A stretch of DNA of 64,000 nucleotides from Patescibacteria group bacterium. Lineage in GTDB: Bacteria; Patescibacteriota; UBA1384; CAJBMM01. The stretch is taken from contig JBAZWC010000002.1 of the NCBI GenBank assembly GCA_041660565.1, positions 217,836-281,835 on the forward strand, given 5' to 3'. The notes beneath the pieces are model-generated. The model ran no database searches and was not told the DNA's origin. It saw nothing but the letters and a program-made list of their open reading frames with translations. This document shows positions 1 through 64,000 of the stretch, one piece after another. Positions within the stretch are counted from its first letter, which is position 1; every line of letters begins with the position of its first letter. A program made the translations under genes and the position numbers.

Positions 1-1
1 G

Positions 2-340
2 GTAGCAAAATATCAGGGTGATGTGCTTGCTGGCGCTATCGTCGCGCTGTGGCAAGGAAAGGCAAGTTATCTGTATGGCGCCTCATCAGACCAAAATCGA
101 AACGTGATGGCACCCTATCTGTTGCACTTTACTATCATCTCAGACGCCAAAAAGTTTGGGTGCTCGGTATATGATATGATCGGCGTCGCGCCGGAAAATG
201 CATCACCAAAACACCCGTGGCACGGTATATCGCGGTTTAAGCGCGAGTTTGGCGGCCAGACGGTGCACTATTTGGGTAGTTTTGATAAGGTTTATAACCC
301 GGTTTGGTATAAGTTGTACCAGCTTGGGAGAAAAAAATGA
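2..340 (+). CDS. FemAB-family peptidoglycan bridge-forming peptidyltransferase, C-terminal fragment (5' end lies outside the window)
   Basis: The reading frame is open from position 2. The C-terminal motif LYGASS, with conserved aromatic and basic residues, is typical of FemX/FemAB. The stop overlaps the start of the downstream Mur ligase gene (ATGA). Confidence 0.5.
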   Translation, partial: VAKYQGDVLAGAIVALWQGKASYLYGASSDQNRNVMAPYLLHFTIISDAKKFGCSVYDMIGVAPENASPKHPWHGISRFKREFGGQTVHYLGSFDKVYNPVWYKLYQLGRKK

Positions 341-1635
341 AAAATACGATTAAAAAAATAATTGGTCGAGGACCTCTCAAAGCGTATCACTCTGTTCGCT
401 CTGAGATAGTTTCACGTCAGTTCGGTCGGCCAGCAAAGCAGATGCAGGTAATTGGCATTACTGGCACGAACGGCAAAACCACCACCGCCAATTTAATTTC
501 CTCAATTTTCGAGACGGCCGGTTATCGAGTCGCTTTGTTGACCACTATTCAGTTTAGGATTAACGGCGAAGAGGTGGTTAACGGACAGAAGATGACCGCG
601 CCTTCTCCTCGCATACTAAATCAATTTTTAGCCAAAGCGCGCGATGCAGGGTGCAACTTATTTATCGTTGAGGCAACATCACACGCTCTAGACCAGCATC
701 GATTTGCCGGCATTAAGTTTGATTGTGGGGTGCTAACCAATATCACGCACGATCATTTGGATTATCACGGCACGTTTGATAGATACGTTGCGGCGAAGCG
801 CCAGCTGTTTAACGATTTAAGATTGTCGGTGGTCAATTTAGATGATCCAAATGGTGCGGAGTTTAACGATTTGCCGGCAGATTTGCACATTCCGTATAGT
901 CGTGACGTGACAAAACAACACGCTCTGGCTTTGTCCGAAGTTACAGCACAAGACGGATACTCAACCCTAACATTTAATCTGCCTAATTCAAACAGCCAGT
1001 TACAAGTGAACACTAGGCTGGTTGGGCAGTTTAATTGGCAGAATATTATGGCCGCGGTGGCGGTGGCGCTTGGCTTCGGTATTCCTACTCATATTATTCA
1101 AAACGGTATTGCTAAAATGACGGCAGTGCCCGGGCGAATGCAGAAAGTAGAGTGTGGTCAGCCATTTACGGTCATTATTGACTACGCTCATACGCCAGAC
1201 GCGTTAGAGAAAATGTACGATGCATTGAAACCGGTGCAAAATGATGGGGCGATACTATCGGTTTTGGGTGCGTGCGGTGAGCGAGACGTAACAAAACGCC
1301 CAATTTTGGGTCAAATTGCCGGGCGAGAGGCGAAATATGTGGTGATTACTAATGAAGATCCGTATTCGGAAGATCCGCAATCAATCATCGATAGCGTAGC
1401 TAGTGGAATTGAAAAGGATAATCCGCGACAAAGTGAGGGCGTAACGTACTGGCGTACTTTGGACCGTCGCGCCGCTATTCGCCATGCATTTTCGTTAGCA
1501 AAACCAAACGACGTTGTAACCATCACCGGAAAGGGTGCCGAAACCGCAATGGCGGTTAAGGGTGAGTTTGTGCCTTGGTCTGATAAAGAAGTGGTGATTG
1601 AAGAATTGGTTCGCGCCGGGTATGGGAACAGGTAA
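337..1635 (+). CDS. murE: Mur ligase family protein, MurE-like (UDP-MurNAc-tripeptide synthetase)
   Basis: P-loop GITGTNGKTTT, the DYAHTPDAL motif and a Mur ligase C-terminal domain. It is translationally coupled to the upstream FemAB gene. Confidence 0.55.
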   Translation: MKNTIKKIIGRGPLKAYHSVRSEIVSRQFGRPAKQMQVIGITGTNGKTTTANLISSIFETAGYRVALLTTIQFRINGEEVVNGQKMTAPSPRILNQFLAKARDAGCNLFIVEATSHALDQHRFAGIKFDCGVLTNITHDHLDYHGTFDRYVAAKRQLFNDLRLSVVNLDDPNGAEFNDLPADLHIPYSRDVTKQHALALSEVTAQDGYSTLTFNLPNSNSQLQVNTRLVGQFNWQNIMAAVAVALGFGIPTHIIQNGIAKMTAVPGRMQKVECGQPFTVIIDYAHTPDALEKMYDALKPVQNDGAILSVLGACGERDVTKRPILGQIAGREAKYVVITNEDPYSEDPQSIIDSVASGIEKDNPRQSEGVTYWRTLDRRAAIRHAFSLAKPNDVVTITGKGAETAMAVKGEFVPWSDKEVVIEELVRAGYGNR

Positions 1636-1695
1636 GGGCATAAAGCAAGTTTTCTACACAGTGTTTTTGTAATAACATAAGCTAGAGGGGCAAAA

Positions 1696-2451
1696 ATGAG
1701 AAGTATGGTTGAACATTTAGTACACGCCGGACTAACGTCTTTGCAGGCACGAGTTTATGTTAGTGCGCTTGAGCTTGGTGAGGCTGGTGCAACCGAATTG
1801 GCAGCAAAATCGGGTATTAAGCGTGTTACCGTTTACACCGCACTGAACGATTTGCTTGAAATGAACTTAATTACCTCTGACGATTTCGAAGCGGTGCGAG
1901 TATATAAACCAACTCCTCTTGAGAATCTGGATCAACATTTTATGATGCGAGCCAAAGAAGCAATTCAATCTTATCGTTTAATTCAAAGCTTGTTACCGGA
2001 TCTAAAACAGATCACCAAAGCTACGTTTACCGATCCAACTACCACTTTAATCGAAGGGTCGGTGGCCGTTAAGCAGTATATTGAGAGCGTTTTGCCCAAG
2101 GAGCTTTTGCATTCTGCTTACATTAACGATCAAGCGCACTACGAATTGGTCAAGCCTCTGGCTAAAAAGGCCATCGATTCCGAGTTTCGTCCCAAGGTAA
2201 TTGTGCCTAACTCGGTTAATGCCGATTTAATTGTTTATTTGGATCATCGTGTAGTACCGAATAAAAAAGTCCAATTTCCGGCCACTACTTTGATTTTTCA
2301 ACATCGCGTGGGCACTTTCCTAAGCGAAAATGGGATGATTCAGCTTTATTTGCAAAACGATGACCGCATTGCCGCTCAATACCAAGCTATTTTCGATCTT
2401 GAATGGCGGATTCTCTCCGGGGAACATTTAATTCTGCCTACGGCAGAATAG
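1696..2451 (+). CDS. TrmB-like HTH transcriptional regulator
   Basis: N-terminal winged HTH (LTSLQARVYVSALELGEAGATELAAKSGIKRVTVYTALNDL) resembling TrmB/archaeal-type sugar regulators. SD ctagagggg lies upstream. Confidence 0.4.
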   Translation: MRSMVEHLVHAGLTSLQARVYVSALELGEAGATELAAKSGIKRVTVYTALNDLLEMNLITSDDFEAVRVYKPTPLENLDQHFMMRAKEAIQSYRLIQSLLPDLKQITKATFTDPTTTLIEGSVAVKQYIESVLPKELLHSAYINDQAHYELVKPLAKKAIDSEFRPKVIVPNSVNADLIVYLDHRVVPNKKVQFPATTLIFQHRVGTFLSENGMIQLYLQNDDRIAAQYQAIFDLEWRILSGEHLILPTAE

Positions 2452-2471
2452 AATTTGAATTGCGTCACGAC

Positions 2472-2624
2472 CTGTCATTTCGACTCCCCGATGTTCAAAT
2501 CGGGGGTGGAGAAATCTCAAGAAAAAACTGGAAGGGACTCTTTCTCAGATTTCTCCCTCCGGGCGTAGTCTACGGGCGGAGCCAACGTAGTCGCTCGAGC
2601 CAGCTTCTAGGGTCGAAATGACAG
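2472..2624. repeat. MITE-like palindromic element, family A, copy 1 (termini CCTGTCATTTCGAC ... GTCGAAATGACAG)
   Basis: Inverted termini enclose a conserved inner pair GGAGAAATCT...AGATTTCTCC and the box GGAAGGGA(T/C)TCT. It sits in the trmB-like/polA intergenic region. ORF 2403-2621 is a translation artefact of it. Confidence 0.6.
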
Positions 2625-2675
2625 CTCTACGTGGTGCTCTTTGACTTTTGGTGATCAACTTAGTTTAATGGTGGT

Positions 2676-5270
2676 ATGCAAACACCAAAACCGACTTTAC
2701 TTCTAATTGATGGTAATGCCCTGATTCATCGTGCCTATCACGCGATACCATTAGGCATGAAAACGGCCAGTGGTGAGCTGACAAACGCCATTTATGGGTT
2801 TACTAGCTCGTTAATTACCGCCATCGCCACCGCCAAACCGTCATACGTGGTGGCGTGTTTTGATGTTAAAGGAGACACTTTTCGCCACAAGCAGTATCCG
2901 CAATATAAAGCTCAGCGCAAGCCGATGGAGCAGGAGTTGGTTGACCAAATTCCGCGTATTCACCAAATCGTCGAATCAATGCAAATTCCAATATTGACCC
3001 AAGTAGGCGTAGAAGCAGATGACCTAATCGGCACCATCGCCAAGCAACACGCAAATGGAACTCACGTTTACATCCTCACCGGCGATAAAGACACGCTGCA
3101 GCTACTTGACGACCATATTTCGGTCATCACGCTTGGCTCCGGCATCAATAAGTCCGAAATCATCACTCCCAAAGAACTTGAACACAAAATGGGGTTAACT
3201 CCGGCCGAAATAATCGTTTACAAAGCGTTGCGCGGAGATCCGTCTGATAATATTCCCGGCGTGGCCGGCATTGGTGATGTAACAGCGACCAAGCTGGTTA
3301 CGCATTATCATACCCTGGACAAGATTTACGCCGCGCTGGACGACGAAAATCAGCCGTTGTTGCAGGGTAAAGTGAAGCAGAATTTAATTGATCAAAAAGA
3401 GACAGCGTATTTGTCTGAGGTGCTGGCGACGATTGATACTAATATTAAGATTGATTTTGATTTGGACAAAGCCAAATGGGACGGCCGCGTAACGCCAGAG
3501 ACCGAGAAAATATTTAGCGATTTGCAGTTTCACAGTTTAATGACGCGATTGCGCGGGTTGCGAAGTGGTCATCTCGACACCGCGAGTGAATCGAACGGCG
3601 AGCGACCCCGTCTGGCTCAGATAAAAACGGAATCTCTCACTGCGTTCGAGACGGCAGGTGATAGTGTCGCATTGGTCTTAACCTATGAAGGAGATTCACC
3701 GCGACGCGGTCAAATTACCGGAGTCGCAATCGCCACCAGCGCAGATCAAGCATATATTTTAAAATGGGACGATAAATCAAAGTCGATATTAAATAAAATA
3801 CTGGCATCGGGCGTCGAAATAATTTCTCCAAATATCAAAAATGTCATTTTCTTACTCGAAAACGCCGAGTCGTCACTCAAGCAGCCGTATTTTGACGTAA
3901 ATCTTGCCATCAACCTAACACAAGACGAGGCTAGAATCGATAATGTGAAAACGTTAGAAGACGCCGCTCAAATTGCATGTCAATGTTTTGCTCTAAGAAA
4001 AAATTTGGGTGAAAAAATTGACGAATCTAAAATGACCAAGCTTTGGCAAGAAGTTGAGCTGCCGCTAATTCCGGTTATCGCTAAAATTGAAAACAACGGC
4101 ATATTAGTAGAGCCGCACAAGCTAAACGATTTATCAACTGAATTCACAGCGCAAATTGCCAAAGTGGAGAAAGAGATATGGCACCTGGCCGGCCAAGAGT
4201 TTAACATCGCCTCGCCTAGTCAATTAAGCGATATTCTGTTCAACAAGCTCCAAATTAGCGCTAAGGATGTTAAAAAAAACAAAACGGCGTATTCAACCGA
4301 TGCCGAGACGCTAGAGGTACTCCGGTCGGCGCATCCTGTGGTGGATTTGGTGTTGCGATATCGTGAATTAGCCAAGCTTAAAAACACCTATTTAGACGCG
4401 TTGCCGGCGTTAATTGACCCTAAAGACGGGCGAATTCACACCACCTACAATCAGCTCGGTGCGGCAACCGGCCGATTTTCGTCAACTGATCCGAATTTAC
4501 AGAACATCCCAATTCGATCCGAGTACGGTGATCAAATTCGTCAAGCTTTTGTGGCGGCGCCCAAAACAAAATTAGTTTCGGCCGATTACTCGCAAATTGA
4601 GCTGCGCGTTTTGGCGCATTTGTCTGGCGATCAGAATATGATTTCCGATTTTAATTCCGGTTTGGATATTCACACCGCTACGGCAGCCAAGATTCATCAA
4701 ATTGACCCAAAGTTGGTTACTAGTGAGTTACGACGGGCAGCTAAAACAATCAATTTTGGTATATTATATGGGTTGTCTGCGCATCGCTTGTCCGGCCAAC
4801 TTAGTATTAGCCATGCTGAAGCAAAACAGTTTATCGATCGATATTTTGCGTCCTACCCCGGTATCAAACAGTTTTTGGAAAAAGTAATTGAGCAGTCCAG
4901 GCGAGATGGCTATTACACTACTTTATTTGGACGCCGACGCATTTTCCCCGAGATCAATTCGGGCGCATGGGCGGTACGGGCGGGGGCAGAGCGCATGGCG
5001 ATGAACTTTCCAATGCAGGGCGCGGTGGCTGATATTTTGAAGATGGCGATGATCAAAGCTGGTCACGAATTTGCATTGCACCAAGATCAGATTAAGCCGG
5101 TGTTAACGATTCATGACGAGTTAATTTTTGAAGTAGCCGAGGCCGAAGTTGATTTTGTGGCTAAGAATTTGCCTCAAATTATGACTAGCGTGTGCAAATT
5201 GGATGTTCCGCTGGTAGCAGAGGTTAAAGTGGGTGAAAACTGGGGAAACATGAGCAAATTCGAACAATAG
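2676..5270 (+). CDS. polA: DNA polymerase I
   Basis: 864 aa with a 5'-3' exonuclease N-terminus (LLLIDGNALIHRAYHA), a central 3'-5' exo-like domain and the PolA palm motifs (DYSQIELR, RRAAKTINFGILYG). Confidence 0.9.
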   Translation: MQTPKPTLLLIDGNALIHRAYHAIPLGMKTASGELTNAIYGFTSSLITAIATAKPSYVVACFDVKGDTFRHKQYPQYKAQRKPMEQELVDQIPRIHQIVESMQIPILTQVGVEADDLIGTIAKQHANGTHVYILTGDKDTLQLLDDHISVITLGSGINKSEIITPKELEHKMGLTPAEIIVYKALRGDPSDNIPGVAGIGDVTATKLVTHYHTLDKIYAALDDENQPLLQGKVKQNLIDQKETAYLSEVLATIDTNIKIDFDLDKAKWDGRVTPETEKIFSDLQFHSLMTRLRGLRSGHLDTASESNGERPRLAQIKTESLTAFETAGDSVALVLTYEGDSPRRGQITGVAIATSADQAYILKWDDKSKSILNKILASGVEIISPNIKNVIFLLENAESSLKQPYFDVNLAINLTQDEARIDNVKTLEDAAQIACQCFALRKNLGEKIDESKMTKLWQEVELPLIPVIAKIENNGILVEPHKLNDLSTEFTAQIAKVEKEIWHLAGQEFNIASPSQLSDILFNKLQISAKDVKKNKTAYSTDAETLEVLRSAHPVVDLVLRYRELAKLKNTYLDALPALIDPKDGRIHTTYNQLGAATGRFSSTDPNLQNIPIRSEYGDQIRQAFVAAPKTKLVSADYSQIELRVLAHLSGDQNMISDFNSGLDIHTATAAKIHQIDPKLVTSELRRAAKTINFGILYGLSAHRLSGQLSISHAEAKQFIDRYFASYPGIKQFLEKVIEQSRRDGYYTTLFGRRRIFPEINSGAWAVRAGAERMAMNFPMQGAVADILKMAMIKAGHEFALHQDQIKPVLTIHDELIFEVAEAEVDFVAKNLPQIMTSVCKLDVPLVAEVKVGENWGNMSKFEQ

Positions 5271-5283
5271 AAACTTCCTGTTT

Positions 5284-5445
5284 CTGTCATTTCGACCCTG
5301 CGAGCATTGTCGAGCTGTTGGAGAAATCTTAATTAAGAATTTGAAATTTGAAGTTTGAAATTTGAAATTTTTAATTCTGGAAGGGATTCTATTCAGATTT
5401 CTCCGCCGCGGTCGTGTTGACACACTCCCCGAGTCGAAATGACAG
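5284..5445. repeat. family A element, copy 2 (contains the TTGAAAT heptamer tract 5336-5372)
   Basis: Termini are CTGTCATTTCGACCCTGCGAGCATTGTCGAGCTG at 5284 and GAGTCGAAATGACAGG at 5431-5446. The inner sequence matches copies 1 and 4. It ends 18 nt before the holA ATG. Confidence 0.6.
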
Positions 5446-5463
5446 GTGATAGAGGTAAAATTT

Positions 5464-6405
5464 ATGATTAAAAGCAATATTTATTTATTTTACGGTGAGG
5501 ATAGCGCGGCGATACGGGCTAAATTAAAGCAATGGACCGATAAGCTATCTAAGCAGACAGATTTATTATTAGACAGCATAGACTTAGATGCGTCTGAAGT
5601 TACTTTTGATCAAATTCAGAACGCCGTATCACTAGTGCCGTTGTTTTCCGGGAAAAGATTAGTAGTGGTACGCAACGTTTTTTCAGCGCCCAAAAATGTG
5701 GCCGAGAAAATGACGGCGTACTTGCCTAGTGTGCCAGAATCAACAGTGCTGGTATTAGTCGAAGAGGGCAAAATTGATCCAAAAGACGCTTTGCTTAATC
5801 AGCTTAAAAACAACTATAAGGTGGATTATTTTGCACCGGTTTCGTTGGCCAGCATTAACAAATCCGCTACGCTGATTATTCAAAAATCTGACATCAAAAT
5901 TAACTTTGCCGCCAAGAATTTACTATTAAATCGAATTGGATTAGACAGCTTTCGGTTGGCAAACGAGTTGGAAAAATTGCGTTTGTATGCAAATAGCAAA
6001 GAAATCACCACAGAAATGGTCGAGACGTTGGTGCCGGAAACGCTCGAATCGCGTATTTTTCAACTATCTGATGCTATTATGGGGAATCAAGTAAAAACTG
6101 CGTGTTCGCTTATGCTTAATGAGTTAAGATTTGGTGCTGATCCGTTAAAAATACTAGGGCTATTAATTAGCCTGGTGAGAAAACAACTAATAGTATCTGA
6201 TAATGCCCCGGGGAAGATGTCTGATGCTCAGATAAGTGTCAAAATGAACATCAAACCGTTCGTGATTCAGAAGATGAAAGCGACTGCGCAAAAGACTGGC
6301 CAAGTTAAGCTAATAAACTACTATACGCGGTTGTGTTTGGCAGATATCAACCTAAAACTCGGCCTTGAGGCCGAGCCGGTAATGCTGAATTTATGTAGAA
6401 TTTGA
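5464..6405 (+). CDS. holA: DNA polymerase III delta subunit
   Basis: MIKSNIYLFYGED N-terminus and delta-subunit fold motifs. The ATG at 5464 has SD agaggt 7 nt upstream. The ORF-track start at 5446 reads into the upstream repeat. Confidence 0.7.
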   Translation: MIKSNIYLFYGEDSAAIRAKLKQWTDKLSKQTDLLLDSIDLDASEVTFDQIQNAVSLVPLFSGKRLVVVRNVFSAPKNVAEKMTAYLPSVPESTVLVLVEEGKIDPKDALLNQLKNNYKVDYFAPVSLASINKSATLIIQKSDIKINFAAKNLLLNRIGLDSFRLANELEKLRLYANSKEITTEMVETLVPETLESRIFQLSDAIMGNQVKTACSLMLNELRFGADPLKILGLLISLVRKQLIVSDNAPGKMSDAQISVKMNIKPFVIQKMKATAQKTGQVKLINYYTRLCLADINLKLGLEAEPVMLNLCRI

Positions 6406-6410
6406 GAAGA

Positions 6411-6490
6411 CGGTTAGGGGGCTTAGGGTGATTAGGGGTATTGGGGGAAACCGTTTGTTTTCCCAATCACCCAAATGTCCCTAATTCCCC
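6411..6490. repeat. TTAGGG-rich long palindrome, family C, copy 1 (probable bidirectional terminator holA/rpsT)
   Basis: GGTTAGGGGGCTTAGGGTGATTAGGGGTATTGGGGG ... CCCAATCACCCAAATGTCCCTAATTCCCC. It lies between convergent genes. Confidence 0.55.
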
Positions 6491-6816
6491 TTATTGGTCT
6501 TTTTCTTTTTCGTGGCTGTTTTGGCCTTGGCTGAAACCGCTTTTTTGGTCGGTTTTACGACCGGAGACGTTGCTTTTGAAGCTAATCTTGAGAGTAATCG
6601 GCTAGCGGTGCGGCGATGTAGCAATTTGGTTTTTACCGCTTTGTCTAGCGAGCTTTGGGCCTGAGAAATCGCGTCGGTTGCGCTATCCGGGCTAACCAAC
6701 ACTAACTTGCGCGCCTCTTTTAGGGCACGTTTGTAGGTGTTTTTTAGCACGATGTTTTCGCTGGCACGGCGTTTGGCAACAGATACAGCTTTTTTGGCAG
6801 ATGATGTAATTGGCAT
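6481..6816 (-). CDS. rpsT: 30S ribosomal protein S20
   Basis: The N-terminus SAKKAVSVAKRRASENIVLKNTYKRALKEARK is a canonical S20. There is a Lys/Ala-rich C-terminal tail extension. Confidence 0.9.
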   Translation of the reverse strand: MPITSSAKKAVSVAKRRASENIVLKNTYKRALKEARKLVLVSPDSATDAISQAQSSLDKAVKTKLLHRRTASRLLSRLASKATSPVVKPTKKAVSAKAKTATKKKKTNKGN

Positions 6817-7073
6817 ATCTCAAAATCCTTTTGATGGTTGGTTTAACTAATATATTAACATATAAAATTGTCTTGTGCAAATATTTTATTAGTAATCGTC
6901 CACATTTATGGAAACCCTTCTCCTCACGAGGAGAAGGTGCCCGTAGGGCGGATGAGGAGCTCCTCACCCGGCTTGCAGCCACCCTCTCCTCAGTAAGGAG
7001 AGGGGACAAAGGCTATTGCTCTTTTGTCGCTTTTTTGCTATATTAATCTGTCAGCCAATTTGATAAAGGCAAT

Positions 7074-8225
7074 ATGGAATTAACTCCAAAACAACAAATC
7101 GTCGAGTTAGCAAAAGGGGCAAACAATATCTTAATCGTAACTCATGATCGCCCAGACGGCGATGGTCTTGGTAGTGCGTTGGGGCTTAAGCTGGCTTTAA
7201 CCAAGCTAAACAAATCGGTAACTATTGCTGCTGCAAACCCAGAGCATCAATTACATCATTTTTTACCCGGTATCACCGAAATTCAATCTCAAATTAGCGC
7301 TCACAAAGATCTAATTATCTCTATTGATACCGAGCAGACGCCGGTAAAAAAGGTGATGTATCAAAAATCACCCGATAACCAACTAAATATTATTGTGACG
7401 CCGGATCAAAATATTACTATTGATGCATCGCGTTTAACATTTTCGACCGGCCAATACGCGTGGGATCTGATTATTGCGCTTGACTGCGCCGATATTGAGC
7501 GAATTGGAGACGTTTATACTCAGAATCCGGATATGTTTTTCGATGTGCCGGTGGTAAATATTGACCATCATCCCGGAAATGACCATTGGGGTCGAGTAAA
7601 TTTGGTAGATATGACCGCTACATCCACCTCGGAAATACTGGTTTCGGTGATTGAATCTTTGGGTCGCGAACAGAATTTGCTTGATGAAGACACTGCTACC
7701 TGTTTGCTGTGCGGCATTATTAGCGATACCAACAGTTTTCAGAACAATAATACTACGCCGAAATCGTTTACGGTGGCAGCACAGTTAATTGCGGCCGGCG
7801 CCAGACAGCAAGAAATCATTCATAATCTGTTTCGCACCAAATCTTTGTCAACACTCAAGCTATGGGGAACAATTTTGGCGAATGTGCAAGAAGAAGCTGA
7901 TTTTGTGTGGTCTTACGCTACCGCAACCGAGATTGCGGATGCCGGCGCTGCTCCAGAGCAAACCAGCGGCATTATTGACGAATTGCTCAAGACTACTACC
8001 GGGTCTAGTTTCGCTTTGATGTTATCGGAGCGAGACGGGGGAGTTCATGGCTCGTTGCGCGCGATTAATAAAACGGTTGATGTTTCGGTGATCGCCAATC
8101 TTTTTGGGGGTGGTGGACATGCGGCCGCGGCTGCGTTTGATATTCCAAATACCACGCTTGCGGACAGTCAGGCATTAGTAATCGACAAAGTGAAACAGCT
8201 TCAAGCAGATCGGTCGGGGAAATAG
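7074..8225 (+). CDS. nrnA: DHH/DHHA1 phosphoesterase (NrnA-like oligoribonuclease/pAp phosphatase)
   Basis: DHH motif region ILIVTHDRPDGDGLGS, a DHH at NIDHHPGN, and the DHHA1 motif GGGHAAAAAF. Confidence 0.8.
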   Translation: MELTPKQQIVELAKGANNILIVTHDRPDGDGLGSALGLKLALTKLNKSVTIAAANPEHQLHHFLPGITEIQSQISAHKDLIISIDTEQTPVKKVMYQKSPDNQLNIIVTPDQNITIDASRLTFSTGQYAWDLIIALDCADIERIGDVYTQNPDMFFDVPVVNIDHHPGNDHWGRVNLVDMTATSTSEILVSVIESLGREQNLLDEDTATCLLCGIISDTNSFQNNNTTPKSFTVAAQLIAAGARQQEIIHNLFRTKSLSTLKLWGTILANVQEEADFVWSYATATEIADAGAAPEQTSGIIDELLKTTTGSSFALMLSERDGGVHGSLRAINKTVDVSVIANLFGGGGHAAAAAFDIPNTTLADSQALVIDKVKQLQADRSGK

Positions 8226-8248
8226 GGTGTTGCGGGGAAACCTAAAGC

Positions 8249-8348
8249 AAGAATTTGAAATTTGAAATTTGAAATTTTTAATGGTGGAAGGGATTCTTTC
8301 TTAGATTTCTCCACCCTCGAGACAATGCTCGAGGAGTCGAAATGACAG
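8249..8348. repeat. family A element, copy 4 (right half only)
   Basis: Heptamer tract, then GGAAGGGATTCTTTCTTAGATTTCTCCACCCTCGAGACAATGCTCGAGGAGTCGAAATGACAG. This is nearly the exact reverse complement of the left arm of copy 2. It lies upstream of the rpsO promoter. Confidence 0.55.
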
Positions 8349-8363
8349 TTTATGAGGCTTGTC

Positions 8364-8392
8364 TTGACCAAATCAACTATCAGTGATATAAC
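8364..8392 (+). promoter_or_regulatory. sigma-70-type promoter for rpsO-pnp (TTGACC - 17 nt - TATAAC)
   Basis: The -35 TTGACC is at 8364-8369. A 17-nt spacer follows. The -10 TATAAC is at 8387-8392, about 35 nt upstream of the rpsO ATG. Confidence 0.4.
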
Positions 8393-8428
8393 TAAGCAGT
8401 AGGATAACAAAAGTAATTAAGGATAAAC

Positions 8429-8683
8429 ATGGCAGAGAAGAATCTGATCAAGAAATATCAAACCCACAAAGAAGACACCGGATCAACATCGGTGCAGGTT
8501 GCGGTATTGACCGCTAAAATTAAAGAACTAACCGAGCATTTGCGCGAACATCGCAAAGATTTTGATAGCAGAGTCGGTTTGTTAAAAATGGTGGGCAAAC
8601 GTCGTCGCTTGCTTAATTACATGGCCAAAACCGATTTAGAAGGCTATGAAAAAATCATCGCAGATTTAGGTCTGCGTAAGTAA
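8429..8683 (+). CDS. rpsO: 30S ribosomal protein S15
   Basis: Canonical S15 sequence ([48 protein letters not shown]), with conserved rpsO-pnp synteny. Confidence 0.95.
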
Positions 8684-8820
8684 TACTTATCATTTAACAA
8701 ATTAATGTTTTTGGACAGTTTAGTCTAATTAGTCTTTAGCGAAATGGAGCAAGACCAAAAGTATTTCGTGCTTCATCCGATAAAGTCCAATTAGTACTAC
8801 TTGTCCTAAAGAAAGGGCAC

Positions 8821-10962
8821 ATGGACATAAAAACGATCAAGACCGAGCTCGGCGGCAAAGAGCTTTCTTTTGAGATAGGTAAATTTGCCGGATTAGCCGA
8901 TGGATCGGTAACAGTTCGATACGGTGACACGGTAGTATTAGCCACGGCAGTAATGGCGCCGGAAGCTAAAGATGGCACCGATTTCTTTCCACTCCAAGTA
9001 GAATATGAGGAACGATTGTACGCGGCCGGCAAAATTTCCGGTAGCCGCTTTATTAAACGTGAAGGTCGTCCGTCTGACCAAGCCATTTTAACCTCGCGCT
9101 TGATTGATCGCAGCGTACGCCCGATGTTTTCAAAATACGAACGTCGCGATGTTCAAGTAATTGTAACCGTGTTGTCTTTTGATAACGAAAATGACCCAGA
9201 CGTAGTCTCCATCGTTGCCGCTTCAGCCGCCTTGATGGCATCAACCGTGCCATTCCGCGGACCAATTGGTGCTGTGCGCGTTGGTTTAGTCGATGATAAA
9301 TTTATTATCAACCCAACTCGCAGCGAGCGAGAAAAAAGCTCGCTTGATTTAGTAGTTTCAGGAACATCCGAGCGAGTGGTGATGATTGAGGCCGGCGCTA
9401 ATCAAGTACCGGAAGAGACGGTAATTAAAGCAATCGCTTTTGCGCAAGAAAATCTTAAACCAACCTTAGAAATCCAGAAAAAATTAGTCGATATAATCAA
9501 TCCGGTCAATCAAACCGAAACCGGCCTAGACACCACCATGCACGATAAAGTGGCGGATTACGTTGGCGGACAGCTAGACGAAATTCTAACCATGGCCGAC
9601 AAAGAACAGCGCGAAACTAGTTTAGCTGCGTTTGAAACTCAAGTGCTGTCTAACTTTGATGGTGATTACAAACAAGTTGATCTAAAAGTGGCGTTTGCCA
9701 AAGTGGTAGAAAAGAAGCTGCGCGCTGCCATTTTAGACAAAGGTATCAGACCCGATGGCCGTCATCCTAAAGAAATTCGACCGTTATTTATCGAAGTCGG
9801 ATTGCTGCCTCGTACGCATGGTAGCGGTTTGTTTACTCGAGGCCAAACCCAAGCTCTAACCATCGCCACCCTAGGAGCGCCAGGCGAAGAGCAAATTATT
9901 GAAACGATGGACGAAGAAAGCACCAAGCGCTTTATGCATCACTACAACTTCCCACCTTTCTCAACCGGTGAAGTACGACCGGTGCGTGGTGCGTCTCGTC
10001 GCGAAATTGGCCACGGCGCCTTAGCCGAACGCGCGTTATATCCGGTTATCCCAGATCAACAAACATTCCCATACACCATTCGTTTAGTGTCCGAAGTGTT
10101 GTCTAGCAACGGCTCGTCATCGATGGCCTCAACCTGCGGCTCCACCTTAGCGTTAATGGACGCGGGCGTGCCAATTTTAGAGCCAGTTTCCGGTATTGCC
10201 ATGGGCTTGATGACAGACGAAAAAGGGAAATACTGCGTGCTATCCGACTTGCAAGGGTTGGAAGATTTCTCGGGCGATATGGATTTCAAAATCGCCGGCA
10301 CCAAAAATGGTATCACCGCAATTCAGCTAGACGTTAAAATTGCCGGGCTCACCCCCGAAATTATCCACGACACGGTGATGCAAGCCAAAGAAGGCCGAAT
10401 GTTTATTTTGGGTGAAATGCTTAAAGTGATCCCAGAAGTGCGCAAAGATTTATCACAATTTGCCCCGCGAATTACCGCTATTAAAATTGATCCGGAAAAA
10501 ATCGGCATCGTAATTGGTGGCGGCGGTAAAACGATCAACAAAATCGTCACCGAATGTGGCGGCAAAGAGATTACCAGCATCGACATTGATGATGACGGCA
10601 CCATTATGGTTTCGTCCACCGATCCCGAAATGTCTAAAAAAGCGATCAGCTGGATTGAAGGGCTAACCAAAGAAATTAAAATCGGTGAAAAATACACCGG
10701 TGAGGTAACCAATATCGTGAAAGACCGCATGCGCGGTAACGAAATTGGCGCAATTGTGCAAATTACCCCGAATCAAGATGGAATGGTGCATATTTCAGAA
10801 GTAGCACCGGAACGTATTGAAAAGGTGTCCGATGTGCTGAAAGTTGGCCAAACCGTTAACGTGGTTGTTACAGATATCGACAAAGAGCGTGGCCGCATTG
10901 GGCTCTCTATCAAACGATACGGCGAACAAAACCAGCCCGTTGAACAACGCTTCCACGAATAA
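8821..10962 (+). CDS. pnp: polynucleotide phosphorylase
   Basis: 713 aa with two RNase PH domains, then KH and S1 domains (GEVTNIVKDRMRGNEIGAIVQI). It follows rpsO. Confidence 0.95.
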   Translation: MDIKTIKTELGGKELSFEIGKFAGLADGSVTVRYGDTVVLATAVMAPEAKDGTDFFPLQVEYEERLYAAGKISGSRFIKREGRPSDQAILTSRLIDRSVRPMFSKYERRDVQVIVTVLSFDNENDPDVVSIVAASAALMASTVPFRGPIGAVRVGLVDDKFIINPTRSEREKSSLDLVVSGTSERVVMIEAGANQVPEETVIKAIAFAQENLKPTLEIQKKLVDIINPVNQTETGLDTTMHDKVADYVGGQLDEILTMADKEQRETSLAAFETQVLSNFDGDYKQVDLKVAFAKVVEKKLRAAILDKGIRPDGRHPKEIRPLFIEVGLLPRTHGSGLFTRGQTQALTIATLGAPGEEQIIETMDEESTKRFMHHYNFPPFSTGEVRPVRGASRREIGHGALAERALYPVIPDQQTFPYTIRLVSEVLSSNGSSSMASTCGSTLALMDAGVPILEPVSGIAMGLMTDEKGKYCVLSDLQGLEDFSGDMDFKIAGTKNGITAIQLDVKIAGLTPEIIHDTVMQAKEGRMFILGEMLKVIPEVRKDLSQFAPRITAIKIDPEKIGIVIGGGGKTINKIVTECGGKEITSIDIDDDGTIMVSSTDPEMSKKAISWIEGLTKEIKIGEKYTGEVTNIVKDRMRGNEIGAIVQITPNQDGMVHISEVAPERIEKVSDVLKVGQTVNVVVTDIDKERGRIGLSIKRYGEQNQPVEQRFHE

Positions 10963-10988
10963 ATAATTGAATTACGATGAGCGTCGTA

Positions 10989-11016
10989 GGGGCGGACTTG
11001 TAAGTCCGCCCTTTTG
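10989..11016 (+). terminator. rho-independent terminator of pnp (GGGGCGGAC-ttgtaa-GTCCGCCC followed by a TTTT run)
   Basis: A perfect 9-bp GC stem and T-run lie 27 nt after the pnp stop. A second hairpin (11028-11060) sits on the other side and serves the convergent minus-strand ORF. Confidence 0.6.
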
Positions 11017-11082
11017 GTATCTAAAAAAGAACCGCCCAGCGACTACAAGAGTCGGGGCGGTCGGTCGAGGTAATCCGCGCGG

Positions 11083-11421
11083 TCACTGTTCGCCGTAACC
11101 CCTGTACCACGCTTCCAGCTCGTAAGATCGGTCAGGCGCTTTTCTGCCTGTATGGGGTGTACGACGGGGCGCAAAAACGCTGGACGTCATGCCTGCCAGC
11201 AGTTCTTTAAAGGTAATCGCGTGCGCCATGTAGCCACAAGCCCGGAGTCCTTCTATCGAATTGAACTCAACGACTACGCGCACAAGCCCTTCGACTTGGG
11301 CGATTGGCGTCTCGGTGAGCTGGCATAGACCAGCGTCCCGAGCGTAGCGAAACGCCAGTATATCCGGCGATTTGCACCCTACTACGGTTTCTTGACGCAG
11401 AGGTACGCACATGGCCATCAC
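11083..11421 (-). CDS. hypothetical protein encoded in a GC-rich insert, 30 nt downstream of xerC
   Basis: 112-aa ORF in a roughly 60% GC segment (11040-11430) embedded in a roughly 45% GC context. No family is recognisable. It is co-directional with xerC. Confidence 0.3.
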   Translation of the reverse strand: MMAMCVPLRQETVVGCKSPDILAFRYARDAGLCQLTETPIAQVEGLVRVVVEFNSIEGLRACGYMAHAITFKELLAGMTSSVFAPRRTPHTGRKAPDRSYELEAWYRGYGEQ

Positions 11422-11451
11422 CCCGAAGCGAGATAGTTTTATAGTACAGTA

Positions 11452-12426
11452 TTATTCAGTTTTGTCAACAGGAGGTTCTTCTACTTTTTTATCATGAAAA
11501 GCAGTGTGGATGTCTTTTAAGTGTTGATTTGTTACGTGCGTGTAAATTTGCGTGGTATTCAACGAGGCGTGCCCCAACATCGCTTGAACATCGCGAATGT
11601 TGGCGCCATTCATCAACAAATCGGTGGCAAACGAGTGGCGCAAAGTATGCGGAGTGACAGTTTTAACAATGCCAGCCGCTTTGGCATATCCCTGCACAAT
11701 TCGTTCAATTGATCGGTCAGATAAGCGTAAGCTGCGGTCAAGTTGTTGCTCGGCCTCTGGGATCGGATCTTTTAACCGAATAAACACGGCGTTATCATCG
11801 TCGGTGCGGCTAATTAAATACTGGCGCAGATACTCGGTAGCCACCGCCGACAAAAAAACAATCCGTTCTTTGCGTCCCTTGCCAATCACCGCAAATTCGC
11901 CGCGTTCCAAATTAACCTGATCTCGATTAAGTGATGCAATTTCGGACACTCGCAATCCGGTCGAGAATAAGGTATGCAGCAATGCCAAGTCACGCGCACC
12001 TTTAATCGTTTTGGGGTTAGGCATCTGCAACAATCGCACCAATTCTTCGTGATCCAAAAACTGAATCTGGCGCGAGTCGTTCGCCGGTAAATCAATCTTC
12101 TCTGCTGCCATCGCCACCACATTTTTGCGATTTAAATAGCGCAAAAGTGATCGCAGCGCAATTAAATGATAGTTTTGAGTTGATTTTGACAGCGGTTCGT
12201 CTTTTTGATTTTTGAGACGATTCAAATACTGGCGAAATCGCAGCACCAAATCATCGGTAATTTGATCAACCGAGGTAACGTTTTGCTCTTCTGCCCAAGC
12301 GTTAAATCGGTTTAAATAATGCGAATAGCTCTCGATCGTGTGTAATGATCGATTTTTTTCAAGCTCCAAATGCTGCATAAAAGCATCAGTTGCGTCGGAT
12401 AATGTCATAAAAAAAGTATAACACAA
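11452..12426 (-). CDS. xerC: tyrosine site-specific recombinase XerC/XerD family
   Basis: N-terminal SAM-like domain and C-terminal catalytic motifs (R..HTLRHSFATDLL..GANIRDVQAMLGHASLNTTQIYTHV). Confidence 0.85.
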   Translation of the reverse strand: MCYTFFMTLSDATDAFMQHLELEKNRSLHTIESYSHYLNRFNAWAEEQNVTSVDQITDDLVLRFRQYLNRLKNQKDEPLSKSTQNYHLIALRSLLRYLNRKNVVAMAAEKIDLPANDSRQIQFLDHEELVRLLQMPNPKTIKGARDLALLHTLFSTGLRVSEIASLNRDQVNLERGEFAVIGKGRKERIVFLSAVATEYLRQYLISRTDDDNAVFIRLKDPIPEAEQQLDRSLRLSDRSIERIVQGYAKAAGIVKTVTPHTLRHSFATDLLMNGANIRDVQAMLGHASLNTTQIYTHVTNQHLKDIHTAFHDKKVEEPPVDKTE

Positions 12427-12439
12427 AGAGACGAATTTT

Positions 12440-12610
12440 AAATTTTCAATTTTTAATTAGATGCTTAGCATCGAAATCACTCGCGGTACGCTCGAGATTA
12501 TCAAATGAAAGGTAGCCAATTTTAAATGACTAAATAAGGAGCCGCCTTTTTAAAATTTAATCATTCGGTACTTATTCATTTAAAATTTAGCCTTTAAAAT
12601 TTAAAATTTT
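12440..12610. repeat. intergenic repeat, family B, copy 1 (about 170 bp)
   Basis: Near-identical to 18738-18910 and, in its 3' 125 bp, to 25185-25312. It starts with (TTTTAAT)n, has an internal imperfect inverted repeat TTTAAATGACTAAATAAGGA...CTTATTCATTTAAA, and ends TTTAGCCTTTAAAATTTAAAATT. Confidence 0.7.
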
Positions 12611-12666
12611 ATTGGCTTGTGTTATCCTAAATGTAGGAGGGCCAGAAACTGTAATTTCTGGGTGAA

Positions 12667-15600
12667 ATGCAGGTAAAATTTAATCTCCGGCAATTTGGCG
12701 TATCTTGCGCTTTACTTATGATAGTTATAAGCGCTGGTTTGATGTCGGCTAGGCCGGCTTTTGCAGGAACCAGCTTGAATGTACAAGCATCTTTAAGCGC
12801 TGATAACACTGTAACCGTAAAATTTGACCAATATGACAACGCTCAAACGTATAACATTTCTAGAGTAAGTGGCACTACCGTTGCTCCAATTAGCTCGGTT
12901 ATCGGATCTGTTGCATTTAGTGGCGGGGTCACAACTACCTCCCAAACACTATCTGGCGAGCCGGTGGGAGTGTGGGAATATCAAGTGGAAGCGTTTAGTA
13001 GCTCAACTGCCAGTGGTACGGCACTTTCCTCGCAAAAGTCATCTGCAATTACTATTTCGGCTGCGGCTGCTTCTGGCGACACAACAACCCCTGTGGATGA
13101 GAACACGGTTATACTTAATCCAACTACTATGATGGCGGATTGTGTAGCGGCCAAGAAAACTGTTGACGATGACAAGAGCAAAGCCAGTAGTTCTATCTCT
13201 AGGAGAAGTTTATACGATGCCATCAGTGATAACAGCGTTAAGGCAGTTTTCAAATGGACACTCAGCTTAGTTAATATTCTGGTACTAATCTTTCTGCTTG
13301 TGGTATCATTCTCCAGTATTTTACGTGTGCAAATAGACACCTATGCGGTCAAAAAAGTGCTGCCCGCGCTAATTATGGGCATCGTTTTGGCCAACTTTAG
13401 CTGGCTAATTTGTCGATTCTTAATCGAGGTCTCTACATTAATAACCAACTCACTGTTGGCACAGTATGGTGGCGCTGGCGAGCTGTTTAGAAAAATTGCC
13501 GAGAGCTACGGACTAAGAGACACCTTATGCACCACCGCTACCACCGGCAACTTTGCCAGCGGGCTGTTAGGCGTATTTGTTGGCACGGTTTTGGTGGTAG
13601 TAGCCGCTATCTTAATGCTAACGCTGTATATGCTACTGGTGGCACGCATCTGGATTATCACCTTGCTAATGATTTTAGCGCCGTTAGCGTTCATCTCGCT
13701 CGGCTTCCCGCTAACATCAAGCTATTTCAAAAAATGGTGGACGATGTTCTTTAACTGGGTGTTTATGACGCCGGCCGCATTCCTTATCCTCATATTAGCG
13801 GAAAGGGTGTCGATTATTGGCAAAGAAGCAAACTTAACTCGATATATTTTGACCACGGCGTTGTTGTACTTTGCCATTCAAGTGCCGTTTAAGATGGGGG
13901 GCGATTGGATGCGCCAGTGGGGTGGCTACGTCTCGCAATTCAAGAAAAAAGCGTATGAAGGAACTGCTAAAGCTGTCGATCATTCAACCAAAGGTACGCG
14001 TGAAGATTTAGCTAATCGGGCTAGGTTGATGTATCGCAATAGTGCGGTTGGGCAAGATGTCGGCCGCCGCATTGCCGGTATCCAAATGCGGCGAGACTTG
14101 CGCAAAAAAGAGCTGGATAACTTAAAAGCAAGAGATCGCGGAAATGCCCGTGATGCCGCGGTTAAGTCAAGAAAGCTGACTGCCGCTCAAGCGGCTCTAC
14201 AGGACGCCCAGCAAGTTGGTCCAAAGCGTAAAGAAATTGAAGACAATATGTTGAAGGCTTTCGGTGGAAATACAGCAAAATTAGAACAATTTAAATCTCT
14301 TACTGAAGACGAAAAGTCGCGTCGAGTAAACATGGCCCGATCTACCGATACGTCTCTGACAAAGAAGGAGCGGGACAAAGCGGCAAGAGCAGTAGCTAGT
14401 TTGAGTACAAAAATTGCCAGCTCGAGATCTAGGTTTTCTGCAGCTGAACTAGCTGACATCGACAAGCAGATGCCAGGGAATCTTGACGCACACAAAGCTG
14501 ATCAAGACAGAATAAAAGCCGCACAAGACCGTTTAGCGGCAACACAGAACAAAGTGTACGGTCGATCGTACGAAGCTGCTGAGAGCGCTCTAGAGTTAAT
14601 GAAAGGCGAGGAAGGCTCGAAAAAAACAAACCAAGCCGCCTTTGACGAAACAGAGCTTGGCAGGCAGCATATGAACTGGATGACTGAGTATGCGTTCAAG
14701 ATGGCCAAAATGGATGCCAGAACTCAGATTGCGAAAGAGCAACAATCAGGCCGATGGCTTAAGGCTTTTGGGGTTGATCCAAATAAACCCACCGCCGAAT
14801 TAATTCAATTGGCTAAGGAAATCGGGGCAGATCCAAAGGAGCTTGGCAAGGCAATCAGCGACAACTTTACACTGCGATCAGATGCAGCGGCGCTTAAAGA
14901 TCGCAACGCAAAAACAGACGAAGATAATTTGGTTAAGGTGGCTCGAGAACAACTGACTCTGCATAATACTGTGTATAAGGTTAGAAATTTACGCGATCAA
15001 ATGACTCAAACGCAAGGTTCGCTAGACGCTGCAATTATTTCTGGTGATAAAATTCAAGAGAAGCTTTTGACTGAGATGCTTAAAGTATTAAAATCACAAC
15101 ATGACGCTGCCGTTGTAGATCACGACTCGACAATTGATAAATTACGTACCGACAGTAACAACAATTTTTCTGCGCTTGCACCGCATCTTCAGCAGGTAAT
15201 GACTGAGGGCGCTGGTGGGACAATCGCAGGCGCTAAAGAACTTGATAGTGGTACTGTGTTGAGATTGGTTGGTCGTGTAAAGGCGTGGGAAACGGGTAAA
15301 GCCGCAAATAGATTAGATGATACTGGAATATTGGCTCTGTCGCAAAAGTTACAAGCCGGTAGCCCCGAGGATGAAATTACGCAGAAGCAGGTTGAGGCGT
15401 ATCGTGCAGGAAATTTTGCCGCCATAGATGATGATATTTCTAAGCGCGCGGATATAGTTTCAAAAATAAATATTTGGACAGCGGCTGTAAGTAAGACCCT
15501 GGGCGGAACTACAAATCCTGATAGCGATATGGTTTCTGAGATGAGCCTTAACCAACTCATAACACCGGAGACAAGGCACTCAGTGGCGCTTCAAATAGCA

Positions 15601-15786
15601 CGTTCTGCAAAAGGCAGAGGATTCTTTAAAGATAATGGAATTGATGTGGAAACTGCATCACCTGATTGGTATACTACCCCAGCTGCAATGAATGTTATGA
15701 ACAAGGCACTGACCAATAATAAGAGTCGTAGATTAGTAATTGGTGCGCTTAAACAAGTATTTACCACCCAAGGGAAAGGTAACTAA
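12667..15786 (+). CDS. giant membrane protein with a signal peptide, a Ser/Thr-rich exodomain, a VirB6/TrbL-like polytopic core and a roughly 580-aa charged coiled-coil tail
   Basis: The signal peptide is MQVKFNLRQFGVSCALLMIVISAGLMSARPAFAG. At least six TM helices fall between about aa 200 and 450 (ILAPLAFISLGFP...). A long K/R/E/D/Q-rich heptad-like C-terminus follows. The gene is first in an operon with the next two ORFs (3-nt and 12-nt gaps). Confidence 0.4.
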   Translation: MQVKFNLRQFGVSCALLMIVISAGLMSARPAFAGTSLNVQASLSADNTVTVKFDQYDNAQTYNISRVSGTTVAPISSVIGSVAFSGGVTTTSQTLSGEPVGVWEYQVEAFSSSTASGTALSSQKSSAITISAAAASGDTTTPVDENTVILNPTTMMADCVAAKKTVDDDKSKASSSISRRSLYDAISDNSVKAVFKWTLSLVNILVLIFLLVVSFSSILRVQIDTYAVKKVLPALIMGIVLANFSWLICRFLIEVSTLITNSLLAQYGGAGELFRKIAESYGLRDTLCTTATTGNFASGLLGVFVGTVLVVVAAILMLTLYMLLVARIWIITLLMILAPLAFISLGFPLTSSYFKKWWTMFFNWVFMTPAAFLILILAERVSIIGKEANLTRYILTTALLYFAIQVPFKMGGDWMRQWGGYVSQFKKKAYEGTAKAVDHSTKGTREDLANRARLMYRNSAVGQDVGRRIAGIQMRRDLRKKELDNLKARDRGNARDAAVKSRKLTAAQAALQDAQQVGPKRKEIEDNMLKAFGGNTAKLEQFKSLTEDEKSRRVNMARSTDTSLTKKERDKAARAVASLSTKIASSRSRFSAAELADIDKQMPGNLDAHKADQDRIKAAQDRLAATQNKVYGRSYEAAESALELMKGEEGSKKTNQAAFDETELGRQHMNWMTEYAFKMAKMDARTQIAKEQQSGRWLKAFGVDPNKPTAELIQLAKEIGADPKELGKAISDNFTLRSDAAALKDRNAKTDEDNLVKVAREQLTLHNTVYKVRNLRDQMTQTQGSLDAAIISGDKIQEKLLTEMLKVLKSQHDAAVVDHDSTIDKLRTDSNNNFSALAPHLQQVMTEGAGGTIAGAKELDSGTVLRLVGRVKAWETGKAANRLDDTGILALSQKLQAGSPEDEITQKQVEAYRAGNFAAIDDDISKRADIVSKINIWTAAVSKTLGGTTNPDSDMVSEMSLNQLITPETRHSVALQIARSAKGRGFFKDNGIDVETASPDWYTTPAAMNVMNKALTNNKSRRLVIGALKQVFTTQGKGN

Positions 15787-15788
15787 TC

Positions 15789-16634
15789 ATGGCTGATGAA
15801 AATACCACCACAACTCAAAATCTTGATCCGGATGATTATCTACTGGAGCTAGAAACAGATCCGGAAAGCGACTGCTATAAGCTTATTCAAGATCAAAAAT
15901 ACGATCAAATAATGCCGGTGCTGGCACCGCTACCGTTAAAAGTGCAAATTAGGGTTTGCGAGCTGTTGCGCGAAACGTTTATCGATCAAATGCGCCACCT
16001 GATCAACTCTACTCCAGCCGATATCTACCAAAAAATTACCGCTACTATTACTAAGACGAGTGGTGATGATCAGGCAAAACTGGCTCAAATTCGCGACCAC
16101 TATTTTGTGACAATTAGTATGTTGATGACCTTAAAAGCGCCGAGCACACAAAAACGTTTGGTCAAAATTGCCGCTCAAAAATATAACGCAGACACCTCTT
16201 ATCGTCAGATTGACATCGAACAACAGTTGGCCGAAACCATGTTGCGCGCGTTGCCAAATATTGCCGAGACAGAAACAGATTACATTCAAAAAATCGCCGA
16301 ATTTACCGGGGTCGAAATGAGCGATCAGCCGTTTACCGATTTTGTTTCTAAAGCGGTTGATGCGCTTTATTACATCGCTTTGCTAGACGATTTATTGTTG
16401 CTGAAAATTGGAACGCAGACCGGTGATGATAAGATCGACTTGACGGTGTTGCAATCACAGGGAGTGATTGAGTTCGTACGTATGGTGATGATGTTGCGTG
16501 ATCCGTTTTTGCAGGCGTTGTATAGCGAATCTGAGCTGAATACATCAGTTGCTGCGATGCCCGAAATTTCACCCGAGACGGTGAAGCAGACTCCAGCGCC
16601 CGAAACTGAAACAACTAATTATGATATCGTGTAA
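15789..16634 (+). CDS. acidic cytoplasmic hypothetical protein (operon partner of the VirB6-like and PrgI-like genes)
   Basis: The start lies 3 nt after the upstream stop. There are no TM segments and no recognisable domain. Confidence 0.45.
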   Translation: MADENTTTTQNLDPDDYLLELETDPESDCYKLIQDQKYDQIMPVLAPLPLKVQIRVCELLRETFIDQMRHLINSTPADIYQKITATITKTSGDDQAKLAQIRDHYFVTISMLMTLKAPSTQKRLVKIAAQKYNADTSYRQIDIEQQLAETMLRALPNIAETETDYIQKIAEFTGVEMSDQPFTDFVSKAVDALYYIALLDDLLLLKIGTQTGDDKIDLTVLQSQGVIEFVRMVMMLRDPFLQALYSESELNTSVAAMPEISPETVKQTPAPETETTNYDIV

Positions 16635-16645
16635 TTAGAGGAAAT

Positions 16646-17131
16646 ATGCAATACAAAGTGCCGCAAAATATCGATAAAGAGGACGAAATCGTTGGCCCGC
16701 TAACGCTGGTTCAATTTAGCTATTTGGCCATCGCCTTTGCCATTGACTTTTTGGCATTCAAATCTTTGCCATTGGCACTAAGTTTGATCATCATTCTGCC
16801 TCTTTCGGTATTGGCTTTTGCTTTGGCATTTTTGAAGATTCAAGATCGGCCGATGCTGACATTTTTGATGGCGGTGCTGCATTTTTCTCGTGATGATAAA
16901 GCCAGAGTGTGGAGTAAAACATCTGACCGCCCCATTTTGCAGATCGACAAAACGGTAGCGCCGGTGGTAGCTACCGATGCTACACAGCACAAACAGTTCG
17001 ATTCTGCTAAAGCCGAAGCACTGGCCAATGTCATTGACGCACGCGGTCAAGCCCCAGCACCTGCCACGCCCGAGCCGACTAAGATGCCGTTTACAAATGT
17101 AGATCAAAACATCTTGAAAAAGAACGATTAG
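16646..17131 (+). CDS. PrgI-family (VirB3-like) small membrane protein
   Basis: 161 aa. The N-terminus MQYKVPQNIDKEDEIVGPLTLVQFSYLAIAFAIDFLAF, followed by two TM helices, is typical of PrgI-family proteins from Gram-positive/CPR T4SS loci. Confidence 0.5.
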   Translation: MQYKVPQNIDKEDEIVGPLTLVQFSYLAIAFAIDFLAFKSLPLALSLIIILPLSVLAFALAFLKIQDRPMLTFLMAVLHFSRDDKARVWSKTSDRPILQIDKTVAPVVATDATQHKQFDSAKAEALANVIDARGQAPAPATPEPTKMPFTNVDQNILKKND

Positions 17132-17244
17132 GGTCATTGGGGTAGTTAGGGCAGTTGAATCCCCCTAACCGTACCTACCGCCTGACAGTCTCTCAAACAA
17201 TCTTGGCAAAGGGTTTGGCGTTTGTTACGCTACCAAAGTAAAGG

Positions 17245-17823
17245 ATGTGGGCAAGCGTGTTTTCGACTATCGACAGCCAGATTGTGCTGGCATTAAATCA
17301 TTTAGCCCTCACAAACGACTTGACCAAATTCGTCGTCGTTTTTTGTTCGAACGGTTTAATTGCGATTGTGGTCTCGGTGGCTATTATGTATTTTTTATTT
17401 AATTTTCCGCTTTCAGCCGGTCAGCGAGTCCGCCCGATTATCGGATACGCCGCAGTCAGCATTTTGCTGGCGATGGCGGCGGGCTACATCATCGAGACAT
17501 TTATTGGTCGCGCCCGCCCATTTGCGTTGCTAAGTGATATTTCGGTTATTGGATCAATCCCCAAAAACACCTCTATGCCCAGTTTGCATACGTTGGCTGC
17601 ATTTGCCTTTGCCGGTGCGTTTATTTTTTGGCGACCAAAGGTAAATCATGCATGGTGGTTAATTGCCGCCGCCACTTTGGTGGGATTATCGCGTATTGCG
17701 GCCGGTTTGCATTACCCAACCGACGTGTTAGTTGGAGCGGCCATTGGCATCACCTGCGCTTATCTGGTAGTATACGAAGGATCCCCGGTGTTTAGATGGC
17801 TTTCTAGAGGACAGCAAAGATAA
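17245..17823 (+). CDS. PAP2-family phosphatase (PgpB-like, membrane)
   Basis: Polytopic membrane protein with PAP2 motifs (SMPSLHT...SRIAAGLHYPTDVLVGAAIG). Confidence 0.7.
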   Translation: MWASVFSTIDSQIVLALNHLALTNDLTKFVVVFCSNGLIAIVVSVAIMYFLFNFPLSAGQRVRPIIGYAAVSILLAMAAGYIIETFIGRARPFALLSDISVIGSIPKNTSMPSLHTLAAFAFAGAFIFWRPKVNHAWWLIAAATLVGLSRIAAGLHYPTDVLVGAAIGITCAYLVVYEGSPVFRWLSRGQQR

Positions 17824-17932
17824 TTTGAAATTCGAAATTTGAAATTTTTAAACATTTGGGAATTTTTTATTTTAAATTCGGATCTTGTTCATTTCAAATT
17901 GTAAATTTTATATTTCAAATTCTGGAGGTACC

Positions 17933-18724
17933 GTGTCTTATTTACAAGCAATCGTTTTAGGATTAGTACAAGGATTAGGTGAGTTTTTGCCTATTTCCAG
18001 CTCGGCTCACCTGGTATTGGTCCCGTATATTTTTGGCTGGACCGCACACACGGATATTTTTGATGTAGCTTTGCACTTGGGCACGCTTTTAGCGGTGGTG
18101 ATCTTTTTTGCCAAAGACATTTGGCGTTTGCTTAAAGCCGGTTTAACTCAGGGCATCAAAACTGTTGATGGCAAGCTATTCTGGCTGATTATGGTGGCTA
18201 CCGTGCCAGCCGGATTGATTGGCTATCAATTTGAAGGCTTTGTTGACGATAAGTTGCGTACCGCTTACTTGGCCATTGCACTGGCGATGGCAATTATGGG
18301 TGTTGTACTATGGCTTGTCGATAAATATGCATCCAAAAAACTGGATGAAAATAAACTAACGTGGGGACAATCAATTTTAATTGGTGTTTCGCAGGCGCTT
18401 GCGTTGTTACCAGGTGTGTCTCGATCTGGTGCCACTATGACCACCGGTTTATTGTTTGGTCTAACCCGAGAATCGGCTGCCCGTTTTTCATTTTTGATGT
18501 CGGTGCCCATTATTGCCGGCGCCGGATTACTTAAATTAACTAAATTGCATGCATCAGACGTTGATGGGCAATTTATCGTTGGAGTGGTTGTGGCGGCAGT
18601 AGTTGGCTATCTAAGCATTCGCTGGTTATTAAATTATTTGAACAAAGGTCGTTTTGATATTTTTGCTTGGTATCGGTTTGGCTTTGCCGCACTTGTGATC
18701 ATCCTTCTTGTCGTCAGACGGTAA
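17933..18724 (+). CDS. uppP: undecaprenyl-diphosphate phosphatase
   Basis: The BacA/UppP N-terminus is LQAIVLGLVQGLGEFLPISSSAHL. A GTG start at 17933 has SD GGAGG 6 nt upstream. The ORF-track start at 17885 is over-extended. Confidence 0.9.
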   Translation: MSYLQAIVLGLVQGLGEFLPISSSAHLVLVPYIFGWTAHTDIFDVALHLGTLLAVVIFFAKDIWRLLKAGLTQGIKTVDGKLFWLIMVATVPAGLIGYQFEGFVDDKLRTAYLAIALAMAIMGVVLWLVDKYASKKLDENKLTWGQSILIGVSQALALLPGVSRSGATMTTGLLFGLTRESAARFSFLMSVPIIAGAGLLKLTKLHASDVDGQFIVGVVVAAVVGYLSIRWLLNYLNKGRFDIFAWYRFGFAALVIILLVVRR

Positions 18725-18737
18725 CCAAGGGTATAAT

Positions 18738-18910
18738 TTCAAATTTTTAATTTTTAATTAGATGTTTAGCATCGAAATCACTCGCGGAACGCTCGAGATT
18801 ATCAAATGAAAAGTTGCCAATTTCTAAATGACTAAATAAAGAACCATTTAAAATTTAATCATTCGGTACTTATTCATTTAAAATTTAGCCTTTAAAATTT
18901 AAAATTCAAA
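18738..18910. repeat. family B, copy 2
   Basis: More than 90% identical to copy 1 by eye. It lies between uppP and dedA. Confidence 0.7.
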
Positions 18911-18921
18911 TCGGGGTCAAA

Positions 18922-19530
18922 ATGATAAACGTTTTAGTCAATTTTGTTACCAATGTCATTGGGCAAGTAGGATACGCCGGGGTTTTTGGCTTAATGCTAT
19001 TGGAGTCGGCGAACATTCCTATTCCGTCCGAGGCCATCATGCCGTTTGCGGGCTTTCTGGTGGCCCGTGGAGACCTTAACATCTGGTGGGTGGTACTAAT
19101 TGGCACCTTGGGTAATCTGGTGGGTTCTATGCTGTCCTACTGGGTTGGCGCTACCGGCGGGCGCACTCTAATTGATAAGTACGGCAAATACGTACGGCTT
19201 AACCATCATCACCTTGACCTGACCGAAAAATGGTTTGCCAAATATGGCGAATCGTCGGTCTTTTTTGGCCGCTGGATGCCGGTGGTTCGCACTTTTGTTT
19301 CTTTACCCGCTGGTTTAGCTAAAATGAACTTTACCAAATTCTCAATTTATACCTTCCTTGGTGCGCTGCCGTTCTGCTATCTGTTAACTTGGATAGGGTA
19401 TAAATTGGGGCAAAACTGGGAACAAATTCGTCCATACTTCCACTATTTGGATTTGCTGGTGCTTTTTGTAGTGATAATTTGGCTGCTAAATCTTTTGCTT
19501 AAAAAACGTACTAAACCTGTTGCCAATTAG
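18922..19530 (+). CDS. dedA: DedA/TVP38 family membrane protein
   Basis: DedA signature (GVFGLMLLESANIPIPSEAIMPFAGFLVARGDLN...GRWMPVVRTFVSLPAG). Confidence 0.8.
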   Translation: MINVLVNFVTNVIGQVGYAGVFGLMLLESANIPIPSEAIMPFAGFLVARGDLNIWWVVLIGTLGNLVGSMLSYWVGATGGRTLIDKYGKYVRLNHHHLDLTEKWFAKYGESSVFFGRWMPVVRTFVSLPAGLAKMNFTKFSIYTFLGALPFCYLLTWIGYKLGQNWEQIRPYFHYLDLLVLFVVIIWLLNLLLKKRTKPVAN

Positions 19531-19713
19531 TCTGATTGGATAAATTGGATTTTTTGGTGTGTGGAATTTTTTTGTCATATAGATTCCGGGTCGAGCCCGG
19601 AATGACAAACTCCAAAAACCAGTTGACGTGCTCTTATTTATATGACATACTGCGGCTAACACTCGGGGTACACTCAAGCGCCCCACTGACAACAGAATCC
19701 GGAGGGTGGAACG

Positions 19714-20133
19714 ATGCAAGCTAAGATCGTCCTGATCATCGTGATGGTCTTTCTGGTAGCCATTTGCGGCATGACTGCGCTGGACTACTCGCGTCACACC
19801 GGGGCGTCGTTGCTGGAGATCACAGTTACCGGCGCCGAGATTGAGTCGGTGGGCAATGGCGGTACCGCATCGTCTTTGTCCGCCGACAAGACGGTTGCGC
19901 ACATGGCTTTCGTCGGCGACAGGTGTGTTACCTCACTAGAGGTCAAGCCGAAGGATGACTTAACTACTGAATACCAAGTTCGGATAACGGTGATTGACCA
20001 GTCCGGGCGGAACTCGTCCAGCCGTGACTTCACCATGAAGCCCGAGGACGAAGGGTTCAACCTGGAGGTGCGGGTCTTTCCGCCTGAGCCCGGGCAGATC
20101 CGGATTGTGGTTGCCCCGCCTTCGATCGATTAG
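19714..20133 (+). CDS. GC-rich signal-anchored small secreted protein (hypothetical)
   Basis: 139 aa with an N-terminal hydrophobic anchor (IVLIIVMVFLVAICGMTAL). SD GGAGGG lies 8 nt upstream. The segment is about 60% GC. The stop region overlaps the over-extended ORF-track call of the peptidase. Confidence 0.45.
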   Translation: MQAKIVLIIVMVFLVAICGMTALDYSRHTGASLLEITVTGAEIESVGNGGTASSLSADKTVAHMAFVGDRCVTSLEVKPKDDLTTEYQVRITVIDQSGRNSSSRDFTMKPEDEGFNLEVRVFPPEPGQIRIVVAPPSID

Positions 20134-20203
20134 TGCGAGCAACGGGCTCGGGTGGCAATGCGCCGCCCGGGCCTATCTTTTTGCCCTTAAATCTGCTTTA
20201 ATT

Positions 20204-21469
20204 ATGTTAATGAAATACGAACTAAATACATTATCAAATGGCGTCAAAGTTTTACAGATCCCAGTCGCCGGCGTCAAATCTGTCACTGCTCTGGTGCTTT
20301 TTGGCGTTGGTTCGCGCTATGAAAATCAACCGATAAACGGTTTGTCACACTTTTTGGAACACTTATTTTTTAAGGGCTCCAAAAAACGCCCCACCGCCGA
20401 GCAGATTTCGATTGCGGTAGATGAAGTGGGCGGCGAAATGAACGCTTTTACCAGCAAAGAATACACCGGTTATTACATTAAAGCGGCATCGCAGTTTGGC
20501 GAGCTGGCGTTAGACGTTTTGTCTGATATGTTGCTTAACCCGCTGTTAAAAGAGGATGAAATCGATCGCGAACGTGGGGTGATTATCGAAGAAATTAAGA
20601 TGTACGAAGATCAGCCAATGATGTATGTGGGTGAGCTTTTCGAAAATCAACTTTTTGGCGATACCCCGCTAGGTTGGGACACTATTGGCACTCGCCAGAA
20701 CATTAAGGCGATGCAGAAAAAGCAGATTAACGATTATCGTCAAAACTTTTACACTGCGGATAATATGTTAGTGGTAGTGGCCGGTGATATCGCGCAAACT
20801 ACGCCGCATTTGGAAAAGTACTTTGCTCAGTTTTCCGGATCGCGCCATCAAAATTATCAGAAATGGGCGCTTGAATCGCGTTCAGCATATAAAATGCACG
20901 TCAAACCAACCGAACAGACACATTTGTGGCTAGGTTTTTTGGGCTTGCCTGCCAATCATCCCGACAAATACGTGTTAAAGGTGATTTCGGCCATTTTGGG
21001 TGGGGGGATGAGTTCGCGGTTGTTCCTCTCGGTGCGCGAGCGCCAAGGTTTGGCATATTATGTTCGTGCCGCATCTGAGCACTACCTAGACAGTGGTTAC
21101 TTGGTTGCCTCGGCCGGCGTAGCGACAGAAAAAGTGGAACAGGCAGTAAAGGCGATTTTGCTTGAGTTCCAAAAATTGCGCGATGAAAAAGTTAGCGCGA
21201 CCGAATTAAACAAGGTAAAACAATATCTTAAAGGTAAATTGTTGTTAAAAATTGAACAGACCGATGAGTTGGCTGGAATGCTTGGAATGCAACAGTTATT
21301 GCAGGGTGAAATTAAAACGCCTGAAGAGATAAATCAGTTAATCGACGCGGTGACATTGGATGATATTTCTCGCGTTGCCAAGCAAATTATCACACAGCAA
21401 AATCTTTGTGGCGCGTTTATCTCGTCTGAGGATTTCAGTAGTTGGCTAGACATTAATCTAAAAATATAA
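20204..21469 (+). CDS. M16-family (insulinase/pitrilysin-like) zinc peptidase
   Basis: HxxEH motif SHFLEHLFFKG and the M16 architecture. The plausible start MLMKYEL is at 20204. The ORF-track start at 20105 overlaps the upstream gene. Confidence 0.85.
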   Translation: MLMKYELNTLSNGVKVLQIPVAGVKSVTALVLFGVGSRYENQPINGLSHFLEHLFFKGSKKRPTAEQISIAVDEVGGEMNAFTSKEYTGYYIKAASQFGELALDVLSDMLLNPLLKEDEIDRERGVIIEEIKMYEDQPMMYVGELFENQLFGDTPLGWDTIGTRQNIKAMQKKQINDYRQNFYTADNMLVVVAGDIAQTTPHLEKYFAQFSGSRHQNYQKWALESRSAYKMHVKPTEQTHLWLGFLGLPANHPDKYVLKVISAILGGGMSSRLFLSVRERQGLAYYVRAASEHYLDSGYLVASAGVATEKVEQAVKAILLEFQKLRDEKVSATELNKVKQYLKGKLLLKIEQTDELAGMLGMQQLLQGEIKTPEEINQLIDAVTLDDISRVAKQIITQQNLCGAFISSEDFSSWLDINLKI

Positions 21470-21547
21470 CCAATTAATCCAATTAGATTTTATTATATAG
21501 ATTCCAAAGTCGAGCCCGGAATGACAAAAAAATATAAGGAGCAGAAT

Positions 21548-22141
21548 ATGCAACATCCAAAAGAAGAGCGAACGGTCGTTTTAGTAAAGCCCGATGGGGT
21601 TATGCGCGGTTTGGTGGGCGAGGTTTTAACTCGTTTTGAAAAACGCGGTTTGAAGATTTTAGGTTTGAAAATGGTATATCCGTCTCGTGAACACGCTGCG
21701 GCACACTATTCGGGCTCCGAAGAGTGGTTGCGTGGGATGGGCAATAAGACGCTTGAGGCGTTTGCCAAATATGGCATAGACGTAACTGCAGAAATGGGCA
21801 CTGCCGACGCATTGGAAATTGGTAAAAAGGTGCAGCAATGGAACGTTGACTACTTGGCAATGGGTCCGGTAGTGGCAATCGTTCTGCAGGGTATGCACGC
21901 TATCACCACCGTGCGCAAAATTGTGGGAAGTACTTTGCCGGTGTTAGCCGATCCTGGTACCATCAGGGGCGATTTTTCGGTTGATTCAAATGTTGCCGGC
22001 AATTTTGATAAGCGCGCGATTCACAATATCGTTCACGCCTCTGGTGATCCATCCGAAGCCGGGCACGAAATTGCGCACTGGTTCAAAGAGGAAGAACTAA
22101 TTAAATATTCTCGCGCCGACGAACAGATAATGTTTGGATAA
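21548..22141 (+). CDS. ndk: nucleoside diphosphate kinase (with an internal insertion of about 30 aa)
   Basis: VVLVKPDGVMRGLVGEVLTRFEKRGLKI and the NIVHASGDPSEAGHEIAHWF active-site region. The ATG at 21548 has SD AAGGAG upstream. The ORF-track start at 21521 is over-extended. Confidence 0.9.
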   Translation: MQHPKEERTVVLVKPDGVMRGLVGEVLTRFEKRGLKILGLKMVYPSREHAAAHYSGSEEWLRGMGNKTLEAFAKYGIDVTAEMGTADALEIGKKVQQWNVDYLAMGPVVAIVLQGMHAITTVRKIVGSTLPVLADPGTIRGDFSVDSNVAGNFDKRAIHNIVHASGDPSEAGHEIAHWFKEEELIKYSRADEQIMFG

Positions 22142-22184
22142 AAAAATAACCCAACGTGGGTTAAGACGTGTGATTAAAAAGAAG

Positions 22185-22215
22185 AACGGTCGGGCACAGA
22201 GTGCGCCCGACCGTT
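22185..22215. terminator. bidirectional hairpin terminator between ndk and the convergent GC-rich gene
   Basis: aacggtcgggcac-agagt-gcgcccgaccgtt forms a 12-13 bp GC-rich stem between convergent genes. Confidence 0.5.
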
Positions 22216-22250
22216 GTCGTGCTTGGTGCTAGAGAGGCCGGCACCCGGGG

Positions 22251-22751
22251 CTAGACCGTGTATGCCCGGTTGCCGCCGTGCAGCGGTTCGTGTCGCCCGA
22301 TGTTCGCGTTGACGTCGCTCAGGTAGAAGGTATGGTTTCCGCCGTTACAAGGTGCCCGCAGAGCGGGCGCGGGACGAACGCCGGATCTGGCTGTCGCGTA
22401 GATGCCGTGGCCGTCGATGGCCATGCTGTTCGTCGCGTTGATCGTCGCCCAATGGTTGTACGTGTCGCCGATGTTCACCTTGACGCCGTTGGCCGGCGGG
22501 CCGGTGTCGATCGCGTTGAGGCCGGTGACCGGGGCCGTGTCGAAGTCGCCCGTCGCCGTCGTGCAGATGTCAGTCGCTGTCCATAGATTGTACGTCGAAT
22601 CGGCCGTCGCCAAAGTCGTCAAGGTGACGACGGTCGGCGGCGAGCTGTCGACGGCGAACGCGGTGTCGTTCCGCACCGTTGCCGTAGCGGGCAACGTGAA
22701 CAGGACGAGCATCGCGAACACCGCCGTCACGAGAGCGAGCACATTCCTCAT
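22251..22751 (-). CDS. GC-rich secreted hypothetical protein (signal peptide; Thr/Asn/Gly-rich)
   Basis: 166 aa. The signal peptide is MRNVLALVTAVFAMLVLFTLPATA. A strong SD AAGGAGGG lies 8 nt upstream on the minus strand. The segment is about 65% GC. The plus-strand ORFs overlapping it are judged antisense artefacts. Confidence 0.5.
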   Translation of the reverse strand: MRNVLALVTAVFAMLVLFTLPATATVRNDTAFAVDSSPPTVVTLTTLATADSTYNLWTATDICTTATGDFDTAPVTGLNAIDTGPPANGVKVNIGDTYNHWATINATNSMAIDGHGIYATARSGVRPAPALRAPCNGGNHTFYLSDVNANIGRHEPLHGGNRAYTV

Positions 22752-22933
22752 GGGCTTGTCCCTCCTTGGGGTGGGGTGTTCGACTTGTCTTGTACTAGGA
22801 TATTTGCATTATAGCGCAAACGCTACAGTGTGTCAAGAGTTTTAAAGAGTGTTTTTGGAGGTAAAATTAGCAATTTAATGCTTACGCCGTGACGAAACGG
22901 AGATATTTGGATAAAAACATTCCCCCCGCGGCA

Positions 22934-23161
22934 TCATTTTGCCTCGGGGGTGGGGTTCGTAAACAGCTCTTGGTTGCAGTAGGCGCAGCGTGCTCTGCGG
23001 TCTTGTCTAGAGAGGTGGATTCGAGTGCCGTCGCGCAATTGAAGGTGATATCGCCGTGGCCCACAGTGACCGCATTTCGACATATTTGGGGCAATGGTGT
23101 AGAACTGATCCCAGAAACTCCTTTCTCTGACAATGATAATCTCTGGATCGATTTCAGGCAT
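22934..23161 (-). CDS. small zinc-ribbon protein (CxxC...CxxC), GC-rich
   Basis: 75 aa with CGHCG and CAYC motifs. SD GGAGG lies 7 nt upstream of the ATG. It is adjacent to the 22251-22751 gene in the same GC-rich island. Confidence 0.45.
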   Translation of the reverse strand: MPEIDPEIIIVRERSFWDQFYTIAPNMSKCGHCGPRRYHLQLRDGTRIHLSRQDRRARCAYCNQELFTNPTPEAK

Positions 23162-23271
23162 CCGATTTCCTCCGCGGAGTGGTCATTACTAAGTATAGAA
23201 TAGGACGATTTAGCAAATTGTCAAATTCCAATACAAAAATCCGGAAATTAATCCAAGGGAGATTATTTTAC

Positions 23272-23439
23272 CTGTCATCTCGACCCTGTGAGCGTTGTCG
23301 AACTGTTGGCTTCCTGCCCTCTTAGGGCGTAAGCCCGGAGGGAGAGATCCCGCCAGTAGCTAGATCAATACGGGATTTCTCCATCAAGCGGGCGGACATA
23401 TGAGTCCGCCCCTACACCAAGAGATTGTCGAAATGACAA
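23272..23439. repeat. family A element, copy 3 (GC-rich interior)
   Basis: Termini are CCTGTCATCTCGACCCTGTGAGCGTTGTCGAACTG and GTCGAAATGACAA. The interior retains GGAGAGATCCC...GGGATTTCTCC and carries a GGGCGGAC-atatga-GTCCGCCC hairpin. Confidence 0.55.
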
Positions 23440-23483
23440 TTACTGGGATTATGCCTAACTTTGAATTGTGTTATATTTGTTGT

Positions 23484-24611
23484 ATGAGTAACCTAGTTTG
23501 GCCGATTATTATTTCTACGCTAGTTAGCTTTGTGCTGACCTATTTGGTTAAGCAATATGCGTTAAAACACCATTTAGCCATGCCAATTCGTGCTCGCGAT
23601 GTCCACACCAAACAGATTCCGCGCCTTGGCGGCTTGGCAATTTTTGGCGCATTTTTAATTGTGGTGATAATTTATCAAGTTGCGAGCCAGAATAATTTTT
23701 CCGGTTTTGGCTTTCCGTTTGCCATTTTTGGCATTAGTATTGATAAACGATTGTTAGCGGTTCTGATTGCGTCTGTCGTTTTAGTCGCGACGATGGCTTA
23801 CGACGATATTAAAGGTCTAAAACCATATCAAAAATTATCGGCGCAGATTTTGGTGGCGTTAATCATTATTGCCGGCGGAATTGGCATCCGTTATATCAAT
23901 AATCCGTTTGGCGGGCTGGAATTTAGGCTTGACCAGTGGCAAATTCCCGTTCAAATTGGGGCAGCCACTTATCATTTTGTGGTGCTGGCTGATTTGCTTG
24001 CCGTGGCGTGGTTATTATTGTTGATGAATGTGGTTAATTTTAGTGATGGCGTGGATGGCCTAGCCGGCACTATGACTGCGATTGCGTTACTTGTGCTGAT
24101 GCTTTTAAGCTTACGCGACCCTGTTAATCAACCGGCCACCGCGTTGTTGTCATCGATTGGTTTTGGCGCAGTGCTCGGGTTTTTGTTTTGGAACTGGCCA
24201 CCTGCCAAAATTTTTATGGGAGACAGCGGGGCGATGTTTTTGGGGTTCCTAATTGGGGTGATTGGGCTGATTGCCGGTGGAAAGATTGCCACCATTTTAG
24301 TGGTTTTGGCCTTGCCAATATTGGATGCGCTGCTGGTGATTTTCACTCGCCTAATTCACGGTTATAACCCGCTTACTCATCCCGATCAGAGCCATTTGCA
24401 TCATCGATTTTTGCACGCAAACTTTTCGGCTCGCCAAACATTAACCGTGCTGGGTGTTTTTTGCGCCACCTTTGGCATAATCGCTTTGAAATATACCGGG
24501 TTGGTTAAAGCGGAAATGTTTGGTATAGCTGTAATCGCACTGGTGATTATAATCATCGCGTTGAGTGCAAAGAGCCGTAATGATAATTCGAAATTGTCAT
24601 CTGCCAATTAG
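23484..24611 (+). CDS. MraY/WecA-family polyprenyl-phosphate N-acetylhexosamine-1-phosphate transferase (glycosyltransferase family 4)
   Basis: Polytopic membrane protein with the family motifs (VVNFSDGVDGLAG, GDSGAMFLGF). The start MSNLVWPI is at 23484, downstream of the repeat element. The ORF-track start at 23400 translates the repeat. Confidence 0.75.
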   Translation: MSNLVWPIIISTLVSFVLTYLVKQYALKHHLAMPIRARDVHTKQIPRLGGLAIFGAFLIVVIIYQVASQNNFSGFGFPFAIFGISIDKRLLAVLIASVVLVATMAYDDIKGLKPYQKLSAQILVALIIIAGGIGIRYINNPFGGLEFRLDQWQIPVQIGAATYHFVVLADLLAVAWLLLLMNVVNFSDGVDGLAGTMTAIALLVLMLLSLRDPVNQPATALLSSIGFGAVLGFLFWNWPPAKIFMGDSGAMFLGFLIGVIGLIAGGKIATILVVLALPILDALLVIFTRLIHGYNPLTHPDQSHLHHRFLHANFSARQTLTVLGVFCATFGIIALKYTGLVKAEMFGIAVIALVIIIIALSAKSRNDNSKLSSAN

Positions 24612-24671
24612 TCCAATTGGGGGACGACTGTGGGACGTGGATATTTTTTTGATCTGTGCTAAGCTGATAGT

Positions 24672-25178
24672 ATGTTAGACATTCATTTTGATGGACAGCA
24701 AAAGGACGAAGAAGTGGTGGCGATGTTTCATCGTAGTATTTGGGTTTATTTTAAGTGGATCGTAGCTATTATCATCTGCCTGATGTTCTCAATTGTTGTA
24801 CTGATTTTAAGTAATTTCCATACTCCGGGATTGTATATCGCCGGTTTGCTATTTTTTGCTGTGGTTTATCTGATTGTTCGGACATGGTACATTTGGTCGA
24901 ACAATTTATTCATCGTTACTAATATGCGGGTGATTGGTCTGGTGCAAAACAGTGTTTTTGAGCGTCAGCTAAAAGAATCTTACCTTGATAGTATTTGTCA
25001 GGTGACGGCGGTGGTTAAGGGTGTGATGCCGAATATGTTTGGCTATGGGCAAGTGCTGGTGCAAACAGAGGAAGTGATGATTTTGGAAGGAATAGAGACG
25101 CCGTTTGATGCCAAACATGCTATTTTTATGGCTATTGATCAATCAAAAAGAGCTAACCCGAATCTTAAAAGAGACTAG
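24672..25178 (+). CDS. membrane protein with a bacterial PH-like (bPH/YdbT-like) domain
   Basis: Two TM helices precede a domain resembling bPH_2 (VTNMRVIGLVQNSVFERQLKESYLDSI). Confidence 0.4.
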   Translation: MLDIHFDGQQKDEEVVAMFHRSIWVYFKWIVAIIICLMFSIVVLILSNFHTPGLYIAGLLFFAVVYLIVRTWYIWSNNLFIVTNMRVIGLVQNSVFERQLKESYLDSICQVTAVVKGVMPNMFGYGQVLVQTEEVMILEGIETPFDAKHAIFMAIDQSKRANPNLKRD

Positions 25179-25184
25179 GAAACG

Positions 25185-25312
25185 AATTTTTAATTTTTAA
25201 TTTTTAATTTCAAATGAAAGGAAGCCAATTTTTAAATGACTAAATAAGGAACCATTTAAAATTTAATCATTCGGTACTTATTCATTTAAAATTTAGCCTT
25301 TAAAATTTATAA
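25185..25312. repeat. family B, copy 3 (lacks the roughly 45-bp GCATCGAAATCACTCGCGG...GAGATTATC module)
   Basis: It abuts the dnaE stop codon and is convergent with the bPH-membrane gene. Confidence 0.65.
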
Positions 25313-28300
25313 TTATCTAACCTCGGTCTGGTGTGGGCCAACTAATCGCGCAATTTGATCTAACAAGCTGAAGTCAATTTTTACTGTCAGCCTTGGTTTA
25401 ATTTCTTTTTGGTCCGGTAGATGCAAGATGAAGGCATTTACGCCGTTATGTAGTGACAAAACGTGTTTTAGCTCGGACAAAGTTTTGGTACTGGTGTCTT
25501 CGGGAATGGTGATATGCAAAATAGCGGATTCGGGAAACATCTGCACCGGTTTTTCACTCGCTCCGGTTGTGGGTGCTGCGGCGCGTCCGTTTTGGCTTTT
25601 GCCGTTACCGTTTTTATATGACGTAAGTGCGGGCAAATCTATACCATCCACTGACCGCGCCTCGGTGATATCCCACGCCGCGTTGACTAAAATTTTTAAG
25701 CTGCCATCTTTATCGTTCACCTTGCCATCTGCCACTATAATGCGGTCATTTTGCCATAAATCCTTGGTTTCGGCATATAAATTGGGGAAGATGATTAGCT
25801 CAATATTGGTAGTAGCGTCTTCCACTTTCACAAACGCCATTGCTTGGTTGGATTTGGTGATAATCGATTTGACACTGGTGATCATACCGATAATGCGCAC
25901 CGATTTATCTACCATATTTTGTTTAATTTCACCGATTTTAATGATGTCGTGCCCCGAAATTGAGTTCAAATCTGACATTGGGTGCTCTGAAAGGTAAATG
26001 CCAAGCAGGTCTTTTTCCCATTGCATAATTTGTTGTTTGGTGGCGGGAGCGGTTGGGGTTAAATTAAGCAAAACCATCTCTTCGTTTTCGTCTGAGCCAA
26101 ACAACCCAATTTGGCTGTGATGATCTTTGTGAATACCGGTGGCGTACTTTAGAATTGCTTCGATATTAACAAACAAGGTGTTTCGGTCTGAAAAACTATC
26201 CAAAGCGCCCGCTTGCGTCAAGCTCTCCAATGTTTTTCGGTTGATTACTTTTCCATCAGTCCTTTTGATAAAATCAGTCAAACTAGTAAACAAACCATTT
26301 TTTTTGCGCTCTTTGACGATCACCTCTGCCACGCCGTGCCCCACATTCTTAATTGCTCCTAGCCCAAACCGAATATTCTCGTTTTTATGTTGATCGTTCG
26401 GGACTACGCCAAAATCCGGAAAAGACTCGTTGATGTCCGGAGGCAGCACCTTAATGCCCATTCGATTGCACTCGTTTAGGGCGAACGATACTTTTTCAAT
26501 GTCACGGCTTTGCTCCGAGGTTAGCCATGCCGCCATAAACTGGCTGGGATAGTGCATTTTAAGATACGCGGTTTGGTACGCAATCATCCCGTAAGAGGTG
26601 GCGTGCGCTTTATTAAATCCGTAACGGGCGAACGGCTCTACGAAGTCGAATAGCTTTTCGGCCAAGCTTTTGGTGATGCCGTTTTGCACCCCTTTTTCAA
26701 TCCATTTATGCCGCTGTTCCAATAATAATTCTTTGATTTTTTTACCAATCGCTTTGCGCAGAACATCGGCTTCGCCGTATGAAAATCCGCACAAATCGCG
26801 AGCAATGCGCAAAATTTGTTCCTGATAAACGGCAATACCGTATGTTTCTTTTAGAATTGGCTCGAGCTTGGGATGAAGATAGGTGACTTTTTTGGTGCCA
26901 TGTTTGCCGGCAATATAATCTGGAATTAATTCGATTGGTCCGGGACGATATAGCGCCACCATCGCAATAATATCGTTGATGACGGTTGGTTTTAGCTCTT
27001 TTAAGTACCGTTTCATCCCATCTGACTCTAATTGGAACACCCCAGACGACTCGCCGCGAGAAAGCAGCTGGTACGTTTCTTTGTCATCAAGCGGTATTTC
27101 GGCGGTAATTATATCAACATCTCGAGTGGCTTTGATGATCTCCAGCGCCCGCTCAATGATGGACAGGTTGGCTAGACCCAAGAAGTCCATTTTAACCAAA
27201 CCAACTGCCTCTAACTCTTTCATGGCAAATTGAGTCACGATGCCAGACTGCTCTTTATCGCCGATACGTTGCACCGGTACATAGTTGGTGATGTCTTTGT
27301 CCGAGATAACTACGCCAGCGGCGTGCACCGAGGCGTGGCGAGCCACTCCTTCTACCTTGCCCGCCAGATCAATCAGCTTTTTAATTGCGGGCTCGTTGTT
27401 GTAGCGATATTTTAACTCAACGTTGGTTTCTAGCGCGATATCCAGTGTTGACCCGAGCGGGATCAGTTTAGAAACCGCATCTACTTCGCCATACGGCATG
27501 CCCAAAACTCGCCCCACGTCGCGGATGCTGTTTTTGGCTGCAATCGTACCAAAGGTAATAATCTGTGCCACCTTGTCGGCGCCGTATTTTTCGGTGACGT
27601 ATGCGATTAATTCGCCGCGTCTGGTATCGGCGATATCCAAGTCAACATCTGGCCAGTCAATACGTTCTTGGTTTAGAAATCGTTCAAAGATTAGACCGTA
27701 CTTTAACGGATCGATGTCGGTAATGTTGATTAAATACGAGACTAATGAGCCAGCGGCTGATCCACGAGTGTTGGTAAAAATGCCCATTTCCTTGGCTTTG
27801 TTGTTGTAGTCTGCCACCATCAGCATATAGCTGGCAAAGCCGGTTTTGCCGATGACATCAAGCTCATATTCAAGTCGGGTTTTGTACTCTTCATCTAAAT
27901 TGGACGGGTATTCCGAGCGTTCGCTGGGTTGATTAGTCTTGACCACTTTAGCCCATAATCCGGCAATACATCTCTCGCGCAGATAATCATCCGGTTTTGC
28001 CCCACCCGGTATTGGAAACGCCGGAAAGATATATTGACCGGTCTTGATTTCGAATTGGCACATATCGGCAATTTTGCGGGTGTTTGATATTGCCTCTGGC
28101 AAATCTGCAAAATTGGCGGACATTTCATCACTCGTTAGCATTGATATATCAATGTAGCGACCATCTTGTTTCATTGACATTCGATTTTGATCTGCCATAA
28201 ACTTGCCGGTTTGAATACACAGCAATGCATCTTGCGCCTCGGCATCATCATGCTCTAAATAATGGACATCATTTGTGGCCACTAGCCCGAGCTGGTGTTT

Positions 28301-28888
28301 TTGCGCCAAGCTGGTTAGATGCCGATTGGCTAAGACTTGCGCTGGAAGCTCTGGGTGGTGCTGTAGCTCGACAAACAGTCGCTCATGCCCAAAGATCTCC
28401 AGATACTGTTTTAACGCCTCGTCGGCCTTTTCGGGGTCATCCTGACCGGCCGGACGCGCCACTTCGCCTTGCAAACAGGCGGTCAGACAAATTAGCCCCT
28501 CGTTGTACTGCTTGAGCAGGTTTTTGTCCACGCGGGGTTTGTAATAGTAACCATCTAAATGGGCAATGCTGATTAATTTTAGTAAATTATGATAACCGGT
28601 TTCATTTTGACACAGCACGATTAGGTGATAAGGATTTTTATCAAGCTGACTGACTTTTTCGGTGTGCGTGCGTGGCGCAACATACAACTCGCAGCCGATG
28701 ATTGGTTTGACACCGGCTTTTTTGGCCACTTTACTAAACTCTACCGCCCCGTAAAGCACCCCATGGTCGGTTAAGGCCAATGTGTCCATATTCAATTTTT
28801 TGGCATGGTCAACCAATTTGGGTACGGTACCAAGCCCGTCAAGCAGGCTGTAGTGAGAGTGAACATGAAGATGAGTGAAGTCAGACAT
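25313..28888 (-). CDS. dnaE: DNA polymerase III alpha subunit
   Basis: The PHP domain begins MSDFTHLHVHSHYSLLDG, and the full DnaE architecture follows, including the C-terminal OB fold. The chosen start at 28888 is the conserved PHP N-terminus. The ORF-track start at 28978 is a GTG with SD GGGAGA and would add 30 aa translated from a TTAGGG repeat. Confidence 0.9.
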   Translation of the reverse strand: MSDFTHLHVHSHYSLLDGLGTVPKLVDHAKKLNMDTLALTDHGVLYGAVEFSKVAKKAGVKPIIGCELYVAPRTHTEKVSQLDKNPYHLIVLCQNETGYHNLLKLISIAHLDGYYYKPRVDKNLLKQYNEGLICLTACLQGEVARPAGQDDPEKADEALKQYLEIFGHERLFVELQHHPELPAQVLANRHLTSLAQKHQLGLVATNDVHYLEHDDAEAQDALLCIQTGKFMADQNRMSMKQDGRYIDISMLTSDEMSANFADLPEAISNTRKIADMCQFEIKTGQYIFPAFPIPGGAKPDDYLRERCIAGLWAKVVKTNQPSERSEYPSNLDEEYKTRLEYELDVIGKTGFASYMLMVADYNNKAKEMGIFTNTRGSAAGSLVSYLINITDIDPLKYGLIFERFLNQERIDWPDVDLDIADTRRGELIAYVTEKYGADKVAQIITFGTIAAKNSIRDVGRVLGMPYGEVDAVSKLIPLGSTLDIALETNVELKYRYNNEPAIKKLIDLAGKVEGVARHASVHAAGVVISDKDITNYVPVQRIGDKEQSGIVTQFAMKELEAVGLVKMDFLGLANLSIIERALEIIKATRDVDIITAEIPLDDKETYQLLSRGESSGVFQLESDGMKRYLKELKPTVINDIIAMVALYRPGPIELIPDYIAGKHGTKKVTYLHPKLEPILKETYGIAVYQEQILRIARDLCGFSYGEADVLRKAIGKKIKELLLEQRHKWIEKGVQNGITKSLAEKLFDFVEPFARYGFNKAHATSYGMIAYQTAYLKMHYPSQFMAAWLTSEQSRDIEKVSFALNECNRMGIKVLPPDINESFPDFGVVPNDQHKNENIRFGLGAIKNVGHGVAEVIVKERKKNGLFTSLTDFIKRTDGKVINRKTLESLTQAGALDSFSDRNTLFVNIEAILKYATGIHKDHHSQIGLFGSDENEEMVLLNLTPTAPATKQQIMQWEKDLLGIYLSEHPMSDLNSISGHDIIKIGEIKQNMVDKSVRIIGMITSVKSIITKSNQAMAFVKVEDATTNIELIIFPNLYAETKDLWQNDRIIVADGKVNDKDGSLKILVNAAWDITEARSVDGIDLPALTSYKNGNGKSQNGRAAAPTTGASEKPVQMFPESAILHITIPEDTSTKTLSELKHVLSLHNGVNAFILHLPDQKEIKPRLTVKIDFSLLDQIARLVGPHQTEVR

Positions 28889-28892
28889 AAGA

Positions 28893-28985
28893 AGGTTTCT
28901 TTCGTTCGGGGGATTAGGGACATTAGGGAAGTTGGGGATTTTGGGAGTGCCTTTGGCTCCCCCAATGCCCCTAATCACCCCAATC
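28893..28985. repeat. family C, copy 3 (between divergent dnaE and the methyltransferase gene)
   Basis: GGGGGATTAGGGACATTAGGGAAGTTGGGGATTTTGGGAG...CTCCCCCAATGCCCCTAATCACCCCAATCTCCCTAAT. Confidence 0.55.
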
Positions 28986-29013
28986 TCCCTAATTTGTGTT
29001 ATAATTATTCATA

Positions 29014-30117
29014 ATGAATAATTGGTTTGCAATCACGGGCAAAACACCCGATTTATCTTTAGCCGAGCTGCGCGCGCTAAAACTAGACGTTGCGCCTTTT
29101 AGCGTATCGAAACAGGTGATCAATGGCAAGGGGGATTTTCCTTCAGTCGAGACGTGGAATCGACTGGGCGGCGTGGTCAAAGCCGGAGTTTGGGTGGCGG
29201 AATGTACATCAGCTCGACTAGAAGATAAGTTGATTGAAGTCCTGTCATTTCCATCCCCAGATTCGGGTCGCATTGACTTTGGTTTATCATTTTATCCTAC
29301 TACTTACAATCCGAAACAGATTGAACGATTGTCGCTGTCAATCAAAAAACAACTTAAATCATCTACCAAGCAGCCGGTAAGGGTTTATCTGCCTACCGAC
29401 GGAATAATTTCGCCCGTTATTACCGCAAAAGAACTGTTGCCCAAGGGTGGCAAAGAATTGGTGATAATGTTGGAGCACGGTCAGATTCAAATTGGTGAAG
29501 TGGGTTGGGTGCACCGGTTTGAAGATTGGTCCAAGCGCGAATTTGGCGACAAGCAGGTTGACGCCAAAAGCGGGTTATTGCCGCAAAAATTAGCCCGCAT
29601 GATGGTCAATTTGACCGGTTTAAACGCCGGAGACGTGACGATTTACGATCCTTTCTGCGGAGATGGCACGGTGTTAATGGAGGCTTCTGAGCTTGGATTT
29701 AATATTCTAGGGTCAGACATTAGCCCAACCGCTGTTGAACACAGCAAAACAAACACGAGGTCCGACAATTTTATGGTAGAAGACGCGCGCATTACTCGTC
29801 CCAAAATTAGTACTAGCGAAATGGCCATCGTAACCGAACCGTATTTGGGGCCGGTAAATGCAGAGATAAATCAATCAAATCACATCGTGAATCAATTAAC
29901 TGAACTGTATTATCAATCGTTAAAGCAATGGCGATCGTTCTTGAAACCCGGCGCAGCGGTAGTGATGGTATTCCCGGTAATTTCAAATCTTTCCACCTTT
30001 GCAAAAATCGTTGACAGGTTAAGTAGTTTAGGATATAGTACCTCTATAGGTCCGCTACGATATGAACGCGTAGGTCAATTAGTGCAACGTGACATCGTAC
30101 GGCTAACGGTAATATAA
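29014..30117 (+). CDS. putative RNA (N2-guanine/N6-adenine type) methyltransferase, Trm11/RlmL-like
   Basis: SAM-binding motif IYDPFCGDGTVLMEASELGFNILGSDIS, preceded by a substrate-binding-like N-terminal domain. Confidence 0.45.
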   Translation: MNNWFAITGKTPDLSLAELRALKLDVAPFSVSKQVINGKGDFPSVETWNRLGGVVKAGVWVAECTSARLEDKLIEVLSFPSPDSGRIDFGLSFYPTTYNPKQIERLSLSIKKQLKSSTKQPVRVYLPTDGIISPVITAKELLPKGGKELVIMLEHGQIQIGEVGWVHRFEDWSKREFGDKQVDAKSGLLPQKLARMMVNLTGLNAGDVTIYDPFCGDGTVLMEASELGFNILGSDISPTAVEHSKTNTRSDNFMVEDARITRPKISTSEMAIVTEPYLGPVNAEINQSNHIVNQLTELYYQSLKQWRSFLKPGAAVVMVFPVISNLSTFAKIVDRLSSLGYSTSIGPLRYERVGQLVQRDIVRLTVI

Positions 30118-30228
30118 GCAAAATTCTAAATTCCAAGTTCCAAATTCTAAATAAATTCTAAATAAAAAATTCAAATAGTTTAGAATTTAGTGCTTAGTGC
30201 TTAGAATTTACGACTGTAAGGAGTATCT

Positions 30229-30534
30229 GTGGCTCATAAAAAAGCCGGTGGTTCAACTCGGTTAGGTAGAGACAGCCAATCAAAACGATTGGGAGTTAAG
30301 GTTTTTGGTGACCAAATGGCCACAGCCGGTGCTATTATTATTCGTCAAACCGGTCAAAAATTTCGTGCAGGAGAGAATGTCGGTGTTGGAACCGATTTTT
30401 CGTTGTATGCAAAGACAGCTGGAAAAGTAAAATTCAGTAATAAAAAAATGGTTCGCTTCACTGGATTGCTCAAAGACACTCGAATTGTATCAGTTGAGCC
30501 GTTCAAACCGGTTGCCAAAAAGGAAAGTAAATAA
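30229..30534 (+). CDS. rpmA: 50S ribosomal protein L27
   Basis: [28 protein letters not shown] is a canonical L27 sequence. The GTG start has SD TAAGGAG 5 nt upstream. Confidence 0.9.
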
Positions 30535-31133
30535 TGGACAAATTAGCTACAGTTGCACAGTCTTCACTAAAGCAAAACCCACCGTTAGTAAAACCCGGTG
30601 ATACGGTTAAAGTGTATCAAATTGTTCGCGAAGGAACGAAAGAGCGCGTGCAGATTTTTGAAGGCGTGGTGCTATCGGTTAAGGGCGGTACAGGCATCTC
30701 GGCTACGTTTACGGTTCGTAAAATTTCCTTTGGATACGGCGTCGAACGCACTTTCCCATTGCACTCACCTCGTGTGCTAAAAGTTGAACGCATTAAATCA
30801 TCTAATACTCGTCGATCAAAACTTTATTATCTGCGCGAGCTAACCGGTAAAGCGGCCAGATTAAAGAATGAAAAAATGGATTACTGTCTTTGGGAAGAAA
30901 AAGGGGCAGAGGAAAAATTAGAGCAGATTGAAGAAGCGGTGGCCGAAGAAGCCGAAGCCAGAGCGGAAGAAAAAGCTGAAGAAGCTGGTGACGTGGTTGT
31001 TGAAGAGACAGTGGCACAGACCGATGAAGAGAAAGCAGCCATTGCAGCCGGGGTTGAAAACGAAGTCAAATCAGACGACGAAACACCAACTGAAGTAACT
31101 CGTCATGAAGAACAAGACAAAGTAGAAAAATAA
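30534..31133 (+). CDS. rplS: 50S ribosomal protein L19 with an acidic tail extension of about 80 aa
   Basis: L19 core (VKPGDTVKVYQIVREGTKERVQIFEGVVLSVKGGTGISATFTVRKISFGYGVERTFPLHSPRV) followed by a Glu/Ala/Lys-rich tail. Confidence 0.9.
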   Translation: MDKLATVAQSSLKQNPPLVKPGDTVKVYQIVREGTKERVQIFEGVVLSVKGGTGISATFTVRKISFGYGVERTFPLHSPRVLKVERIKSSNTRRSKLYYLRELTGKAARLKNEKMDYCLWEEKGAEEKLEQIEEAVAEEAEARAEEKAEEAGDVVVEETVAQTDEEKAAIAAGVENEVKSDDETPTEVTRHEEQDKVEK

Positions 31134-31186
31134 CCAAAAATTTTAAAAAAGGTCCCAGATGGACCTTTTTTTGGTATAATAAACTC

Positions 31187-31537
31187 ATGGAAAATAAGCA
31201 AGTCGGTAGAATTGGTGAAGATATCGCGACGGATTTTTTGCGCAAATTGCATTTCAAAATCATTGGTCGTAATGTGATTCGGGCAGGGGTTGAGGCTGAT
31301 ATTCTGGCTGAGGATGGTAAATGTGTGGTTATTGTTGAAGTCAAAACCAAAACCAGTGATGAATACGGTTTGCCGCAAGAAATGGTTGGCCCGGCCAAGC
31401 AACACCAGCTAATCCGATTTGCCAAAAGCTATTTATCTGAGTATGGTGAGGTGGCAATACGGATAGACGTTGTCGCCGTCACCTTAACTAACGATGAGCC
31501 GGTTATTGAACATCTAAAAAATTGTGTGGGAGAATAA
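31187..31537 (+). CDS. yraN: YraN-family (UPF0102) endonuclease
   Basis: 116 aa with the UPF0102 motifs (GEDIATDFLRKLHFKIIGRNV...VVIVEVKTK...RIDVVAV). Confidence 0.65.
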   Translation: MENKQVGRIGEDIATDFLRKLHFKIIGRNVIRAGVEADILAEDGKCVVIVEVKTKTSDEYGLPQEMVGPAKQHQLIRFAKSYLSEYGEVAIRIDVVAVTLTNDEPVIEHLKNCVGE

Positions 31538-31538
31538 T

Positions 31539-33062
31539 ATGTCTGAGCAAATCAAATATCGCACTCGTGTTGCCCCTAGTCCAACCGGTGATCCGCACGT
31601 TGGCTTGTTGCGTAACGCTTTATATAACTATTTTTTGGCGCGTCAAAGCGGCGGGCAGTTTATTTTGCGGATCGAGGATACAGACCAAGCGCGTGAGGTT
31701 GAAGGCTCAATTGATCGCATTTTAGCAGCCTTGAATTGGATTGGTACCGTGCCAGACGAAGGCCCGTTTAAGCAATCCGATTATAAAGATGAATATCTAA
31801 AATTAGCTAAAGAATTGATTAACAAAGGCCACGCGTACTACTGTTTTTGCTCATCAGAGCGCCTTGACCAGTTGCGCGCAGAACAGGCTAAAAATCACCA
31901 AGCGCCACGTTATGACCGCAAATGCCGTGAATTAGATAAAGCCGAGTCTGAAAAGCGATCACTTACCGAGCCTCACGTAATTAGAATGAAAATGCCGGAT
32001 GATGAAGAAATTGTGCTACGCGACGCAGTAAAAGGCGAGGTTAAATTTAATTCAAACGAAATTGACGATCAGGTGATAATTAAATCCGATGGTTTTCCCA
32101 CTTATCATTTGGCCTCGGTGGTGGACGATCATCTAATGAAAATTAATTTAATGCTCCGGTCCGACGAATGGTTGTCGTCTTCGCCTAAACATTTGATGTT
32201 GTACCGATATTTTGGCTGGGATTTGCCTACTTTTGCCCATTTACCGTTAATTCTGAACCTCGATCGGACTAAAATTTCTAAACGTAAAAATGACACTTCG
32301 GTATTGTCGTATAAGGCCAAGGGTTATCACCCCTTAGCCATGGCGCACTTTTTAATGTTTTGCGGTTGGAATCCGGAAAAAACGCAGGACACGTATTCCT
32401 TTGCCGATTATGAAAAACTTTTTTCGCTCGATCGGGTGGGCAAGTCGCCGGCGGTGTTTGATATCAAAAAATTGGATTGGCTAAGCCATCAATATTTCAA
32501 TCAAGATAAAATTGACGATGTTTTTGCCGCGTATTTGGTTTGGTTAGGTGATAAGGCGGAGAATACCGAAGTTGAAGAGTTATTTATCAAGCTTGCCCGT
32601 GAAAATCATTCTGCTGCACAAGCAATGCTTGATATAGTACGCATGCGCGCAGATTATTTTACGCAGTATTCAGCTACCGCGGCCACTTTTTTCAATCAAG
32701 ATAAATTAGGCCAACTATCTGCAGTCGACTTATTGCAGGACGGGAAAATTGATAAAGTCGAGGCGATTAAGGCGCTTGAATTAGTGAAGCAGTCGATTTC
32801 AAAAATTGAAAAATCTTGGTACGACGAAAAATCAGCCGAGAAGCGGTCTAAACAACTAAATGAATACTTTCGTCAGGTACAGCCAGCAGAGCTTTCTCCA
32901 GCGGCCTATTTGCATCCAACTCGGGTAGCCATTACCGGCGAGAAACAATCAATGAATATGTTTGAATATCTATCGGTTTATTTGTTGATGGACAAAGGTG
33001 TGGCAGAGATTGAACATCGTCTTGATCACGCAGCCGCAATTTTGAAAAATGAAAATAATTAG
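31539..33062 (+). CDS. gltX: glutamyl-tRNA synthetase
   Basis: TRVAPSPTGDPHVG (HIGH-type motif) and KISKRK (KMSKS). The start at 31539 overlaps the yraN stop. Confidence 0.9.
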   Translation: MSEQIKYRTRVAPSPTGDPHVGLLRNALYNYFLARQSGGQFILRIEDTDQAREVEGSIDRILAALNWIGTVPDEGPFKQSDYKDEYLKLAKELINKGHAYYCFCSSERLDQLRAEQAKNHQAPRYDRKCRELDKAESEKRSLTEPHVIRMKMPDDEEIVLRDAVKGEVKFNSNEIDDQVIIKSDGFPTYHLASVVDDHLMKINLMLRSDEWLSSSPKHLMLYRYFGWDLPTFAHLPLILNLDRTKISKRKNDTSVLSYKAKGYHPLAMAHFLMFCGWNPEKTQDTYSFADYEKLFSLDRVGKSPAVFDIKKLDWLSHQYFNQDKIDDVFAAYLVWLGDKAENTEVEELFIKLARENHSAAQAMLDIVRMRADYFTQYSATAATFFNQDKLGQLSAVDLLQDGKIDKVEAIKALELVKQSISKIEKSWYDEKSAEKRSKQLNEYFRQVQPAELSPAAYLHPTRVAITGEKQSMNMFEYLSVYLLMDKGVAEIEHRLDHAAAILKNENN

Positions 33063-33855
33063 TCAGATCAAAAACCTATTTCGATCGTACGATACCGTAT
33101 CAAAGGTGATTCGGCACGATCAAATGTGGCAAAGTGCCAATGTGTCCGGTGCGGTCAAAATTGACCCGATCAGTCGCGACGACAAAAAACTTAATGTTTT
33201 GATTTTGTCACCAAGCCCGGGTGACGAAATTTTGGGATGCGGCGGGGCGTTAGCTCGGCACTTATTGCGTCAAGACGCGGTTCGGGTAATTACCTTAACC
33301 GATGGTAGTCGAGGCACGCCATCCGGAGTGCGTGACGCCCAGTTAATCAAGGGGCGTGAATCTGAATCTAAACAAGCATTGGCGGTTTTGGGTGAGGCCA
33401 AGGTGGATTTTTGGCGATTTGAAAACGGCAAACTTAAGGCAAATCCAACTACGTTAGGCTTATTGAAGCAGATAATGATCGAAGCACATGTGGATCGAAT
33501 TTATGCGCCGTGGTGGGGCGATGATAATCAAGATCATCAGCAGACAATCGAAATTCTGTCTCAATCATTACAGGCTGCGCCGCAAAACTGCGAAATTTGG
33601 CAATATGAAACTTCATCACCGCTTTTGCCGAATCGTATTGTGCCAATTGACAACGTGTTTGATGTAAAAATTCAAGCGATTCGAAAACATATCAGTCAGT
33701 TAAAATTACGGCGTTTTGATCACGCTATTGCCGGATTAAACGATTATCGTGGTGAAATGCACAATCAAAAACAGCCCGCTGAGGCATTTTTGGTATTGTC
33801 TGCTAAGCAATTTTCCGAATTATATGGTCATTTTGACGATAAAATTGATAAATAA
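33049..33855 (+). CDS. PIG-L/LmbE-family N-acetylglucosaminyl deacetylase
   Basis: LILSPSPGDEILGCGGALARH matches the PIG-L zinc-binding motif. It overlaps the gltX end. Confidence 0.65.
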   Translation: MKIISQIKNLFRSYDTVSKVIRHDQMWQSANVSGAVKIDPISRDDKKLNVLILSPSPGDEILGCGGALARHLLRQDAVRVITLTDGSRGTPSGVRDAQLIKGRESESKQALAVLGEAKVDFWRFENGKLKANPTTLGLLKQIMIEAHVDRIYAPWWGDDNQDHQQTIEILSQSLQAAPQNCEIWQYETSSPLLPNRIVPIDNVFDVKIQAIRKHISQLKLRRFDHAIAGLNDYRGEMHNQKQPAEAFLVLSAKQFSELYGHFDDKIDK

Positions 33856-34967
33856 ACGTCCAGAGTTTCTTTTGCACATTTATCCCAACTAAACTTGGCT
33901 AGCTGATCTATCTCTCTTGCGCGCAATGATTTATCTAAATCATGATCCTGGGTGATCTTTTGCATCGCCTCAGCTAGCTTTGCTACATCTTTTGTTGGAA
34001 AATATATCGCTGCGTCTCCGGCTACCTCTGGCAGCGAAGAGTTGTTAGCTACAATTACCGGTGTGTTATAGCTGTATGCTTCTAGCACCGGCAGACCAAA
34101 GCCTTCGTACTCCGACGGCACAACGAACGCGCATGCATTCTTATATAAGGAGGCCAAAACGTCATCTGGCGCAAACCCGGGTGCTAAAATATCCGCTTTA
34201 AATTCCGAATTTTTGATCGCATCCAATACCTCTAGCGTAGCCATTTTTTGACTACCAAGCAGCACTAACCGATGCGGCAATTTTGTCTCGCGCTTAAATT
34301 GCTCAAAAGCGCGTACCAAAGTTAAAATACCTTTATGTGGCCGCCACTGGCTAACAAATAAAAAGTACGGTTGATTGGTTTTAAGATAGTTCTGAGCCAG
34401 TTCGAGGTGATTTTTAGGTAATTTGTATGGATCGGGGCCGCCCTCGTAAACAACCGCAATTTTATCGGATTTTACATGAAAATATTTTTGGATATCGTTT
34501 TTGGTGTAGTTAGAAATGGCAATCACTTTGGTTGCTTTGGTTGATGCGTGCTTAAAAATATATCGGAACGCTACCCGACGAACCGGTTTCTGTTTTTTCT
34601 GTCCGCCCGGAAAGAAAAACAGGGTCATATCGTGAATGGTAGTCACAAATGGACGAAGATAGCCAATTGGATGATTAAAGTTCAAAAAATGCACCAGATC
34701 AAAATGATGTTGATTTAATATTTGCAGGAATTTTGTTTGTTCAGATAGGGAATAGTGGATAATTGGTACCACCAGCGGGGTAAAGTTTGCTTGATCGATG
34801 TCCCATTCCGGCATATCGTCGGCGGTTAATAACACGGTGTAGTGATTAGTTTTATCAAGCTCAGCCAGGTGTTTGATTAGTTCGCGAGTGTAGCGGCCAA
34901 GCCCACCGGTTTCGCTTCGCCAAAACCGCGCATCTAAACAGATTGAATATGGTGGTTGATCTTTCAT
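33828..34967 (-). CDS. glycosyltransferase family 1 (GT4-type)
   Basis: C-terminal EX7E-type motif region EGFGLPVLEAYSYNTPVIVANNSSLPEVAGD. Confidence 0.75.
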   Translation of the reverse strand: MKDQPPYSICLDARFWRSETGGLGRYTRELIKHLAELDKTNHYTVLLTADDMPEWDIDQANFTPLVVPIIHYSLSEQTKFLQILNQHHFDLVHFLNFNHPIGYLRPFVTTIHDMTLFFFPGGQKKQKPVRRVAFRYIFKHASTKATKVIAISNYTKNDIQKYFHVKSDKIAVVYEGGPDPYKLPKNHLELAQNYLKTNQPYFLFVSQWRPHKGILTLVRAFEQFKRETKLPHRLVLLGSQKMATLEVLDAIKNSEFKADILAPGFAPDDVLASLYKNACAFVVPSEYEGFGLPVLEAYSYNTPVIVANNSSLPEVAGDAAIYFPTKDVAKLAEAMQKITQDHDLDKSLRAREIDQLAKFSWDKCAKETLDVYLSILSSK

Positions 34968-35100
34968 TTCCTAGATTATACCACAGATTTGTTAATAATC
35001 CGTAGGGGCGGACCTATGTGTCCGCCCGCATAGTATTGTTTATTGTAGAGTTTTGTGGTATAACAACACTGCAAGCACTCTACGTTTCAGGAGACAGTCC

Positions 35101-35784
35101 ATGAAAGCGTTTGGCAAGGTCGTTTTGGCTTTTGCGCTAGTGCTCGCTCTACTCCTTCCGTCCGCCTGCTTCGCGCAGGCGCCGACTACTACTCCCAAGG
35201 TGGCTGTTCTTCCTTGGGTCTTCACCGAGAACGGGCGGGCGACTAACTCGACCAAATCCTCGGCGGTTACCACTGTCGAGAAGATGGTGGTGGACCTGCT
35301 GGCGAAGGTTGGGCTCGAGCGTGTGGACGACGGCAAGGTTACGGGGGTATGGTCGCGCGATCTGGGCAAAGAGTTGCCAACCGGCGCCGCCTTCCCTGAC
35401 GACCGAGACTTACTCGCATTGGGTCAGAAGCTGGACGTCGACTACGTCATGGTCGGCAACTGCGCCTGGCGCGTGAGGTCCGTCTGGGTGGGGTTTGGCC
35501 CCAAGACCAAGGCGGAGTGCGAGGTGTCGGTTCGCGTTATCGACGTCAAAGCTGGCGTTGTTGACTACAAGACGGTGGCCAACTCCGACTCCACCAAAAA
35601 GGAGGACCCGCTCGCCATCGCCGGGACACTGCTGATTACACCAATCTTCACCTTCGTCAGTGGCGGTCCGAAGACCCCTCATATGCAGAGGTCCGGGGGA
35701 TTCGCCACGGCTAAGGCGGTCGGTGGGTGGGCGACCAAGTTCGCGACGACCGGGCAGAAGATCAAGATCGACGACAAGAAGTAG
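35101..35784 (+). CDS. GC-rich secreted protein, paralog A (CsgG/LpoB/TolB-N-like AVLPW motif)
   Basis: The signal peptide ends ...ACFA|QAP. Conserved motifs are KVAVLPWVFTENG, DYVMVGNCAWR and KAECEVSVRVIDVKAGV. The ATG at 35101 has SD CAGGAG. An extended -10 TGgTATAAC is at 35056-35064. An identical terminator hairpin is at 35805-35839. Confidence 0.5.
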   Translation: MKAFGKVVLAFALVLALLLPSACFAQAPTTTPKVAVLPWVFTENGRATNSTKSSAVTTVEKMVVDLLAKVGLERVDDGKVTGVWSRDLGKELPTGAAFPDDRDLLALGQKLDVDYVMVGNCAWRVRSVWVGFGPKTKAECEVSVRVIDVKAGVVDYKTVANSDSTKKEDPLAIAGTLLITPIFTFVSGGPKTPHMQRSGGFATAKAVGGWATKFATTGQKIKIDDKK

Positions 35785-35804
35785 GCGTGTGGGCGCCGGC
35801 ACAA

Positions 35805-35839
35805 AACGGCTCGGATGCAGTGCATTCCGAGCCGTTTTT
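35805..35839 (+). terminator. rho-independent terminator of paralog A (identical copy at 36618-36653 after paralog B)
   Basis: AACGGCTCGGATGCAGTGCATTCCGAGCCGTT followed by TTTT. A 32-45 bp identical segment is duplicated after both paralogs. Confidence 0.65.
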
Positions 35840-35958
35840 CATTTAGTTACGTGAAATTTCTTCATTATCATATTCGATTTAGGTGTTACGTATTGAATAT
35901 TATTTATTTTTATGGTATAAAATAGTTTGCATGCACACTACGCTTCGGGAGGCTGTCC

Positions 35959-36594
35959 GTGAAATGGTTCTGCCATGTCGTGCTTGTTCTTGTTATGTGT
36001 TCGTCTGCGTGCTTTGCGAAGGCGCCAACAGGATCGCTCAAGGTGGCGGTGCTACCGTGGGTCTTCACCGAGAATGGGCAGGAGACCACCGTGGCAAAGT
36101 GCCCCGCGGTGACGGCCGTCAAGGGTATGGTGACAATACTGTTGCCCAAGGCGCGGCTCATTTGTCTGGACGAAGCCAAGGTCACGGGTGTCTGGATGCG
36201 CGATATGGGCAAGAAGCTACCTTCCGGCACCGCCTTCCCCGATGATCGTTCGCTGGTGGCTTTGGGTAAGAAGCTGGGCGTAGACTACGTGATGGTTGGC
36301 AACTGTGCCTGGCGGATGCAATCGCCTTGGGTGGAGCGGGGACCGAATTCCAAGGTAGAATGCGCCGTCAGCGTGCGGATCGTCAACGTCAAGACCGGCG
36401 TTGAGGCCTACAAGAACACCGCGAGCACCAACTCGTCCCGCAAGGAAGCTCCACTCACGATCACCCGTGACATGCAGATCTCCTCAATGGTGATCAACAG
36501 TGGCCCCAAGACTCCGCGCATGGGGCTAACGGGCGGATTTGCGGCGGCCAAGGCGCTTAACCCGTGGGTGTCCAAGTTCGCCGGCAAGAAGTAA
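35959..36594 (+). CDS. GC-rich secreted protein, paralog B (about 55-60% identical to paralog A)
   Basis: GTG start with SD GGGAGG 6 nt upstream. It has the same motifs as paralog A. Its own promoter is TTGAAT - 17 nt - TGgTATAAA (35893-35921). The terminator at 36618-36650 is near-identical to that of paralog A. Confidence 0.5.
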   Translation: MKWFCHVVLVLVMCSSACFAKAPTGSLKVAVLPWVFTENGQETTVAKCPAVTAVKGMVTILLPKARLICLDEAKVTGVWMRDMGKKLPSGTAFPDDRSLVALGKKLGVDYVMVGNCAWRMQSPWVERGPNSKVECAVSVRIVNVKTGVEAYKNTASTNSSRKEAPLTITRDMQISSMVINSGPKTPRMGLTGGFAAAKALNPWVSKFAGKK

Positions 36595-36732
36595 GGCGTC
36601 ACGTGGACGCCGACACAAAACGGCTCGGATGCAGTGCATTCCGAGCCGTTATTCATTTTATAGTCGAATTGGCTTGCCATTCCGAAGCCTTCTTGACCTT
36701 CCGTAGCTTTGGCGAAGGAGGTGGCGAAGGAT

Positions 36733-36807
36733 GGCTGGGGAGGAAGGATTCGAACCTTCGATCTTCTGCTCCAGAGGCAGACGCCGTACCGCTTGGCCAC
36801 TCCCCAA
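36733..36807 (-). tRNA. tRNA-Gln (anticodon CTG), CCA encoded
   Basis: Reverse complement: UGGGGAG-UG-GCCAAGCGGUA...UCUGC-CUCUGGA-GCAGA...GGUUCGAAUCC...CUCCCCA-G-CCA. Cloverleaf with a 7-bp acceptor stem, anticodon CUG and a T-loop GGTTCGAATCC. Confidence 0.8.
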
Positions 36808-36915
36808 TAATGCTATTATTATACTCAAAATGCGTCATATTTGCAATATTTAATATAAAATATGCCCCACGGTGTTGGTTGCCGTGGGGCTAGTGTGTGA
36901 GTGATGTACGCTGCG

Positions 36916-38484
36916 TCACTTCTTGACGAGGGCGGCCACGATTTTATCCGCGGCCACCAGCGTCTCCAACTTGGATGTGGCCTCAGATATCAGAGACTCC
37001 GTTGCCGCCAGCTCGTCGCGTTGTCGCTGTGCCAACGCGGTTCGATCGTCTATGACCCGGGTCAAGCGGTTGATTGCCTGCTGGAGCTTGTCGGGTGCGG
37101 GTGTGGCGGGCGTGTTCTGCGGGTGTGGCGTGGGTGGCACTGGTGACGCGCCGTTATGCCCCGCCTGGTTAAGACGGTCCATGGCCAGAGCGATCAAGTC
37201 GTACTCGTGGCCAGGTTTCAGCGTCAGATCGTCCTCGAGGGTAGCCGCCCCGCCTTTGAGGTTTGTCATTACCTTGATGGGCGTCGCGAATACCAGGGGT
37301 TGATTGAGACCGGGTCTAGCGAAGGCGTGCTTGCTCCGTAGTAAGCAGTTGGTTGCTGATGTTACTTCACGGCTCGACGCGCCGATCTGTTTGCCGATTC
37401 GAACGGAGCGCACTTTACCGCCGTTCTCAAAGATCTCCTTGATCAGGTGGTATGCTACTTTGATCTGGACAGGCCCGGTTAGAATCACCGGATCCCCGGT
37501 TAACTCAGGCATCGAATATCGTGCCGGTGCGGTGTCTGCCATTGCGTTGTCTCCTGGGAGTGCGCTGGGTTGGTCTTGGGGTGGTGATGGTGCAACTTCG
37601 TCGTCTGGAGTCAGCGTTTGATCGAGCGGAGTCTGGCAGGTACCGTGCGCCCCGTTTCGGTGTTGAGAGTGGGTGATGAAAGGCTGGGTCATGTCTGTGC
37701 CATCCGTTGCACACGCCATGTCTTGTAACCACCCGTTGTTAAGCAAGCGCTTTCTTGCTTGCCGTTCCAGTTGGTACACCCTCGACTCTGACCGGCGCAA
37801 GACTTCACCGATCTCTTTGTATGTCATCCCGCCGAAGTAGTAGCAGAGAGCTACCTTTCTTTCATTACTCGGTAGGGTATTTACAGCTTGCAGGATGACG
37901 CGACGTGCTTCATTATCCTCGGCTTCCGCTGCTACATCAACCTGCTTGTCTCGAACCATATCTGCGATGGTAATGGTTTCCTCGGTGTCAACCGGTTTGT
38001 CGATCCTGACAAGGGAAGTGCGTTCTTTCTCTGCGCACAAGCCAAGGTAGGATTTGATGTCTAGCTTCAACTCACGCGCAACCTCGTCATCTGTCGGAGG
38101 CCGACCCATCATTGATTCCAAACGGGCTATAACAGCTTCGATCACCTTGATGTTCTCACGTACGGTACGGGGAACCCAGTCTTCTTCGCGCAGTCCTTCC
38201 AGGATCGCTCCTCGAATTAGCGCGATGGCGTAGGTTTCGAACTTAACCATTCGGGTCAGATCAAATTGGTCCACTGCCTTGATTAGACCAATTGCGCCAT
38301 AACCCGCTATGTCGCCTATCTCCATCGTTGGTGGCAGACACGGTATCATTCTACCAGCCGATACTTTGGCTAGGTAAGAGTAGTGGGTGATCAACGCGGC
38401 TCGAGCCCGTGGATCACCCCATTGCTTGAACCGGCGCCAGTTTTCACTGATGCTTTCGGGGCGATCCTGAATTGCCGTGGCCAC
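36916..38484 (-). CDS. FliA/WhiG-type (sigma-28 family) RNA polymerase sigma factor with a Pro-rich C-terminal extension of about 270 aa
   Basis: Region 2 (GDIAGYGAIGLIKAVDQFDLTRMVKFETYAIALIRGAILEGLREEDWVPRTVR), region 3, and region 4 (LPSNERKVALCYYFGGMTYKEIGEVLRRSESRVYQLERQARKRL). The extension has PPQDQP/PPTPHP linkers and a C-terminal coiled coil. The GTG start has SD GGAGG 5 nt upstream. The segment is about 62% GC. Confidence 0.65.
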   Translation of the reverse strand: MATAIQDRPESISENWRRFKQWGDPRARAALITHYSYLAKVSAGRMIPCLPPTMEIGDIAGYGAIGLIKAVDQFDLTRMVKFETYAIALIRGAILEGLREEDWVPRTVRENIKVIEAVIARLESMMGRPPTDDEVARELKLDIKSYLGLCAEKERTSLVRIDKPVDTEETITIADMVRDKQVDVAAEAEDNEARRVILQAVNTLPSNERKVALCYYFGGMTYKEIGEVLRRSESRVYQLERQARKRLLNNGWLQDMACATDGTDMTQPFITHSQHRNGAHGTCQTPLDQTLTPDDEVAPSPPQDQPSALPGDNAMADTAPARYSMPELTGDPVILTGPVQIKVAYHLIKEIFENGGKVRSVRIGKQIGASSREVTSATNCLLRSKHAFARPGLNQPLVFATPIKVMTNLKGGAATLEDDLTLKPGHEYDLIALAMDRLNQAGHNGASPVPPTPHPQNTPATPAPDKLQQAINRLTRVIDDRTALAQRQRDELAATESLISEATSKLETLVAADKIVAALVKK

Positions 38485-38641
38485 GTTGTCCTCCGTGTTG
38501 AGTCGGGAATTGCGGCTGTTTCGGTTAGAAAGGTACGCGGTGGATTTGACATCGATACTTTATCAGATTTGGTGGTTAGCGTCAATTATTGCAGAGTTAC
38601 TGACCGCGCATTAATGACAAAATCTGTGCTACAATTGGCGT

Positions 38642-39211
38642 ATGACAGGGAAGACACATCAAGTTATTGGCATAACGGTTGGGTTAGGGTCGTTTTTGAT
38701 TCTTAATCCGGCCGAATACGGCCCCGCCACCTTTGCGGCGGTGCTGGTTATTTCGTCCCTCGGATCGCTACTACCGGATATCGACTCTGCTGGTGGCGAT
38801 ATTTGGCACACTTTGCCGTTTGGTCACACCATCGGCAAAATATCCGATCCCATTTTGGCTCATCGCAACATTACCCACTCCATTTTAGGATTTGCTTTAA
38901 TTACTTACGGATTTAATCTGCTGCTCAACCTCGCCCCAACCTATTGGGGGCTTAACACGCATTACATTTTAATCGCGCTAATCGCTGGATACGGTAGCCA
39001 TTTGGTCGCAGATATGATAACTGTAGAGGGGATTCCGTTGCTCTGGCCAATCCAAAAGATGTTTGGCATTCCGCCCAAGCCGTTTGATGGTGTGCGTATT
39101 GTCACCGGCAAATGGTTTGAAAACCTAGTCATCTTCCCGGCAGTTAATTTAGTGTTAATTATTCTGGTCGCATCAAAGTGGGATGTGATTAAAACAATTT
39201 TATTAAAATAA
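38642..39211 (+). CDS. YdjM-like membrane-bound metal-dependent hydrolase (DUF457)
   Basis: Polytopic protein with multiple conserved His/Asp residues (HQVIGITVG..., NITHSILGF, GSHLVADMIT). Confidence 0.5.
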   Translation: MTGKTHQVIGITVGLGSFLILNPAEYGPATFAAVLVISSLGSLLPDIDSAGGDIWHTLPFGHTIGKISDPILAHRNITHSILGFALITYGFNLLLNLAPTYWGLNTHYILIALIAGYGSHLVADMITVEGIPLLWPIQKMFGIPPKPFDGVRIVTGKWFENLVIFPAVNLVLIILVASKWDVIKTILLK

Positions 39212-39277
39212 ATCATCAATTATAAAATGCCAATTGAGCCAATTAATCCAATTTGACCAATTGAGAATGAGGAAATT

Positions 39278-40258
39278 ATGGTACAACCGATACTTGTAAC
39301 CGGGGGAGCGGGGTACATTGGCAGCCAAACCGTGCAAGCGCTGCTTGACGCCGGTAAATCGGTGGTAGTGGTGGATAATTTGTCGGCCGGATCACGTCGG
39401 CTTGTGCCCGATGGTGTCGCGTTCGAGCAGGCAGATACGCGTGACGTTACCGAAATGAATCGTATAATGAAGCAATATCATCCCAGTGCGGTGATGCATT
39501 TTGCCGCGCACTTGGCGGTGGGCGAATCGGTTGAAAAGCCAATAGAATATTACGATAACAACGTGGTTGGGGTGATTAGACTGTTAGATGCGATGCGTCA
39601 GAATAACGTTAAGCGGTTTATTTTCTCATCTACCTGTGCCATTTTTGGTCAACCAAAGACCGTGCCAGTGTCCGAATACCTGCCCCCGAATCCCGAAAGC
39701 CCGTACGGGCAGACCAAATTAGCGGTGGAACAGCTGCTGCCCTGGGCGGAAAAAGCCTATGGTATCAAATGGACTGCGCTGCGTTATTTTAATGCCGCTG
39801 GAGCAGCCCACAACGGCACATTAGGGTTGATCCAATCAAACCCTAGTCAACTGATCCCCAAAGCCATTACAGCGCTTTTAGCAGACCAAGAAGTCGAACT
39901 GTACGGCACAGATTGGCCGACGCCCGATGGCACGTGCGTTCGCGACTACATCCACGTTGAAGATTTGGCCAGCGCGCATATTTTAGCGTTGAATCGGTTG
40001 GAAAAAGGGGGAGAAAGCACGGTTTATAATTTGGGCACCGGTACGGGAACCAGCGTAAAGCAGATTTTGGATGCAATTGAAAAAGCATCGGGCAAAAAGT
40101 TGAAAATAAAAATGATGCCTAGGCGTTTGGGTGATCCGGCTAAGGTGTGGGCAGATAACACCAAGGCGGTTAAAGAGCTCGGCTGGCAACCGAAATATAC
40201 GGACATCAACGACATCGTCAAAACCGCCTGGAGTTGGCACTCAAAATTATCCAAATAG
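39278..40258 (+). CDS. galE: UDP-glucose 4-epimerase
   Basis: ILVTGGAGYIGSQTV Rossmann motif, the catalytic SSTCAIFG and YGQTK (YxxxK) motifs. SD GAGGA lies upstream. Confidence 0.85.
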   Translation: MVQPILVTGGAGYIGSQTVQALLDAGKSVVVVDNLSAGSRRLVPDGVAFEQADTRDVTEMNRIMKQYHPSAVMHFAAHLAVGESVEKPIEYYDNNVVGVIRLLDAMRQNNVKRFIFSSTCAIFGQPKTVPVSEYLPPNPESPYGQTKLAVEQLLPWAEKAYGIKWTALRYFNAAGAAHNGTLGLIQSNPSQLIPKAITALLADQEVELYGTDWPTPDGTCVRDYIHVEDLASAHILALNRLEKGGESTVYNLGTGTGTSVKQILDAIEKASGKKLKIKMMPRRLGDPAKVWADNTKAVKELGWQPKYTDINDIVKTAWSWHSKLSK

Positions 40259-40297
40259 AGATTTGCCTTTTGGGGGCGCTAGATTTAATATATAAAT

Positions 40298-40810
40298 ATG
40301 ATATTTCTTAAGAAAAACTTAACTTTTATTTTAGGAATTTCGATCCCGATATTAATGATTATCGCGGTGGCGTTAAGCGTGTATATACCCTCGTTATTCA
40401 ACCAGCCAAAATATAATTTTATTTATTCCAGCGGGTACTCTTACTCGGGCGCCTCGTATTCGGTGGAGAAAGGTAAGTTGGTTACACCAGCTACTCCAAC
40501 TCCAAAAGTATATTCGGACACTCAAAGTTATTCGACAAACTATTCGTACTCAACCACTGATACCACAAAGTTGTTTTTATACGATGTAACAAAGAATCAA
40601 AGCACCGAAGTTACCGCCGAAGAAGTTCAGGGTATGCAGTTAAATTCTAGTACCACGTCCTTGGATGGCTATACAATCACCAGCGGTTTGTCGGGTGAAA
40701 ATTTATTGTCGTATGGCACCAAATACATTAAAGGCCACGGAGTAAGCAAGCAGATCAATCTTGACAGTGAAAGTAAATACTCCTTTAAATTTATTGGATG
40801 GGTAGAGTAA
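40298..40810 (+). CDS. signal-anchored Ser/Tyr/Thr-rich secreted protein (hypothetical)
   Basis: N-terminal TM anchor followed by low-complexity YSYS/STT-rich sequence. Confidence 0.35.
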   Translation: MIFLKKNLTFILGISIPILMIIAVALSVYIPSLFNQPKYNFIYSSGYSYSGASYSVEKGKLVTPATPTPKVYSDTQSYSTNYSYSTTDTTKLFLYDVTKNQSTEVTAEEVQGMQLNSSTTSLDGYTITSGLSGENLLSYGTKYIKGHGVSKQINLDSESKYSFKFIGWVE

Positions 40811-40811
40811 G

Positions 40812-41795
40812 ATGGCAACAAAAGAAGAGATTTTAGATTACATTAAACTGTTGGCCGAGCAAAAAGTGGTGAGCAAAGAAGAGCTTAATTTAGCGTTTGA
40901 TTCGGGCAACGGTGGCCAAATAGACGGTACGACTCCCAAAAAGCTTAACATCTCTGAAGTGCTGTATTTCTTGGGTGGTGGGATTGTGTTTTTGGGCATC
41001 GCTATCATGATCGCGCAAAACTGGGTAGGCTTAAGCAGCTTTACAAAAATATTAGCAACACTTGGGTCCGGTATCGCCGCCTATGCGGTTGGTTACGTAT
41101 TCAGTCGAGATCATCGTACCGAAGCAGTTAGCTCCGCATTCTATTTATTGTCTGCGCTGGTTTTGCCAATTGGATTATGGGTGGTTTTTGGCGGCTCACC
41201 CACGTTCGATCCTAAGCATGGTATCCAAGCGATCATCGCCGCAATATTACTAGCATTATTCTTGGGATCATATCTGGCATTCCGCAAGAATTTATTTGCC
41301 TTGTTTAGCGTTATGTATGGAACGTGGTTGTTCTTTAGCCTAACTTCTATGATGGCAAGCGGGAATGCATATTTGTACGGTGTAAATTTTTATCAATACC
41401 GCGCCCTCGCGTTGGGTGTGTCCTATATGCTACTTGGAAACGCTTTTTCCAAGAACTCACTAATATCGATTCACGGATACCTTTACAGCTTTGGAATACT
41501 TGGGTTTCTTGGCTCGGCATTGTCACTATGCAACTGGTGGTCAAGCGAAAATCTATTTTGGGTGTTTGCTTTTCCGCTCTTAGTATTGGGGGCAATCTCT
41601 ATTAGTGTTCGTATCAAGAGCAAAGCATTTTTGGTTTTTGGCACAATTTATCTAATGATTTATATTTTGTTGGTTACGGCAAGATACTTCTCCACTGGCC
41701 TTGGTTGGCCACTTTCACTGGTGATGGCCGGGTTAGCGTTGATTGGTATTGTTTTTGCCGCTGTCTCGGTTAAAAAGAAATATCTAACCAAGTAA
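40812..41795 (+). CDS. polytopic membrane protein (DUF2157-like)
   Basis: Soluble N-terminal helix-rich segment followed by about eight TM helices. It is adjacent to and coupled with the upstream ORF (1-nt gap). Confidence 0.4.
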   Translation: MATKEEILDYIKLLAEQKVVSKEELNLAFDSGNGGQIDGTTPKKLNISEVLYFLGGGIVFLGIAIMIAQNWVGLSSFTKILATLGSGIAAYAVGYVFSRDHRTEAVSSAFYLLSALVLPIGLWVVFGGSPTFDPKHGIQAIIAAILLALFLGSYLAFRKNLFALFSVMYGTWLFFSLTSMMASGNAYLYGVNFYQYRALALGVSYMLLGNAFSKNSLISIHGYLYSFGILGFLGSALSLCNWWSSENLFWVFAFPLLVLGAISISVRIKSKAFLVFGTIYLMIYILLVTARYFSTGLGWPLSLVMAGLALIGIVFAAVSVKKKYLTK

Positions 41796-41895
41796 ATTTT
41801 ATATTTTATGCTTAAAGTCCGATTGCCAACCGGACTATTTAGCGTATAATAAATATATCTGTACCTGCCCTTATCTCTTTCTTCGGGAGAAAGTA

Positions 41896-42330
41896 ATGCG
41901 CGCGTTTGGCTCGTGGTTTTCCAGTGTCTGGATGAGCCTAAAGGGTTGGCGTCCGTTCCAATCTCGGACTGCGCAATATCGCGTCCAGGCCGAGGTTGTG
42001 GCAGACTGGGTGGCGAGTCAGGTTAGGTTGATGCTTCAGATCAAACCTGGTTCAGACCTAGACTGGGACATCTCGCACTTCTCACTCTATTTGGCTCGCG
42101 CCATTGCGGAGGAACTGGGGCGAGAGGACGGCATACTCTCAATCGTCAATACCGAGAGCACCCGGCCAATCCCTATCTTTGCCAGAGCACTTACGCTGGC
42201 TCGTATCAATCAGCGGAGGGTGGTCAATTCTATCCCTTGTTGTCGGATTCGAATTGTTCCCGGCTGGGTCAAGGCGTATAGCCTAGAGGACCATGAAGCC
42301 GCCCCAAAGACGTTGCAATGTCCCGACTAG
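41896..42330 (+). CDS. GC-rich hypothetical cytoplasmic protein
   Basis: 144 aa in a roughly 60% GC segment. SD GGGAG lies 6 nt upstream. No family is recognised. Confidence 0.35.
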   Translation: MRAFGSWFSSVWMSLKGWRPFQSRTAQYRVQAEVVADWVASQVRLMLQIKPGSDLDWDISHFSLYLARAIAEELGREDGILSIVNTESTRPIPIFARALTLARINQRRVVNSIPCCRIRIVPGWVKAYSLEDHEAAPKTLQCPD

Positions 42331-42426
42331 CCCTGTCCTACCGGCCGCCCCGCGCTTTCTGCGAGGCGGCTCTGCTTTGTTGTACTAATATCTAAATAGT
42401 GATATAATAACATCACCGGCTAGGAA

Positions 42427-42750
42427 TTGTTGCCGGAATTCATCCCAAGGGGGATAACGGTCTTGTCAGAAACCGAAATACGCTCACAGCCAATGGTGTG
42501 CAAGTGCGGCACGGCGGCAGTAGTACATCCCGACTCAGAGAAGGGGGTCGGAAAGAAGAACTGGGTGCAATGCCCAAGGTGTAAGGCGGAGTGGTATCCG
42601 CGATGGTGCTGGAACTGCGGTACCAATGTCGACAGTCGCGTTGATGGGCAGTGTAATAGCTGCGCCTGGCGGATTTGCCCAAGCTGTGGTGCGTGCAAGA
42701 ACTCGATAGATCGAGATAAGTGCAAGAAGCAAATGGAAACAACCTATTAG
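42427..42750 (+). CDS. GC-rich Cys-rich multi-zinc-ribbon small protein
   Basis: Five CxxC pairs (CKCG, CPRC, CWNCG, CNSC, CPSCGAC). The start is uncertain. The TTG at 42460 has SD AAGGGGGA, and the ORF-track call is a TTG at 42427. Confidence 0.4.
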   Translation: MLPEFIPRGITVLSETEIRSQPMVCKCGTAAVVHPDSEKGVGKKNWVQCPRCKAEWYPRWCWNCGTNVDSRVDGQCNSCAWRICPSCGACKNSIDRDKCKKQMETTY

Positions 42751-42848
42751 TTCCAACCTATGGATCACAAAGCCGGTATGCAACGTCGCGTGCCGGTTAT
42801 TATTTTCTTGAAGGTTGTCCGAAGTAACGATTTATTATTGAATGTGAA

Positions 42849-43739
42849 TTATATAGGCCACCCTTTTTTGAACGCATTCCAATATGCATCAATAAACATT
42901 TTTTGAAGCTGATCGCGGTGAAACTCGCTTTCGTATTGGACTAATAATGACGACCCACCCTGTCCTGTGATTTGATACGTATCAACCAAAGTCATTCCCC
43001 ATGACGCGACATCTTGTGGTCGGGTATCAAGGTGGCAGAAGCCGACTGGATATGCGTCGTGAACAATAGAACAACGCATTTGATAAAAATTTTTGGATAG
43101 TTTTATTAGAAATTTGTTAAGTGACGCAATATTTATGCTGTCGATATAATTGATGCAGCAGCAACTTGCGCCAGTGCCATTGATGTTTGAAAAACAATAT
43201 TTTTCTGCATAGTGTCGGTTTTTGCGTATCAGTGAATTGTACACAAGATGTCGGGTAGTTCTTCTTTCAAGAGGGAAAATCCCTGGTTTTGCGAATTGAT
43301 AACCTTTTAGTAATAGTCTTTTATCGGTCTCACTGAGGCATTCGATCATGAATCTGGTAAAACGAGCAGGTTTGCTATTCCTGTACCTTTTGATGCTCTG
43401 TCCCTTTATTTTCCCCGGGCTAAATTTTCCTGCACTACGGGGTGATATAGCTTCTGAAGTAATTATCGAGGCAAGCAAAGGTATTGTTCTCGCTTTTTCG
43501 CTCAGTTCGTTTTGAGTTACTCCTTGCCAAAAAGATAATGCAAAAAAGAAGGAGAGCAAATCCTTGTGTCTATTAATGTAACTTTTCGAGGCTTCAAAAA
43601 TTTCCTGCTGGGTTTTACCAAAGATCGTTTGCAATAGCTTTGAGCATTTTTTTGAATGGTTCAATCGTTCCTGTTGAGTAACGCCTGTCTTGTGTTTGAC
43701 CGGATCAATGGCAAAATATGGGTTCAATATAGTTCGCAT
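42849..43739 (-). CDS. AT-rich hypothetical protein with an Rx4H motif (possible HEPN/Abi-like), immediately downstream of tRNA-Glu
   Basis: 296 aa at about 40% GC, lower than both the core and the neighbouring GC islands. The C-terminal MRCSIVHDAY fits the HEPN Rx4-6H signature. It is co-oriented with and 95 nt downstream of tRNA-Glu. Confidence 0.35.
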   Translation of the reverse strand: MRTILNPYFAIDPVKHKTGVTQQERLNHSKKCSKLLQTIFGKTQQEIFEASKSYINRHKDLLSFFFALSFWQGVTQNELSEKARTIPLLASIITSEAISPRSAGKFSPGKIKGQSIKRYRNSKPARFTRFMIECLSETDKRLLLKGYQFAKPGIFPLERRTTRHLVYNSLIRKNRHYAEKYCFSNINGTGASCCCINYIDSINIASLNKFLIKLSKNFYQMRCSIVHDAYPVGFCHLDTRPQDVASWGMTLVDTYQITGQGGSSLLVQYESEFHRDQLQKMFIDAYWNAFKKGWPI

Positions 43740-43833
43740 TTGTTGGTCTCGTTCGAGGGATTAAGAATACGATTACATTATGAGAAACATTGTATTCATA
43801 ATTTAAATATTGAGGATTAATATGTTATAAAGC

Positions 43834-43908
43834 TGGTAGCCTCACGGGGAATTGAACCCCGGTTTGCAGGATGAGAACCTACTGTCCTAACCACTAGACG
43901 ATGAGGCC
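43834..43908 (-). tRNA. tRNA-Glu (anticodon CTC), CCA encoded
   Basis: Reverse complement: GGCCUCA-UC-GUCU-AGUGGUUAG-GACA-G-UAGGU-UCUCAU-CCUGC-AAAC-CGGGG-UUCAAUU-CCCCG-UGAGGCU-A-CCA. Cloverleaf with anticodon CUC. Confidence 0.8.
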
Positions 43909-43937
43909 ATAACTATTAGATTATAACATTTTTACCA

Positions 43938-44462
43938 CTATTTTGCAAAAACGTTAATTGAATCTAAAATATATTCCAGTTCAGGGGCGAAGGGGTGGCT
44001 AGCTGATCGTAATTGATCTACCTCGTCTTTTGCATAAAACTGCACATCATCTACTTCATCGGGACTAAGTGAAAACGGTCCATTATGAATTGCCTTAAAA
44101 ACCGCGATCGATTTGTGGAGCGGTTTGTCTTGGCGTGTATCTATATACCAGTTCATATCTAACATCTCGATTTTTGTATCAATTCCGATTTCTTCGAACA
44201 ACTCGCGCTTAGCCGCGTCTTCGTAACTTTCATCTGATTTAACGTGCCCCCCGGCGGCGGTGCCAAAATGTCCACCGAATATTTTACGGTTTTTACTCAT
44301 TTTGGTAAGCAAAATTTTGCCATCATTATTAAAAATAAGCACGTGGACAATGCGGTGGGGTAGTCTTTCGGCGTAGATTTGTGCCCGCGTTGCCTTGCCA
44401 ACCACATTATCATCCAAATCAATTACATCTAATAGCTCGTCGTTCATAAAATAAAGGTACAA
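43938..44462 (-). CDS. NUDIX hydrolase
   Basis: Nudix box GGHVKSDESYEDAAKRELFEEIGI. Confidence 0.8.
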   Translation of the reverse strand: MYLYFMNDELLDVIDLDDNVVGKATRAQIYAERLPHRIVHVLIFNNDGKILLTKMSKNRKIFGGHFGTAAGGHVKSDESYEDAAKRELFEEIGIDTKIEMLDMNWYIDTRQDKPLHKSIAVFKAIHNGPFSLSPDEVDDVQFYAKDEVDQLRSASHPFAPELEYILDSINVFAK

Positions 44463-44542
44463 TAAATGGAAGTTTTTTTATAGGGAGTATTGTTTAAAAA
44501 TTGAGATTTGAGATTTGTTGCGATATACTAATATCGTAACAA

Positions 44543-44866
44543 ATGAGGGGCATGGGACTGATTGTCGGACCAAATAGTTTTATCTCTTGGTGGGTGTTTG
44601 CCGTACCCAAACGCCTGTATCTTTGGGGTATGCGCGTTGTTGGCATGGTGGGCGACACTTTTGCCGTTAAGCAAATGGCCACTCACATTGGCGAGCCGAT
44701 TTTCCAAGATCCAACCTGGCAGGGGCGCTTAATAGGCATCTTTATACGCTTTTTTCGATTAATTGTTGGCTTGCTTCTTGAAGGCGTATTCTTTGTTTTG
44801 GTTTGCGCGGTGGTGATTGGTTGGTATTTATTGCCGTTCTTGGCAGTGTACGAGGTGATCAGATGA
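44543..44866 (+). CDS. small membrane protein, translationally coupled (ATGA) to the downstream Clp-like ATPase
   Basis: 107-aa ORF with two TM helices. Its stop overlaps the clpC start codon. The true start is uncertain. Confidence 0.3.
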   Translation: MRGMGLIVGPNSFISWWVFAVPKRLYLWGMRVVGMVGDTFAVKQMATHIGEPIFQDPTWQGRLIGIFIRFFRLIVGLLLEGVFFVLVCAVVIGWYLLPFLAVYEVIR

Positions 44867-47370
44867 CCGAAGCACCAAATCAATTGCAATTTAAACAAAC
44901 TGCCGCCGAATTTGTGAGCGGATGGAACAGTAGCCGCGCCTTGGCCGGTATTGGTCAGGTAATTGGATTCGGATCTTTGTTGGTTAGTATGCTGGCGTTG
45001 GCTTTGCAAACTTATCGTGGCTGGCTGGATGGGGAGATGCCCATTGTTTCATTGTTTGGCGGCTCTGCGTTGGCGCGGATGATGTGGGTTTTGATTCTAT
45101 TAGACATTGTGGCGGTCTATTTATTGGATGAAATTAGACGTCGAAAAACATATACCTCGAGGGACGATGTATACAACTTTTTAGATCAAAATAGCCGTTC
45201 TTTCCTTGCCCAAGCCTTATCTGTTGCCGACAAAAACAAACAAAAATTAACGGTAAATATGGCGTTGCATTTAATGTTGCAGTCCGGTTCCATGCGATAT
45301 TATTTGGCAAAATTAGAAATTGTTTCGGACTCGGTGTATGAGGCGGTCAAGCAACAAATACCGCTTGATTCGGTGCCTCAGTCTAAAAACGCTATGGAAA
45401 TGGATAACACTTTTCAGCAATATCTATTAGATAGCGCAAATCGTGCCGCGGCCAGAGGCGATAGTTCATTTGGCTTGCCGGACATCTTTTTAACGATTTT
45501 AGAAAAAGACGCCAACATTGCGCAGTTCTTTAGTAAAATTGACATTACGCCTAAGCGTTTTGCGGTGGTGATTAACGATTCGTCAACTCGCGATCATTTA
45601 CTGTCAACTTTTGATCAATTAAAGCAACAGCGCATGCACACCGGGCCGGTTAATCGCGCTTGGACATCTACCCCCACGCCGATGTTGAATCAATTTGGTC
45701 AAGATTTGACTGTTACCGCCTCGGCCGGTGCCATCCCGCTGGTTACAGTGCGACAAAAAGAGGTTGATGAAGCCATTCGAGTGTTGGCGCGTGCTACCAA
45801 AAACAGCTTGTTGTTGGTGGGCGAGCCGGGGGCGGGTAAAGCAACCGTGGTGGATCGCATTGCATTTCAAATGTTGTCCGGGTCCGTGCCCAAAGAGTTA
45901 CAAGATAAACGTTTAGTGCAGCTAGATGCGGCAGCGTTGCATGGATCGCCCGAAGGATTTTCGGTGGCGTTTGAGCAGCTGTTGGCTGAAACCGAGCGTT
46001 CGGGTAACGTCATCTTGTTTATTCCCAGTTTGCAAGATTTAGCTAGCGAGCAAACATCCGGAGTTGCGGTTGCTGAATTGTTATTGCCATTGCTTGATCG
46101 CGCTAGAATGCAGGTGATTGGCGCTACTACCATCAAGCAGTATCGCGAGGAAATTGAGCCCAATGTTAGCTTTGCCAAAGCGTTTGGGGTGGTGCAGATT
46201 AACGAAATGTCGCCGGATCAGGCTATGACCGTGCTAGAAGAAACGGCGTTAGAGCTTGAGGGCCAGCACCACGTTAAAATTTCGCTCAAAGCAATTGAAG
46301 CCGCGGTTACCTTATCCGCTAAATTTATTCACGACCGGGTGCTGCCCGAGAAGGCGATTGATATTTTGGATGAGGCATCAGCGATGGCCAGTGCTGCCAA
46401 AAAAGCCGAGGTAACCGAAGCTGACGTGCAGACAGTAATCAGCCAAAAAACCAATGTGCCAACCGAGGCGATAGGTCAGAATGAGCAATCAACCTTACTA
46501 GATTTGGAGAAGATTATTGGGTCCAGGGTGGTGGGTCAGGTTGAGGCGGTACAGGCGGTGTCTAAGGCGCTACGAAGGGCTAGGGCGGGCTTATCTGATA
46601 GTAATAGACCAATTGGCACCTTCTTGTTTGTGGGGCCAACTGGCGTGGGTAAGACCGAATTGGCCAAGGCGTTAGCTTCTAGTTATTTTAAGGGTGAGGA
46701 TACAATGGTGCGGTTGGATATGTCCGAATTTCAGTCGGCCGCTTCGTTAGTCGATTTAATTGGCCAGAATAATAAAGAAGGCGTGTTAACCGGACCGGTG
46801 CGCAATCGTCCGTTCTGTTTATTACTGCTAGATGAGTTTGAAAAAGCCTGTGATGAAGTGCGCAACTTATTCCTATCCATATTTGACGACGGGCGCATTA
46901 CCGATGGCAACGGCCACTTAATTGACTTTAAAAACTGTATAATTATTGCCACATCTAACGCCGGTTCACTCGAGATACAGCAGGCGATACAGTCAAACGT
47001 GCCTTACACCGACATTCAGAAAAAGCTTGGTTCAACTTTATTGCCGCAGATTTTTCGCCCCGAGCTACTCAACCGTTTTGACGGCATTATTGTGTTCAAA
47101 CCTCTCACCGCTGACGAAATTCTCAAGATTGCCAAATTACAAGTCGAAGCGGTAATTAAGCAGACAGAAGCCACGTCTGGGGTAAAACTGGCTGTTACCG
47201 ACGCGGTGATACAAAAACTAGCCACCGATGGTTTTGATCCTACGATGGGTGGGCGTCCGCTACGTCGAGTAGTTCAAGACGAGTTGGAATCGCCATTAGC
47301 CAACAAAATCATCGCCGGCAACGCCAAGCGTGGCGACCAAATTACGATTGATGTTGGAGACCTCGGGTAG
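44863..47370 (+). CDS. ClpC/ClpB-like double-AAA+ chaperone ATPase with an N-terminal two-TM membrane anchor
   Basis: Walker A GEPGAGKAT in NBD1 and GPTGVGKT in NBD2, plus a ClpB_D2-small C-terminus. About 90 aa with two hydrophobic helices precede the Clp N-domain. The ATG at 44863 has SD GAGGTG. Confidence 0.8.
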   Translation: MTEAPNQLQFKQTAAEFVSGWNSSRALAGIGQVIGFGSLLVSMLALALQTYRGWLDGEMPIVSLFGGSALARMMWVLILLDIVAVYLLDEIRRRKTYTSRDDVYNFLDQNSRSFLAQALSVADKNKQKLTVNMALHLMLQSGSMRYYLAKLEIVSDSVYEAVKQQIPLDSVPQSKNAMEMDNTFQQYLLDSANRAAARGDSSFGLPDIFLTILEKDANIAQFFSKIDITPKRFAVVINDSSTRDHLLSTFDQLKQQRMHTGPVNRAWTSTPTPMLNQFGQDLTVTASAGAIPLVTVRQKEVDEAIRVLARATKNSLLLVGEPGAGKATVVDRIAFQMLSGSVPKELQDKRLVQLDAAALHGSPEGFSVAFEQLLAETERSGNVILFIPSLQDLASEQTSGVAVAELLLPLLDRARMQVIGATTIKQYREEIEPNVSFAKAFGVVQINEMSPDQAMTVLEETALELEGQHHVKISLKAIEAAVTLSAKFIHDRVLPEKAIDILDEASAMASAAKKAEVTEADVQTVISQKTNVPTEAIGQNEQSTLLDLEKIIGSRVVGQVEAVQAVSKALRRARAGLSDSNRPIGTFLFVGPTGVGKTELAKALASSYFKGEDTMVRLDMSEFQSAASLVDLIGQNNKEGVLTGPVRNRPFCLLLLDEFEKACDEVRNLFLSIFDDGRITDGNGHLIDFKNCIIIATSNAGSLEIQQAIQSNVPYTDIQKKLGSTLLPQIFRPELLNRFDGIIVFKPLTADEILKIAKLQVEAVIKQTEATSGVKLAVTDAVIQKLATDGFDPTMGGRPLRRVVQDELESPLANKIIAGNAKRGDQITIDVGDLG

Positions 47371-47375
47371 GAAGC

Positions 47376-47470
47376 ACCAAAAACGGTTAGGGAGATTAGG
47401 GACTTTAGGGATTTTGGGAGACCATCGGTTATCCCAACCGCCCTAATCACCCTAAAACCCCTAACCGTCT
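47376..47470. repeat. family C, copy 4 (between convergent clpC-like and response regulator genes)
   Basis: CGGTTAGGGAGATTAGGGACTTTAGGGATTTTGGGAG ... TCCCAACCGCCCTAATCACCCTAAAACCCCTAACCG. Confidence 0.55.
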
Positions 47471-47483
47471 TTAGAATTTTGGC

Positions 47484-47870
47484 TTAGACGGCTGGTTTTT
47501 GTTCCGGCCCTAGATAGCGATTTAACACTTCTACTACCATGCCTGGCTCATACTCAGCTTTAACTAGATAATTTACAGCGCCAAGTGACTTAGCTTTCTC
47601 ACCGCTGGTATGTTCGGGCAAGTTGGTGGTCATAAATACCGGAATACTCTGTGTCTCTGGGTCTTCTTTTAGTATCTTTAACACATCAAAACCGTTAATC
47701 TTTGGCATAATAATATCTAGCAAAATGATGTCAGGCTTCTCATGTTTGGCAATTTCAATACCCGCAGTGCCAGATAGGGCAGTAAATACTTTGTACTGGC
47801 TTTGCTCCAGTTTAATCTTGTACATCTCAATAATGGCTGGTTCGTCATCGATGATTAGAATGCTGTGCAT
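47484..47870 (-). CDS. single-domain response regulator (CheY-like receiver)
   Basis: MHSILIIDDEP...DIILLDIIMPKINGFDVLKILKED...K. Confidence 0.85.
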   Translation of the reverse strand: MHSILIIDDEPAIIEMYKIKLEQSQYKVFTALSGTAGIEIAKHEKPDIILLDIIMPKINGFDVLKILKEDPETQSIPVFMTTNLPEHTSGEKAKSLGAVNYLVKAEYEPGMVVEVLNRYLGPEQKPAV

Positions 47871-47962
47871 AATATTTTCTCCTTCTCATTATCAATATAT
47901 GGACAATTTATTATAAAGTAAAGCCGGTTAAGACTTTAGGCGAATCAAGAAACTCAAGGGAT

Positions 47963-49243
47963 TTACCTTGGGAGTGAAAAGAAGAATGTTGATCCTTGAT
48001 TCTCTTTGCTCTCTACCCAAATTTTGCCTTGATGGCGGGTAATGATTACTTTGGCGATGTACAGACCAAGACCGGTTCCGCGAGTGTCCATAGATAGCAC
48101 ATTGCCGCTGCGGAAAAAGCGTTGGAACAATTTGGGAATATCGGCCGATGGTATACCAACCCCGTTATCACTAACCGAAACTACCACGTCTTTTGGCCTA
48201 GTCTCAATTTTAACCACAATTTTGCCTCTAGGATTGGTGTATTTGATGGCGTTATCAATTAAGTTCTGCACCACTTGAGTAATTTTTTCTCCATCCATAT
48301 TTAGAGTAGGAGTGCTACTAGAAGGTTTTTCAAAAACGATGTCAATTTTACGCTCAACCGCCAGTGTTTTCATCTCTTCCACCGCACTTTGTACTACTGC
48401 GGTAATGTTAGTCTGGGAAAAGTTAAGCACAATTTTGCGTTCTTCTAACCTGGAAATTGATAATAGCTCGGTAATGAGATTAACCATTTTTTTAGTAGAT
48501 TCCAATGTCTGATTTAGAAAATAATGCTGTTTTTCGTTAATCTTGCCTAAATCACCTTGCATCAACATGGATAAATGGCCGCGAATAATTGAAAGTGGGG
48601 TGAATAATTGGTGTGAGGTCATAGAAACAAACTCGTGTTCCATTGATTCAGCCTCGTGAATTTTGGTCAGATCTCGAATCAAAATCAAACTAGCGCCTCT
48701 GTGACCCGGGAATTTTTTAGCTTTGGTGCATCGTACGCCCACATCAATATGTTGACCGTCTTTGGTTAACATCTGCACTTCTTCGTAATGCGTTGGATTC
48801 TCCTCGGTTAAAAAACCAAGACCAAATGCAATACCGGTCTCTTTGTATTTCTCGGTGCGGAAGATATCGGGGCAGTAATGGCCAACCGCGTCAGCGGCGG
48901 TATATCCCGAAATATCTGTCATAGCCTCGTTAATGCGTAAAATGTTATTATTCTTATCTAAAACAATGATGCCATCGTGAGTTAGGGCAAAAAAGGCCAT
49001 ATGGCGATCACGCTGAAATCTTAGTTCTCGGCTGTCTTCTTCTAGCTGTTTTTGATCGTTAACGCTGCCTTTGCCTGATTCTAAAGCCCGAATTGTCCAA
49101 TACGCCGCTAGCAATATTGCTAATACGGCGCTAAGCTTCTCTTCTAGCGAATAATCTTGCGCTATAATACCAAAATAGACGTAGGTAAGAGTTAGTATCC
49201 AAATTAATGCGTCAAACGCACTGCGAATTTGTCTAGGTGTCAT
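47963..49243 (-). CDS. sensor histidine kinase (membrane anchor + PAS + HisKA + HATPase_c)
   Basis: PAS (FFALTHDGIIVLDKNNNILRINEAMTDISGY), H-box MTSHQLFTP, and the N/G1/G2 boxes (NLIDNAIKYT, DNGVGIP, GTGLGLYIAK). Confidence 0.85.
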   Translation of the reverse strand: MTPRQIRSAFDALIWILTLTYVYFGIIAQDYSLEEKLSAVLAILLAAYWTIRALESGKGSVNDQKQLEEDSRELRFQRDRHMAFFALTHDGIIVLDKNNNILRINEAMTDISGYTAADAVGHYCPDIFRTEKYKETGIAFGLGFLTEENPTHYEEVQMLTKDGQHIDVGVRCTKAKKFPGHRGASLILIRDLTKIHEAESMEHEFVSMTSHQLFTPLSIIRGHLSMLMQGDLGKINEKQHYFLNQTLESTKKMVNLITELLSISRLEERKIVLNFSQTNITAVVQSAVEEMKTLAVERKIDIVFEKPSSSTPTLNMDGEKITQVVQNLIDNAIKYTNPRGKIVVKIETRPKDVVVSVSDNGVGIPSADIPKLFQRFFRSGNVLSMDTRGTGLGLYIAKVIITRHQGKIWVESKENQGSTFFFSLPR

Positions 49244-49299
49244 ATTTTTATTATAGGGTGGTAGCGTAGAAAAGTATAGGGACGTGATTCAATTCACCT

Positions 49300-50088
49300 T
49301 TGCTAAAGATTCTGGTACGATTAATAGGTAATATTTGGAGAAGGATGGGGCAGTTTTTCAACGTGCTATTGTGGGAATTCTACGGAATCGGATACGACGC
49401 TATTTCGGTATCTTTACCTCATCGATACCTGCGACAAGAAGTAATTAAATTGATTGATGCTCAGGGTCGCGTCCATTCCGTAATGGATGTAGGGTGTGGG
49501 ACGGGCACTCTTTTACTTGAACTTTCCTCGCATCATTCTGAGATCAAGCTATCGGGGATTGATTTTTCATGGGTGATGCTTACTCTGGCTCGGATCAAAA
49601 AATTTTTGTGGAACAGAAAAATAACATTCTCTCGATTATCAATTAGCGAATTAGATCAAGTATCAAATGAGAGTGCTAACGTTGTTGTTTCGGTTAACGC
49701 AATTTTCGCCACAAATGACCCAGCCCCCGTTTTAACACAGATTAATCGAATATTAACCACAAACGGCAGGTTGGTTTTAGTTACCCCGTCTGATAACTTT
49801 AGTTTTGGTAGAATGTTGAAATTGCATCGACAAATTTTTAGAAAACTCACCGTTATTCAAAAAATTGCACTCAGTTTGTTCACAATTTTAACAATACCGC
49901 TATGGATCATTGTTTGCGTTGCCAACGTGATTATTGATGTGTTAGCGACAAGGGGACATTACCAGTTTGGCAAGTTAGACGACGTTGTTAACGTGGTGTC
50001 TAACGCTGGTTTTAAGATTATTTCTCAAACTGCTTTTCTTGATGGCCAAGAGCTAACAGTTGTAGCACAAAAGATGGGTGCAGTATGA
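49300..50088 (+). CDS. class I SAM-dependent methyltransferase
   Basis: Motif I VMDVGCGTGTLLLEL. First gene of a coupled three-gene operon (ATGA overlaps). Confidence 0.6.
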   Translation: MLKILVRLIGNIWRRMGQFFNVLLWEFYGIGYDAISVSLPHRYLRQEVIKLIDAQGRVHSVMDVGCGTGTLLLELSSHHSEIKLSGIDFSWVMLTLARIKKFLWNRKITFSRLSISELDQVSNESANVVVSVNAIFATNDPAPVLTQINRILTTNGRLVLVTPSDNFSFGRMLKLHRQIFRKLTVIQKIALSLFTILTIPLWIIVCVANVIIDVLATRGHYQFGKLDDVVNVVSNAGFKIISQTAFLDGQELTVVAQKMGAV

Positions 50089-50420
50089 TTACTGACATAT
50101 GGAACATGGCAATCGATCAATATCATGTTAATCCGATAATCTTTATTGTTATTTATGTCGTTACCTACATACCTTGCTGGTTGATTGTGTTTAAAATCGT
50201 CAAAATGTTTAAGCATAAAAATACCGAATCGTTGTATTTCTACATTTTGTTGGAATTGGCTTTGCTACTTATGCCGTATCTATATGTATTATTATTTGGG
50301 CGTAATTTACCCATTTGGGCCTATCTGCTCCTATTTGTACTAATTATTATGTCAGTTAACAGTACGTATCGGTATTGCGTTAAATTACTCAAAAATAAAA
50401 AAACAGGGAAACAAATATGA
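50085..50420 (+). CDS. small polytopic membrane protein
   Basis: Three TM helices. Its start and stop codons overlap both neighbours. Confidence 0.4.
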   Translation: MITDIWNMAIDQYHVNPIIFIVIYVVTYIPCWLIVFKIVKMFKHKNTESLYFYILLELALLLMPYLYVLLFGRNLPIWAYLLLFVLIIMSVNSTYRYCVKLLKNKKTGKQI

Positions 50421-51952
50421 GTGTTCAAGATATTATATTAAACCGGCCAAAGCTGGCTTGTTGGCTACTTTCCAAACTGCCCGCCGCGTATTGGTCAAAA
50501 GAGGGAGAAAAGCTGGCGTGTGATATTGCCAATCAAACTATCCGCGAAGTTAAAGCATATCAACAATTTTTATCAGACCACAGTAAAAGCATAAAATCAG
50601 TATCATCGATTAGAGATTTTGAAACCCTACCGGTAATGGATAAAGATAATTATATCGCTAAATACAAAACTGACGATACTTTGATACAGAACCATATATC
50701 GGAAAATTATGCCATTGAAAGAAGCTCTGGTCATAGCGGCGAAGCGCAATACTGGCCAAGAGACGCTGTAGTTGACAGTTTTTTTGCAAAATATATCGAA
50801 ATTGCCTTCAACCAGGCCTACAAAATTAGCCAAAAATCATCTTTGGTGGTTTTAACCTTTGCTTTGGGTACATGGACAACCGGCGAAAAAACAGCCGACG
50901 CATTAAGAAAACTCGCTGCTACGGGTAGATATCGGTTGTCAGTAATTACTCCGGGGGCAAATTTGGCTGAATCGGTCGAAATTTTACAGAGATTATCAAA
51001 TCAGTATGATCAGACAATCATTATTGGGTATCCGCCGTTTGTTAGATCGATTGTTGACGGTGCTATCGAAGCTGGGATAGATTTATCGAAGTTAAATATT
51101 AAAATTGGGCTTGGTGGTGAAGGTCATTCTTTGTTCTGGAAGAAAGATATATCAAAAAAACTTCATATTTCATCTAACGATTTGACGTCCATCTCAAGCG
51201 CATATGGAGCCGCCGATGTCGGTATAGGGATCGGTAGAGAATATCCGATTTCAATATTGATTAGGCAGTTGGCATCGGATAATAAAAAATTAGCCAATGA
51301 TTTATTCGGACAGTCTGATGTTCTGCCGGGTTTATATCAGTTCAACAACTCGTCATACGTTGAGGCGGTAAATGGAGAGTTGATTTTTACTGCCATGAAC
51401 GGTATCCCGGTGGTAAGATATAATATCCACGACCGCGGTGGGGTGATAAAATACAATCAGATGCTGAAGATATTGCTTGAGCATGGCATCGACATCAGAA
51501 AAATGCTTCAGGAACGCCATTATACATCGGCTGATGTATGGCGTTTGCCGTTCTTTTACGTATTTGGACGCACTGATGGTACGATTTCGTTCGGGGGCGC
51601 GAATATTTATCCAGAGAACATTGAAAACGCTTTGATTTCAAGTAATCAAAGTCAGCTGGTAAGCGCGTTCAAATTAGGTGTTGAAAAATCAAAATCAGGA
51701 AAAGAATGCCTAGTTGTTCACATCGAACTAAAGCAGAAAAGTTCGGTTGAATCTGAGGGTGAAAAAAAACGTCTCGCGACTACATTACATCAGGTGGTGG
51801 TGGAAAAACTAAAAGAGATCAATACTGATTATAGTGACGTATATCAGTTTGATCCCAAGTCTGCCGACATCGAAATTCGAGTATGCGATTATGGAACCAG
51901 CCCGTTTATGTTGGACAATAAAAAGATTAAAAGAAACTACCTATTAAAATAA
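50417..51952 (+). CDS. adenylate-forming enzyme of the PaaK/CapK/F390-synthetase-like (ANL) family
   Basis: The ERSSGHSGEAQYWPRD region resembles the SSGTTG-P adenylation motif of PaaK-like ligases. The length and C-terminal domain fit that family. Confidence 0.4.
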   Translation: MSVQDIILNRPKLACWLLSKLPAAYWSKEGEKLACDIANQTIREVKAYQQFLSDHSKSIKSVSSIRDFETLPVMDKDNYIAKYKTDDTLIQNHISENYAIERSSGHSGEAQYWPRDAVVDSFFAKYIEIAFNQAYKISQKSSLVVLTFALGTWTTGEKTADALRKLAATGRYRLSVITPGANLAESVEILQRLSNQYDQTIIIGYPPFVRSIVDGAIEAGIDLSKLNIKIGLGGEGHSLFWKKDISKKLHISSNDLTSISSAYGAADVGIGIGREYPISILIRQLASDNKKLANDLFGQSDVLPGLYQFNNSSYVEAVNGELIFTAMNGIPVVRYNIHDRGGVIKYNQMLKILLEHGIDIRKMLQERHYTSADVWRLPFFYVFGRTDGTISFGGANIYPENIENALISSNQSQLVSAFKLGVEKSKSGKECLVVHIELKQKSSVESEGEKKRLATTLHQVVVEKLKEINTDYSDVYQFDPKSADIEIRVCDYGTSPFMLDNKKIKRNYLLK

Positions 51953-51959
51953 GAGAAAT

Positions 51960-54071
51960 ATGTTACAGATTTTATTATTAACCATCGTTTCAGCGGTCAA
52001 CATATACCTTGCCTTTTTGGTTTGTCTAAAAGGTAAAGATAAAGTAATAAACTACTATTTTGGTGTGCTAGTAACTTTTATGGTGCTGTGGATGGTGACA
52101 AACTATCTATGTGACAATCCGATTATGCCGGCATGGGCTCTGTTTTGGAATAGATTGACCTTTGCTGTGGCCAGTGGATTAATTATGTCTTTCTTCCTTT
52201 TCTCTTGGAACTTTCCTCGAAATATCTTTGATTTTGGCCGTCATGTTACTACGATTGGGGTCATCTTGACTTTGGTTGTGGCCACGTTGTCGGTTTCAAC
52301 CAACACTATTATCAAATCGGTTGATTATTACAGCTGGGGAACAAACGCCGTTCCGGGTACGCTATATCCTTTATTTTTAATCCTTTTTGCGGTCTTTGTC
52401 GGCTTGGGTTTTTATAGTCAAATTGTAAAATTCATCCGATCTCGCGGTAAATCACGGTCTCAGCTAGCCTTTTTGTTTTTAGGATTACTACTCTCGGCGG
52501 TTGGTGTTAGTGTGTTTGGCATAATTATCCCAATCATCACCGGTTTGACGAACTATGGTAAGACTGGAGTGTACTCGCTGGTTATCTTCACCGCTCTAAC
52601 TTCGTACGCTATCATTGAGCATCATCTTTTCGATATTAGGTTTATTATCAAGCGCACCATTGTTTACTCGGTGCTGCTATCGTTTGTGTTAATGACCTAC
52701 GCGTTAGTTGTATTCTTTTCATCTCAAATAATCGGTGGAGACCTGTCGTTTGGTATCAAATCGTTCGCGCCAAACATTATCGCAGCGTTGTTAATAGCCG
52801 TTGGATTTGATCCGCTGAAACAATGGTTGTCCAAAGTAACTGACAAATATCTGTTCAAAGGTGAATACGATACACAAGAAGTGGCAAAAAAACTGGCCAA
52901 GCAGCTCTCAAATGTGGTCAGCTTAGATGAGGCATTGGACACTACAATGTCAATTGTGGCTGACGAAATGCGCATCAGTAGAGTGGCAACGATCATATTA
53001 CGTCGTATCGAAAAAGATACGGTGGTAAAGCGAGTTAAATCAACTGGTTATAGCAATGTGGTTAAATTGGAAGATAAGCCAATTGGATTTCTGGTTGACT
53101 ATTTGACTAAACATCCGGTAATGGTGGTTGTTGAAGACTTACGCGATGATCTTAGCAAGACCGCTATCAATCGCACTGTCATCAATGGAGTGATCTCGCA
53201 AATTGATCAATTTCAGGCGGTGGTGGCGCTGCCAATTCAGGTTAGTGGGGCGGTTATTGGTATTATGCTGGTTGGCGAAAAGTTGTCCGGTGACAGCTTT
53301 GATGAAGAAGACTTTGACACTTTAGAGCTGGTGGCGAATCAAACCGCGTTGTCAATTGAGAAAGCTCAATTTTATGAGGAAGATAAGTTAAAATCTGAAT
53401 TTATTTCTATCGCTTCTCATGAACTGCTCACCCCAACCGCAGCGATTGAAGGATATTTGTCGATGTTGCTGGACGAAAAGGCGGTGCCAACCAAAGAGCA
53501 GGCACATTTATATGCCACGCAGGCGTATCAAAGTAGTCGTCGTTTGGCCGATTTAGTCAAAGATTTGCTTTCTATCTCTCGAATTGAGAGTGGTAGATTA
53601 AAGATTACGGCAGTACCGATGGATTTGGTGCCAAGCATTGAACAAGCAACATCGGAATTAGCTAATATCGCCAAGGAAAAAGGATTGAAGCTAACCTTTG
53701 TTAAGCCGGGTGCTGGTTTGCCAAAGGTAGTCGCAGATCCCGATCGGGTGTTACAGATCTGCGTGAATTTAATTAGTAACGCCATTAAATATTCAATGAA
53801 GGGTGAAATAAAAGTATCGGCTGTGCCTAAAAAAGATCATGTTTTAGTATCTGTGCAAGATAATGGCATTGGTATTTCAAAGACAGATCAACAGCATTTG
53901 TTTGAGAAATTTCATCGCATTGATAATGCTAAAACAAGCGGGATTATGGGAACAGGCTTGGGGTTGTACATCACCAAAAATTTGGTAACATTGCTTGGTG
54001 GTGAGATGAAAGTGGTAAGCGAACCGGACAAAGGTAGCGTGTTTAGCTTTACTCTACCAATGTCAAAATGA
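51960..54071 (+). CDS. membrane sensor histidine kinase (7TM receptor-like N-terminus + GAF + HisKA + HATPase_c)
   Basis: Seven N-terminal TM helices, a GAF-like region, H-box IASHELLTPTAAIEGY, NLISNAIKYS and GTGLGLYITK. Confidence 0.8.
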   Translation: MLQILLLTIVSAVNIYLAFLVCLKGKDKVINYYFGVLVTFMVLWMVTNYLCDNPIMPAWALFWNRLTFAVASGLIMSFFLFSWNFPRNIFDFGRHVTTIGVILTLVVATLSVSTNTIIKSVDYYSWGTNAVPGTLYPLFLILFAVFVGLGFYSQIVKFIRSRGKSRSQLAFLFLGLLLSAVGVSVFGIIIPIITGLTNYGKTGVYSLVIFTALTSYAIIEHHLFDIRFIIKRTIVYSVLLSFVLMTYALVVFFSSQIIGGDLSFGIKSFAPNIIAALLIAVGFDPLKQWLSKVTDKYLFKGEYDTQEVAKKLAKQLSNVVSLDEALDTTMSIVADEMRISRVATIILRRIEKDTVVKRVKSTGYSNVVKLEDKPIGFLVDYLTKHPVMVVVEDLRDDLSKTAINRTVINGVISQIDQFQAVVALPIQVSGAVIGIMLVGEKLSGDSFDEEDFDTLELVANQTALSIEKAQFYEEDKLKSEFISIASHELLTPTAAIEGYLSMLLDEKAVPTKEQAHLYATQAYQSSRRLADLVKDLLSISRIESGRLKITAVPMDLVPSIEQATSELANIAKEKGLKLTFVKPGAGLPKVVADPDRVLQICVNLISNAIKYSMKGEIKVSAVPKKDHVLVSVQDNGIGISKTDQQHLFEKFHRIDNAKTSGIMGTGLGLYITKNLVTLLGGEMKVVSEPDKGSVFSFTLPMSK

Positions 54072-54127
54072 AAAATGTGATAGTATATAGTTAGTCGGAA
54101 GCGACATGGTAATAAGCAGGAGGGAAA

Positions 54128-54520
54128 ATGTCTGAATTAAACGGTAAAACAGTGTTAGTGGTGGACGATGACGAGTCGTTGCGTCAGATGTACCGTTTGC
54201 GTCTAGAAGCGTCCGGATACGCCGTTGTAGAGGCAACCAATGGGGAAGAAGCGATGGCTAGAGCAGTAGATACCCAGCCAAGCTGTATTTTACTAGACAT
54301 TATGATGCCAAGAGTAAACGGCTTTGACGTGTTAGACATTCTTAAGACAACCGCATCAACTAAAAAAATTCCGGTGGTGGTATTGACTGCTTTAATGCAA
54401 GACGACGCTCGTAAGCGCGTACAAAACGCCGGTGCGGCGGCTTGTCTGGTTAAATCCGAAGTAGTACCGGCGCAAGTGGTAGCTACGATTGACGCCGTGT
54501 TAGCCAAACCAACAACATAA
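54128..54520 (+). CDS. single-domain response regulator (CheY-like)
   Basis: VLVVDDDES...ILLDIMMPRVNGFDVLDILK...K. Confidence 0.85.
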   Translation: MSELNGKTVLVVDDDESLRQMYRLRLEASGYAVVEATNGEEAMARAVDTQPSCILLDIMMPRVNGFDVLDILKTTASTKKIPVVVLTALMQDDARKRVQNAGAAACLVKSEVVPAQVVATIDAVLAKPTT

Positions 54521-54579
54521 CAATTATCCTTTTGACAGTGGGGGGTTAAGGGGTTTTGCAGAAGTAATAAGGAGAGTTT

Positions 54580-54957
54580 ATGTCAGTGATACTATTGGCC
54601 GATGACGATAAAACGTTGCGAGATATGTATCGAATACCTTTGACCAGAGCGGGACACGTAGTTCACGAGGCGATAGATGGGTTAGCGGTTATCGAAATTG
54701 TCAAAACTATTCATTTCGATCTAATTTTACTAGACATTATGATGCCAAAAATGAACGGCTTGGACGTTTTGAAACTATTGCGTTCAGATGATGCCACAAA
54801 GCATGTTCCAATAATTATTTTAACCGCGTTGGCACAAGATTTAAGCCAAACCAGCGCTAGTGAGATTAAGGCAGACCGATATTTTTCCAAAGCAGACACT
54901 ACGCCAAACCAGTTGGTGCAATGCGTTAGCGAGCTTTTAGCTCAAAAGCCGAATTAA
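54580..54957 (+). CDS. single-domain response regulator (CheY-like)
   Basis: ILLADDDKT...LILLDIMMPKMNGLDVLKLLR. Paralog of the preceding gene. Confidence 0.85.
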   Translation: MSVILLADDDKTLRDMYRIPLTRAGHVVHEAIDGLAVIEIVKTIHFDLILLDIMMPKMNGLDVLKLLRSDDATKHVPIIILTALAQDLSQTSASEIKADRYFSKADTTPNQLVQCVSELLAQKPN

Positions 54958-54975
54958 GTATTTATCTCAAATTTA

Positions 54976-55239
54976 TTATTGCCCGACGAACGGATTTTCA
55001 CGGCCGGAGGTGTTTGGCGTTAATTGTGCACTAACATCTATATGCAATCTGCCCGTAACCAACGCCATATTGGTGGTATCTAGTTTAGACGTGCTTACGC
55101 TTTCCACAACATCGGACGATAAATCTTCGGACTGTTTGGTCAACAAGCTGGTGTAATAAATACTGCCATTAATTAACAGCAAAGCGATGATCGCAATGAC
55201 AATTATTACCGCTTTACTTTGATTTTTAGCTTCTTCCAT
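54976..55239 (-). CDS. small single-TM protein at the end of the pilMNO operon (PilP-position)
   Basis: 87 aa with one TM helix. It lies 12 nt downstream of pilO. Confidence 0.3.
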   Translation of the reverse strand: MEEAKNQSKAVIIVIAIIALLLINGSIYYTSLLTKQSEDLSSDVVESVSTSKLDTTNMALVTGRLHIDVSAQLTPNTSGRENPFVGQ

Positions 55240-55251
55240 ATCGATTCCTAC

Positions 55252-55812
55252 TTACTTTACGTAATAAAAACTGAATTTAATATCAGCGGATAAATTATTG
55301 GCATCACTCTCGGTTGGAATAATGGTTACAGATGTAATTGTAAGAATTCTATCTAGAGTTTCGCTTTCGGTTAATAGAAGTTTGATGTTTGGGTACGTGC
55401 CATTTACGCTCATCGATCCGGTTAGTTCTTTGTAATAGCTACTGGTTGATGCGGTGGTAGCCGCGGTATTTTTGGTAGTGCTGGTTAGCGGGGATAAGTT
55501 AATATCATTTACTTTTAGTTGGTGGCTGTTGGCCAGAGTTTCAAGGGTAAGCAAAAGAGTGTCATAATCGGGCGTTTTCGGGATAGCTAGTGTAGTAATA
55601 TTTTGGGCCTGAGTAATGTCAGTCTGGCTTTTGTTAAGTTTTATTAGATCATTTAATTTATCTTGGCTTTGGATATACTGCTGATTTTTATTTTTTAATT
55701 CCGTGATACTGTTGTTAACTCCCGATACAAAAGGTTTGATACCAAAAACTGTGCCACCACCAAGAATGGCGATGTAGATGATGGTGATTAATACGACGCG
55801 ATAATTAATCAT
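55252..55812 (-). CDS. pilO: type IV pilus assembly protein PilO-like
   Basis: N-terminal TM helix, then a coiled coil and an alpha/beta domain. Its position after pilN with a 1-nt overlap supports the call. Confidence 0.55.
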   Translation of the reverse strand: MINYRVVLITIIYIAILGGGTVFGIKPFVSGVNNSITELKNKNQQYIQSQDKLNDLIKLNKSQTDITQAQNITTLAIPKTPDYDTLLLTLETLANSHQLKVNDINLSPLTSTTKNTAATTASTSSYYKELTGSMSVNGTYPNIKLLLTESETLDRILTITSVTIIPTESDANNLSADIKFSFYYVK

Positions 55813-56411
55813 TATTTCACCTTTGGTGTTTGGTAGCCGGCGTTTAGGGTGAAAGTGAATGGGGCGGTGGTGTCAACTGATGTGTCGGCGGTAATAGTGT
55901 AGGTAATCCCAGTAAACGCCGCGTTGTTCTCTAAGGCCCGTTTGAAATCAACAATACTTGATCGTTGTTTTGCTGTTCCGCCAATGGTAATTTGAACCGG
56001 AGCGGCAGTAACAGCCGGAGTCGCACTCTTTGTTGTGGTAGCAACTGTTTTATTTACCGTAATCGTTTTTATTATTACATCGCTGCCAATCACGGCCGAA
56101 ATCTGATCTAAGATTGTGTTAGGTTTGATCTGCTTGTCAAGAATAGTTTTGATTGCTTTGAGGCCGGTGTTTGCGCTTGAGACGTTTGATTCCAGATCTT
56201 TGTACACCAAGGTTTTATTTTCGATAGTTTCTATTTGATTATTGAAACTGTTAATTTTTTCAGCAATGGTAATTCGAACCGTGGTTAAAGCTACCACAAA
56301 CCCAGCTAAAATGACCAAAATGGCGAAAAATCCGATCGAAATATAGGTCATCAAATTTACTGATAATCTTTTCTGTTTCTGAGATTGTGGTAAAAGGTTA
56401 ATGTCGCTCAT
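55812..56411 (-). CDS. pilN: type IV pilus assembly protein PilN-like
   Basis: Short cytoplasmic N-terminus (SDINLLP) that would bind PilM, then a TM helix and a periplasmic-type domain. Confidence 0.55.
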   Translation of the reverse strand: MSDINLLPQSQKQKRLSVNLMTYISIGFFAILVILAGFVVALTTVRITIAEKINSFNNQIETIENKTLVYKDLESNVSSANTGLKAIKTILDKQIKPNTILDQISAVIGSDVIIKTITVNKTVATTTKSATPAVTAAPVQITIGGTAKQRSSIVDFKRALENNAAFTGITYTITADTSVDTTAPFTFTLNAGYQTPKVK

Positions 56412-56420
56412 TTTCTCACC

Positions 56421-57446
56421 TTAATATGGCCTCATACTTAATCCAAGCGATACCGCGTACTGTAAATTTACTTCAGTGGTGCCGGTAACCAGCGGCAAAC
56501 CGGGTTCGCACTGAATATGCATTGACCCGACAACGGCCGGAATAATACCAGGGATGGTTGACCCCTGCCCAACCAGAATTGCACGCTTAATTTTGTCGGC
56601 TTGATAGTCTCTGGTTTCGTGAAAACGGTTGGCAGAAACTGCTTCTTGAACAATTGGGGCAACGGCACTGGAAACTACACTGTCAATTGAACTGCTTTTA
56701 TGATTGGATAAATAGTCCCTAACCTCGTTTTCAGGTTGGTTCAGTTTTTCACCAATGGTTTTTAGTAATTGCGCTTCGCCGATGTTTAAGGAGGTGGTTA
56801 ACCACACGTTGCCGTGGTCCGAAATAGTCATACGGGTAGATTCAGATCCGATCTCAATAATCTGAATCGCGTCGGTACTACCGGCGGGTAGTAGCGATCG
56901 GGTGATTGCGGTAGATTTTGTTTCCAAAGCCGATAGCTCAAACCCAGCCTGGTTGGTTATGTCTATCAAGCTGTCAACCATCTGTTTGGGAGCGGCAAAT
57001 ATGGCCACATCAATTTGTTGTTTGTCTGGATGCAACGCCAGTGGGGTGTAATCAATATACATTTCGTCAATTGGCATCGGAATAAACTGGCTGGTTTCAA
57101 ACGGGATTGCTTTTTGGAGCTCGTTTGGAGGCAAGTTTGGCATTTGGATTACTTTGGAAAAAATGTAAATCTCGGGTAACGCGGCCACCAGTGTTTTGGC
57201 GGTAATGCGGTGCGGGGTGGCGTTTTGCAAGGCAGATTTAATTGTTTCAATTAGTGCGTCCGGATTGGCAATAGTGCCTTTTTCAAGCGTTTTTTTAGGT
57301 AGTTCGGCGATACCTAAACTGACCAGGCGAGAATGTTGCCTTGGTCGTTTTAGTTGAGCTACTCTAACCGAGTGTTGCCCAATGTCTAAGCCGACTACTT
57401 CGGTTCGTAATCCTAAGAACGATGATAAACTCAAATACCCCTCCAT
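56421..57446 (-). CDS. pilM: type IV pilus assembly ATPase-like protein PilM (actin-like fold)
   Basis: VVGLDIGQHSVRVAQL N-terminal motif and the actin/FtsA-like architecture. Confidence 0.75.
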   Translation of the reverse strand: MEGYLSLSSFLGLRTEVVGLDIGQHSVRVAQLKRPRQHSRLVSLGIAELPKKTLEKGTIANPDALIETIKSALQNATPHRITAKTLVAALPEIYIFSKVIQMPNLPPNELQKAIPFETSQFIPMPIDEMYIDYTPLALHPDKQQIDVAIFAAPKQMVDSLIDITNQAGFELSALETKSTAITRSLLPAGSTDAIQIIEIGSESTRMTISDHGNVWLTTSLNIGEAQLLKTIGEKLNQPENEVRDYLSNHKSSSIDSVVSSAVAPIVQEAVSANRFHETRDYQADKIKRAILVGQGSTIPGIIPAVVGSMHIQCEPGLPLVTGTTEVNLQYAVSLGLSMRPY

Positions 57447-57497
57447 AAATAGTATAACAATAGAAATTACAAATCACAATTTTTAATTTTTAACCTT

Positions 57498-58877
57498 TTA
57501 TGGATTTAACTCTTCCCGCCAGGAGAGCAAGGCGTATTGGCCGGTAAGGGGGAAGCTGGGTGGGGGCGCATATAATAGATATTGGTCGTAGGTTTGAGTG
57601 GTGGTGCGGTATCCGGAAATCACGTTATTACCATTTACCCATGTCCAGTTCCAGTAGTTAAAACATCCAATAGATCCATAAACTGTGATGGCATTACGAA
57701 TATTGTATATACCCTGACCGCAATTATCGTTCCAGCAAATTGGACGATAAACTCGTCCGTTTTGCGCCAGCATAGCAGCGTTAATTTCTAATGTGTTTGG
57801 AGAAAGTGGCCCCACTTTGACATCTCGTTGCGCAGCTAAACCAAGGGCATCGGTACCATCTTTAGCGGTATAGACCAGGTTATTGGTGATGGTAATATCA
57901 CGATAGGTGGCCACTGCGGCCGGTAGGGTGGCCGCTGCAATAGTATATCGCCCATGAACTGTGCCACTAACCCAAACGTGATCCGCAGCGAATATGATGC
58001 CATTTGCCGGGGCGGGCTGGTTTACTAACGCGGTAGTGCTGAATTGGTTCAAAGTAGAGTTTGTAACGGTGGCTAAATTATAGGTGCCGTTGGCTAAAAA
58101 TTGAATGTAATACCCGAGCCCGGTCGATTTTCCAAGCGATTTTCCACCACTAGCCGCGCTGGTTTGTAACGAAAGAAAATCCGCCGTGATGTTTTGGAAG
58201 TTTATACGTGGTACCGGATAGATCCATTGATCGGTTGGTCCGCCGCTGCCCCAGACGCCGTTATGGGTGGTGTGACCATCGCCGCCAAACTGTGTAGCCG
58301 GGACATAACTAGCGTTTGCCGAGCTAACAATACCGTTGTTGGTTCCGTCGTAATGAATACCGGTGTTGGAATGAACCGGACCGTTGGTGTTTTCGCTATC
58401 ACCAAACCAAATTTCGTTATTGGTTACGACCGCATATTGACTAAAGGATGGTATACCTAAAACCGCTTTGACCGTTCTAGTGGTGGATGATCCGTTTAGC
58501 GTTCCGGTGGATTCGACAGTAGTAACTGTGCTTCCGTTTACCGGTGGGGTAATTAATAACGAATACGATCCAATGTTTTTACCGGTATTGTCTATGTACT
58601 GATGGACATAGGGGCCGTAAGGGGCACCACCCTGTGGTGCGCCATTGCCATCGGTGTAGTCGGCGTTATTGTGAGACAAATGCCACAGATAGTAACTCAC
58701 CCCGGCCTCAGAGATCCCTAGTGCGTCAATTTTATTCTGGCTGGTTTTGCTACTTTTACGTTGCATTATTGCAACTTCAACCAGGGCTACACTTAGGGTA
58801 ATAAATGCAGCACATAGGATCAAGATGATTGGGAGATAGAACGATTTGCGTTTGGATATTACTTTTTTGTTCATCAT
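57498..58877 (-). CDS. PilX-like pilus-associated protein with an N-terminal TM anchor
   Basis: The N-terminus KRKSFYLPIILILCAAFITLSVALVEVAIMQ resembles the PilX N-terminal domain. A large Thr/Asn/Gly-rich beta-rich exodomain follows. Confidence 0.35.
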   Translation of the reverse strand: MMNKKVISKRKSFYLPIILILCAAFITLSVALVEVAIMQRKSSKTSQNKIDALGISEAGVSYYLWHLSHNNADYTDGNGAPQGGAPYGPYVHQYIDNTGKNIGSYSLLITPPVNGSTVTTVESTGTLNGSSTTRTVKAVLGIPSFSQYAVVTNNEIWFGDSENTNGPVHSNTGIHYDGTNNGIVSSANASYVPATQFGGDGHTTHNGVWGSGGPTDQWIYPVPRINFQNITADFLSLQTSAASGGKSLGKSTGLGYYIQFLANGTYNLATVTNSTLNQFSTTALVNQPAPANGIIFAADHVWVSGTVHGRYTIAAATLPAAVATYRDITITNNLVYTAKDGTDALGLAAQRDVKVGPLSPNTLEINAAMLAQNGRVYRPICWNDNCGQGIYNIRNAITVYGSIGCFNYWNWTWVNGNNVISGYRTTTQTYDQYLLYAPPPSFPLTGQYALLSWREELNP

Positions 58878-58902
58878 GATTCCAAATTTGTCTGATAAGT
58901 TT

Positions 58903-59475
58903 TTATAGATTTGTTTTAAGGTTGCGTAAGTTAACTTTTGTGCTTGAGGTGGTGGTGTAGGTTGAATTGTAGGTGGAAAAGATGGTTGACGATACCGTAA
59001 CTAAGTGTACCGCAGGTAATGAAATTGGTAAATTCAGTGTCCCCATTTCTGATTCGTATTGAAACAGAGGTGTGGCTGGGTTAGTAACAAAATGGGTGTT
59101 GATGGTTCTAGTAGTCGCGGTGCCGGGGTCATAAGTATAGGTGCTACCAGATGCCACTCCAATTATAGTGGAAAGAGTGATGTTTGCGCCGGTTTTGGTG
59201 ATGGTGACTTGTGTTGGAGTGGCGTCGGCAGGGGCAAAATAGGATAGCACGGTGATCTGTGAAGCATCTGCTGACACAACTTGATAAGTTCCACGAAGCG
59301 CATTGGCAATTCGTGTGGTTAATGTGTCTGCCTCAGTTTTGGTTAGCGAAAGATACTGTCCGCGATAGTAGAGCGTGTAGGTATTACGAACGAAAGCAAT
59401 TAAAATAGAGCCAATTATGGTCAAAATGGCTACCGTAACTAACAACTCGACTAAACTAAAAGATTTTGTTTTCAT
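58903..59475 (-). CDS. type IV pilin-like protein
   Basis: Class III leader MKTKS|FSLVELLVTVAILTIIGSIL, with Glu at +5 and an N-terminal hydrophobic helix. Confidence 0.55.
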   Translation of the reverse strand: MKTKSFSLVELLVTVAILTIIGSILIAFVRNTYTLYYRGQYLSLTKTEADTLTTRIANALRGTYQVVSADASQITVLSYFAPADATPTQVTITKTGANITLSTIIGVASGSTYTYDPGTATTRTINTHFVTNPATPLFQYESEMGTLNLPISLPAVHLVTVSSTIFSTYNSTYTTTSSTKVNLRNLKTNL

Positions 59476-60821
59476 TCGATAACTATTGCCTCTGTTTGAC
59501 GCGCCGTGTGGCCTTGGGCATCACGATATATCAGATCGTAACTGCCAAGTGTTAGCGCCGAAAAATCGACTGTGCCACTGACAAGCGTGTTGTTTTGACC
59601 CACTGTCAGGCCGGTGTTGAATGGAATTTCCGCATCTGAACCGCGCTGAAGTGAGAACTCGGGTAAAGTTAAGTTGGCGCCAGATATTTCGATACTTACC
59701 CCAGCCGCAGCCGTGAATTGGTTTGGGTTAATATTTGAAATGCGCACGTCAGTTGGATCAATGGTGAAGTCACAGTTAACGGTAATGGCGCTATTAGGTG
59801 AAACGATAATGGGCAAGGTTGGGGAACAAGTTTTAATAAAAAATCCGATGGGAGGAGTAATGTTATAGCTATCGAACTCCAAATTACTAATCTGGACAAT
59901 CGGGTTGATTACAAATAATACCTGATTTTTAACCACATCTGGATTCTGTCCGATTAGTTTTTGCCCCACTAGCGCCGCGTCTCCACCGAAAACTACCACA
60001 CCGGTAATGTTAATGGTTAATGATGAGGTCAGGTCTATTGATAGTGTTACCTCAGTTGGTTGTTGCAGTAGGATTGTAGCATCTGGATTGGTTGGGCTTG
60101 GATTGGCAACTGAAATAGGGGTGGTTGAATCAGAGCTGTAGTTAACTTTTGAAGCAACAATGTGATAATTACCGGCTGGGGTTAGATTTGGGATGAAAAC
60201 ACCTCCGGCGGCATCGGTGGTGGTAGTGACATTAACGGGTGGGTTAACGGATGCGTTGGTTAAAACGATTGTTGCATCTGGAACCGGGCTGCCATTGGCA
60301 TCCAAAACTTTTAATTTTAATACGCCGGTATTAGAGGCGGTCTCAGCGGCTCTGGAGGCAATATCGGTTGAAAGCGTGGCTAGAACGGATGAATCGGTGT
60401 CTAGCACGGTAATGGTAACCCGTTTGTAATCAGCCGGATTAAGATCTCCGCTCCCAACCAAACTGTCATAAGCATCGTCAACATATCTAATGTCGGTGTG
60501 CACAACAAACTGAAATTTGTCTCTAGTAACCGATTCTTGATCTAAAATGTTGCCCTGTGGCACAATCGGGCCGTTTTGAGTGGCCAAGCTATCATATGAA
60601 AGGTTGCGAATATGCTCTAGCTTCTCATTTACTAGCTGCCCAGCGGCGGCAACTCTAGACGATTGATTAACGGTCTTGATACTACTCGCCATCGCCATTA
60701 TTACCACCGTAGAGATAAGCGAAAGAATCGCCATATCAATCACAACCTCAATAAGGGTGACAGCTTTTCTGGTTGATGATAGTTTAATGTGAAGCCTCAT
60801 ATTCATCCGATTCCAAGTCAT
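59472..60821 (-). CDS. minor pilin-like protein with carboxypeptidase-regulatory-like Ig domains
   Basis: Prepilin-like N-terminal helix KAVTLIEVVIDMAILSLISTVVIM. The exodomain is beta-sandwich-like (GSPVPDATIVLTNASV...GNYHIVASKVNYSSD). The start is ambiguous between the TTG at 60836 and the ATG at 60821. Confidence 0.45.
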   Translation of the reverse strand: MTWNRMNMRLHIKLSSTRKAVTLIEVVIDMAILSLISTVVIMAMASSIKTVNQSSRVAAAGQLVNEKLEHIRNLSYDSLATQNGPIVPQGNILDQESVTRDKFQFVVHTDIRYVDDAYDSLVGSGDLNPADYKRVTITVLDTDSSVLATLSTDIASRAAETASNTGVLKLKVLDANGSPVPDATIVLTNASVNPPVNVTTTTDAAGGVFIPNLTPAGNYHIVASKVNYSSDSTTPISVANPSPTNPDATILLQQPTEVTLSIDLTSSLTINITGVVVFGGDAALVGQKLIGQNPDVVKNQVLFVINPIVQISNLEFDSYNITPPIGFFIKTCSPTLPIIVSPNSAITVNCDFTIDPTDVRISNINPNQFTAAAGVSIEISGANLTLPEFSLQRGSDAEIPFNTGLTVGQNNTLVSGTVDFSALTLGSYDLIYRDAQGHTARQTEAIVIE

Positions 60822-60868
60822 TTCCCAATTGGTCAAATTGGTCCAATTGGATAAATTGGATTTTGTAT

Positions 60869-62089
60869 TTATGTGATTGATGATGTGAGTGAATAAATTG
60901 GCAGTAATATGGCAATCACAATCGAGCCAATAACCCCACCCATTATTAACATCAGCGCCGGTTCGAGTAATGTAGTTAGGTTTCGGGTTAAGTTATCCAC
61001 CTCTTTTTCCATAAAATTAGCTAAATTATTAAAGATAACATCGGTATTTCCGCTTTTTTCACCTACCGCAGTCAGCTGGACCATCATTCTAGGCATGTGT
61101 GGTTGTTTTTTTAATGCTGCCGAAATATCTAACCCGTTTTCAACGTCTTTGCCAGCTTTTTCTATCTCAACCCTGAATATATCATTGCCAACAACGTCTT
61201 TTGAGGTTGAAAATATCTCTTGCATTGGCAACCCGGCGCCAAGCAAAGTGGCAAAAATGCGGGAAAATCTGGCTAAACTAACCTTCCGAATAAGGGTGCC
61301 AAAAATTGGAATATTAATCTTAATTAGGTCAATGCGATGTTTGCCCTTGGCGGTGCGATAGTAGAAACGATAGCCGAAAAATACCCCAACAAGGGCGATA
61401 ATAATAATGTATCCCTGGCGGCGGATAACGTCTGCTAATCCAATTACCATACGCGTAACCAAGGGTAGCTTGGCATTATTTTCAATAAATACCGCCTGTA
61501 TTTGAGGCACAATGAACAACATAATAAGAGTGACAATAACCACCATCGCGACTAAAACAAAAATCGGGTATGCCATTGCACCTTTTATTTTGGCTTTGAT
61601 ATCGTTATCTTTTTCCATCTGAATTGTCAGCCGGTCTAGCACCTCATCTACTTTTCCGCTTTTTTCTCCGGCTTTTAGAATGCTCACGTAAACCGTATCA
61701 AAGATGTCCGGATGTTTGGCAAACGCCTGAGATAACGCCAAGCCACCTTCAACATCTGCGGTGATGGTTTTAATGATCTGGGCAAACTTTTTGTTATTTG
61801 TTTCTTCTTGCAGAGATCCGAGCGCTTGGCTAATTGGTAGCCCGGCCTTGGTCATAATGGAGAGCTGCTGAGTAAAAACAAATTTGTCTTTATCACCGAT
61901 TCTGTTAAACAATGACCCCCCAGCCTTTTTAGCCGACTTAGATGAGGATAAATTGCCCTCAGAAATATCTAAAATTATTAAATTTTTATCTCGCAATTTT
62001 TTAATCGCGTCACTTTTCGAATCCGCAGAAATTACGCCATTGGATTTCTGGCCCTTTGAATCACGGGTGATGTATCTAAAATCAGCCAT
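60869..62089 (-). CDS. pilC: type IV pilus platform protein PilC (GspF family)
   Basis: Two GspF repeats and three TM helices. It lies 1 nt downstream of pilB. Confidence 0.85.
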   Translation of the reverse strand: MADFRYITRDSKGQKSNGVISADSKSDAIKKLRDKNLIILDISEGNLSSSKSAKKAGGSLFNRIGDKDKFVFTQQLSIMTKAGLPISQALGSLQEETNNKKFAQIIKTITADVEGGLALSQAFAKHPDIFDTVYVSILKAGEKSGKVDEVLDRLTIQMEKDNDIKAKIKGAMAYPIFVLVAMVVIVTLIMLFIVPQIQAVFIENNAKLPLVTRMVIGLADVIRRQGYIIIIALVGVFFGYRFYYRTAKGKHRIDLIKINIPIFGTLIRKVSLARFSRIFATLLGAGLPMQEIFSTSKDVVGNDIFRVEIEKAGKDVENGLDISAALKKQPHMPRMMVQLTAVGEKSGNTDVIFNNLANFMEKEVDNLTRNLTTLLEPALMLIMGGVIGSIVIAILLPIYSLTSSIT

Positions 62090-62090
62090 C

Positions 62091-63764
62091 TTACTCCTTT
62101 GTCACTCGCCATACTTCTTCTAATGTGGTTAACCCATCAAGCGCTTTTAAGATTCCGTCTTGAATCATGGTAATCATGCCATCTGCAACGGCTTGTTTTT
62201 GGATGACGCTACCCGAAACGCGTTCCAATGCCAATTTTTTCACCGTTTCGTTGATTTCCAGCACTTCAAAGATACCGATTCTGCCTTTATAGCCAGTGTT
62301 TTGACACAGATCGCATCCCTTGCCGCGATAGAAAGCGATCTCTTTTTTAGCCACTTCTTTTCGGGGGATTTCTGGCATCTCGCTAATAATTTTATTCACT
62401 AATTCTTCTTCGGATTTATCTGCCGCTACTTTTTGTTTGCAGTCTTGGCATACTTGGCGCGCCAGACGTTGGCCGACCACAGTGTTGATAGAAGAGGTGA
62501 TTAGGAACGGCTCGATGGCCATATCGATTAAACGTGGGATTGCACCGGCAGCATCGTTAGTGTGCAAGGTTGAAAGGACAATGTGCCCCGTTAGCGATGC
62601 TTGGATGCCCATTTCGGCAGTTTCTTTATCACGAATTTCTCCCACCATAATAATGTTTGGGTCTTGACGCACAATCGCTCGCAAACCGTTGGCAAAGGTG
62701 TAGCCAATGTCGGCATTAATCTGGCTTTGGTTTACGCCAGCCATGCGGTACTCCACCGGATCTTCAATAGTCAAAACGTTCACTCCGGGATTCATAATTT
62801 GAGTTAGCAGCGCGTAAAGAGTAGTGGTTTTCCCAGATCCGGTTGGCCCGGTCACCAGCGTCATACCGTGGCTTTTGGATACCGCACTGTCTAGGGTTTT
62901 ACGTGATTCGCCCCTTAAACCAAGCTGATCAAGCGTCAAAATTCCGACGCTTTTATCTAAAATACGTAACACGATTTTTTCGCCCGTAACCACCGGAATA
63001 GTGGACATACGAAAATCGATATCTCGGCGGTCGATAATCAGCTGAATACGGCCATCTTGTGGCAATCTTTGCTCGTCAATTTTTAGGTTAGCTAAAATCT
63101 TTAGTCGTGAAGCTACCGCTGCTTGAATTTCTTTGGGCAGCGTGACCTTTTTATGCAAAATGCCATCAAGCCTAAACCGAACAATCACTTCTTTTTCATC
63201 CGGTTCAATATGAATGTCCGAAGCTTTTTCTCGCACCGCTTTTTTTAATAATGAGTAAACAATGCGGGCTGTGGGAGCGTTTTCGTTCTCGGGTTCTTCA
63301 TCTACCTGCTTAATTTCTTGCTTTTTCTCTACTCCTAAATCGGCGTCAGAAATAGCGTCTTCCAGATCGGCCTGAAAACCGGAATATTGATCTAAAATAT
63401 GACCAACATCATCGGTTGTACACAGCTTTGGCTTAACCGCGTAGCCGGTCTTGCGTTTAATTAGCTCTATTGTCTCCACATCCTGCGGATCTACCATCGC
63501 CACGTTTAGAGCGTTATTTTCGAGCGATATTGGCACCGCTTGGAACTTGCGAGCGATGTGTTCGGGAATTAAGTTAAGGATTTCTTTGGGGACGTTAACT
63601 TGACTAAGGTCTGCGTATTCAATATTAACTGTGCCGGCGCTTAAAAATTTCTCCGCTTCAGACGCGGACGTGTCTTTAACCAGGTCAGCTTGTGATAAAA
63701 CTGGCGGAATATTTGCGTTTATTGGCACCGGTGTGCCGTTATTTTGATCGGTCTGATCTGCCAT
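62091..63764 (-). CDS. pilB: type IV pilus assembly ATPase PilB (GspE family)
   Basis: Walker A GPTGSGKTT, Asp/His boxes and a tetracysteine motif (CQDC...CDLC). Confidence 0.9.
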   Translation of the reverse strand: MADQTDQNNGTPVPINANIPPVLSQADLVKDTSASEAEKFLSAGTVNIEYADLSQVNVPKEILNLIPEHIARKFQAVPISLENNALNVAMVDPQDVETIELIKRKTGYAVKPKLCTTDDVGHILDQYSGFQADLEDAISDADLGVEKKQEIKQVDEEPENENAPTARIVYSLLKKAVREKASDIHIEPDEKEVIVRFRLDGILHKKVTLPKEIQAAVASRLKILANLKIDEQRLPQDGRIQLIIDRRDIDFRMSTIPVVTGEKIVLRILDKSVGILTLDQLGLRGESRKTLDSAVSKSHGMTLVTGPTGSGKTTTLYALLTQIMNPGVNVLTIEDPVEYRMAGVNQSQINADIGYTFANGLRAIVRQDPNIIMVGEIRDKETAEMGIQASLTGHIVLSTLHTNDAAGAIPRLIDMAIEPFLITSSINTVVGQRLARQVCQDCKQKVAADKSEEELVNKIISEMPEIPRKEVAKKEIAFYRGKGCDLCQNTGYKGRIGIFEVLEINETVKKLALERVSGSVIQKQAVADGMITMIQDGILKALDGLTTLEEVWRVTKE

Positions 63765-64000
63765 ACAAAAAGCCCCTCTATTAAAAGAATAACAGAAAAA
63801 ATTTCTAAGTTCTAATTTCTAATGTCAAATGTCACGGTCTGTCATTCCGGACTAGATCCGGAATCTATATAAACAAAGAACCCGGCGCTCGCATCGTGGC
63901 GGCGCCGGGTGGTAGGACTAGGACTTGGCGTAGGGGACAAGAAACCCCTTGCAGTTGGTGGCATGAAGCAACTTTGCGTCCTGAATGCTGACTAGAACTT

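Follow-up and report, generated by a model that had tools for sequence, protein, structure and literature searches.

Outward-facing hairpin dimers in spacers of a Patescibacteria genome as candidate target sites of a GIY-YIG single-strand nuclease family

What kind of element stands between polA and holA in a Patescibacteria metagenome-assembled genome (MAG), and what are the similar elements found in other spacers of the same contig? The repeat lies at positions 5284–5445 of a 64-kb stretch of DNA, hereafter the window, whose HolA is MFA6082488.1. The initial annotation had described it as one of four MITE-like elements, here called Family A, with inverted termini, an inner inverted pair, a box and heptamer tracts, all in one orientation just 5′ of gene starts. 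The family is indeed multi-copy, free of ORFs and bounded by inverted ends, and the three full copies (copies 1, 2 and 3, at 2472–2624, 5284–5445 and 23272–23439) carry CTGTCATTTCGAC at their termini. In a scan of the window, CTGTCATTTCGAC had two exact plus-strand matches (2472 and 5284), three exact minus-strand matches (2624, 5445 and 8348) and a one-mismatch match at either end of copy 3 (23272, plus; 23439, minus); allowing up to two mismatches gave nine matches against 1.5 expected, a number that 0 of 100 shuffled sequences reached. The inner pair GGAGAAATCT/AGATTTCTCC was recovered in copies 1 and 2 and in the half copy (copy 4, annotated at 8249–8348), but has changed to an altered form in copy 3. 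Likewise, the box GGAAGGGAYTCT, which had been taken as common to all four, has three exact occurrences (2530, 5379 and 8286, versus 0.3 expected), in copies 1, 2 and 4, and none in copy 3. When the four copies were aligned, their ends were conserved and copies 1, 2 and 4 had a common spacer segment, while the interior of copy 3 differed, in line with the divergence of interiors that had been reported.

The termini had been read as terminal inverted repeats (TIRs) enclosing an internal repeat, but the 'terminus' and the 'inner repeat' are better read as the two arms of a single hairpin unit. Written on its own strand, the unit runs TGTC-ATTTC-GA-C-(variable hairpin)-G-GA-GAAAT-C, and its parts are an unpaired TGTC tag, a 5-bp basal stem beginning with A-T and T-A, a tandem G·A/A·G closed by C-G, a freely variable distal hairpin (the insert measures 23–55 nt and differs from unit to unit) and a C directly 3′ of the stem. 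Within a copy, the top strand carries the left unit and the bottom strand the right one, which places the tags outward (head-out, 'HH'). Given this build of two units on opposite strands, the 13-bp 'TIRs' and the GGAGAAATCT pair are the 5′ and 3′ arms of the units.

A detector for such units ([CT]GTCA[TC] tag, a 5-nt arm and the complement of that arm within 80 nt, with a following C also demanded in the window scan) returned 11 units in the window versus 1.3 in shuffled sequence. These were seven Family A units (three dimers and one survivor), three short singletons and one match at 53177 that was rejected as probably due to chance; a further candidate at 29242 was rejected because it lies inside a coding region. 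The TGTC tag is present in all seven Family A units and all three short units. The arms are ATTTC/GAAAT in six Family A units and ATCTC/GAGAT in the left unit of copy 3, where the 3′ arm has an A-to-G change that compensates for a T-to-C change in its 5′ partner and the MFE fold pairs ATCTC with GAGAT. As the right unit of the same copy has ATTTC/GAAAT, complementarity is held within the unit and not between the ends of the element. All ten credible window units end in AT-C, and their tails read CTC, CTT, CTG, CTA or CCC, so that the C is constant and the rest varies.

In copy 1, the left unit (2472–2518, plus strand) consists of a CTGTC tag, ATTTC, GA, C, a CCCCGAT/ATCGGGG hairpin, G, GA, GAAAT and the tail CTC. 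It is followed by a spacer (2519–2545) that holds the lineage-specific box as GGAAGGGACTCT at 2530–2541 and by a right unit (2546–2624, minus strand; TGTCATTTCGAC...GGGAGAAATCTG) with a long distal insert of about 55 nt. Copy 2, the element between polA and holA, has a left unit (5284–5330, plus) starting 13 nt past the polA stop, a spacer (5331–5393) with an A/T-rich TTGAAAT tract at 5337–5376 and the box as GGAAGGGATTCT at 5379–5390, and a right unit (5394–5445, minus) that ends, as first noted, 18 nt before the holA ATG at 5464. Copy 3 combines a left unit of another type (23272–23351, plus; TGTCATCTCGAC...GGGAGAGATCC) with a right unit (23372–23439, minus; TTGTCATTTCGAC...GGAGAAATCC) whose distal part is a GC-rich hairpin. 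The half copy does end at 8348, and its right unit survives (8302–8348, minus), 80 nt upstream of the rpsO ATG. However, it is not a simple half: the part to its left (8233–8301) contains an A/T tract at 8251–8283, the box at 8286–8297 and a degenerate left inner arm, GGGGAAACCT, at 8234–8243, and the retention of this arm marks copy 4 as a decayed dimer. Family A is thus represented by three HH dimers, with spacers of 31, 67 and 24 nt, and one decayed dimer. The short singletons lie at 19582–19607 (minus; TGTCATTCCGGG-CTCGA-CCCGGAATCTA, with an 8-bp stem, a 5-nt loop and a DNA fold z-score of −4.7), 21500–21526 (minus; three G·T pairs) and 63840–63865 (plus; TGTCATTCCGGA-CTAGA-TCCGGAATCTA).

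The placement of the copies needs a similar adjustment. They are near gene starts, but they are just as near to the upstream stop codons (13–20 nt for copies 1 and 2). A common orientation can be defined for copies 1, 2 and 4, but not for copy 3, whose left unit is of a different type. The over-extended ORF calls attributed to the repeats were found at 23400, at 5446 and on the minus strand at 5121–5477. A repeat end can also give rise to a start codon or extend one: the mraY-like ORF called from 23400 has an in-frame ATG at 23433, within copy 3, and the terminal ATGACA of the singleton at 21500–21526 provides the ATG of an ORF called at 21521–22141.

Two features of the spacers behave differently. 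Outside the window, the box GGAAGGGAYTCT occurred among 208 fetched loci only in a contig of the same genome (L202) and as a single match in one other locus (L028). Since the box is, apart from that match, specific to this genome, its presence in three copies suggests that whole dimers have been copied within the lineage. The TTGAAAT tracts, regarded at first as a component of the family, are present in copies 2 and 4 and missing from the other copies, and similar A/T-rich heptamer-periodic tracts (TTTGAAA/TTTTAAA) occur in spacers without Family A at 12433, 17822–17921, 18734 and 25184, at 57463, and in the empty polA-holA spacer of a relative (L205:6743–6876). The A/T-rich tracts are general spacer features of this genome and its relatives and no defining part of the element. 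They are found in many spacers with or without Family A and may represent native promoter-region or curved DNA.

Several other repeats were seen in the window. A separate intergenic family of approximately 100–185 nt, with copies 89–94% identical, occupies 12423–12608, 18724–18906 and 25174–25314; it has an A/T-rich AATTTT-type tract at its start and contains CGAAATCACTCGCGGTACGCTCGAGATTATCA. TTAGGG-like heptamer tracts (TTAGGGN) and their reverse complements, at 6407–6490, 17128–17161, 28905–28992 and 47387–47471, form long hairpins, for example between the convergent holA and rpsT. The GC-rich hairpin GGGGCGGAC-N6-GTCCGCCC is present at three sites (10986–11016, 23388–23415 and 35002–35029), one of which is the distal insert of the copy 3 right unit and another of which resembles a terminator stem after pnp. 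Two 56-nt copies of a terminator-like hairpin, AAAACGGCTCGGA...TCCGAGCCGTTTT, are 95% identical and lie near tRNA-Gln (35789–35844 and 36603–36658), and the region 36000–38000 has a raised G+C content (0.57 versus approximately 0.45).

Evidence that the basal stem is a real structure comes from other genomes. In 80 loci chosen without reference to the repeat and representing approximately ten arm types, the complement of a unit's own arm was found downstream of the tag in 42% of 806 tag occurrences, compared with 7.8% when arms were swapped. The three variable stem bases differ across lineages (TTC, TCC, TCT, CTC, CCT, CCC, TGC, GTC and others) and their complements covary, and 99 of 173 dimers are heterotypic. 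Among 736 distinct units, 413 have the tandem G·A/A·G at stem positions 6–7 and 543 are Watson-Crick at position 8, and approximately 574 of the 736 have CTN or CCN tails, counting the listed tail types. In contrast, the basal ATTTC/GAAAT stem was not recovered when isolated Family A units were folded as single-stranded DNA (ssDNA) with a nearest-neighbour model, and weak z-scores were obtained for several of them; support for this stem is comparative, through covariation, and not energetic.

The termini recur far beyond this genome. A scan of species-representative genomes with the pattern CTGTCATTTCGAC-N15-45-GGAGAAATCT returned at least 120 loci in at least 12 phyla, compared with about 0.5 expected by chance on our own estimate. 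The matches listed include the isolates Mucilaginibacter oryzae, Flavobacterium suzhouense, Bifidobacterium panos and Desulfobulbus sp., and MAGs of the Bacteroidota, Bacillota, Planctomycetota, Chloroflexota, Actinomycetota, Spirochaetota, Desulfobacterota, Verrucomicrobiota, Acidobacteriota, Pseudomonadota and several CPR lineages. Across these phyla the basal module TGTC-ATNNN-GA-C...G-GA-N′N′N′AT-C is retained nearly letter for letter, while the distal hairpin varies. With such a cross-phylum spread, Family A is not a lineage-specific transposon or MITE.

At two of the loci derived from this pattern (L084 and L100), a small ORF between the left and right units encodes a GIY-YIG protein (PF01541, E approximately 1e-16), which is single-domain, approximately 95 aa long and nearest, among solved structures, to UPF0213 proteins of unknown function. 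The association was also recovered from the opposite direction: when metagenomes were searched with nothing but the GIY-YIG protein, 583 loci were confirmed and 80 of them retained, and a correctly oriented unit was present within approximately 130–150 nt on the left flank in 55/77 (71%) and on the right flank in 56/77 (73%). Units were found on both flanks at 39/74 loci (53%) and on at least one at 67/74, against a background in the same loci of approximately 2% per comparable stretch. Exact Family A-type units bracket the nuclease gene in four loci (L201, L167, L084 and L100). Nuclease similarity follows arm type weakly but significantly (59.4% versus 56.7% identity; 0 of 300 permutations reached this). 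The window copies would then be the ORF-less form of the unit-gene-unit arrangement seen in these other genomes. A search with an Ssn-like protein for a CPR copy of the nuclease returned only Smithella/Syntrophales relatives.

Some loci from other genomes also carry 'stutter' arrays, in which the tag, the 5′ arm and a few further bases are repeated three to nine times in tandem with a period of 17–30 nt. These lie outside a complete unit, on its outer flank, and in many cases occur to either side of the nuclease gene (39 runs in 27/208 loci, 35 of the 39 ending in a complete unit; for example L100:1266–1440, L009:6843–6960, L060, L101, L129, L135 and L183), and might be traces of repeated cleavage upstream of the tag with subsequent repair. 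They are not discussed in the main text of the paper that describes the nuclease family (PMC11893778).

Two bodies of published work bear on the identity of the unit. Di Nocera et al. (2013; PMC3733652) defined a superfamily of CGTC-tagged REPs, which takes in dRS3 of Neisseria and RPE-4 and RPE-6 of Rickettsia. Its members have a CGTC, TGTC or CCTC tag, a stem that starts with A-T and T-A, and a 3-nt tail with consensus CCA; they occur mostly as HH dimers with the tags outside, with spacers of 20–100 bp that are often conserved and with heterodimers common, and are located between same-strand or convergent genes. No associated enzyme was reported at that time (PMC3733652). Family A shares the unpaired tag, the A-T/T-A start, the short tail, the HH dimers with 20–100 bp and often conserved spacers, the frequent heterodimers and the placement between same-strand or convergent genes. 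However, the described REPs have uninterrupted stems of 8–9 bp, loops of 4–5 nt and a CCA tail (PMC3733652), whereas Family A has 5 bp, G·A/A·G, C-G, a 23–55 nt insert and a CTN tail; in the window only the three short singletons fit the published description.

The second is the work of Chenal et al. (2025; PMC11893778) on single-domain GIY-YIG Ssn proteins (cd10448), which bind their NTS/SRM targets as ssDNA only and in the tag orientation only, bind no RNA and make their cut a few nucleotides upstream. Binding depends critically on the C that follows the palindrome, and cutting on the three nucleotides upstream, while the loop is dispensable and can be extended (PMC11893778). In the published survey, 71% of ssn homologs had at least one flanking SRM and 42% had SRMs on both sides, and the system reduces the transformation of N. 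meningitidis by DNA that contains NTS; Patescibacteria are not mentioned (PMC11893778). The link between GIY-YIG genes and repeats was thus already known, and our association statistics independently reproduce the published ones. Like NTS/SRM, Family A has an HGTC tag 5′ of a hairpin, an A-T/T-A stem start and a C directly 3′, and its type is multi-copy, intergenic, inverted around an approximately 95-aa GIY-YIG gene and free to vary in the loop. The two differ in that NTS has a contiguous 8-bp stem and a 4–5 nt loop, compared with the 5-bp stem, tandem G·A and 23–55 nt distal hairpin of Family A, and in the tail, which is CYR in NTS/SRM and CTN in Family A. The published SRM pattern, HGTCWYN(0-2)YYVSBRHN(0-5)WNVSBRGN(0-2)RNCYNB, which expects a contiguous stem and a loop of 0–5 nt, found 0 matches in the window (0.23 in shuffles) and one match in each of two syntenic relatives (L203 and L205), both to TCCC-type units. 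Family A therefore appears to be a structurally distinct variant, in a CPR genome, that escapes the pattern of the recently characterised system.

Other tagged or inverted repeats are less close. The REPIN-RAYT system (Bertels and Rainey 2011; PMC3116915) works alike, with tagged hairpins as inverted doublets, singletons as decayed doublets, a small nuclease gene lying between its own repeats, recognition of ssDNA hairpins and no target-site duplication. However, it has a GTAG tag and a Y1 HUH transposase, compared with a TGTC tag and, in other genomes, a GIY-YIG partner, and Family A is not a member. Correia elements, which are MITEs of Neisseria, resemble Family A in being 150–170 bp long, intergenic, bounded by inverted ends and foldable as one long hairpin. 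Unlike Family A, however, Correia elements and other MITEs have IS-like TIRs and target-site duplications; Family A consists instead of two autonomous hairpin units. We consider it likely that the Family A copies are HH dimers of CGTC/TGTC-REP units, equivalent to hairpins of the NTS/SRM type, and candidate target sites of Ssn nucleases.

An alternative is that the copies are cis-regulatory, as the initial annotation proposed in suggesting that they may donate promoter or UP elements or form 5′ UTR structures, or that they serve as mRNA-stabilising or processing hairpins between co-transcribed genes. All copies do lie between same-strand genes, near starts and stops, the terminal ATGACA resembles a −35 hexamer, and REP-type repeats are known to affect mRNA stability (PMC3733652). 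Folding the elements, as had been proposed, gave strong whole-dimer RNA folds (z-scores of −4.5 to −6.2), as would any inverted repeat. Against this, two relatives in which the closest HolA homologs (42–44% identity) are found have contigs (L203 and L205) syntenic with the window, with FemAB, a Mur ligase, TrmB, polA, holA and rpsT followed by DHH, rpsO, pnp and xerC, and their orthologous spacers are empty or hold other unit types. The TrmB-polA spacer is occupied in the window and empty in both relatives; between polA and holA the window has Family A, L203 has a dimer built from different unit types and L205 has no unit; the DHH-rpsO spacer of the window contains a unit, while that of L203 is empty; and the spacer after pnp is empty in the window but contains a Family A unit (16407–16449) in L203. 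Occupancy is thus gained and lost on a conserved gene backbone, and the copies are not conserved leaders, the alternative that had been raised for them.

Other observations also speak against a role in expression. Promoter-like sites are not enriched around the copies (8 found versus 10.7 expected), which weighs against promoter or UP-element donation. On our reading of the sequence, polA and rpsO have promoter-like hexamers of their own downstream of the elements; for rpsO this is TTGACC-17-TATAAC, and copy 4 lies upstream of it as had been stated. None of the 11 terminator-like sites listed for 2300–8500 falls inside a Family A element, and no element gave a match to Rfam covariance models at gathering or permissive thresholds (only two tRNAs reached the gathering score, and the elements had nothing with E < 1). 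At the level of RNA, the tandem G·A is favourable on the tag strand only, so that one transcript cannot carry both units of a dimer in the favoured form; G·T is not in excess over A·C in an asymmetry test for RNA-level selection; and Ssn binds no RNA (PMC11893778). A primary cis-regulatory function is in our judgement improbable.

No greater probability is given to the reading that the units arrived with an Ssn cassette by descent or transfer and are now inert, decaying relics of a nuclease since lost, although some of the evidence would suit it. Neither the 64-kb window nor the relatives' syntenic fragments contain an ssn/GIY-YIG gene. Copy 4 is decayed, copy 3 is divergent, and approximately 19% of SRM-rich genomes have no ssn homolog (PMC11893778). 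However, five termini are still exact 13-mers, and three copies contain the lineage-specific spacer box, suggesting recent copying within the lineage. Furthermore, a unit at L203 16407–16449, a non-orthologous site, is identical to the left unit of copy 1 at 41/43 positions, and is kept in a relative whose HolA is only 44% identical; inert relics therefore seem unlikely.

Least probable is the original proposal of a classical MITE, a deletion derivative of a DDE-type IS moved in trans through 13-bp TIRs: the inverted ends, small size, several copies, absence of an ORF and interiors diverging as in old MITEs would fit, but no target-site duplication was seen at the window copies on our reading or in 171 dimers from other genomes (0–1 matches for k = 4–8 versus at most 0.7 expected), which argues against a DDE-type MITE and fits hairpin-based elements, the left and right units are often of different types and each internally complementary, solo units exist, the ORF between such ends elsewhere encodes a 95-aa GIY-YIG nuclease and no transposase, and at least 12 phyla have the 23 specified bases conserved in the same form. 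We know of no IS family that keeps its ends conserved across at least 12 phyla in this way. The inverted repeat did not extend beyond the ends of the elements, and a literature search with the literal element sequence returned only primer noise.

Under the preferred reading, as dimers of Ssn-type target units, the copies would be inert in duplex DNA. When the tag strand becomes single-stranded, as during competence uptake, replication or repair, the unit would fold and, by analogy with the published Ssn enzymes, be bound at its stem and 3′ C by a cognate Ssn, which would make its cut a few nucleotides 5′ of the tag. The tandem G·A, favourable on the tag strand alone, would be an indirect sign of such strand specificity. 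As an HH dimer presents one unit per strand, whichever strand is exposed would receive a single cut, on the dimer's outer side. No ssn gene lies in the window, so both the presence of a cognate Ssn in this genome and cleavage of the long-loop Family A form are inferred. The repeats themselves may behave as selfish or domesticated DNA that spreads and decays in intergenic spacers, with any effect on neighbouring genes being secondary. Patescibacteria depend on DNA uptake. A more specific possibility, advanced only tentatively, is that Family A defines a 'G·A-platform, expanded-loop' class of Ssn targets and that HH dimers around core genes such as polA provide sites at which ssDNA of either strand is cut, so that the recombination of incoming DNA is limited or shaped.

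The same repeats have practical consequences for sequence data. Two Logan contigs of the same organism (L001 and L202, from SRR18595301) end inside Family A, at window positions of approximately 2576 and 8319, and many ssn-bearing contigs in public data are only approximately 1 kb long, consistent with repeats that break assemblies. For annotation, the repeats explain over-extended ORF calls, assembly breaks and spurious peptide tails.

For the nuclease family, the modular build, with a basal stem plus G·A and a free distal hairpin, fits the tolerance of Ssn for loop extension, and such units may offer natural substrates for mapping specificity. Among ssn loci found without using the repeat, CT-tailed units numbered 59 and CC-tailed units 50, indicating that the class missed by the SRM pattern is large, perhaps roughly half of the units flanking ssn homologs in metagenomes. 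The published pattern misses a large cross-phylum class, including all copies in this CPR genome, and surveys that rely on it would undercount these targets. What had appeared to be a mystery MITE thereby gains a defined identity, as the predicted target site of a site-specific ssDNA nuclease family.

Follow-up and report, generated by a model that had tools for sequence, protein, structure and literature searches.

A candidate MITE-like repeat in intergenic spacers of a Patescibacteria genome

Introduction

The Correia elements (CREE/nemis) of Neisseria occur in full-length and internally deleted size classes. They are short, non-coding and intergenic, carry terminal inverted repeats (TIRs) and fold over their whole length into a long hairpin; they often adjoin genes, and their ends can create sigma-70-like promoters (PMC10969869, PMC2649163). 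Co-transcribed copies form RNA hairpins (PMC10969869, PMC2649163). More generally, prokaryotic MITEs are below 500 bp, AT-rich and intergenic, have TIRs of 4–30 bp and form stem-loops (PMC10969869). Patescibacteria are not mentioned in a 2024 review of prokaryotic MITEs (0 occurrences; PMC10969869), and we found nothing in the literature on MITE-type repeats in this group.

Here we describe a repeat, family B, which occurs three times in the window, by which we mean the whole 64-kb stretch of DNA that was analysed. With moderate confidence we regard it as a lineage-restricted, non-coding dispersed repeat of the MITE/Correia kind in Patescibacteria (CPR). It is new as a family, so far confined to one CPR MAG, and of a well-known kind; it opens no new mechanism. 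The genomes of Patescibacteria are tiny and tightly packed, and family B makes up nearly all of three gaps, which suggests that reduced genomes too take up selfish or co-opted spacer elements.

Family B resembles Correia elements in its small size, lack of coding capacity, intergenic position close to genes, hairpin and long and short forms, and possibly also in its inverted and promoter-like ends; co-transcribed copies would likewise form RNA hairpins. The two belong to different phyla and have no sequence similarity. The Correia TIR is complex, about 26 bp long and accompanied by a TA duplication, whereas that of family B has 13 nt, consists of A and T only and is inseparable from the AATT found at the ends of the copies. 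Correia elements exceed 100 copies per genome, against 3 copies of family B in the 64-kb window; IHF binding and RNase III cleavage have been shown for Correia elements. Other prokaryotic MITEs (Coxiella QMITE1/2, ERIC, RUP and Acinetobacter MITEAba12) resemble family B in size, AT-richness, intergenic preference, stem-loop potential and promoter-like sequences (PMC10969869). Family B differs from these in that no cognate IS was found in the window and the copies have no clear direct repeats; its mobility is putative. With the REP/BIME sequences of Enterobacteria it has in common extragenic palindromes and variably combined modules, and possibly an orientation bias; REPs are 20–40-nt GC-rich hairpins, often clustered head-to-head, whereas family B is an AT-rich unit of 130–175 nt. 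A REP/BIME with RAYT was rejected as its identity. The core hairpin (75–78 nt, 21–26% G+C) is not a 20–40-nt GC-rich palindrome with a conserved 5′ tetranucleotide, and a Pfam scan of 40 window ORFs revealed neither a Y1_Tnp match nor a RAYT gene.

Results and discussion

The family B repeat

The three copies are located as follows.

12434–12608, + strand: copy c1, long form, 175 nt, in the divergent gap between xerC (−) and a VirB6/TrbL-like gene (+)
18735–18906, + strand: copy c2, long form, 172 nt, in the tandem gap between uppP/BacA (+) and dedA/VTT (+)
25185–25314, + strand: copy c3, short form, 130 nt, without the 42-nt module, in the convergent gap between a bPH-like gene (+) and dnaE (−)

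The initial annotation had reported three intergenic copies in the same orientation with more than 90% identity. All of this stands, with the ends refined and the pairwise identities at 92–95% (blastn-short). Copies c1 and c2 are 92.0% identical over 176 nt, c1 and c3 91.7% over 109 nt and 92.9% over 28 nt, and c2 and c3 94.3% over 105 nt (blastn-short); in the 129 shared columns that have no gaps, every pair reaches about 95% identity. A core 74-mer matches c2 and c3 at one mismatch or fewer, and shuffles (n = 100) gave 0 matches. A repeat search, nhmmer and a covariance model detected no fourth copy in the 64-kb window. The copies lie within 13 kb, at similar spacings of about 6.3 kb (c1 to c2) and 6.4 kb (c2 to c3). 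The right boundary of the element is sharp in 3/3 copies; the left is fuzzy, with c1 and c3 agreeing at 8/11 bases further left.

Each copy begins with about 25 nt of 7-nt repeats (AATTTTT, AATTTTA and AATTTTC types). In the long form a 42-nt module follows, and then in both forms TCAAATGAAAGG, a hairpin of 75–78 nt and the tail TTTAAAATTTAAAATT. The basic unit is about 130 nt; the long form is this unit plus the module.

12434–12446 and 12596–12608: left arm AATTTTAAATTTT and right arm AAAATTTAAAATT of a 13-nt terminal inverted repeat in c1, 13/13 reverse-complement match
12459–12500, + strand: optional 42-nt module of c1, AGATGCTTAGCATCGAAATCACTCGCGGTACGCTCGAGATTA, with two small hairpins; absent from c3
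18760–18801, + strand: 42-nt module of c2, differing from that of c1 at 2/42 positions
12515–12592: core imperfect hairpin of c1, 78 nt, −16.3 kcal/mol on the + strand and −16.9 kcal/mol on the − strand
18816–18890: core imperfect hairpin of c2, 75 nt, −8.2 kcal/mol on the + strand and −21.1 kcal/mol on the − strand
25224–25298: core imperfect hairpin of c3, 75 nt, −12.8 kcal/mol on the + strand and −20.9 kcal/mol on the − strand
12549–12603 (c1), 18847–18901 (c2) and 25255–25309 (c3), + strand: invariant right half with three direct TTTAAAATTTA 11-mers in each copy
12579–12607, 18877–18905 and 25285–25313, + strand: outward weak sigma-70-like site, TTTAAA-17-TAAAAT (second hexamer TATAAT in c3), a consensus match only

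The core hairpin corresponds to the inverted repeat quoted in the initial annotation, which is real and folds imperfectly in each copy. The module hairpins are GATGC-TTA-GCATC and a CTCG...CGAG stem. The third copy had been described as lacking a module of about 45 bp; the absence is confirmed, the size is not, the module being 42 nt. It had also been said to share TCGAAAT with family A, another repeat of the window. The match, of 7–10 nt, is not significant (local alignment against shuffles, p 0.06–0.1), and homology of the module to family A was rejected. An SD-like AAGGAG, attributed to every copy, is found in c1 only, with AAAGAA in c2 and AAGGAA in c3, and no conserved ORF follows it. Stops occur throughout every frame of family B. 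A coding role was rejected: the mini-ORFs are unconserved, and the sole conserved ORF, 9 codons on the − strand (MNKYRMIKF), has a poorly spaced SD.

A length of 130–175 nt, the lack of coding capacity, a G+C content of about 20–26% (about 45% for the window and genome), a 13-nt TIR and a hairpin make up the typical anatomy of a MITE and argue for this reading. The difference of one internal block between long and short forms points to the MITE/Correia-like kind; c3 would be an internally deleted derivative. The 13-nt TIR is A/T only and of low complexity; c2 and c3 have degenerate versions of it, and motifs resembling it are also present within the element. MITE finders discard low-complexity TIRs such as pure A/T (PMC10969869). 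The initial annotation had proposed a search for TSDs. AATT is present at both ends of every copy and is indistinguishable from the TIR; a longer flank match (7 nt, AATTTTA) exists at c1 only. No transposase domain was found in the 40 window ORFs scanned against Pfam, and the other large window ORFs match non-transposase, Pfam-labelled genes in the syntenic relatives and in L013, a contig of the same organism. The earlier suggestion of a MITE is partly supported: the anatomy, the filling of the gaps and the contexts of the copies speak for it, and the low-complexity TIR, the inseparable AATT and the lack of a transposase among the ORFs scanned speak against it.

Spacers with and without the element

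Copy c1 occupies 175 of the 240 nt between xerC and its right neighbour, a weak TrbL/VirB6-like membrane protein gene (+). Copy c2 starts 10 nt past the uppP stop and ends 15 nt ahead of the dedA ATG. Copy c3 starts 6 nt past the TAG of the upstream gene, named bPH-like from its orthologue in relatives (bPH_2-like), and it ends 2 nt inside the dnaE stop codon (25313–25315). Removal of the element would leave spacers of 65 nt (c1), 25 nt (c2) and 6 nt (c3). The element thus nearly fills each gap, and the gaps are compact in relatives, which argues for a MITE-like insertion. The variety of contexts, one divergent, one tandem and one convergent, speaks against a single dedicated role in cis-regulation. 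As we envisage it, the copies would have entered very short intergenic spacers through the action of a transposase in trans, or possibly through recombination, with AATT as the putative target duplication, and would have persisted where stop codons and core promoters stayed intact.

When c2 and one AATT are removed, the sequence before dedA reads TTGTCG-18-TATAAT, TCAAATC, GGGG, TCAAA and ATG (reconstructed site GGGTATAATTCAAATCGGGG). It is suggestive that this may restore a textbook promoter/SD/start arrangement. Removing c3 likewise gives TAG-GAAACGAA-TTA, with two stop codons 8 nt apart (reconstructed site TAGGAAACGAATTATCTAACC), a suggestive candidate for the pre-insertion site. An inverted pair of TGTGTTAT(A/C)C boxes has c1 at its centre. 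The box on the xerC side is an extended −10 (TGnTATACT) 6 nt ahead of the ATG at 12408 (window 12406–12429), and the mirrored TGTGTTATCC box (12618–12629) lies across c1, facing the VirB6-like gene. The TATACT-N6-ATG arrangement at xerC is also seen in L007 (about 21985–22010). An extended −10 only 6 nt before the ATG suggests that the xerC mRNA may be leaderless.

We note that c1 also marks the left edge of a three-gene T4SS-like block (12667–17131) between xerC and the PAP2 gene, with a TTAGGG hairpin at the right edge. The products are the 1039-aa weak TrbL/VirB6-like protein, a 281-aa protein and a 161-aa PrgI/TcpE-like protein. The block is absent at the same place in L007, L009 and L010. 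An oriT for these T4SS-like genes was considered and rejected, as were a retron ncRNA and a replication origin, in each case for absence of the defining features; the GC skew is monotonic. An integron attC or Xer (dif-like 28-nt) site was also rejected. The adjoining recombinase has only ordinary Phage_integrase and SAM-like domains and is found at the same place in relatives without the element, and the roughly 6.3 kb between copies consist of syntenic housekeeping genes, not cassettes.

The window DnaE is 100% identical to MFA6082506.1, a protein of a Patescibacteria group bacterium MAG encoded on a 374-kb contig; the next best DnaE proteins are 63–70% identical. The relatives compared, contigs L007, L009 and L010, have DnaE proteins 65–70% identical to that of the window and are too distant to provide true empty sites. 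They keep the gene order dnaE, (bPH), GT4, NDK, M16 peptidase, DedA, (UppP), PAP2, xerC, PNPase. Family B, including its hairpin and 11-mers, is absent from all three syntenic relatives (nhmmer, covariance model). L007 and L009 have an overlap of about 90 nt between dnaE and the bPH gene, and in L010 uppP and dedA are separated by 2 nt. The C-terminal tails of the window DnaE and bPH-like proteins are about 10–18 residues shorter than in L007 and L009. Such elements can alter promoters and the ends of genes; in this case the tails of dnaE and its neighbour are shorter, and the overlap between the two is gone.

In L007, the closest relative, a 143-nt AT-rich uppP-dedA spacer occupies the c2 site. 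The covariance model gives it an E of about 0.02–0.07, yet it is no closer to c2 than unrelated AT-rich spacers are, in either orientation (Smith–Waterman against shuffles), and homology was rejected. The two have in common only a generic AAATTT-type motif. A generic AAATTTNAAATTT motif is present in several spacers of the window and of L007 and absent from L009 and L010; one match of this type between the window and L007 covers 17/18 bases just upstream of dedA.

The sharing of this motif among spacers would fit a history without mobility, in which existing AT-rich spacers underwent local duplication or gene conversion, or in which the copies are decaying descendants of one ancestral spacer. 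So would the confinement of three copies to 13 kb, in one orientation and at similar spacing, and the mosaic features also suggest exchange, the module being common to c1 and c2, a 4-nt indel state to c2 and c3 and the left flank to c1 and c3. We nevertheless consider such a history unlikely. Between the copies lie unrelated housekeeping genes, single-copy and conserved in order, with no segmental duplication visible, the hairpin and 11-mers are missing from the spacers of all relatives, and the right boundary is uniformly sharp. A MITE-like insertion remains our preferred explanation.

A different spacer hairpin is seen in both genomes. Positions 30118–30228 of the window and 8721–8831 of L007 are the orthologous spacer between a UPF0020 methyltransferase gene and rpmA (L27), and both hold an AT-rich hairpin of AAATTCTAAAT-type repeats. 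Some AT-rich spacer hairpins thus hold their position at 70% DnaE identity.

Searches of public collections gave no further copy of family B. The 24-mer TCATTCGGTACTTATTCATTTAAA has 0 exact matches in GTDB representative genomes and JGI metagenome contigs, and a 21-mer of the hairpin 3′ arm and a 19-mer of the module have 0 exact matches in IMG/VR. The 26 JGI metagenome matches to the module 19-mer were dismissed as chance, for they lie in GC-rich DNA (54–67% G+C) with flanks unlike the element. Phage and plasmid collections contained no family B match (blastn, distant setting), and a UppP-based search of GTDB genome contigs yielded nothing but distant genes of actinobacteria. The organism itself is represented by three Logan contigs, which lie almost wholly within the window and reach about 640 nt beyond it. 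One of them, L011 (SRR18595301, 4924 nt, carrying dnaE), stops 31 nt into c3, as is expected of a k = 31 assembler at a repeat; its other end stops inside the AT-rich repeat at 30118–30228. The break in this independent assembly supports the repeat nature of family B. Spacer repeats including family B fragment short-read assemblies of this organism, and family B could serve as a strain marker.

Possible regulatory and RNA functions

The conservation of family B is uneven. Only 1 of 60 columns varies in the right half, against 9 of 69 in the left (Fisher p = 0.02; 10 variable columns in total), and the longest stretch without variation spans 55 columns (permutation p = 0.03). The earlier view that so high an identity points to recent mobility or selection is reasonable. 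The TTTAAAATTTA 11-mers of the right half start at 12549, 12579 and 12593 in c1, at spacings of 30 and 14 nt; the 11-mer has 9 occurrences in the window, all in family B.

These observations are consistent with the idea that the element, chiefly its invariant right half, has been co-opted and is kept by selection as a portable promoter or an array of protein-binding sites. The three TTTAAAATTTA sites would be the targets of a regulator or nucleoid protein, and TTTAAA-17-TAAAAT would drive the right-hand gene (the VirB6-like gene, dedA). The right end would then provide the downstream gene with a weak outward −35/−10-like site, and read-through transcripts would carry the long hairpin. The genes immediately downstream of c1 and c2 are on the + strand, and their start codons follow the promoter-like site by 60 and 17 nt. 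Sigma-70-like promoters are also known from MITEs, Correia elements among them (PMC10969869). Against this, c3 is directed into the 3′ end of dnaE, where there is no gene for it to drive. Neither a TTGACA-like −35 nor a TG extension is present at the site, which is much weaker than the clear promoters of the genome, which include TTGACC-17-GATATAAC around 8380 and TGnTATACT at xerC. AT-rich DNA also gives many chance promoter matches (44 found against 23.6 expected), and the invariance rests on 10 variable columns only. We judge co-option to be rather unlikely. Were it to hold, which we think a fairly slim prospect, regulation would be a co-opted property of an inserted element and not an alternative origin for it.

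A bolder version of this idea takes the right half, in which three TTTAAAATTTA sites are phased and a TAAAAT box faces outward, as a selected portable promoter/operator cassette or − strand RNA hairpin spread by the CPR lineage, and this we find quite doubtful. If true, such a selected portable unit would be the first functional mobile regulatory repeat to be described from Patescibacteria, and it would belong to a broader AT-rich periodic spacer system, specific to the lineage and common to the nearest relative.

Family B might instead encode or act as a − strand RNA, either a small RNA or a 3′-UTR stabiliser or processing hairpin, with its fold under selection; we consider this improbable. 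In c2 and c3, G–U pairs make the core hairpin more stable on the − strand by 8–13 kcal/mol; in c1 neither strand has the advantage. The consensus structure reaches −18.8 kcal/mol on the − strand and −12.3 kcal/mol on the + strand, and the z-score of the whole c3 copy is −4.0 and −0.6, respectively. In the consensus fold one c2-specific stem transition stays paired on the − strand (U–A to U–G). The − strand of c3 is the sense strand of dnaE, right after the stop codon; c2 has neither a − strand gene nor a conserved − strand promoter. In the module hairpin, c2 has GATGT in place of GATGC, which leaves a wobble pair on the + strand and breaks the pair on the − strand. Wobble-compatible changes thus favour opposite strands in the two hairpins, and the strand signal is inconsistent.

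The suggestion of a small RNA gene in the initial annotation gains no positive support from other sources either. At the gathering threshold Rfam detects only two tRNAs in the window, and at E up to 10 it gives chance matches only (10–21 bits against cut-offs of 43–140 bits). No conserved pair of promoter and U-tract terminator is present on either strand of family B. Covariance analysis, which had been proposed across genomes, found compensatory double changes among the window copies in 0/29 pairs on the − strand and 0/26 on the + strand, a comparison with almost no power given three copies that are 95% identical. The hairpin has no canonical U-tract, and ordinary GC-rich intrinsic terminators are found elsewhere in the genome. 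A canonical intrinsic terminator was likewise rejected as the identity of the element; the stem is AU-rich, no clean U-tract follows it and c1 has no gene to terminate. We return to the dispersed MITE-like repeat as the preferred description of family B.

Other repeats of the window

Family A is a clearer MITE candidate than family B. Its complete element (5284–5445) has 162 nt, perfect 13-nt inverted ends CTGTCATTTCGAC...GTCGAAATGACAG, an (AAATTTG)n loop and a folding energy of −59.7 kcal/mol. Partial copies lie at 8234–8350 (right half only) and 17804–17867, and related ends near 23272–23300. These family A and hairpin repeats are intergenic and resemble family B in having AAATTT(G/T)-type 7-nt repeats beside small GC-containing hairpins. 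Outside low-complexity AT repeats the similarity between the families is not significant (nhmmer E = 0.4), and the family A TIR is the 13-nt sequence given above. The presence in the window of other hairpin repeats with clean TIRs, such as that at 5284–5445, suggests that the genome accumulates such elements.

Intergenic 9-nt-periodic TTAGGGNNN arrays were observed at 6406–6480, 17132–17170, 28905–28947 and 47371–47483. They usually have an inverted CCCTAANNN partner and form long hairpins, that of 47371–47483 at about −50 to −54 kcal/mol. One TTAGGGNNN array immediately precedes the true dnaE start and is read through by the longest dnaE ORF. Short TGTCATNNN...GGAATGACA hairpins (TTGTCATATAGATTCCGGGTCGAGCCCGGAATGACAA) are found at 19570–19610 and 21490–21520, and a similar CTGTCATTCCCGTGAAAACGGGAATC element adjoins xerC in L007 (21930–21990); this looks like another repeat family common to the lineage.

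A 56-nt repeat with a GC-rich terminator hairpin, AAAACGGCTCGGATGCAGTGCATTCCGAGCCGTTTT, is present at 35789–35844 and 36603–36658. The copies are 95% identical and 814 nt apart, and flank a 211-aa ORF without a Pfam match. Two CGTAGGGGCGGAC...GTCCGCCC hairpins in gaps (10985–11020 and 35001–35036) are 78% identical and are probably terminators of a common type. Upstream of an NAD-dependent epimerase gene, a further 9-nt-periodic CCAATTNNN array (CCAATTGAGCCAATTAATCCAATTTGACCAATTGAG) occupies 39230–39270, and a shorter CCAATTAATCCAATTAG is found at 21470–21486.

Follow-up and report, generated by a model that had tools for sequence, protein, structure and literature searches.

A probable T4SS membrane module encoded apart from virB4 in a Patescibacterial genome

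Introduction

Does a VirB6-like protein encoded together with a PrgI/VirB3-like protein, but with no VirB4 ATPase beside them, represent a minimal and unusual secretion system? The question is raised by a three-gene operon in a 64-kb stretch of Patescibacterial DNA (the window, meaning the whole stretch analysed), which the first-pass annotation took for a T4SS membrane module of this kind, lying next to a XerC-type recombinase. Our analysis supports a T4SS membrane module composed of an extended VirB6-like protein and a PrgI/VirB3-like protein. The operon is probably the cytoplasmic-membrane translocon part of a chromosomal Patescibacteria-type T4SS, related to the MPF-FATA conjugation machinery of monoderms and served by a VirB4 in trans.

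Results

All three ORFs of the operon (MFA6082494-96) are intact and tightly spaced. Their coupling stands as originally described, with measured spacers of 2 nt and 11 nt in place of the 3 nt and 12 nt given before. The operon, its upstream neighbours and the parts of the VirB6-like protein lie in the window as follows.

11452-12426, minus strand: XerC/XerD-like tyrosine recombinase, divergent (Phage_integrase, 148.6 bits)
12434-12608, no strand given: MITE-like dispersed repeat between the recombinase and the VirB6-like gene
12667-15786, plus strand: VirB6-like gene (MFA6082494.1, WC773_03735), 1039 aa
12667-12765, plus strand: Sec-type signal peptide or N-terminal anchor, residues 1-33 (...SARPAFA, followed by GT), from hydropathy; cleavage site predicted from the sequence
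12781-13056, plus strand: extracytoplasmic FN3/Ig-like beta-sandwich domain, residues 39-130, inside a Ser/Thr-rich N-terminal region
13234-13911, plus strand: hydrophobic core with a VirB6 fold, residues 190-415, the best-conserved region (9 homologues, 59-69% identity)
13912-15783, plus strand: basic all-helical C-terminal extension, residues 416-1039 (624 aa, pI 9.4)
15789-16634, plus strand: acidic protein gene, 281 aa
16646-17131, plus strand: PrgI-family (VirB3-like) gene, 161 aa

The layout proposed for the 1039-aa protein, in which a signal peptide and a Ser/Thr-rich exodomain precede a VirB6-like core and a long tail, was confirmed by hydropathy and by the structure model. Serine and threonine make up 27% of the first 200 residues, and the signal region is modelled with pLDDT <50. 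The core (pLDDT 80-93) contains six hydrophobic segments between residues ~197 and 412, in keeping with the five or more hydrophobic helices of a polytopic VirB6/TrbL core; a core of 6-7 TM segments with a charged tail of ~580 aa had been proposed. Residues R327, P339, W357 and P369 of the core are invariant across homologues. TrbL (Pfam PF04610) scores 16.1 bits (E 0.0097) against the 1039-aa protein, with a cutoff of 25.9, and is matched at E<0.01 by 12 of its 21 homologues (best 1.9e-7); PF19590 TrbL_3 is precomputed for an identical 1022-aa product. The core aligns structurally over ~220-260 residues with solved VirB6 proteins, namely TrwI/VirB6 of R388 (PDB 7O3V, 8RT9, 8RTD) and DotA of Legionella Dot/Icm (PDB 9NGY), at sequence identities of 8-17% and with Foldseek E-values that all fall short of 1e-3. 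A PDB sequence search with the VirB6-family profile returned noise only, with no sequence match to any solved VirB6.

The first ~100 residues of the tail carry a net charge of +12, and this charge bias suggests, by the positive-inside rule, that the tail is cytoplasmic. A simple count of six segments from an N-out start puts the tail outside the cell, opposite to the charge bias; the five-TM precedent of Agrobacterium VirB6 favours a tail inside. Helix counting is an unreliable guide to tail topology, because most VirB6 helices in R388 lie outside the bilayer (PMC12857230). Prediction is better for a helical domain at residues ~750-1030 (pLDDT 75-89), and the tail can be aligned with its closest relatives only (P0002; L009, 36% over 882 aa). 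The first-pass annotation likened so long a tail to the extended VirB6 proteins of obligate symbionts. Its length does not set this locus apart: all homologues found measure 650-1611 aa (21/21 matches Patescibacterial or metagenomic), and T4SS VirB6-like proteins of the cultured Saccharibacterium S. epibionticum measure 998 aa and >1085 aa.

The 161-aa protein does belong to the PrgI family, with PF12666 scoring above its Pfam threshold (36.1 bits against a cutoff of 27) and covered over profile positions 1-90 of 91. Two TM helices lie at its N-terminus (residues ~15-33 and 45-63), and it is 45-56% identical to the PrgI proteins of relatives' T4SS clusters, while a search of PDB sequences gave noise only. 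The description of the 281-aa protein as acidic was also correct (pI 4.36); it is soluble, with no TM segment, and all-helical. A word-indexed search of 5.8e9 proteins matched it to itself only, phmmer found two weak matches among 1.84 billion representatives, and nothing in Pfam or NCBIfam rose above noise. The AF2 model is poor (pLDDT 49.9), so the best Foldseek E-value of 0.78 is meaningless; the family profile against PDB sequences likewise gave noise only. A profile built from three positional equivalents has the 281-aa ORF as its sole match among the 276 ORFs of the window (E 1.3e-9). The family is fast-evolving (~280-340 aa, pI 4.2-4.5); in every case its gene directly follows the VirB6-like gene, and its C-terminus carries a conserved motif, (L/Y)D(I/V)x. 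Membership of this family, the position and the shared ending are a small new point.

We found no VirB4 homologue within the 64-kb window, either by tblastn or by Pfam annotation of all large ORFs. The reported lack of VirB4 at the locus is thus right for the window but wrong for the contig: a 597-aa VirB4 (P0032, MFA6082477.1) is encoded on the same 374,447-bp contig, 17 CDS (~20 kb) upstream of the VirB6-like gene on the opposite strand, just past the window's left edge. It carries PF19044, PF01935 and PF12846 and is 85% identical to the VirB4 of locus L001. Overlapping the virB4 start is the gene for a 229-aa TraC/TrsD-like protein (MFA6082478.1, P0151) that matches PF26593 TraC-like, and with both partners present on the contig the system cannot be called minimal. 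NCBI accession order places the VirB6-like gene at +17 and PrgI at +19 from virB4, and by the ±20-CDS criterion (PMC12102498) the module is near virB4. Neither the Pfam-annotated ORFs of the window nor L004, the virB4 locus of this genome, include a relaxase or coupling protein. A VirB2-like pilin was sought in the 179-, 195- and 470-aa proteins upstream of TraC with no pilin Pfam match, and no VirB8 analogue was identified in the sequence covered. The first-pass annotation had named three observations that would count against it, namely a lack of VirB6/TrbL or PrgI/VirB3 similarity, complete absence of a VirB4-type ATPase from the genome, and conservation of the operon in free-living relatives lacking a T4SS; none of the three was observed.

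The synteny counts rest on seven informative relatives, and a 10-sequence core alignment gave three loci each from genomes and metagenomes. In 7/7 of these relatives VirB6…PrgI–TraC-like–VirB4 is contiguous, in a common PolA–TrmB–Mur–TsaD–ValRS neighbourhood, with the VirB6 orthologue 4-9 kb upstream of VirB4 and the prgI orthologue directly upstream of TraC-like–VirB4. Here prgI is 19 CDS from virB4 and adjacent to neither it nor the TrsD-like gene; Patescibacterial VirB3 homologues near virB4 number only 880/1649 (PMC12102498). L004 has the order TsaD-ValRS-195-179-470-TraC-VirB4 and is collinear with L001, L013 and L014, in which VirB6-a-b-PrgI sits between a ~500-aa gene and TraC; in L004 the 470-aa gene is followed by TraC, and the block is missing from this canonical place. 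The window itself opens with Mur ligase-TrmB-PolA, the same as L014. Because all seven informative relatives are contiguous, we read the arrangement in the studied genome as a derived translocation. The VirB6–accessory–PrgI block would have moved to a site beside Xer and PAP2/UppP, as part of a 6.3-kb segment (VirB6-like–281–PrgI–PAP2–UppP), and gene 'b', the second accessory gene (227-331 aa in relatives), would have been lost. Among named loci, the nearest carry the labels Berkelbacteria (68%) and Saccharibacteria (63%), which leaves membership of Saccharibacteria unproven.

The repeat at 12434-12608 bounds the relocated segment on its left, and copies stand at both ends of the segment. This repeat is ~175 nt long (~180), its termini are A/T-rich inverted repeats of 25 nt, and weak hexamers of the -35/-10 type lie within it at 12579-12607; an Rfam search of the intergenic regions in 10940-12680 found nothing. 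Further copies lie at 18735-18906 and 25185-25314, and L004 has one right behind the stop codon of virB4. The copies are 92% identical and the placement of the segment depends on assembly through them, so a mis-join in the MAG contig has to be considered, one alternative path leading to a position directly downstream of virB4, convergent with it. Consistent with this, an independent assembly of short reads (Logan SRR18595301) is interrupted exactly at the repeat, at either end of the segment (L003), on the Xer side (L005) and right after virB4 (L004 9348-9374). We nevertheless consider an artefact improbable: larger k or read pairs can resolve copies that differ by ~8%, proteins of the same 374,447-bp contig are present in NCBI and JGI records, and the block is independently missing from its canonical place in L004, so that the cluster is non-canonical under either path. 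The function of the module would be unchanged even by the alternative path.

Physical separation from virB4, loss of gene 'b' and the high divergence of the 281-aa protein might also indicate an orphaned module, its three genes decaying or co-opted for a VirB4-independent membrane function. We regard this as quite improbable and rejected the remnant reading: the ORFs are intact and tightly spaced, the VirB6 core retains its 59-69% identity to relatives and its invariant residues, PrgI remains similar to cluster-borne orthologues, an intact VirB4 and TraC-like pair is only 17 CDS away, and the T4SS genes of Rickettsia function despite being scattered (cited in PMC12102498). It is scarcely credible that the module is the cargo of an ICE/IME-like element inserted by the adjacent recombinase, since, despite a divergent tyrosine recombinase directly upstream and direct repeats flanking the 6.3-kb segment, the enzyme is XerC/XerD-like (236 bits for XerC and for XerD, both under equivalog cutoffs) and sits among housekeeping genes (S15, PNPase), GC is flat (0.43-0.45), no relaxase, T4CP or tRNA was found nearby, the repeat on either side is MITE-like and multi-copy, not an att site, the segment also carries the housekeeping genes PAP2 and UppP, and relatives have these T4SS genes on the chromosome in syntenic positions. 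The link drawn earlier between recombinase and module therefore appears incidental, and the recombinase looks like a chromosomal neighbour only.

Discussion

The locus is no new kind of system. It resembles the T4SS of Candidatus Southlakia epibionticum ML1 (SEML1_0006-0019; Wang et al. 2023, PMC10633639) and the Patescibacteria-clade T4SS (Quinonero-Coronel et al. 2025, PMC12102498) in having VirB4, a TraC/TrsD-like protein, PrgI/VirB3 and a VirB6-like protein of ~1000 aa, in being chromosomal and monoderm-type with no relaxase nearby, and in the VirB6…PrgI–TrsD–VirB4 order of its relatives. Unlike in ML1, the VirB6–PrgI block is inverted and 15-16 housekeeping genes away from TrsD–VirB4, there is one VirB6-like gene where ML1, L008 and L011 each have two, and PrgI has 161 aa rather than 300 aa. 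What separates VirB6 from PrgI here is an acidic accessory gene; in ML1 the two VirB6-like genes have a gene between them, the NTF2-like SEML1_0012. Compared with L008 and L011, both labelled Saccharibacteria, VirB6 reaches only ~29-30% identity.

The PrgH–PrgI–PrgJ genes of Enterococcus pCF10 (VirB6–VirB3–VirB4; MPF-FATA) share with the module the order of VirB6-like then VirB3-like gene, the monoderm setting and the PrgI Pfam family. Unlike the module, pCF10 is a plasmid with relaxase and coupling protein and encodes VirB4 immediately downstream, and MPF-FATA VirB6 proteins have ~300 aa and no large extensions (PMC12857230). R388 TrwI and DotA come from diderm systems, in which a VirB5/IcmX partner and an outer-membrane core are present, and neither has an FN3-like N-domain or a basic helical tail. 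The extension has a parallel in Rickettsiales, whose extended VirB6 proteins likewise join a VirB6 core to a large C-proximal hydrophilic domain (PMC12857230) and rvh T4SS genes occupy more than one chromosomal locus (PMC12102498); they differ in their 4-5 tandem VirB6 paralogues and diderm envelope. No sequence similarity was detected between the Rickettsiales extensions and the local one among its 21 matches, and the resemblance is probably convergent.

Taken together, these features suggest how the module may work. The Sec signal would export the 1039-aa protein N-terminus-out, displaying a variable FN3-like, Ser/Thr-rich exodomain, and the VirB6-fold core would form the channel or stalk base; solved systems show VirB6 as a pentamer. 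In characterised systems a PrgI/VirB3-like protein tethers the VirB4 ATPase to the membrane, and the 161-aa protein may be such a two-TM adaptor. VirB4 and its TraC/TrsD-like partner, supplied in trans, would then energise the module, with which we expect the distal VirB4 to assemble physically. The long basic helical tail is probably cytoplasmic, and the 281-aa protein may be a lineage-specific accessory that partners it, a proposal of our own.

We also entertain, as an unlikely but testable extension, that the acidic family is a dedicated cytoplasmic adaptor, or even a substrate, docking on the basic VirB6 tail, and that the pair replaces the missing T4CP for substrate recruitment in Patescibacterial T4SSs. 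Such docking, if true, would account for the 600-1100-aa cytoplasmic extensions of these VirB6 proteins.

For genome analysis, the locus indicates that apparent VirB4-less modules in MAG windows may be simple rearrangements, and the flanks outside the window, or ±20 CDS, should be checked before a system is called minimal; MITE-like repeats of ~180 nt, as bound the moved block here, fragment short-read assemblies of these genomes. Few machines have been shown to be indispensable to cultured Patescibacteria growing as epibionts, and the T4SS is one of them: S. epibionticum requires VirB3, VirB6, TrsD and VirB4, and most Patescibacterial T4SS clusters are without relaxase (PMC10633639, PMC12102498). 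Judging from S. epibionticum, interaction with a host bacterium, rather than conjugation, is the most likely role of the machine, and a conserved acidic gene alongside a basic VirB6 extension offers a testable candidate mechanism of cargo recruitment in these coupling-protein-poor systems.

A VirB6–PrgI membrane module

The three co-directional ORFs proposed in the first-pass annotation are borne out, as are the divergent tyrosine recombinase beside them and the repeat in between. The genes are tightly coupled as described, although the measured spacers are 2 nt and 11 nt rather than 3 nt and 12 nt.

11452-12426, minus strand, divergent tyrosine recombinase, XerC/XerD-like
12434-12608, MITE-like repeat, copy 1
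12667-15786, plus strand, VirB6-like gene, 1039 aa (MFA6082494)
15789-16634, plus strand, acidic accessory gene, 281 aa (MFA6082495)
16646-17131, plus strand, PrgI gene, 161 aa (MFA6082496)

The architecture described for the 1039-aa protein holds in its signal (Sec-type, residues 1-33 by hydropathy), its Ser/Thr-rich exodomain (27% Ser/Thr in residues 1-200) and its multi-TM core (six hydrophobic segments, residues ~197 to 412), but the tail, put at about 580 aa, measures 624 aa; it is basic (pI 9.4), with a net charge of +12 in residues 401-500. Alone, the protein scores below threshold against Pfam TrbL/VirB6 (16.1 vs a cutoff of 25.9 bits, residues 234-377). Twenty homologues were found, every one of 650-1611 aa, and 12 of the 21 family members match TrbL at E<0.01 (best 1.9e-7). 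The AlphaFold2 model has a mean pLDDT of 67.7, with core residues 190-415 at 80-93, and its top Foldseek matches in the PDB are R388 TrwI/VirB6 chains (~250 of 260-270 target residues aligned; TM-target 0.45-0.49; E 9e-3 to 6e-2). The VirB6/TrbL-like assignment is therefore supported by both the homologues and the fold. Residues 39-130 are modelled as an FN3/Ig-like beta-sandwich, which has many FN3 matches, and the tail as all-helical, with better prediction at residues ~750-1030. Identity to nine homologues is 59-69% in the core; exodomain and tail diverge rapidly, and the tail aligns with no relatives more distant than P0002 and the protein of locus L009 (36% over 882 aa).

Two TM helices lie at the N-terminus of the 161-aa protein, which matches Pfam PrgI (36.1 bits vs a cutoff of 27), supporting its proposed VirB3-like identity; PrgI is the VirB3 homologue of MPF-FATA systems (PMC12102498).

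With a pI of 4.36, the 281-aa protein is acidic; it has no TM segment and appeared orphan-like in direct sequence searches. A profile was built from its positional equivalents in relatives (L001_317, L007_291, L009_280), and the 281-aa protein is its sole match among 276 window ORFs (E 1.3e-9). Overall identity within the family is only ~20-27%, and every member has a pI of 4.2-4.5 and the C-terminal end (L/Y)D(I/V)x.

Positional equivalents of the acidic accessory gene in relatives
L001, 14337-15290
L007, 4961-5836
L009, 2951-3793
L012, 5405-6247
L013, 14263-15177
L014, 14633-15646

No relative was found in Pfam, NCBIfam or the PDB, and a fold search was uninformative because the AF2 model is unreliable. 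We infer that the protein may be a partner of the basic VirB6 tail; the C-terminal motif might serve as a peptide for docking or recognition.

Location of the VirB4 ATPase

The first-pass annotation saw no VirB4 in the locus and a minimal system. Within the window this stands: tblastn found nothing similar to VirB4 or its TraC/TrsD-like partner, and the large ORFs are all otherwise assigned (including PolA, HolA, PNPase, DnaE, ClpB, GltX, histidine kinases and a type IV pilus cluster). It fails for the 374,447-bp host contig (MAG locus tags WC773_), where a search with the VirB4 of L001 recovered a 597-aa VirB4 of 85% identity (P0032). Both it and a TraC family protein were identified by exact look-up, so the system is not minimal, nor does the genome lack a VirB4.

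MFA6082477.1, VirB4
MFA6082478.1, TraC family protein
MFA6082479-81, 470-, 179- and 195-aa proteins
MFA6082482, ValRS
MFA6082487, PolA
MFA6082492, PNPase

The accessions (MFA6082477 vs MFA6082494) put VirB4 just past the window's left edge, 17 CDS upstream of the VirB6-like gene. It is encoded on the opposite strand, at a distance of at least 20 kb; about 20 kb separates the membrane module from the ATPase module. The VirB4-bearing contig of an independent short-read assembly (L004, Logan) has no overlap with the window.

Three uncharacterised genes precede TraC-like–VirB4 (195 aa, with weak TPR matches, 179 aa and 470 aa; L004 3916-6713), their position kept in L001, L013 and L014. The proteins, none with a Pfam pilin match, are candidates for pilins or further T4SS components.

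Rearrangement of a conserved cluster

In L001 and L010 the order is TrmB–Mur–FemAB, then TsaD–ValRS–195–195–513–(ParE TA)–VirB6(1442)–317–331–60–PrgI–96–TraC–43–VirB4–hydrolase–PEGA protein. L013 and L014 share it, L014 with PolA beside TrmB, and L007, L008, L009 and L011 carry VirB6-like … PrgI–TraC–VirB4. The VirB6…VirB4 cluster is contiguous in 7/7 informative relatives. The cultured Saccharibacterium Southlakia epibionticum ML1 has the same run as listed in PMC10633639: SEML1_0008 (VirB4), 0009, 0010 (PrgI), 0011 (998 aa) and 0013 (>1085 aa, matching TrbL/VirB6 in structure). Its T4SS genes are essential; among the Tn-seq rows listed, SEML1_0008-0011 are essential (ES) and 0012 is not (PMC10633639).

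L004 reads TsaD–ValRS–195–179–470–TraC–VirB4 without the VirB6…PrgI block, and the window starts Mur–TrmB–PolA. On this gene order, the block would have moved about 20 kb to the far side of PolA…PNPase–Xer and been inverted. A second accessory gene, "b" (227-331 aa in relatives), is lost from the window genome.

The MITE-like repeat (~175-185 nt, 25-nt A/T-rich terminal inverted repeats) has two further copies in the window and one beside virB4.

18735-18906, copy 2
25185-25314, copy 3, with 42 nt missing internally
L004 9348-9374, a copy immediately 3' of the virB4 stop codon

Identity between copies is 92-94%, and the RNA fold gives z = -3.1. Copies 1 and 2 (92% identical) exactly bracket the segment VirB6-like–281–PrgI–PAP2–UppP. 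In the short-read assembly, contigs end at the repeat on either side of the segment (contig L003), on the Xer side (L005) and straight after the virB4 stop codon (L004 9348-9374). This pattern suggests a repeat-associated rearrangement, and it makes the placement of the segment hinge on the repeat having been assembled correctly. On either assembly path, the block is missing from its canonical position in L004.

The recombinase scores 236 bits against both XerC and XerD, below the equivalog cutoffs, and follows S15–PNPase in DNA whose GC content is uniform; its surroundings hold no tRNA, relaxase or T4CP. We read it as a chromosomal Xer and an incidental neighbour of the module. Between PNPase and this gene lies a GC-rich (~55%) 112-aa orphan ORF (11083-11421, minus strand) with no Pfam match, in an intergenic block with no Rfam match.

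Other features of the window

Degenerate tandem TTAGGG-type motifs (TTAGGGnnATTAGGG…) occur intergenically in both orientations (6407-6490, 17128-17161 directly 3' of the PrgI stop codon, 28905-28992, 47387-47471). A GC-rich hairpin (GGGGCGGAC…GTCCGCCC) recurs at gene ends (10986-11016, 23385-23415, 35001-35036, L004 1-60) and is probably an intrinsic terminator or REP-like family. Many genes are preceded by a periodic A/T-rich motif (AATTTGAAATTTGAAATT and its variants; 5320-5390, 8234-8297, 17804-17935, 18735-18759), perhaps a curved-DNA or promoter-associated element.

A 522-aa sigma-70-family protein (36916-38484, minus strand) carries regions 2, 3 and 4 in its first 250 aa and a ~270-aa C-terminal extension; its gene lies by tRNA-Gln in the window's most GC-rich stretch (36-38 kb, 0.57), near a duplicated 56-nt hairpin (35789-35844, 36603-36658). 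Downstream of a 7TM-GAF histidine kinase (51960-54071), a 47-nt direct repeat in coding sequence (54287-54333, 54724-54770; 89% identity, 437 nt apart) suggests tandem paralogous response-regulator receiver domains. The type IV pilus cluster (55252-63764, minus strand) encodes PilB (T2SSE, 62091-63764), PilC (T2SSF, 60869-62089), a 454-aa CarboxypepD_reg/SpaA-like protein, 190-aa and 459-aa unknowns, then PilM, PilN and PilO. This other envelope machine reported essential in Saccharibacteria lies <40 kb from the T4SS genes.

Relation to known systems

T4SS genes are known from Saccharibacteria and CPR (McLean et al. 2020), and Quinonero-Coronel et al. 2025 surveyed T4SS across Patescibacteria (PMC12102498). 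In that survey only 880/1649 VirB3 homologues, and 304/480 for VirB6, lay within 20 CDS of virB4; at 17 CDS, the present module falls inside this criterion and is virB4-associated. The literature recognises "extended VirB6" as a class of architecture (PMC12857230). The suggested resemblance to symbionts' extended VirB6 proteins is, for Rickettsiales, one of architecture and gene scattering only; the homologue search showed no sequence similarity between the extensions. Among loci with a named source, the closest carry the labels Berkelbacteria (68%) and Saccharibacteria (63%).

The module is an ordinary, genuine member of the known Patescibacterial T4SS, rearranged. Two minor points are new: a translocation bounded by repeats, as the gene order suggests it, and a conserved family of acidic accessory proteins that share a C-terminal motif.

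Follow-up and report, generated by a model that had tools for sequence, protein, structure and literature searches.

What occupies the interval between ndk and the next conserved gene of this Patescibacterium, and how did it arrive there? The original prediction described a GC-rich island of two genes, coding for a secreted Thr/Asn-rich protein and a small CxxC zinc-ribbon protein. Within the window (the whole stretch of DNA analysed, 64 kb in length), the interval is best explained by a single-gene horizontal acquisition, in which a foreign 0.77-kb cassette was inserted in the hairpin at the end of ndk. We assign this reading a probability of about 0.6. The case is a lineage-specific gene acquisition and not a new system; it appears to be of an ordinary kind, with an unusually clean insertion signature. 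The features concerned are the following, in order of position.

11452-12426: XerC/D-like tyrosine recombinase gene (236 bits, below equivalog cut-offs), conserved in relatives
21548-22141, plus: ndk, nucleoside-diphosphate kinase, 197 aa from the NCBI start (Pfam NDK, E = 7e-36), conserved backbone
22099-22147, plus: proximal repeat copy, the last ~43 nt of ndk and 6 further nt, with the core TTTGGATAAAAA at 22133-22144
22147-22163, minus: back-up terminator of the 166-aa gene from the terminator scan, hairpin TAACCCA-CGT-TGGGTTA and then T7 (minus strand)
22185-22215, minus: main intrinsic terminator of the 166-aa gene, GC-rich 14-bp stem with a 3-nt loop, then UUCUUCUUUUUAAU
22251-22751, minus: 166-aa ORFan gene (GC3 0.856), present in the NCBI, JGI and Logan gene calls
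22759-22766, minus: Shine-Dalgarno sequence AAGGAGGG of the 166-aa gene, read from the sequence; it contains AAGGAGG, and its GGAGG core ends 9 nt before the ATG
22808-22836, minus: sigma-70 promoter TTGACA-17-TATAAT of the 166-aa gene, 12/12 consensus positions, in AT-rich DNA
22872-22920, plus: distal, diverged repeat copy of the ndk 3' end, with the core TTTGGATAAAAA at 22906-22917
22923-22950, minus: terminator-like hairpin of the 75-aa gene, overlapping its stop codon, then UGUUUUUAU
22934-23161, minus: 75-aa ORFan, candidate zinc-ribbon (GC 51.8%, GC3 0.57), a less certain gene call
23169-23173, minus: Shine-Dalgarno sequence GGAGG of the 75-aa gene, 7 nt before the ATG, read from the sequence
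23197-23224, minus: promoter-like TTGACA-16-TATTCT of the 75-aa gene, 10/12 consensus positions
23272-23439, no strand: MITE-like repeat ("family A"), 168 bp, with 13-bp terminal inverted repeats CTGTCATTTCGAC and an internal GGGCGGAC...GTCCGCCC hairpin
23484-24611, plus: WecA-like glycosyltransferase family 4 (GT4) gene (Pfam Glycos_transf_4, E = 1.6e-34), conserved backbone

Lineage-specific DNA between ndk and GT4

The loci of relatives were found through NDK homologues and contig look-ups; an NDK scan of genome contigs gave only ~40%-identical phyla and was not used for sister genomes. At ten related loci the order M16 peptidase-ndk-WecA-like GT4 is kept, with NDK 70-80% identical and GT4 directly after ndk. 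Among named relatives, those nearest by NDK are Wildermuthbacteria, Spechtbacterales and Terrybacteria. The comparison with Actinomyces, Schaalia and Arachnia proposed earlier presumes Saccharibacteria and is not supported, the NCBI label being Patescibacteria group bacterium. The DNA of the 166-aa cassette is absent from all ten related loci, in agreement with the original view that this DNA is inserted. In addition, orthologues in the same neighbourhood were looked for at the related loci and none was found, and the ndk-GT4 gap here has no DNA similarity to the gaps of the relatives.

In the relatives, ndk-GT4 gaps that hold no gene measure 18, 47, 84, 251 and 383 bp, the range in the simplest loci being 18-84 bp. 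In one species group, with four of the loci, the gap is instead 641 bp and holds a different minus-strand ORF of 114 aa, which has 55% GC in a genome of 39% GC; on one further contig, a minus-strand ORF of 126 aa lies in a gap of 761 bp. The presence of different inserts in sister lineages points to the ndk-GT4 gap as an insertion hot spot. In one of the four loci with the 641-bp gap, an array of repeats and a gap in the assembly add to its length.

The spacer studied here holds 1.34 kb of lineage-specific DNA in three separate pieces. The first would be a cassette of 773 bp (about 22145-22917) with a single gene, which entered the palindromic hairpin ending ndk, the second an independent four-Cys gene of 75 aa, less atypical in GC and possibly acquired earlier, and the third the MITE-like repeat. 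The last agrees with the family A repeat named in the original prediction as one flank of the island. Its terminal motif CTGTCATTTCGAC has nine matches in the window, against 1.5 expected, and other paired copies of the element lie at 2472-2624 and 5284-5445, with a lone end at 8336-8348. The gene beyond it had been called mraY-like. Its product, however, scores better against WecA than against MraY, both below the curated cut-offs, and its best NCBIfam match is ECA_wecA. The likely start of this GT4 gene, ATG 23484, gives a protein of 375 aa, compared with 364-374 aa in most relatives.

The anomaly in composition between ndk and GT4 was predicted as about 1 kb at roughly 65% GC. The anomaly itself is clear, but its extent is smaller. 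A GC of 65.3% is found only at 22185-22775 (591 bp), against a host background of 45%, while the whole interval 22150-23200 has 57.2%; the latter includes two AT-rich promoter segments (34-39% GC) and the region of the 75-aa gene (51.5% GC). In a sliding GC analysis, the 600-bp window 22201-22800 has the top value of the 64 kb (64.5%, z = 4.2). The block is filled by the 166-aa ORF, which has a GC of 64.5% and a strong three-base periodicity (GC1/2/3 = 0.54/0.53/0.86), with GC3 of 0.30-0.55 in the other genes of the window. The 591-bp core would thus be unameliorated foreign DNA, for which we infer an unsampled donor of high GC. As neither donor nor homologue was found, the word foreign refers here to composition and to absence from relatives. 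The promoter and the ends of the cassette are AT-rich (39% GC), so that transfer in one direct step from a genome of high GC fits badly. This suggests either an intermediate vehicle or a promoter that evolved locally.

The 166-aa and 75-aa genes

The Shine-Dalgarno sequences described earlier for both minus-strand genes are present, AAGGAGGG at 22759-22766 and GGAGG at 23169-23173. The promoter of the 166-aa gene is the sole match to a perfect TTGACA-N17-TATAAT in 64 kb on both strands, with 0.02 expected. At the other end of the gene, the 86-nt stretch with the 22185-22215 hairpin folds at -35.2 kcal/mol (z = -4.4; 0/200 shuffles as good). This is the hairpin that had been described as a bidirectional terminator. 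The hairpin stands, with its 14-bp stem, but its U tract lies on the minus strand only, and the consensus scan lists no plus-strand terminator here; the 22147-22163 hairpin is also present in the plus-strand fold. Transcription on the minus strand would start from the perfect sigma-70 promoter and translation from the AAGGAGG site, and the two U-tract hairpins would stop transcription before an antisense run into ndk. Judged from this full set of minus-strand signals, and from the gene calls of NCBI, JGI and Logan, the 166-aa gene is probably expressed, as originally proposed. Exact-pattern scans of sequence collections with its promoter and terminator gave no match; the metagenome scan did not return the contig itself, which that collection probably does not hold.

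The same DNA contains four alternative ORFs, three on the plus strand and one on the minus strand, none with an exact sequence in the protein collection. The rival frame, a plus-strand ORF of 147 aa, starts within the GC-rich block, has no ribosome-binding site and extends into the AT-rich promoter. Because it shares its wobble positions with the 166-aa ORF, composition alone cannot tell the two frames apart, and the strand is therefore called from the expression signals and the signal peptide. No evidence favours the plus-strand ORFs, in line with the original view that they are artefacts.

The 166-aa protein is rich in Thr (15%) and Asn (8.4%), as had been stated, and in Ala as well (14.5%). 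It carries a predicted Sec-type signal peptide with an M-R start, the core LALVTAVFAMLVLFTL (12-residue hydropathy peak of 2.87) and A-T-A ahead of TVRN, which places small residues at -3 and -1. The product would be exported by Sec and cut between PATA and TVRN, after residue 24 (Ala24), leaving a predicted mature protein of 142 aa that is acidic (pI 5.5), rich in Thr, Ala, Asn and Gly, and contains two Cys. The AF2 single-sequence model is unusable (pLDDT 37), its sole confident part being a helix of residues 2-19 (pLDDT 74-84); it is consequently the signal peptide alone from which we infer an extracellular role. Most likely, the protein would serve as an accessory extracellular or cell-surface protein for contact with, or antagonism of, other cells. 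A weak internal repeat was also observed in the protein.

A word-indexed search of 5.8 billion proteins with the 166-aa protein returned only the self-match, and nothing was found in metagenome contigs, viral contigs, plasmids or phages. Pfam, NCBIfam, PHROGs and PADLOC gave zero matches, and a PDB sequence search gave none below E = 0.36. Four weak HMMER matches to repeat proteins among 1.84 billion representatives were rejected as homologues. Pairwise, they align over a PAPxLxAPC motif of 26 residues and over a stretch of 41 residues, and repeated matching of the same query segment inflates their full-sequence scores. As to known defence or toxin-antitoxin families, PADLOC gives no match, and Pfam, NCBIfam and PHROGs are empty for this protein. 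The Asn-rich composition suggested a diversity-generating retroelement target, a reading that was rejected: the repeat search gave no template/variable repeat pair, and there is no reverse transcriptase among the scanned proteins.

The 75-aa protein is basic (pI 8.9) and has two CxxC pairs, C30/C33 and C59/C62, 25 residues apart. The CxxC pairs at zinc-ribbon spacing are thus as described in the original prediction, but neither a curated family match nor a confident fold supports the zinc-ribbon assignment. The best Pfam match, zf-BED, has 19.7 bits against a cut-off of 20.6, with other zinc-finger matches lower, and NCBIfam and PHROGs gave only below-cut-off or weak unannotated matches. The AF2 model has a pLDDT of 61 and no Foldseek match in the PDB at E <= 0.001, and homologue searches returned no convincing homologue. 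The 61-nt stretch with the 22923-22950 hairpin folds at -22.6 kcal/mol (z = -3.0). The protein is on record from the Logan pipeline only; judged by consecutive accession numbers, NCBI annotates GT4 as the next gene after the 166-aa gene.

The probable insertion site at the end of ndk

The left half of the insertion site consists of the last codons of ndk, the protein ending in MFG here and in MFS in relatives. A diverged copy of this end lies on the far side of the 166-aa gene. Read from 22879 in the frame of its own TAA, it gives RRDETEIFG before the stop, compared with RADEQIMFG at the end of ndk. The local alignment of the 49-bp repeat scores 20, against 10.0 +/- 1.35 for shuffles (0/500 reach it), and an 18-mer matches between the copies at 16/18 positions, a value reached in 2/200 shuffles. 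Two copies only of this repeat are found in the 64-kb window. The identical core TTTGGATAAAAA has 12 bp; counted on the alignment, the copies are ~94% identical over the last 16 columns and ~65% further upstream. Outside the core they are ~28% diverged, as could result from a duplication of some age or from an ndk-end copy carried in by the element.

When the outer halves of the two copies are joined (proximal left with distal right), the sequence AATGTTT-GGATAA-AAACATT is obtained, a 7-bp hairpin at the ndk stop. This reconstructed empty site is a 7-6-7 palindrome with the 12-bp core centred on its dyad. By our own count, the arms around the 6-bp centre are perfect over 7 bp and match at 8/11 if extended. 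Among the relatives, a perfect hairpin of 14-15 bp spans the ndk stop at the corresponding place in L010 and L017. Moreover, the ndk terminal motif recurs downstream in L004, L006, L007 and L017; these recurrences of the terminal 11-mer are not individually significant and lie in REP-like hairpin units.

No inverted repeats were found at the ends of the 773-bp unit, and no transposase within it. A search for flanking repeats at the 75-aa, 139-aa and 144/107-aa units, and in L006 at the 114-aa unit, gave none either. As for excision, an empty site ...ATAATGTTTGGATAAAAACATTCCCC... was not seen, and the putative circle junction ...GGAGATATTTGGATAAAAAAATAACCC... had no match in exact-pattern scans.

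Origin of the cassette

The original prediction treated the two genes as one island, and a module in which the secreted protein has the zinc-ribbon protein as its regulator or partner would agree with two adjacent ORFans on the same strand, both absent from relatives. A GC-elevated ORFan beside a Cys-rich small ORF at 41896-42750 had been taken as a recurrence of this pairing. That pair, however, has no sequence similarity to the one studied here, its gene order is reversed, and its 144-aa protein has no hydrophobic signal segment. The single island does not survive the comparison of its parts: the GC is 65% in one and 52% in the other, the genes have separate promoters and terminators, and the ndk-end repeat encloses the 166-aa cassette alone. 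NCBI, moreover, has no gene at the position of the 75-aa ORF. Joint acquisition is improbable; the 75-aa gene is probably a separate transcription unit and not a partner of the 166-aa gene. We are equally doubtful that a dead foreign fragment was fixed by chance, with the 166-aa ORF non-working or the 147-aa plus-strand ORF real. GC-rich DNA gives long ORFs in several frames, here with shared high-GC wobble positions, and the 166-aa protein has neither a homologue nor a usable fold; but the minus strand holds a full gene, with promoter, ribosome-binding site, ATG, signal peptide, stop and terminator, in an ORF that fills the block, whereas the plus-strand ORFs are on record from no pipeline and the 147-aa one runs into the promoter. 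An assembly chimera, with high-GC reads of another organism joined in, is very unlikely. An abrupt change in GC, and the origin of the sequence from a metagenome-assembled genome, would fit it, but both junctions are crossed by a Logan contig from a separate assembly, with 100% identity over 19580-23296. Besides, the junctions share only 12 identical bases, judged too few to mislead an assembler, the gene is complete with AT-rich promoter DNA on one side, and the flanking repeat gives back a hairpin that relatives have. As to a structured non-coding RNA of high GC in an AT-rich genome, the block is intergenic with its own promoter and terminator, yet the strong three-base periodicity (GC3 0.86) makes this reading hardly credible, and Rfam has no match at the gathering threshold or E <= 1, apart from one chance hit of 12.8 bits.

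A further reading concerns the manner of insertion. The cassette may be an integrase-less mobile unit, site-specific for the palindrome at the ndk stop and moved by a recombinase in trans, resembling a Xer-dependent dif module or IMEX, or a decayed integrative element (CIME); the diverged ndk-like 31 bp would then be the element's own target copy. The position of the 12-bp identical core on the dyad of the palindrome is consistent with this, as are the rise in repeat identity towards the core and the lack of a recombinase in the 773 bp, combined with the XerC/D-like gene, which is conserved in relatives, is the sole tyrosine recombinase in the window and lies ~10 kb from the cassette. The other inserts in the same gap of sister lineages and the downstream recurrences of the ndk motif point the same way, but REP-like hairpin units explain the recurrences equally well. 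The unit occurs in one copy with no second integration site, neither a circular junction nor an empty site was seen, and no other cassette of the window has such flanking repeats. Dif-like sites consist of two ~11-bp arms around a 6-bp centre, and CIMEs are remnants of integrative elements that target gene 3' ends. By analogy, the cassette may be likened to both in having no recombinase of its own, a Xer-like one elsewhere in the genome, target-copying direct repeats and a palindrome with a 6-bp centre; it would differ in its single copy without sign of excision, its short arms (7 bp and not 11), by eye unlike canonical dif, and a site that is not at a skew switch. On balance, we regard such a unit as unlikely, with a chance that is nonetheless not negligible. 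Slightly more speculative is the idea that the unit belongs to a class of integrase-less, self-expressing single-gene cassettes that enter palindromic gene-end terminators through the host Xer-like recombinase and by which a small Patescibacteria genome would receive secreted-protein genes from neighbours of high GC (possibly the host organism). It draws on the other GC-rich, signal-bearing ORFan units in the window and on the GC-elevated inserts at the ndk site in sister lineages, and we hold it to be rather unlikely.

The preferred reading, a single-gene acquisition at the ndk hairpin, can be compared with several known systems. Horizontal transfer into Patescibacteria is documented, with recent cross-phylum cases reported as rare and difficult to catch; the islands described have 2.7-45 kb (PMC12455944). 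The ndk cassette is far smaller, with 0.77 kb and one gene. It resembles genomic islets at transfer hot spots in its atypical composition, conserved syntenic site, absence in relatives, ORFan content and a gap with different inserts in sister lineages, and differs from them in that no donor was found and GC3 is essentially unameliorated. It resembles integron cassettes as a discrete unit of a single ORF below 1 kb beside a recombination-site-like repeat. Integron cassette ORFs are promoterless, expressed from Pc, and located next to intI and attI, and attC sites have imperfect arms with extrahelical bases. The ndk cassette, by contrast, has its own strong promoter, is single and not arrayed, and has no integron integrase or attI adjacent to it. 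Repeat and fold searches at the 3' end of its ORF gave only a hairpin of 14 perfect base pairs and a 3-nt loop, by eye not attC-like. It is also unlike an insertion sequence or MITE, as it has neither terminal inverted repeats nor a transposase and the MITE-like element at 23272-23439 is separate. The 166-aa protein is similar to the small Sec-exported accessory proteins of episymbionts in its predicted signal peptide, small size, lineage-specific occurrence and the absence of a catalytic domain, but it has no family, anchor motif or structure, and a role of this kind would follow from the signal peptide. The basic 75-aa protein shares with four-Cys zinc-ribbon small proteins its two CxxC pairs 25 residues apart, and differs in Pfam scores below cut-offs, a low-confidence model and an uncertain gene call.

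At face value, the locus adds one more ORFan islet. It is at the same time an unusually clean case of gene flow into Patescibacteria, with the high GC retained and the insertion point reconstructible to the base. The consensus promoter predicts strong expression of the 166-aa gene, and the product is predicted to leave the cell. Attachment to other cells is the expected mode of life of the Patescibacterium studied here. In such an organism, secreted proteins specific to a strain may function in partner recognition or antagonism, and the donor, if found, could point to the physical partner of the lineage. If the repeat reflects site-specific recombination, the cassette would represent a very small cassette-type vehicle in these genomes.

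Elsewhere in the window, other GC-rich, self-contained ORFan units with signal-bearing proteins are formed by the 139-aa gene at 19714-20133 and by the 227-aa and 211-aa genes at 35101-36594.

The GC-rich cassette at the 3' end of ndk

In our assessment, the locus is a lineage-specific, single-gene horizontal acquisition of a predicted secreted ORFan. Beside it lie an independent Cys-rich small ORF and, further on, a repeat of MITE-like type. The ORFan, encoding 166 aa, occupies a 773-bp unit (the cassette) between ndk and a WecA-like glycosyltransferase family 4 gene (GT4). The cassette and its borders contain the following features.

22099-22147: proximal copy of the ndk end, the last ~49 nt of ndk with its trailer (local alignment)
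22163..22147, minus strand: second small hairpin with T7 (terminator scan)
22215..22185, minus strand: main terminator, a 14-bp GC stem followed by UUCUUCUUUUU (terminator scan and fold)
22251-22751, minus strand: 166-aa ORF
22836..22808, minus strand: sigma-70 promoter TTGACA-17-TATAAT of the 166-aa gene (consensus scan)
22872-22920: distal, diverged copy of the ndk end (local alignment)

The two copies of the ndk end, the only ones within the window, align with a score of 20, which none of 500 shuffles reached (10.0 +/- 1.35). Their last 18 nt are identical at 16 positions (2 of 200 shuffles) and include the identical core TTTGGATAAAAA. They bracket a 773-bp unit that comprises exactly the 166-aa gene, its promoter and its terminators, leaving the 75-aa Cys-rich ORF outside. 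Fusing the proximal copy's left half with the distal copy's right half yields AATGTTT-GGATAA-AAACATT, a perfect 7-bp palindrome that folds into a hairpin, with the ndk stop in its 6-bp centre and its dyad at the centre of the 12-bp core. In two related loci from other genomes, L010 and L017, perfect 14-15-bp hairpins span the stop codon of ndk in the corresponding place (z = -5.2 and -4.6), and in L017 the ndk end recurs downstream. The bracketing repeat, the restored palindrome and the hairpins in the relatives together argue that the cassette was inserted into the predicted terminator hairpin of ndk. This insertion signature is new relative to the original prediction.

Two mechanisms fit the signature: a staggered-cut duplication that has drifted since, or site-specific recombination by an element carrying a copy of its target. 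A conserved XerC/D-like recombinase gene lies 10 kb away, without a link to the insertion site. Horizontal transfer and islands are already known in Patescibacteria (PMC12455944), so the kind of event is ordinary; only the clean insertion signature and the possibility of a cassette-type vehicle go beyond it.

Repeat units, some of them hairpin-forming, also follow ndk in L004 (3211-3461), L006 (6610-6670), L007 (3666-3920) and L017 (2719-2960). Their 3' ends copy the last ndk codons and the stop (ATGTTTAGCTA or GATGTTTTCGTAA). The units measure ~45-52 bp in L004, L006 and L007, forming in L007 a tandem array interrupted by an assembly gap. Singly, the ndk-end recurrences in relatives are not significant.

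The ndk-GT4 gap in relatives and its base composition

Ten related loci were reached via NDK homologues (70-80% identical by alignment). An M16 peptidase gene precedes ndk in all ten, GT4 is present in all eight that extend beyond the gap, and a small ORF and dnaE come next in the longer loci. In three lineages the gap is short (18, 47 and 84 bp); two others have gene-free gaps of 251 and 383 bp. In one species group, represented by four loci, a 641-bp gap carries a different 114-aa minus-strand ORF (55% GC versus 39% for the genome) with its own GC hairpin; one of the four is lengthened by an array of repeats plus an assembly gap. Another contig has a 761-bp gap with a 126-aa minus-strand ORF, and two more stop directly after ndk, in repeats or GC-elevated DNA. 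The gap in the window is 1342 bp, measured to position 23484, the likely GT4 start, which would give 375 aa versus 364-374 aa in most relatives. Across the lineages whose gap DNA entered the comparison, the contents show no similarity except for short repeat units. The variable sizes and dissimilar contents thus mark the DNA as lineage-specific and the gap as a hot spot. The proposed insertion is borne out in that none of the ten loci has the same DNA in the same neighbourhood. An assembly chimera at the GC-rich block is very unlikely, since a Logan contig from a separate assembly matches 19580-23296 at 100% identity and spans both GC junctions.

In NCBI, the 166-aa product is annotated as hypothetical; its contig, of 374 kb, belongs to a MAG labelled 'Patescibacteria group bacterium'. 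The nearest named relatives in the NDK homologue search are Wildermuthbacteria, Spechtbacterales and Terrybacteria, which are Parcubacteria-type lineages, not Saccharibacteria.

The window has a background of 45% GC, with GC3 of 0.30-0.55 in other genes. The GC anomaly proposed for 22150-23200 is real but narrower: the region has 57.2% GC overall, 65.3% being confined to 22185-22775 (591 bp), and includes two AT-rich promoter segments (34-39% GC) and the segment with the 75-aa ORF (51.5%). Among 600-bp windows of the 64 kb, 22201-22800 ranks highest (z = 4.2). The 166-aa ORF has GC1/2/3 of 0.54/0.53/0.86, a periodicity that indicates protein-coding DNA of a high-GC source and opposes a structured RNA; Rfam gave no match in the block.

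The 166-aa gene and its product

Every expression signal of the 166-aa gene is on the minus strand. Its promoter is the sole perfect sigma-70 consensus on either strand of the window (0.02 expected). The ribosome-binding site AAGGAGGG has a GGAGG core ending 9 nt 5' of the ATG, in agreement with the Shine-Dalgarno sequence originally described, and the stretch around the main terminator folds with z = -4.4. This large hairpin, previously taken as bidirectional, is not convincingly so, as it has no plus-strand U tract and is unlisted by the plus-strand scan. Because a 147-aa plus-strand ORF and the 166-aa ORF have their wobble positions in common, base composition cannot separate the two. The assignment of the minus strand as coding rests on the expression signals, the predicted signal peptide, and an ORF that fills the GC-rich block and is chosen by three gene callers. 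None of four alternative ORFs tested over the locus is on record in the protein collection as an exact sequence, in line with the earlier preference for the minus-strand gene over plus-strand ORFs.

The predicted N-terminal signal peptide is canonical: M-R, then a hydrophobic core (peak hydropathy 2.87), and A-T-A before TVRN. Its helix, residues 2-19, is the sole confident part of the AF2 model. The predicted mature protein has 142 aa, a pI of 5.5, two Cys and high Thr/Ala/Asn/Gly. It contains a weak internal repeat, AVDSSPP...STYNLW versus AIDTGPP...DTYNHW (score reached in 11 of 500 shuffles). No convincing homologue was found in 5.8 billion proteins (word index), in 1.84 billion representatives (full HMMER), or in metagenome/viral contigs, plasmids, phages and PDB, and no family matched in Pfam, NCBIfam, PHROGs or PADLOC. 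Four weak HMMER matches were not accepted, being repeat proteins with which it shares short low-complexity motifs. We regard the product as a predicted Sec-exported accessory extracellular protein.

The 75-aa ORF, other GC-rich units and repeats

Two CxxC pairs are encoded by the 75-aa ORF, which is accompanied by the expected GGAGG site, a 10/12 promoter, and a hairpin followed by a U tract (surrounding stretch z = -3.0). It is called by one pipeline only, with no above-threshold match in family libraries and no confident fold. Its own signals and its position outside the repeat speak against a two-gene island, and the ORF appears independent of the 166-aa unit. Nor does the claimed recurrence at 41896-42750 hold: neither the 144-aa nor the 107-aa ORF there resembles the 166-aa or the 75-aa protein, the two genes come in the opposite order, and the 144-aa protein has no hydrophobic N-terminus. 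This pair has 53-55% GC and combines an ORFan without a signal segment with a small Cys-rich ORF (107 aa with a TTG start, 85 aa with an internal ATG start; several CxxC-type pairs).

A looser pattern does recur, in that other GC3 outliers of the window encode small signal-bearing proteins. One is a 139-aa ORFan with GC3 of 0.74, a strongly hydrophobic N-terminus and its own GGAGGG site, in a self-contained GC-rich unit between the genes for a VTT-domain protein and the M16 peptidase.

19623-19651: promoter-like site of the 139-aa unit
19714-20133: 139-aa ORFan
20144-20174: 13-bp-stem terminator of the 139-aa unit

Compared with relatives the 139-aa gene is likewise an insert; in L006, L010 and L017 the VTT and M16 genes are 32-193 bp apart. 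No direct repeat was found flanking the unit. Paralogous signal-bearing proteins of 227 and 211 aa (35101-36594, GC3 0.75) are further outliers.

These paralogues, each followed by a copy of one and the same 56-nt hairpin repeat (35789-35844, 36603-36658), lie in a 3.5-kb island at 35000-38500 (55-62% GC). The island also encodes tRNA-Gln (36732-36806) and a FliA/WhiG-like sigma factor of 522 aa, which is extended at its C-terminus by ~270 aa and whose sigma domain is 30-38% identical to phage sigma factors. The gap that separates PNPase from the Xer-like recombinase gene, 489 bp long versus 169 bp in L006, contains a 112-aa minus-strand ORF (11083-11421, 57% GC) without family match or signal segment. 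Three genes between the Xer-like recombinase and PAP2 (12667-17131) are missing from L006 at this position; their products are a protein of 1039 aa whose N-terminus is signal-like, one of 281 aa, and a PrgI-family protein of 161 aa. The three genes may be left over from a module for conjugation or type IV secretion.

Several repeat families occur in the window. MITE-like elements, ~150-170 bp long and bounded by terminal inverted repeats of 13 bp (CTGTCATTTCGAC), lie at 2472-2624, 5284-5445 and 23272-23439, with a lone end at 8336-8348, and an apparent part of this terminal repeat directly follows ndk at the contig end of L010 (5635-5665). The GC hairpin GGGGCGGAC-N6-GTCCGCCC has three copies versus 0 expected (10989-11012, 23389-23412, 35005-35028), each bordering a GC-elevated insert and one lying inside the MITE-like element near the cassette. 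An intergenic repeat of ~140-190 bp (12423-12608, 18724-18906, 25174-25314), with no Rfam match at gathering threshold, shows 70-94% identity over a 105-nt part in the repeat table, and each copy opens with an AT-rich 7-nt-period stretch GAATTTTAAATTTTCAATTTTTAATT. Moreover, G-rich 9-nt-period repeats of type TTAGGGnnn are found between genes at 6407-6490, 17128-17161, 28905-28992 and 47387-47471, some as inverted pairs tens of kilobases apart.
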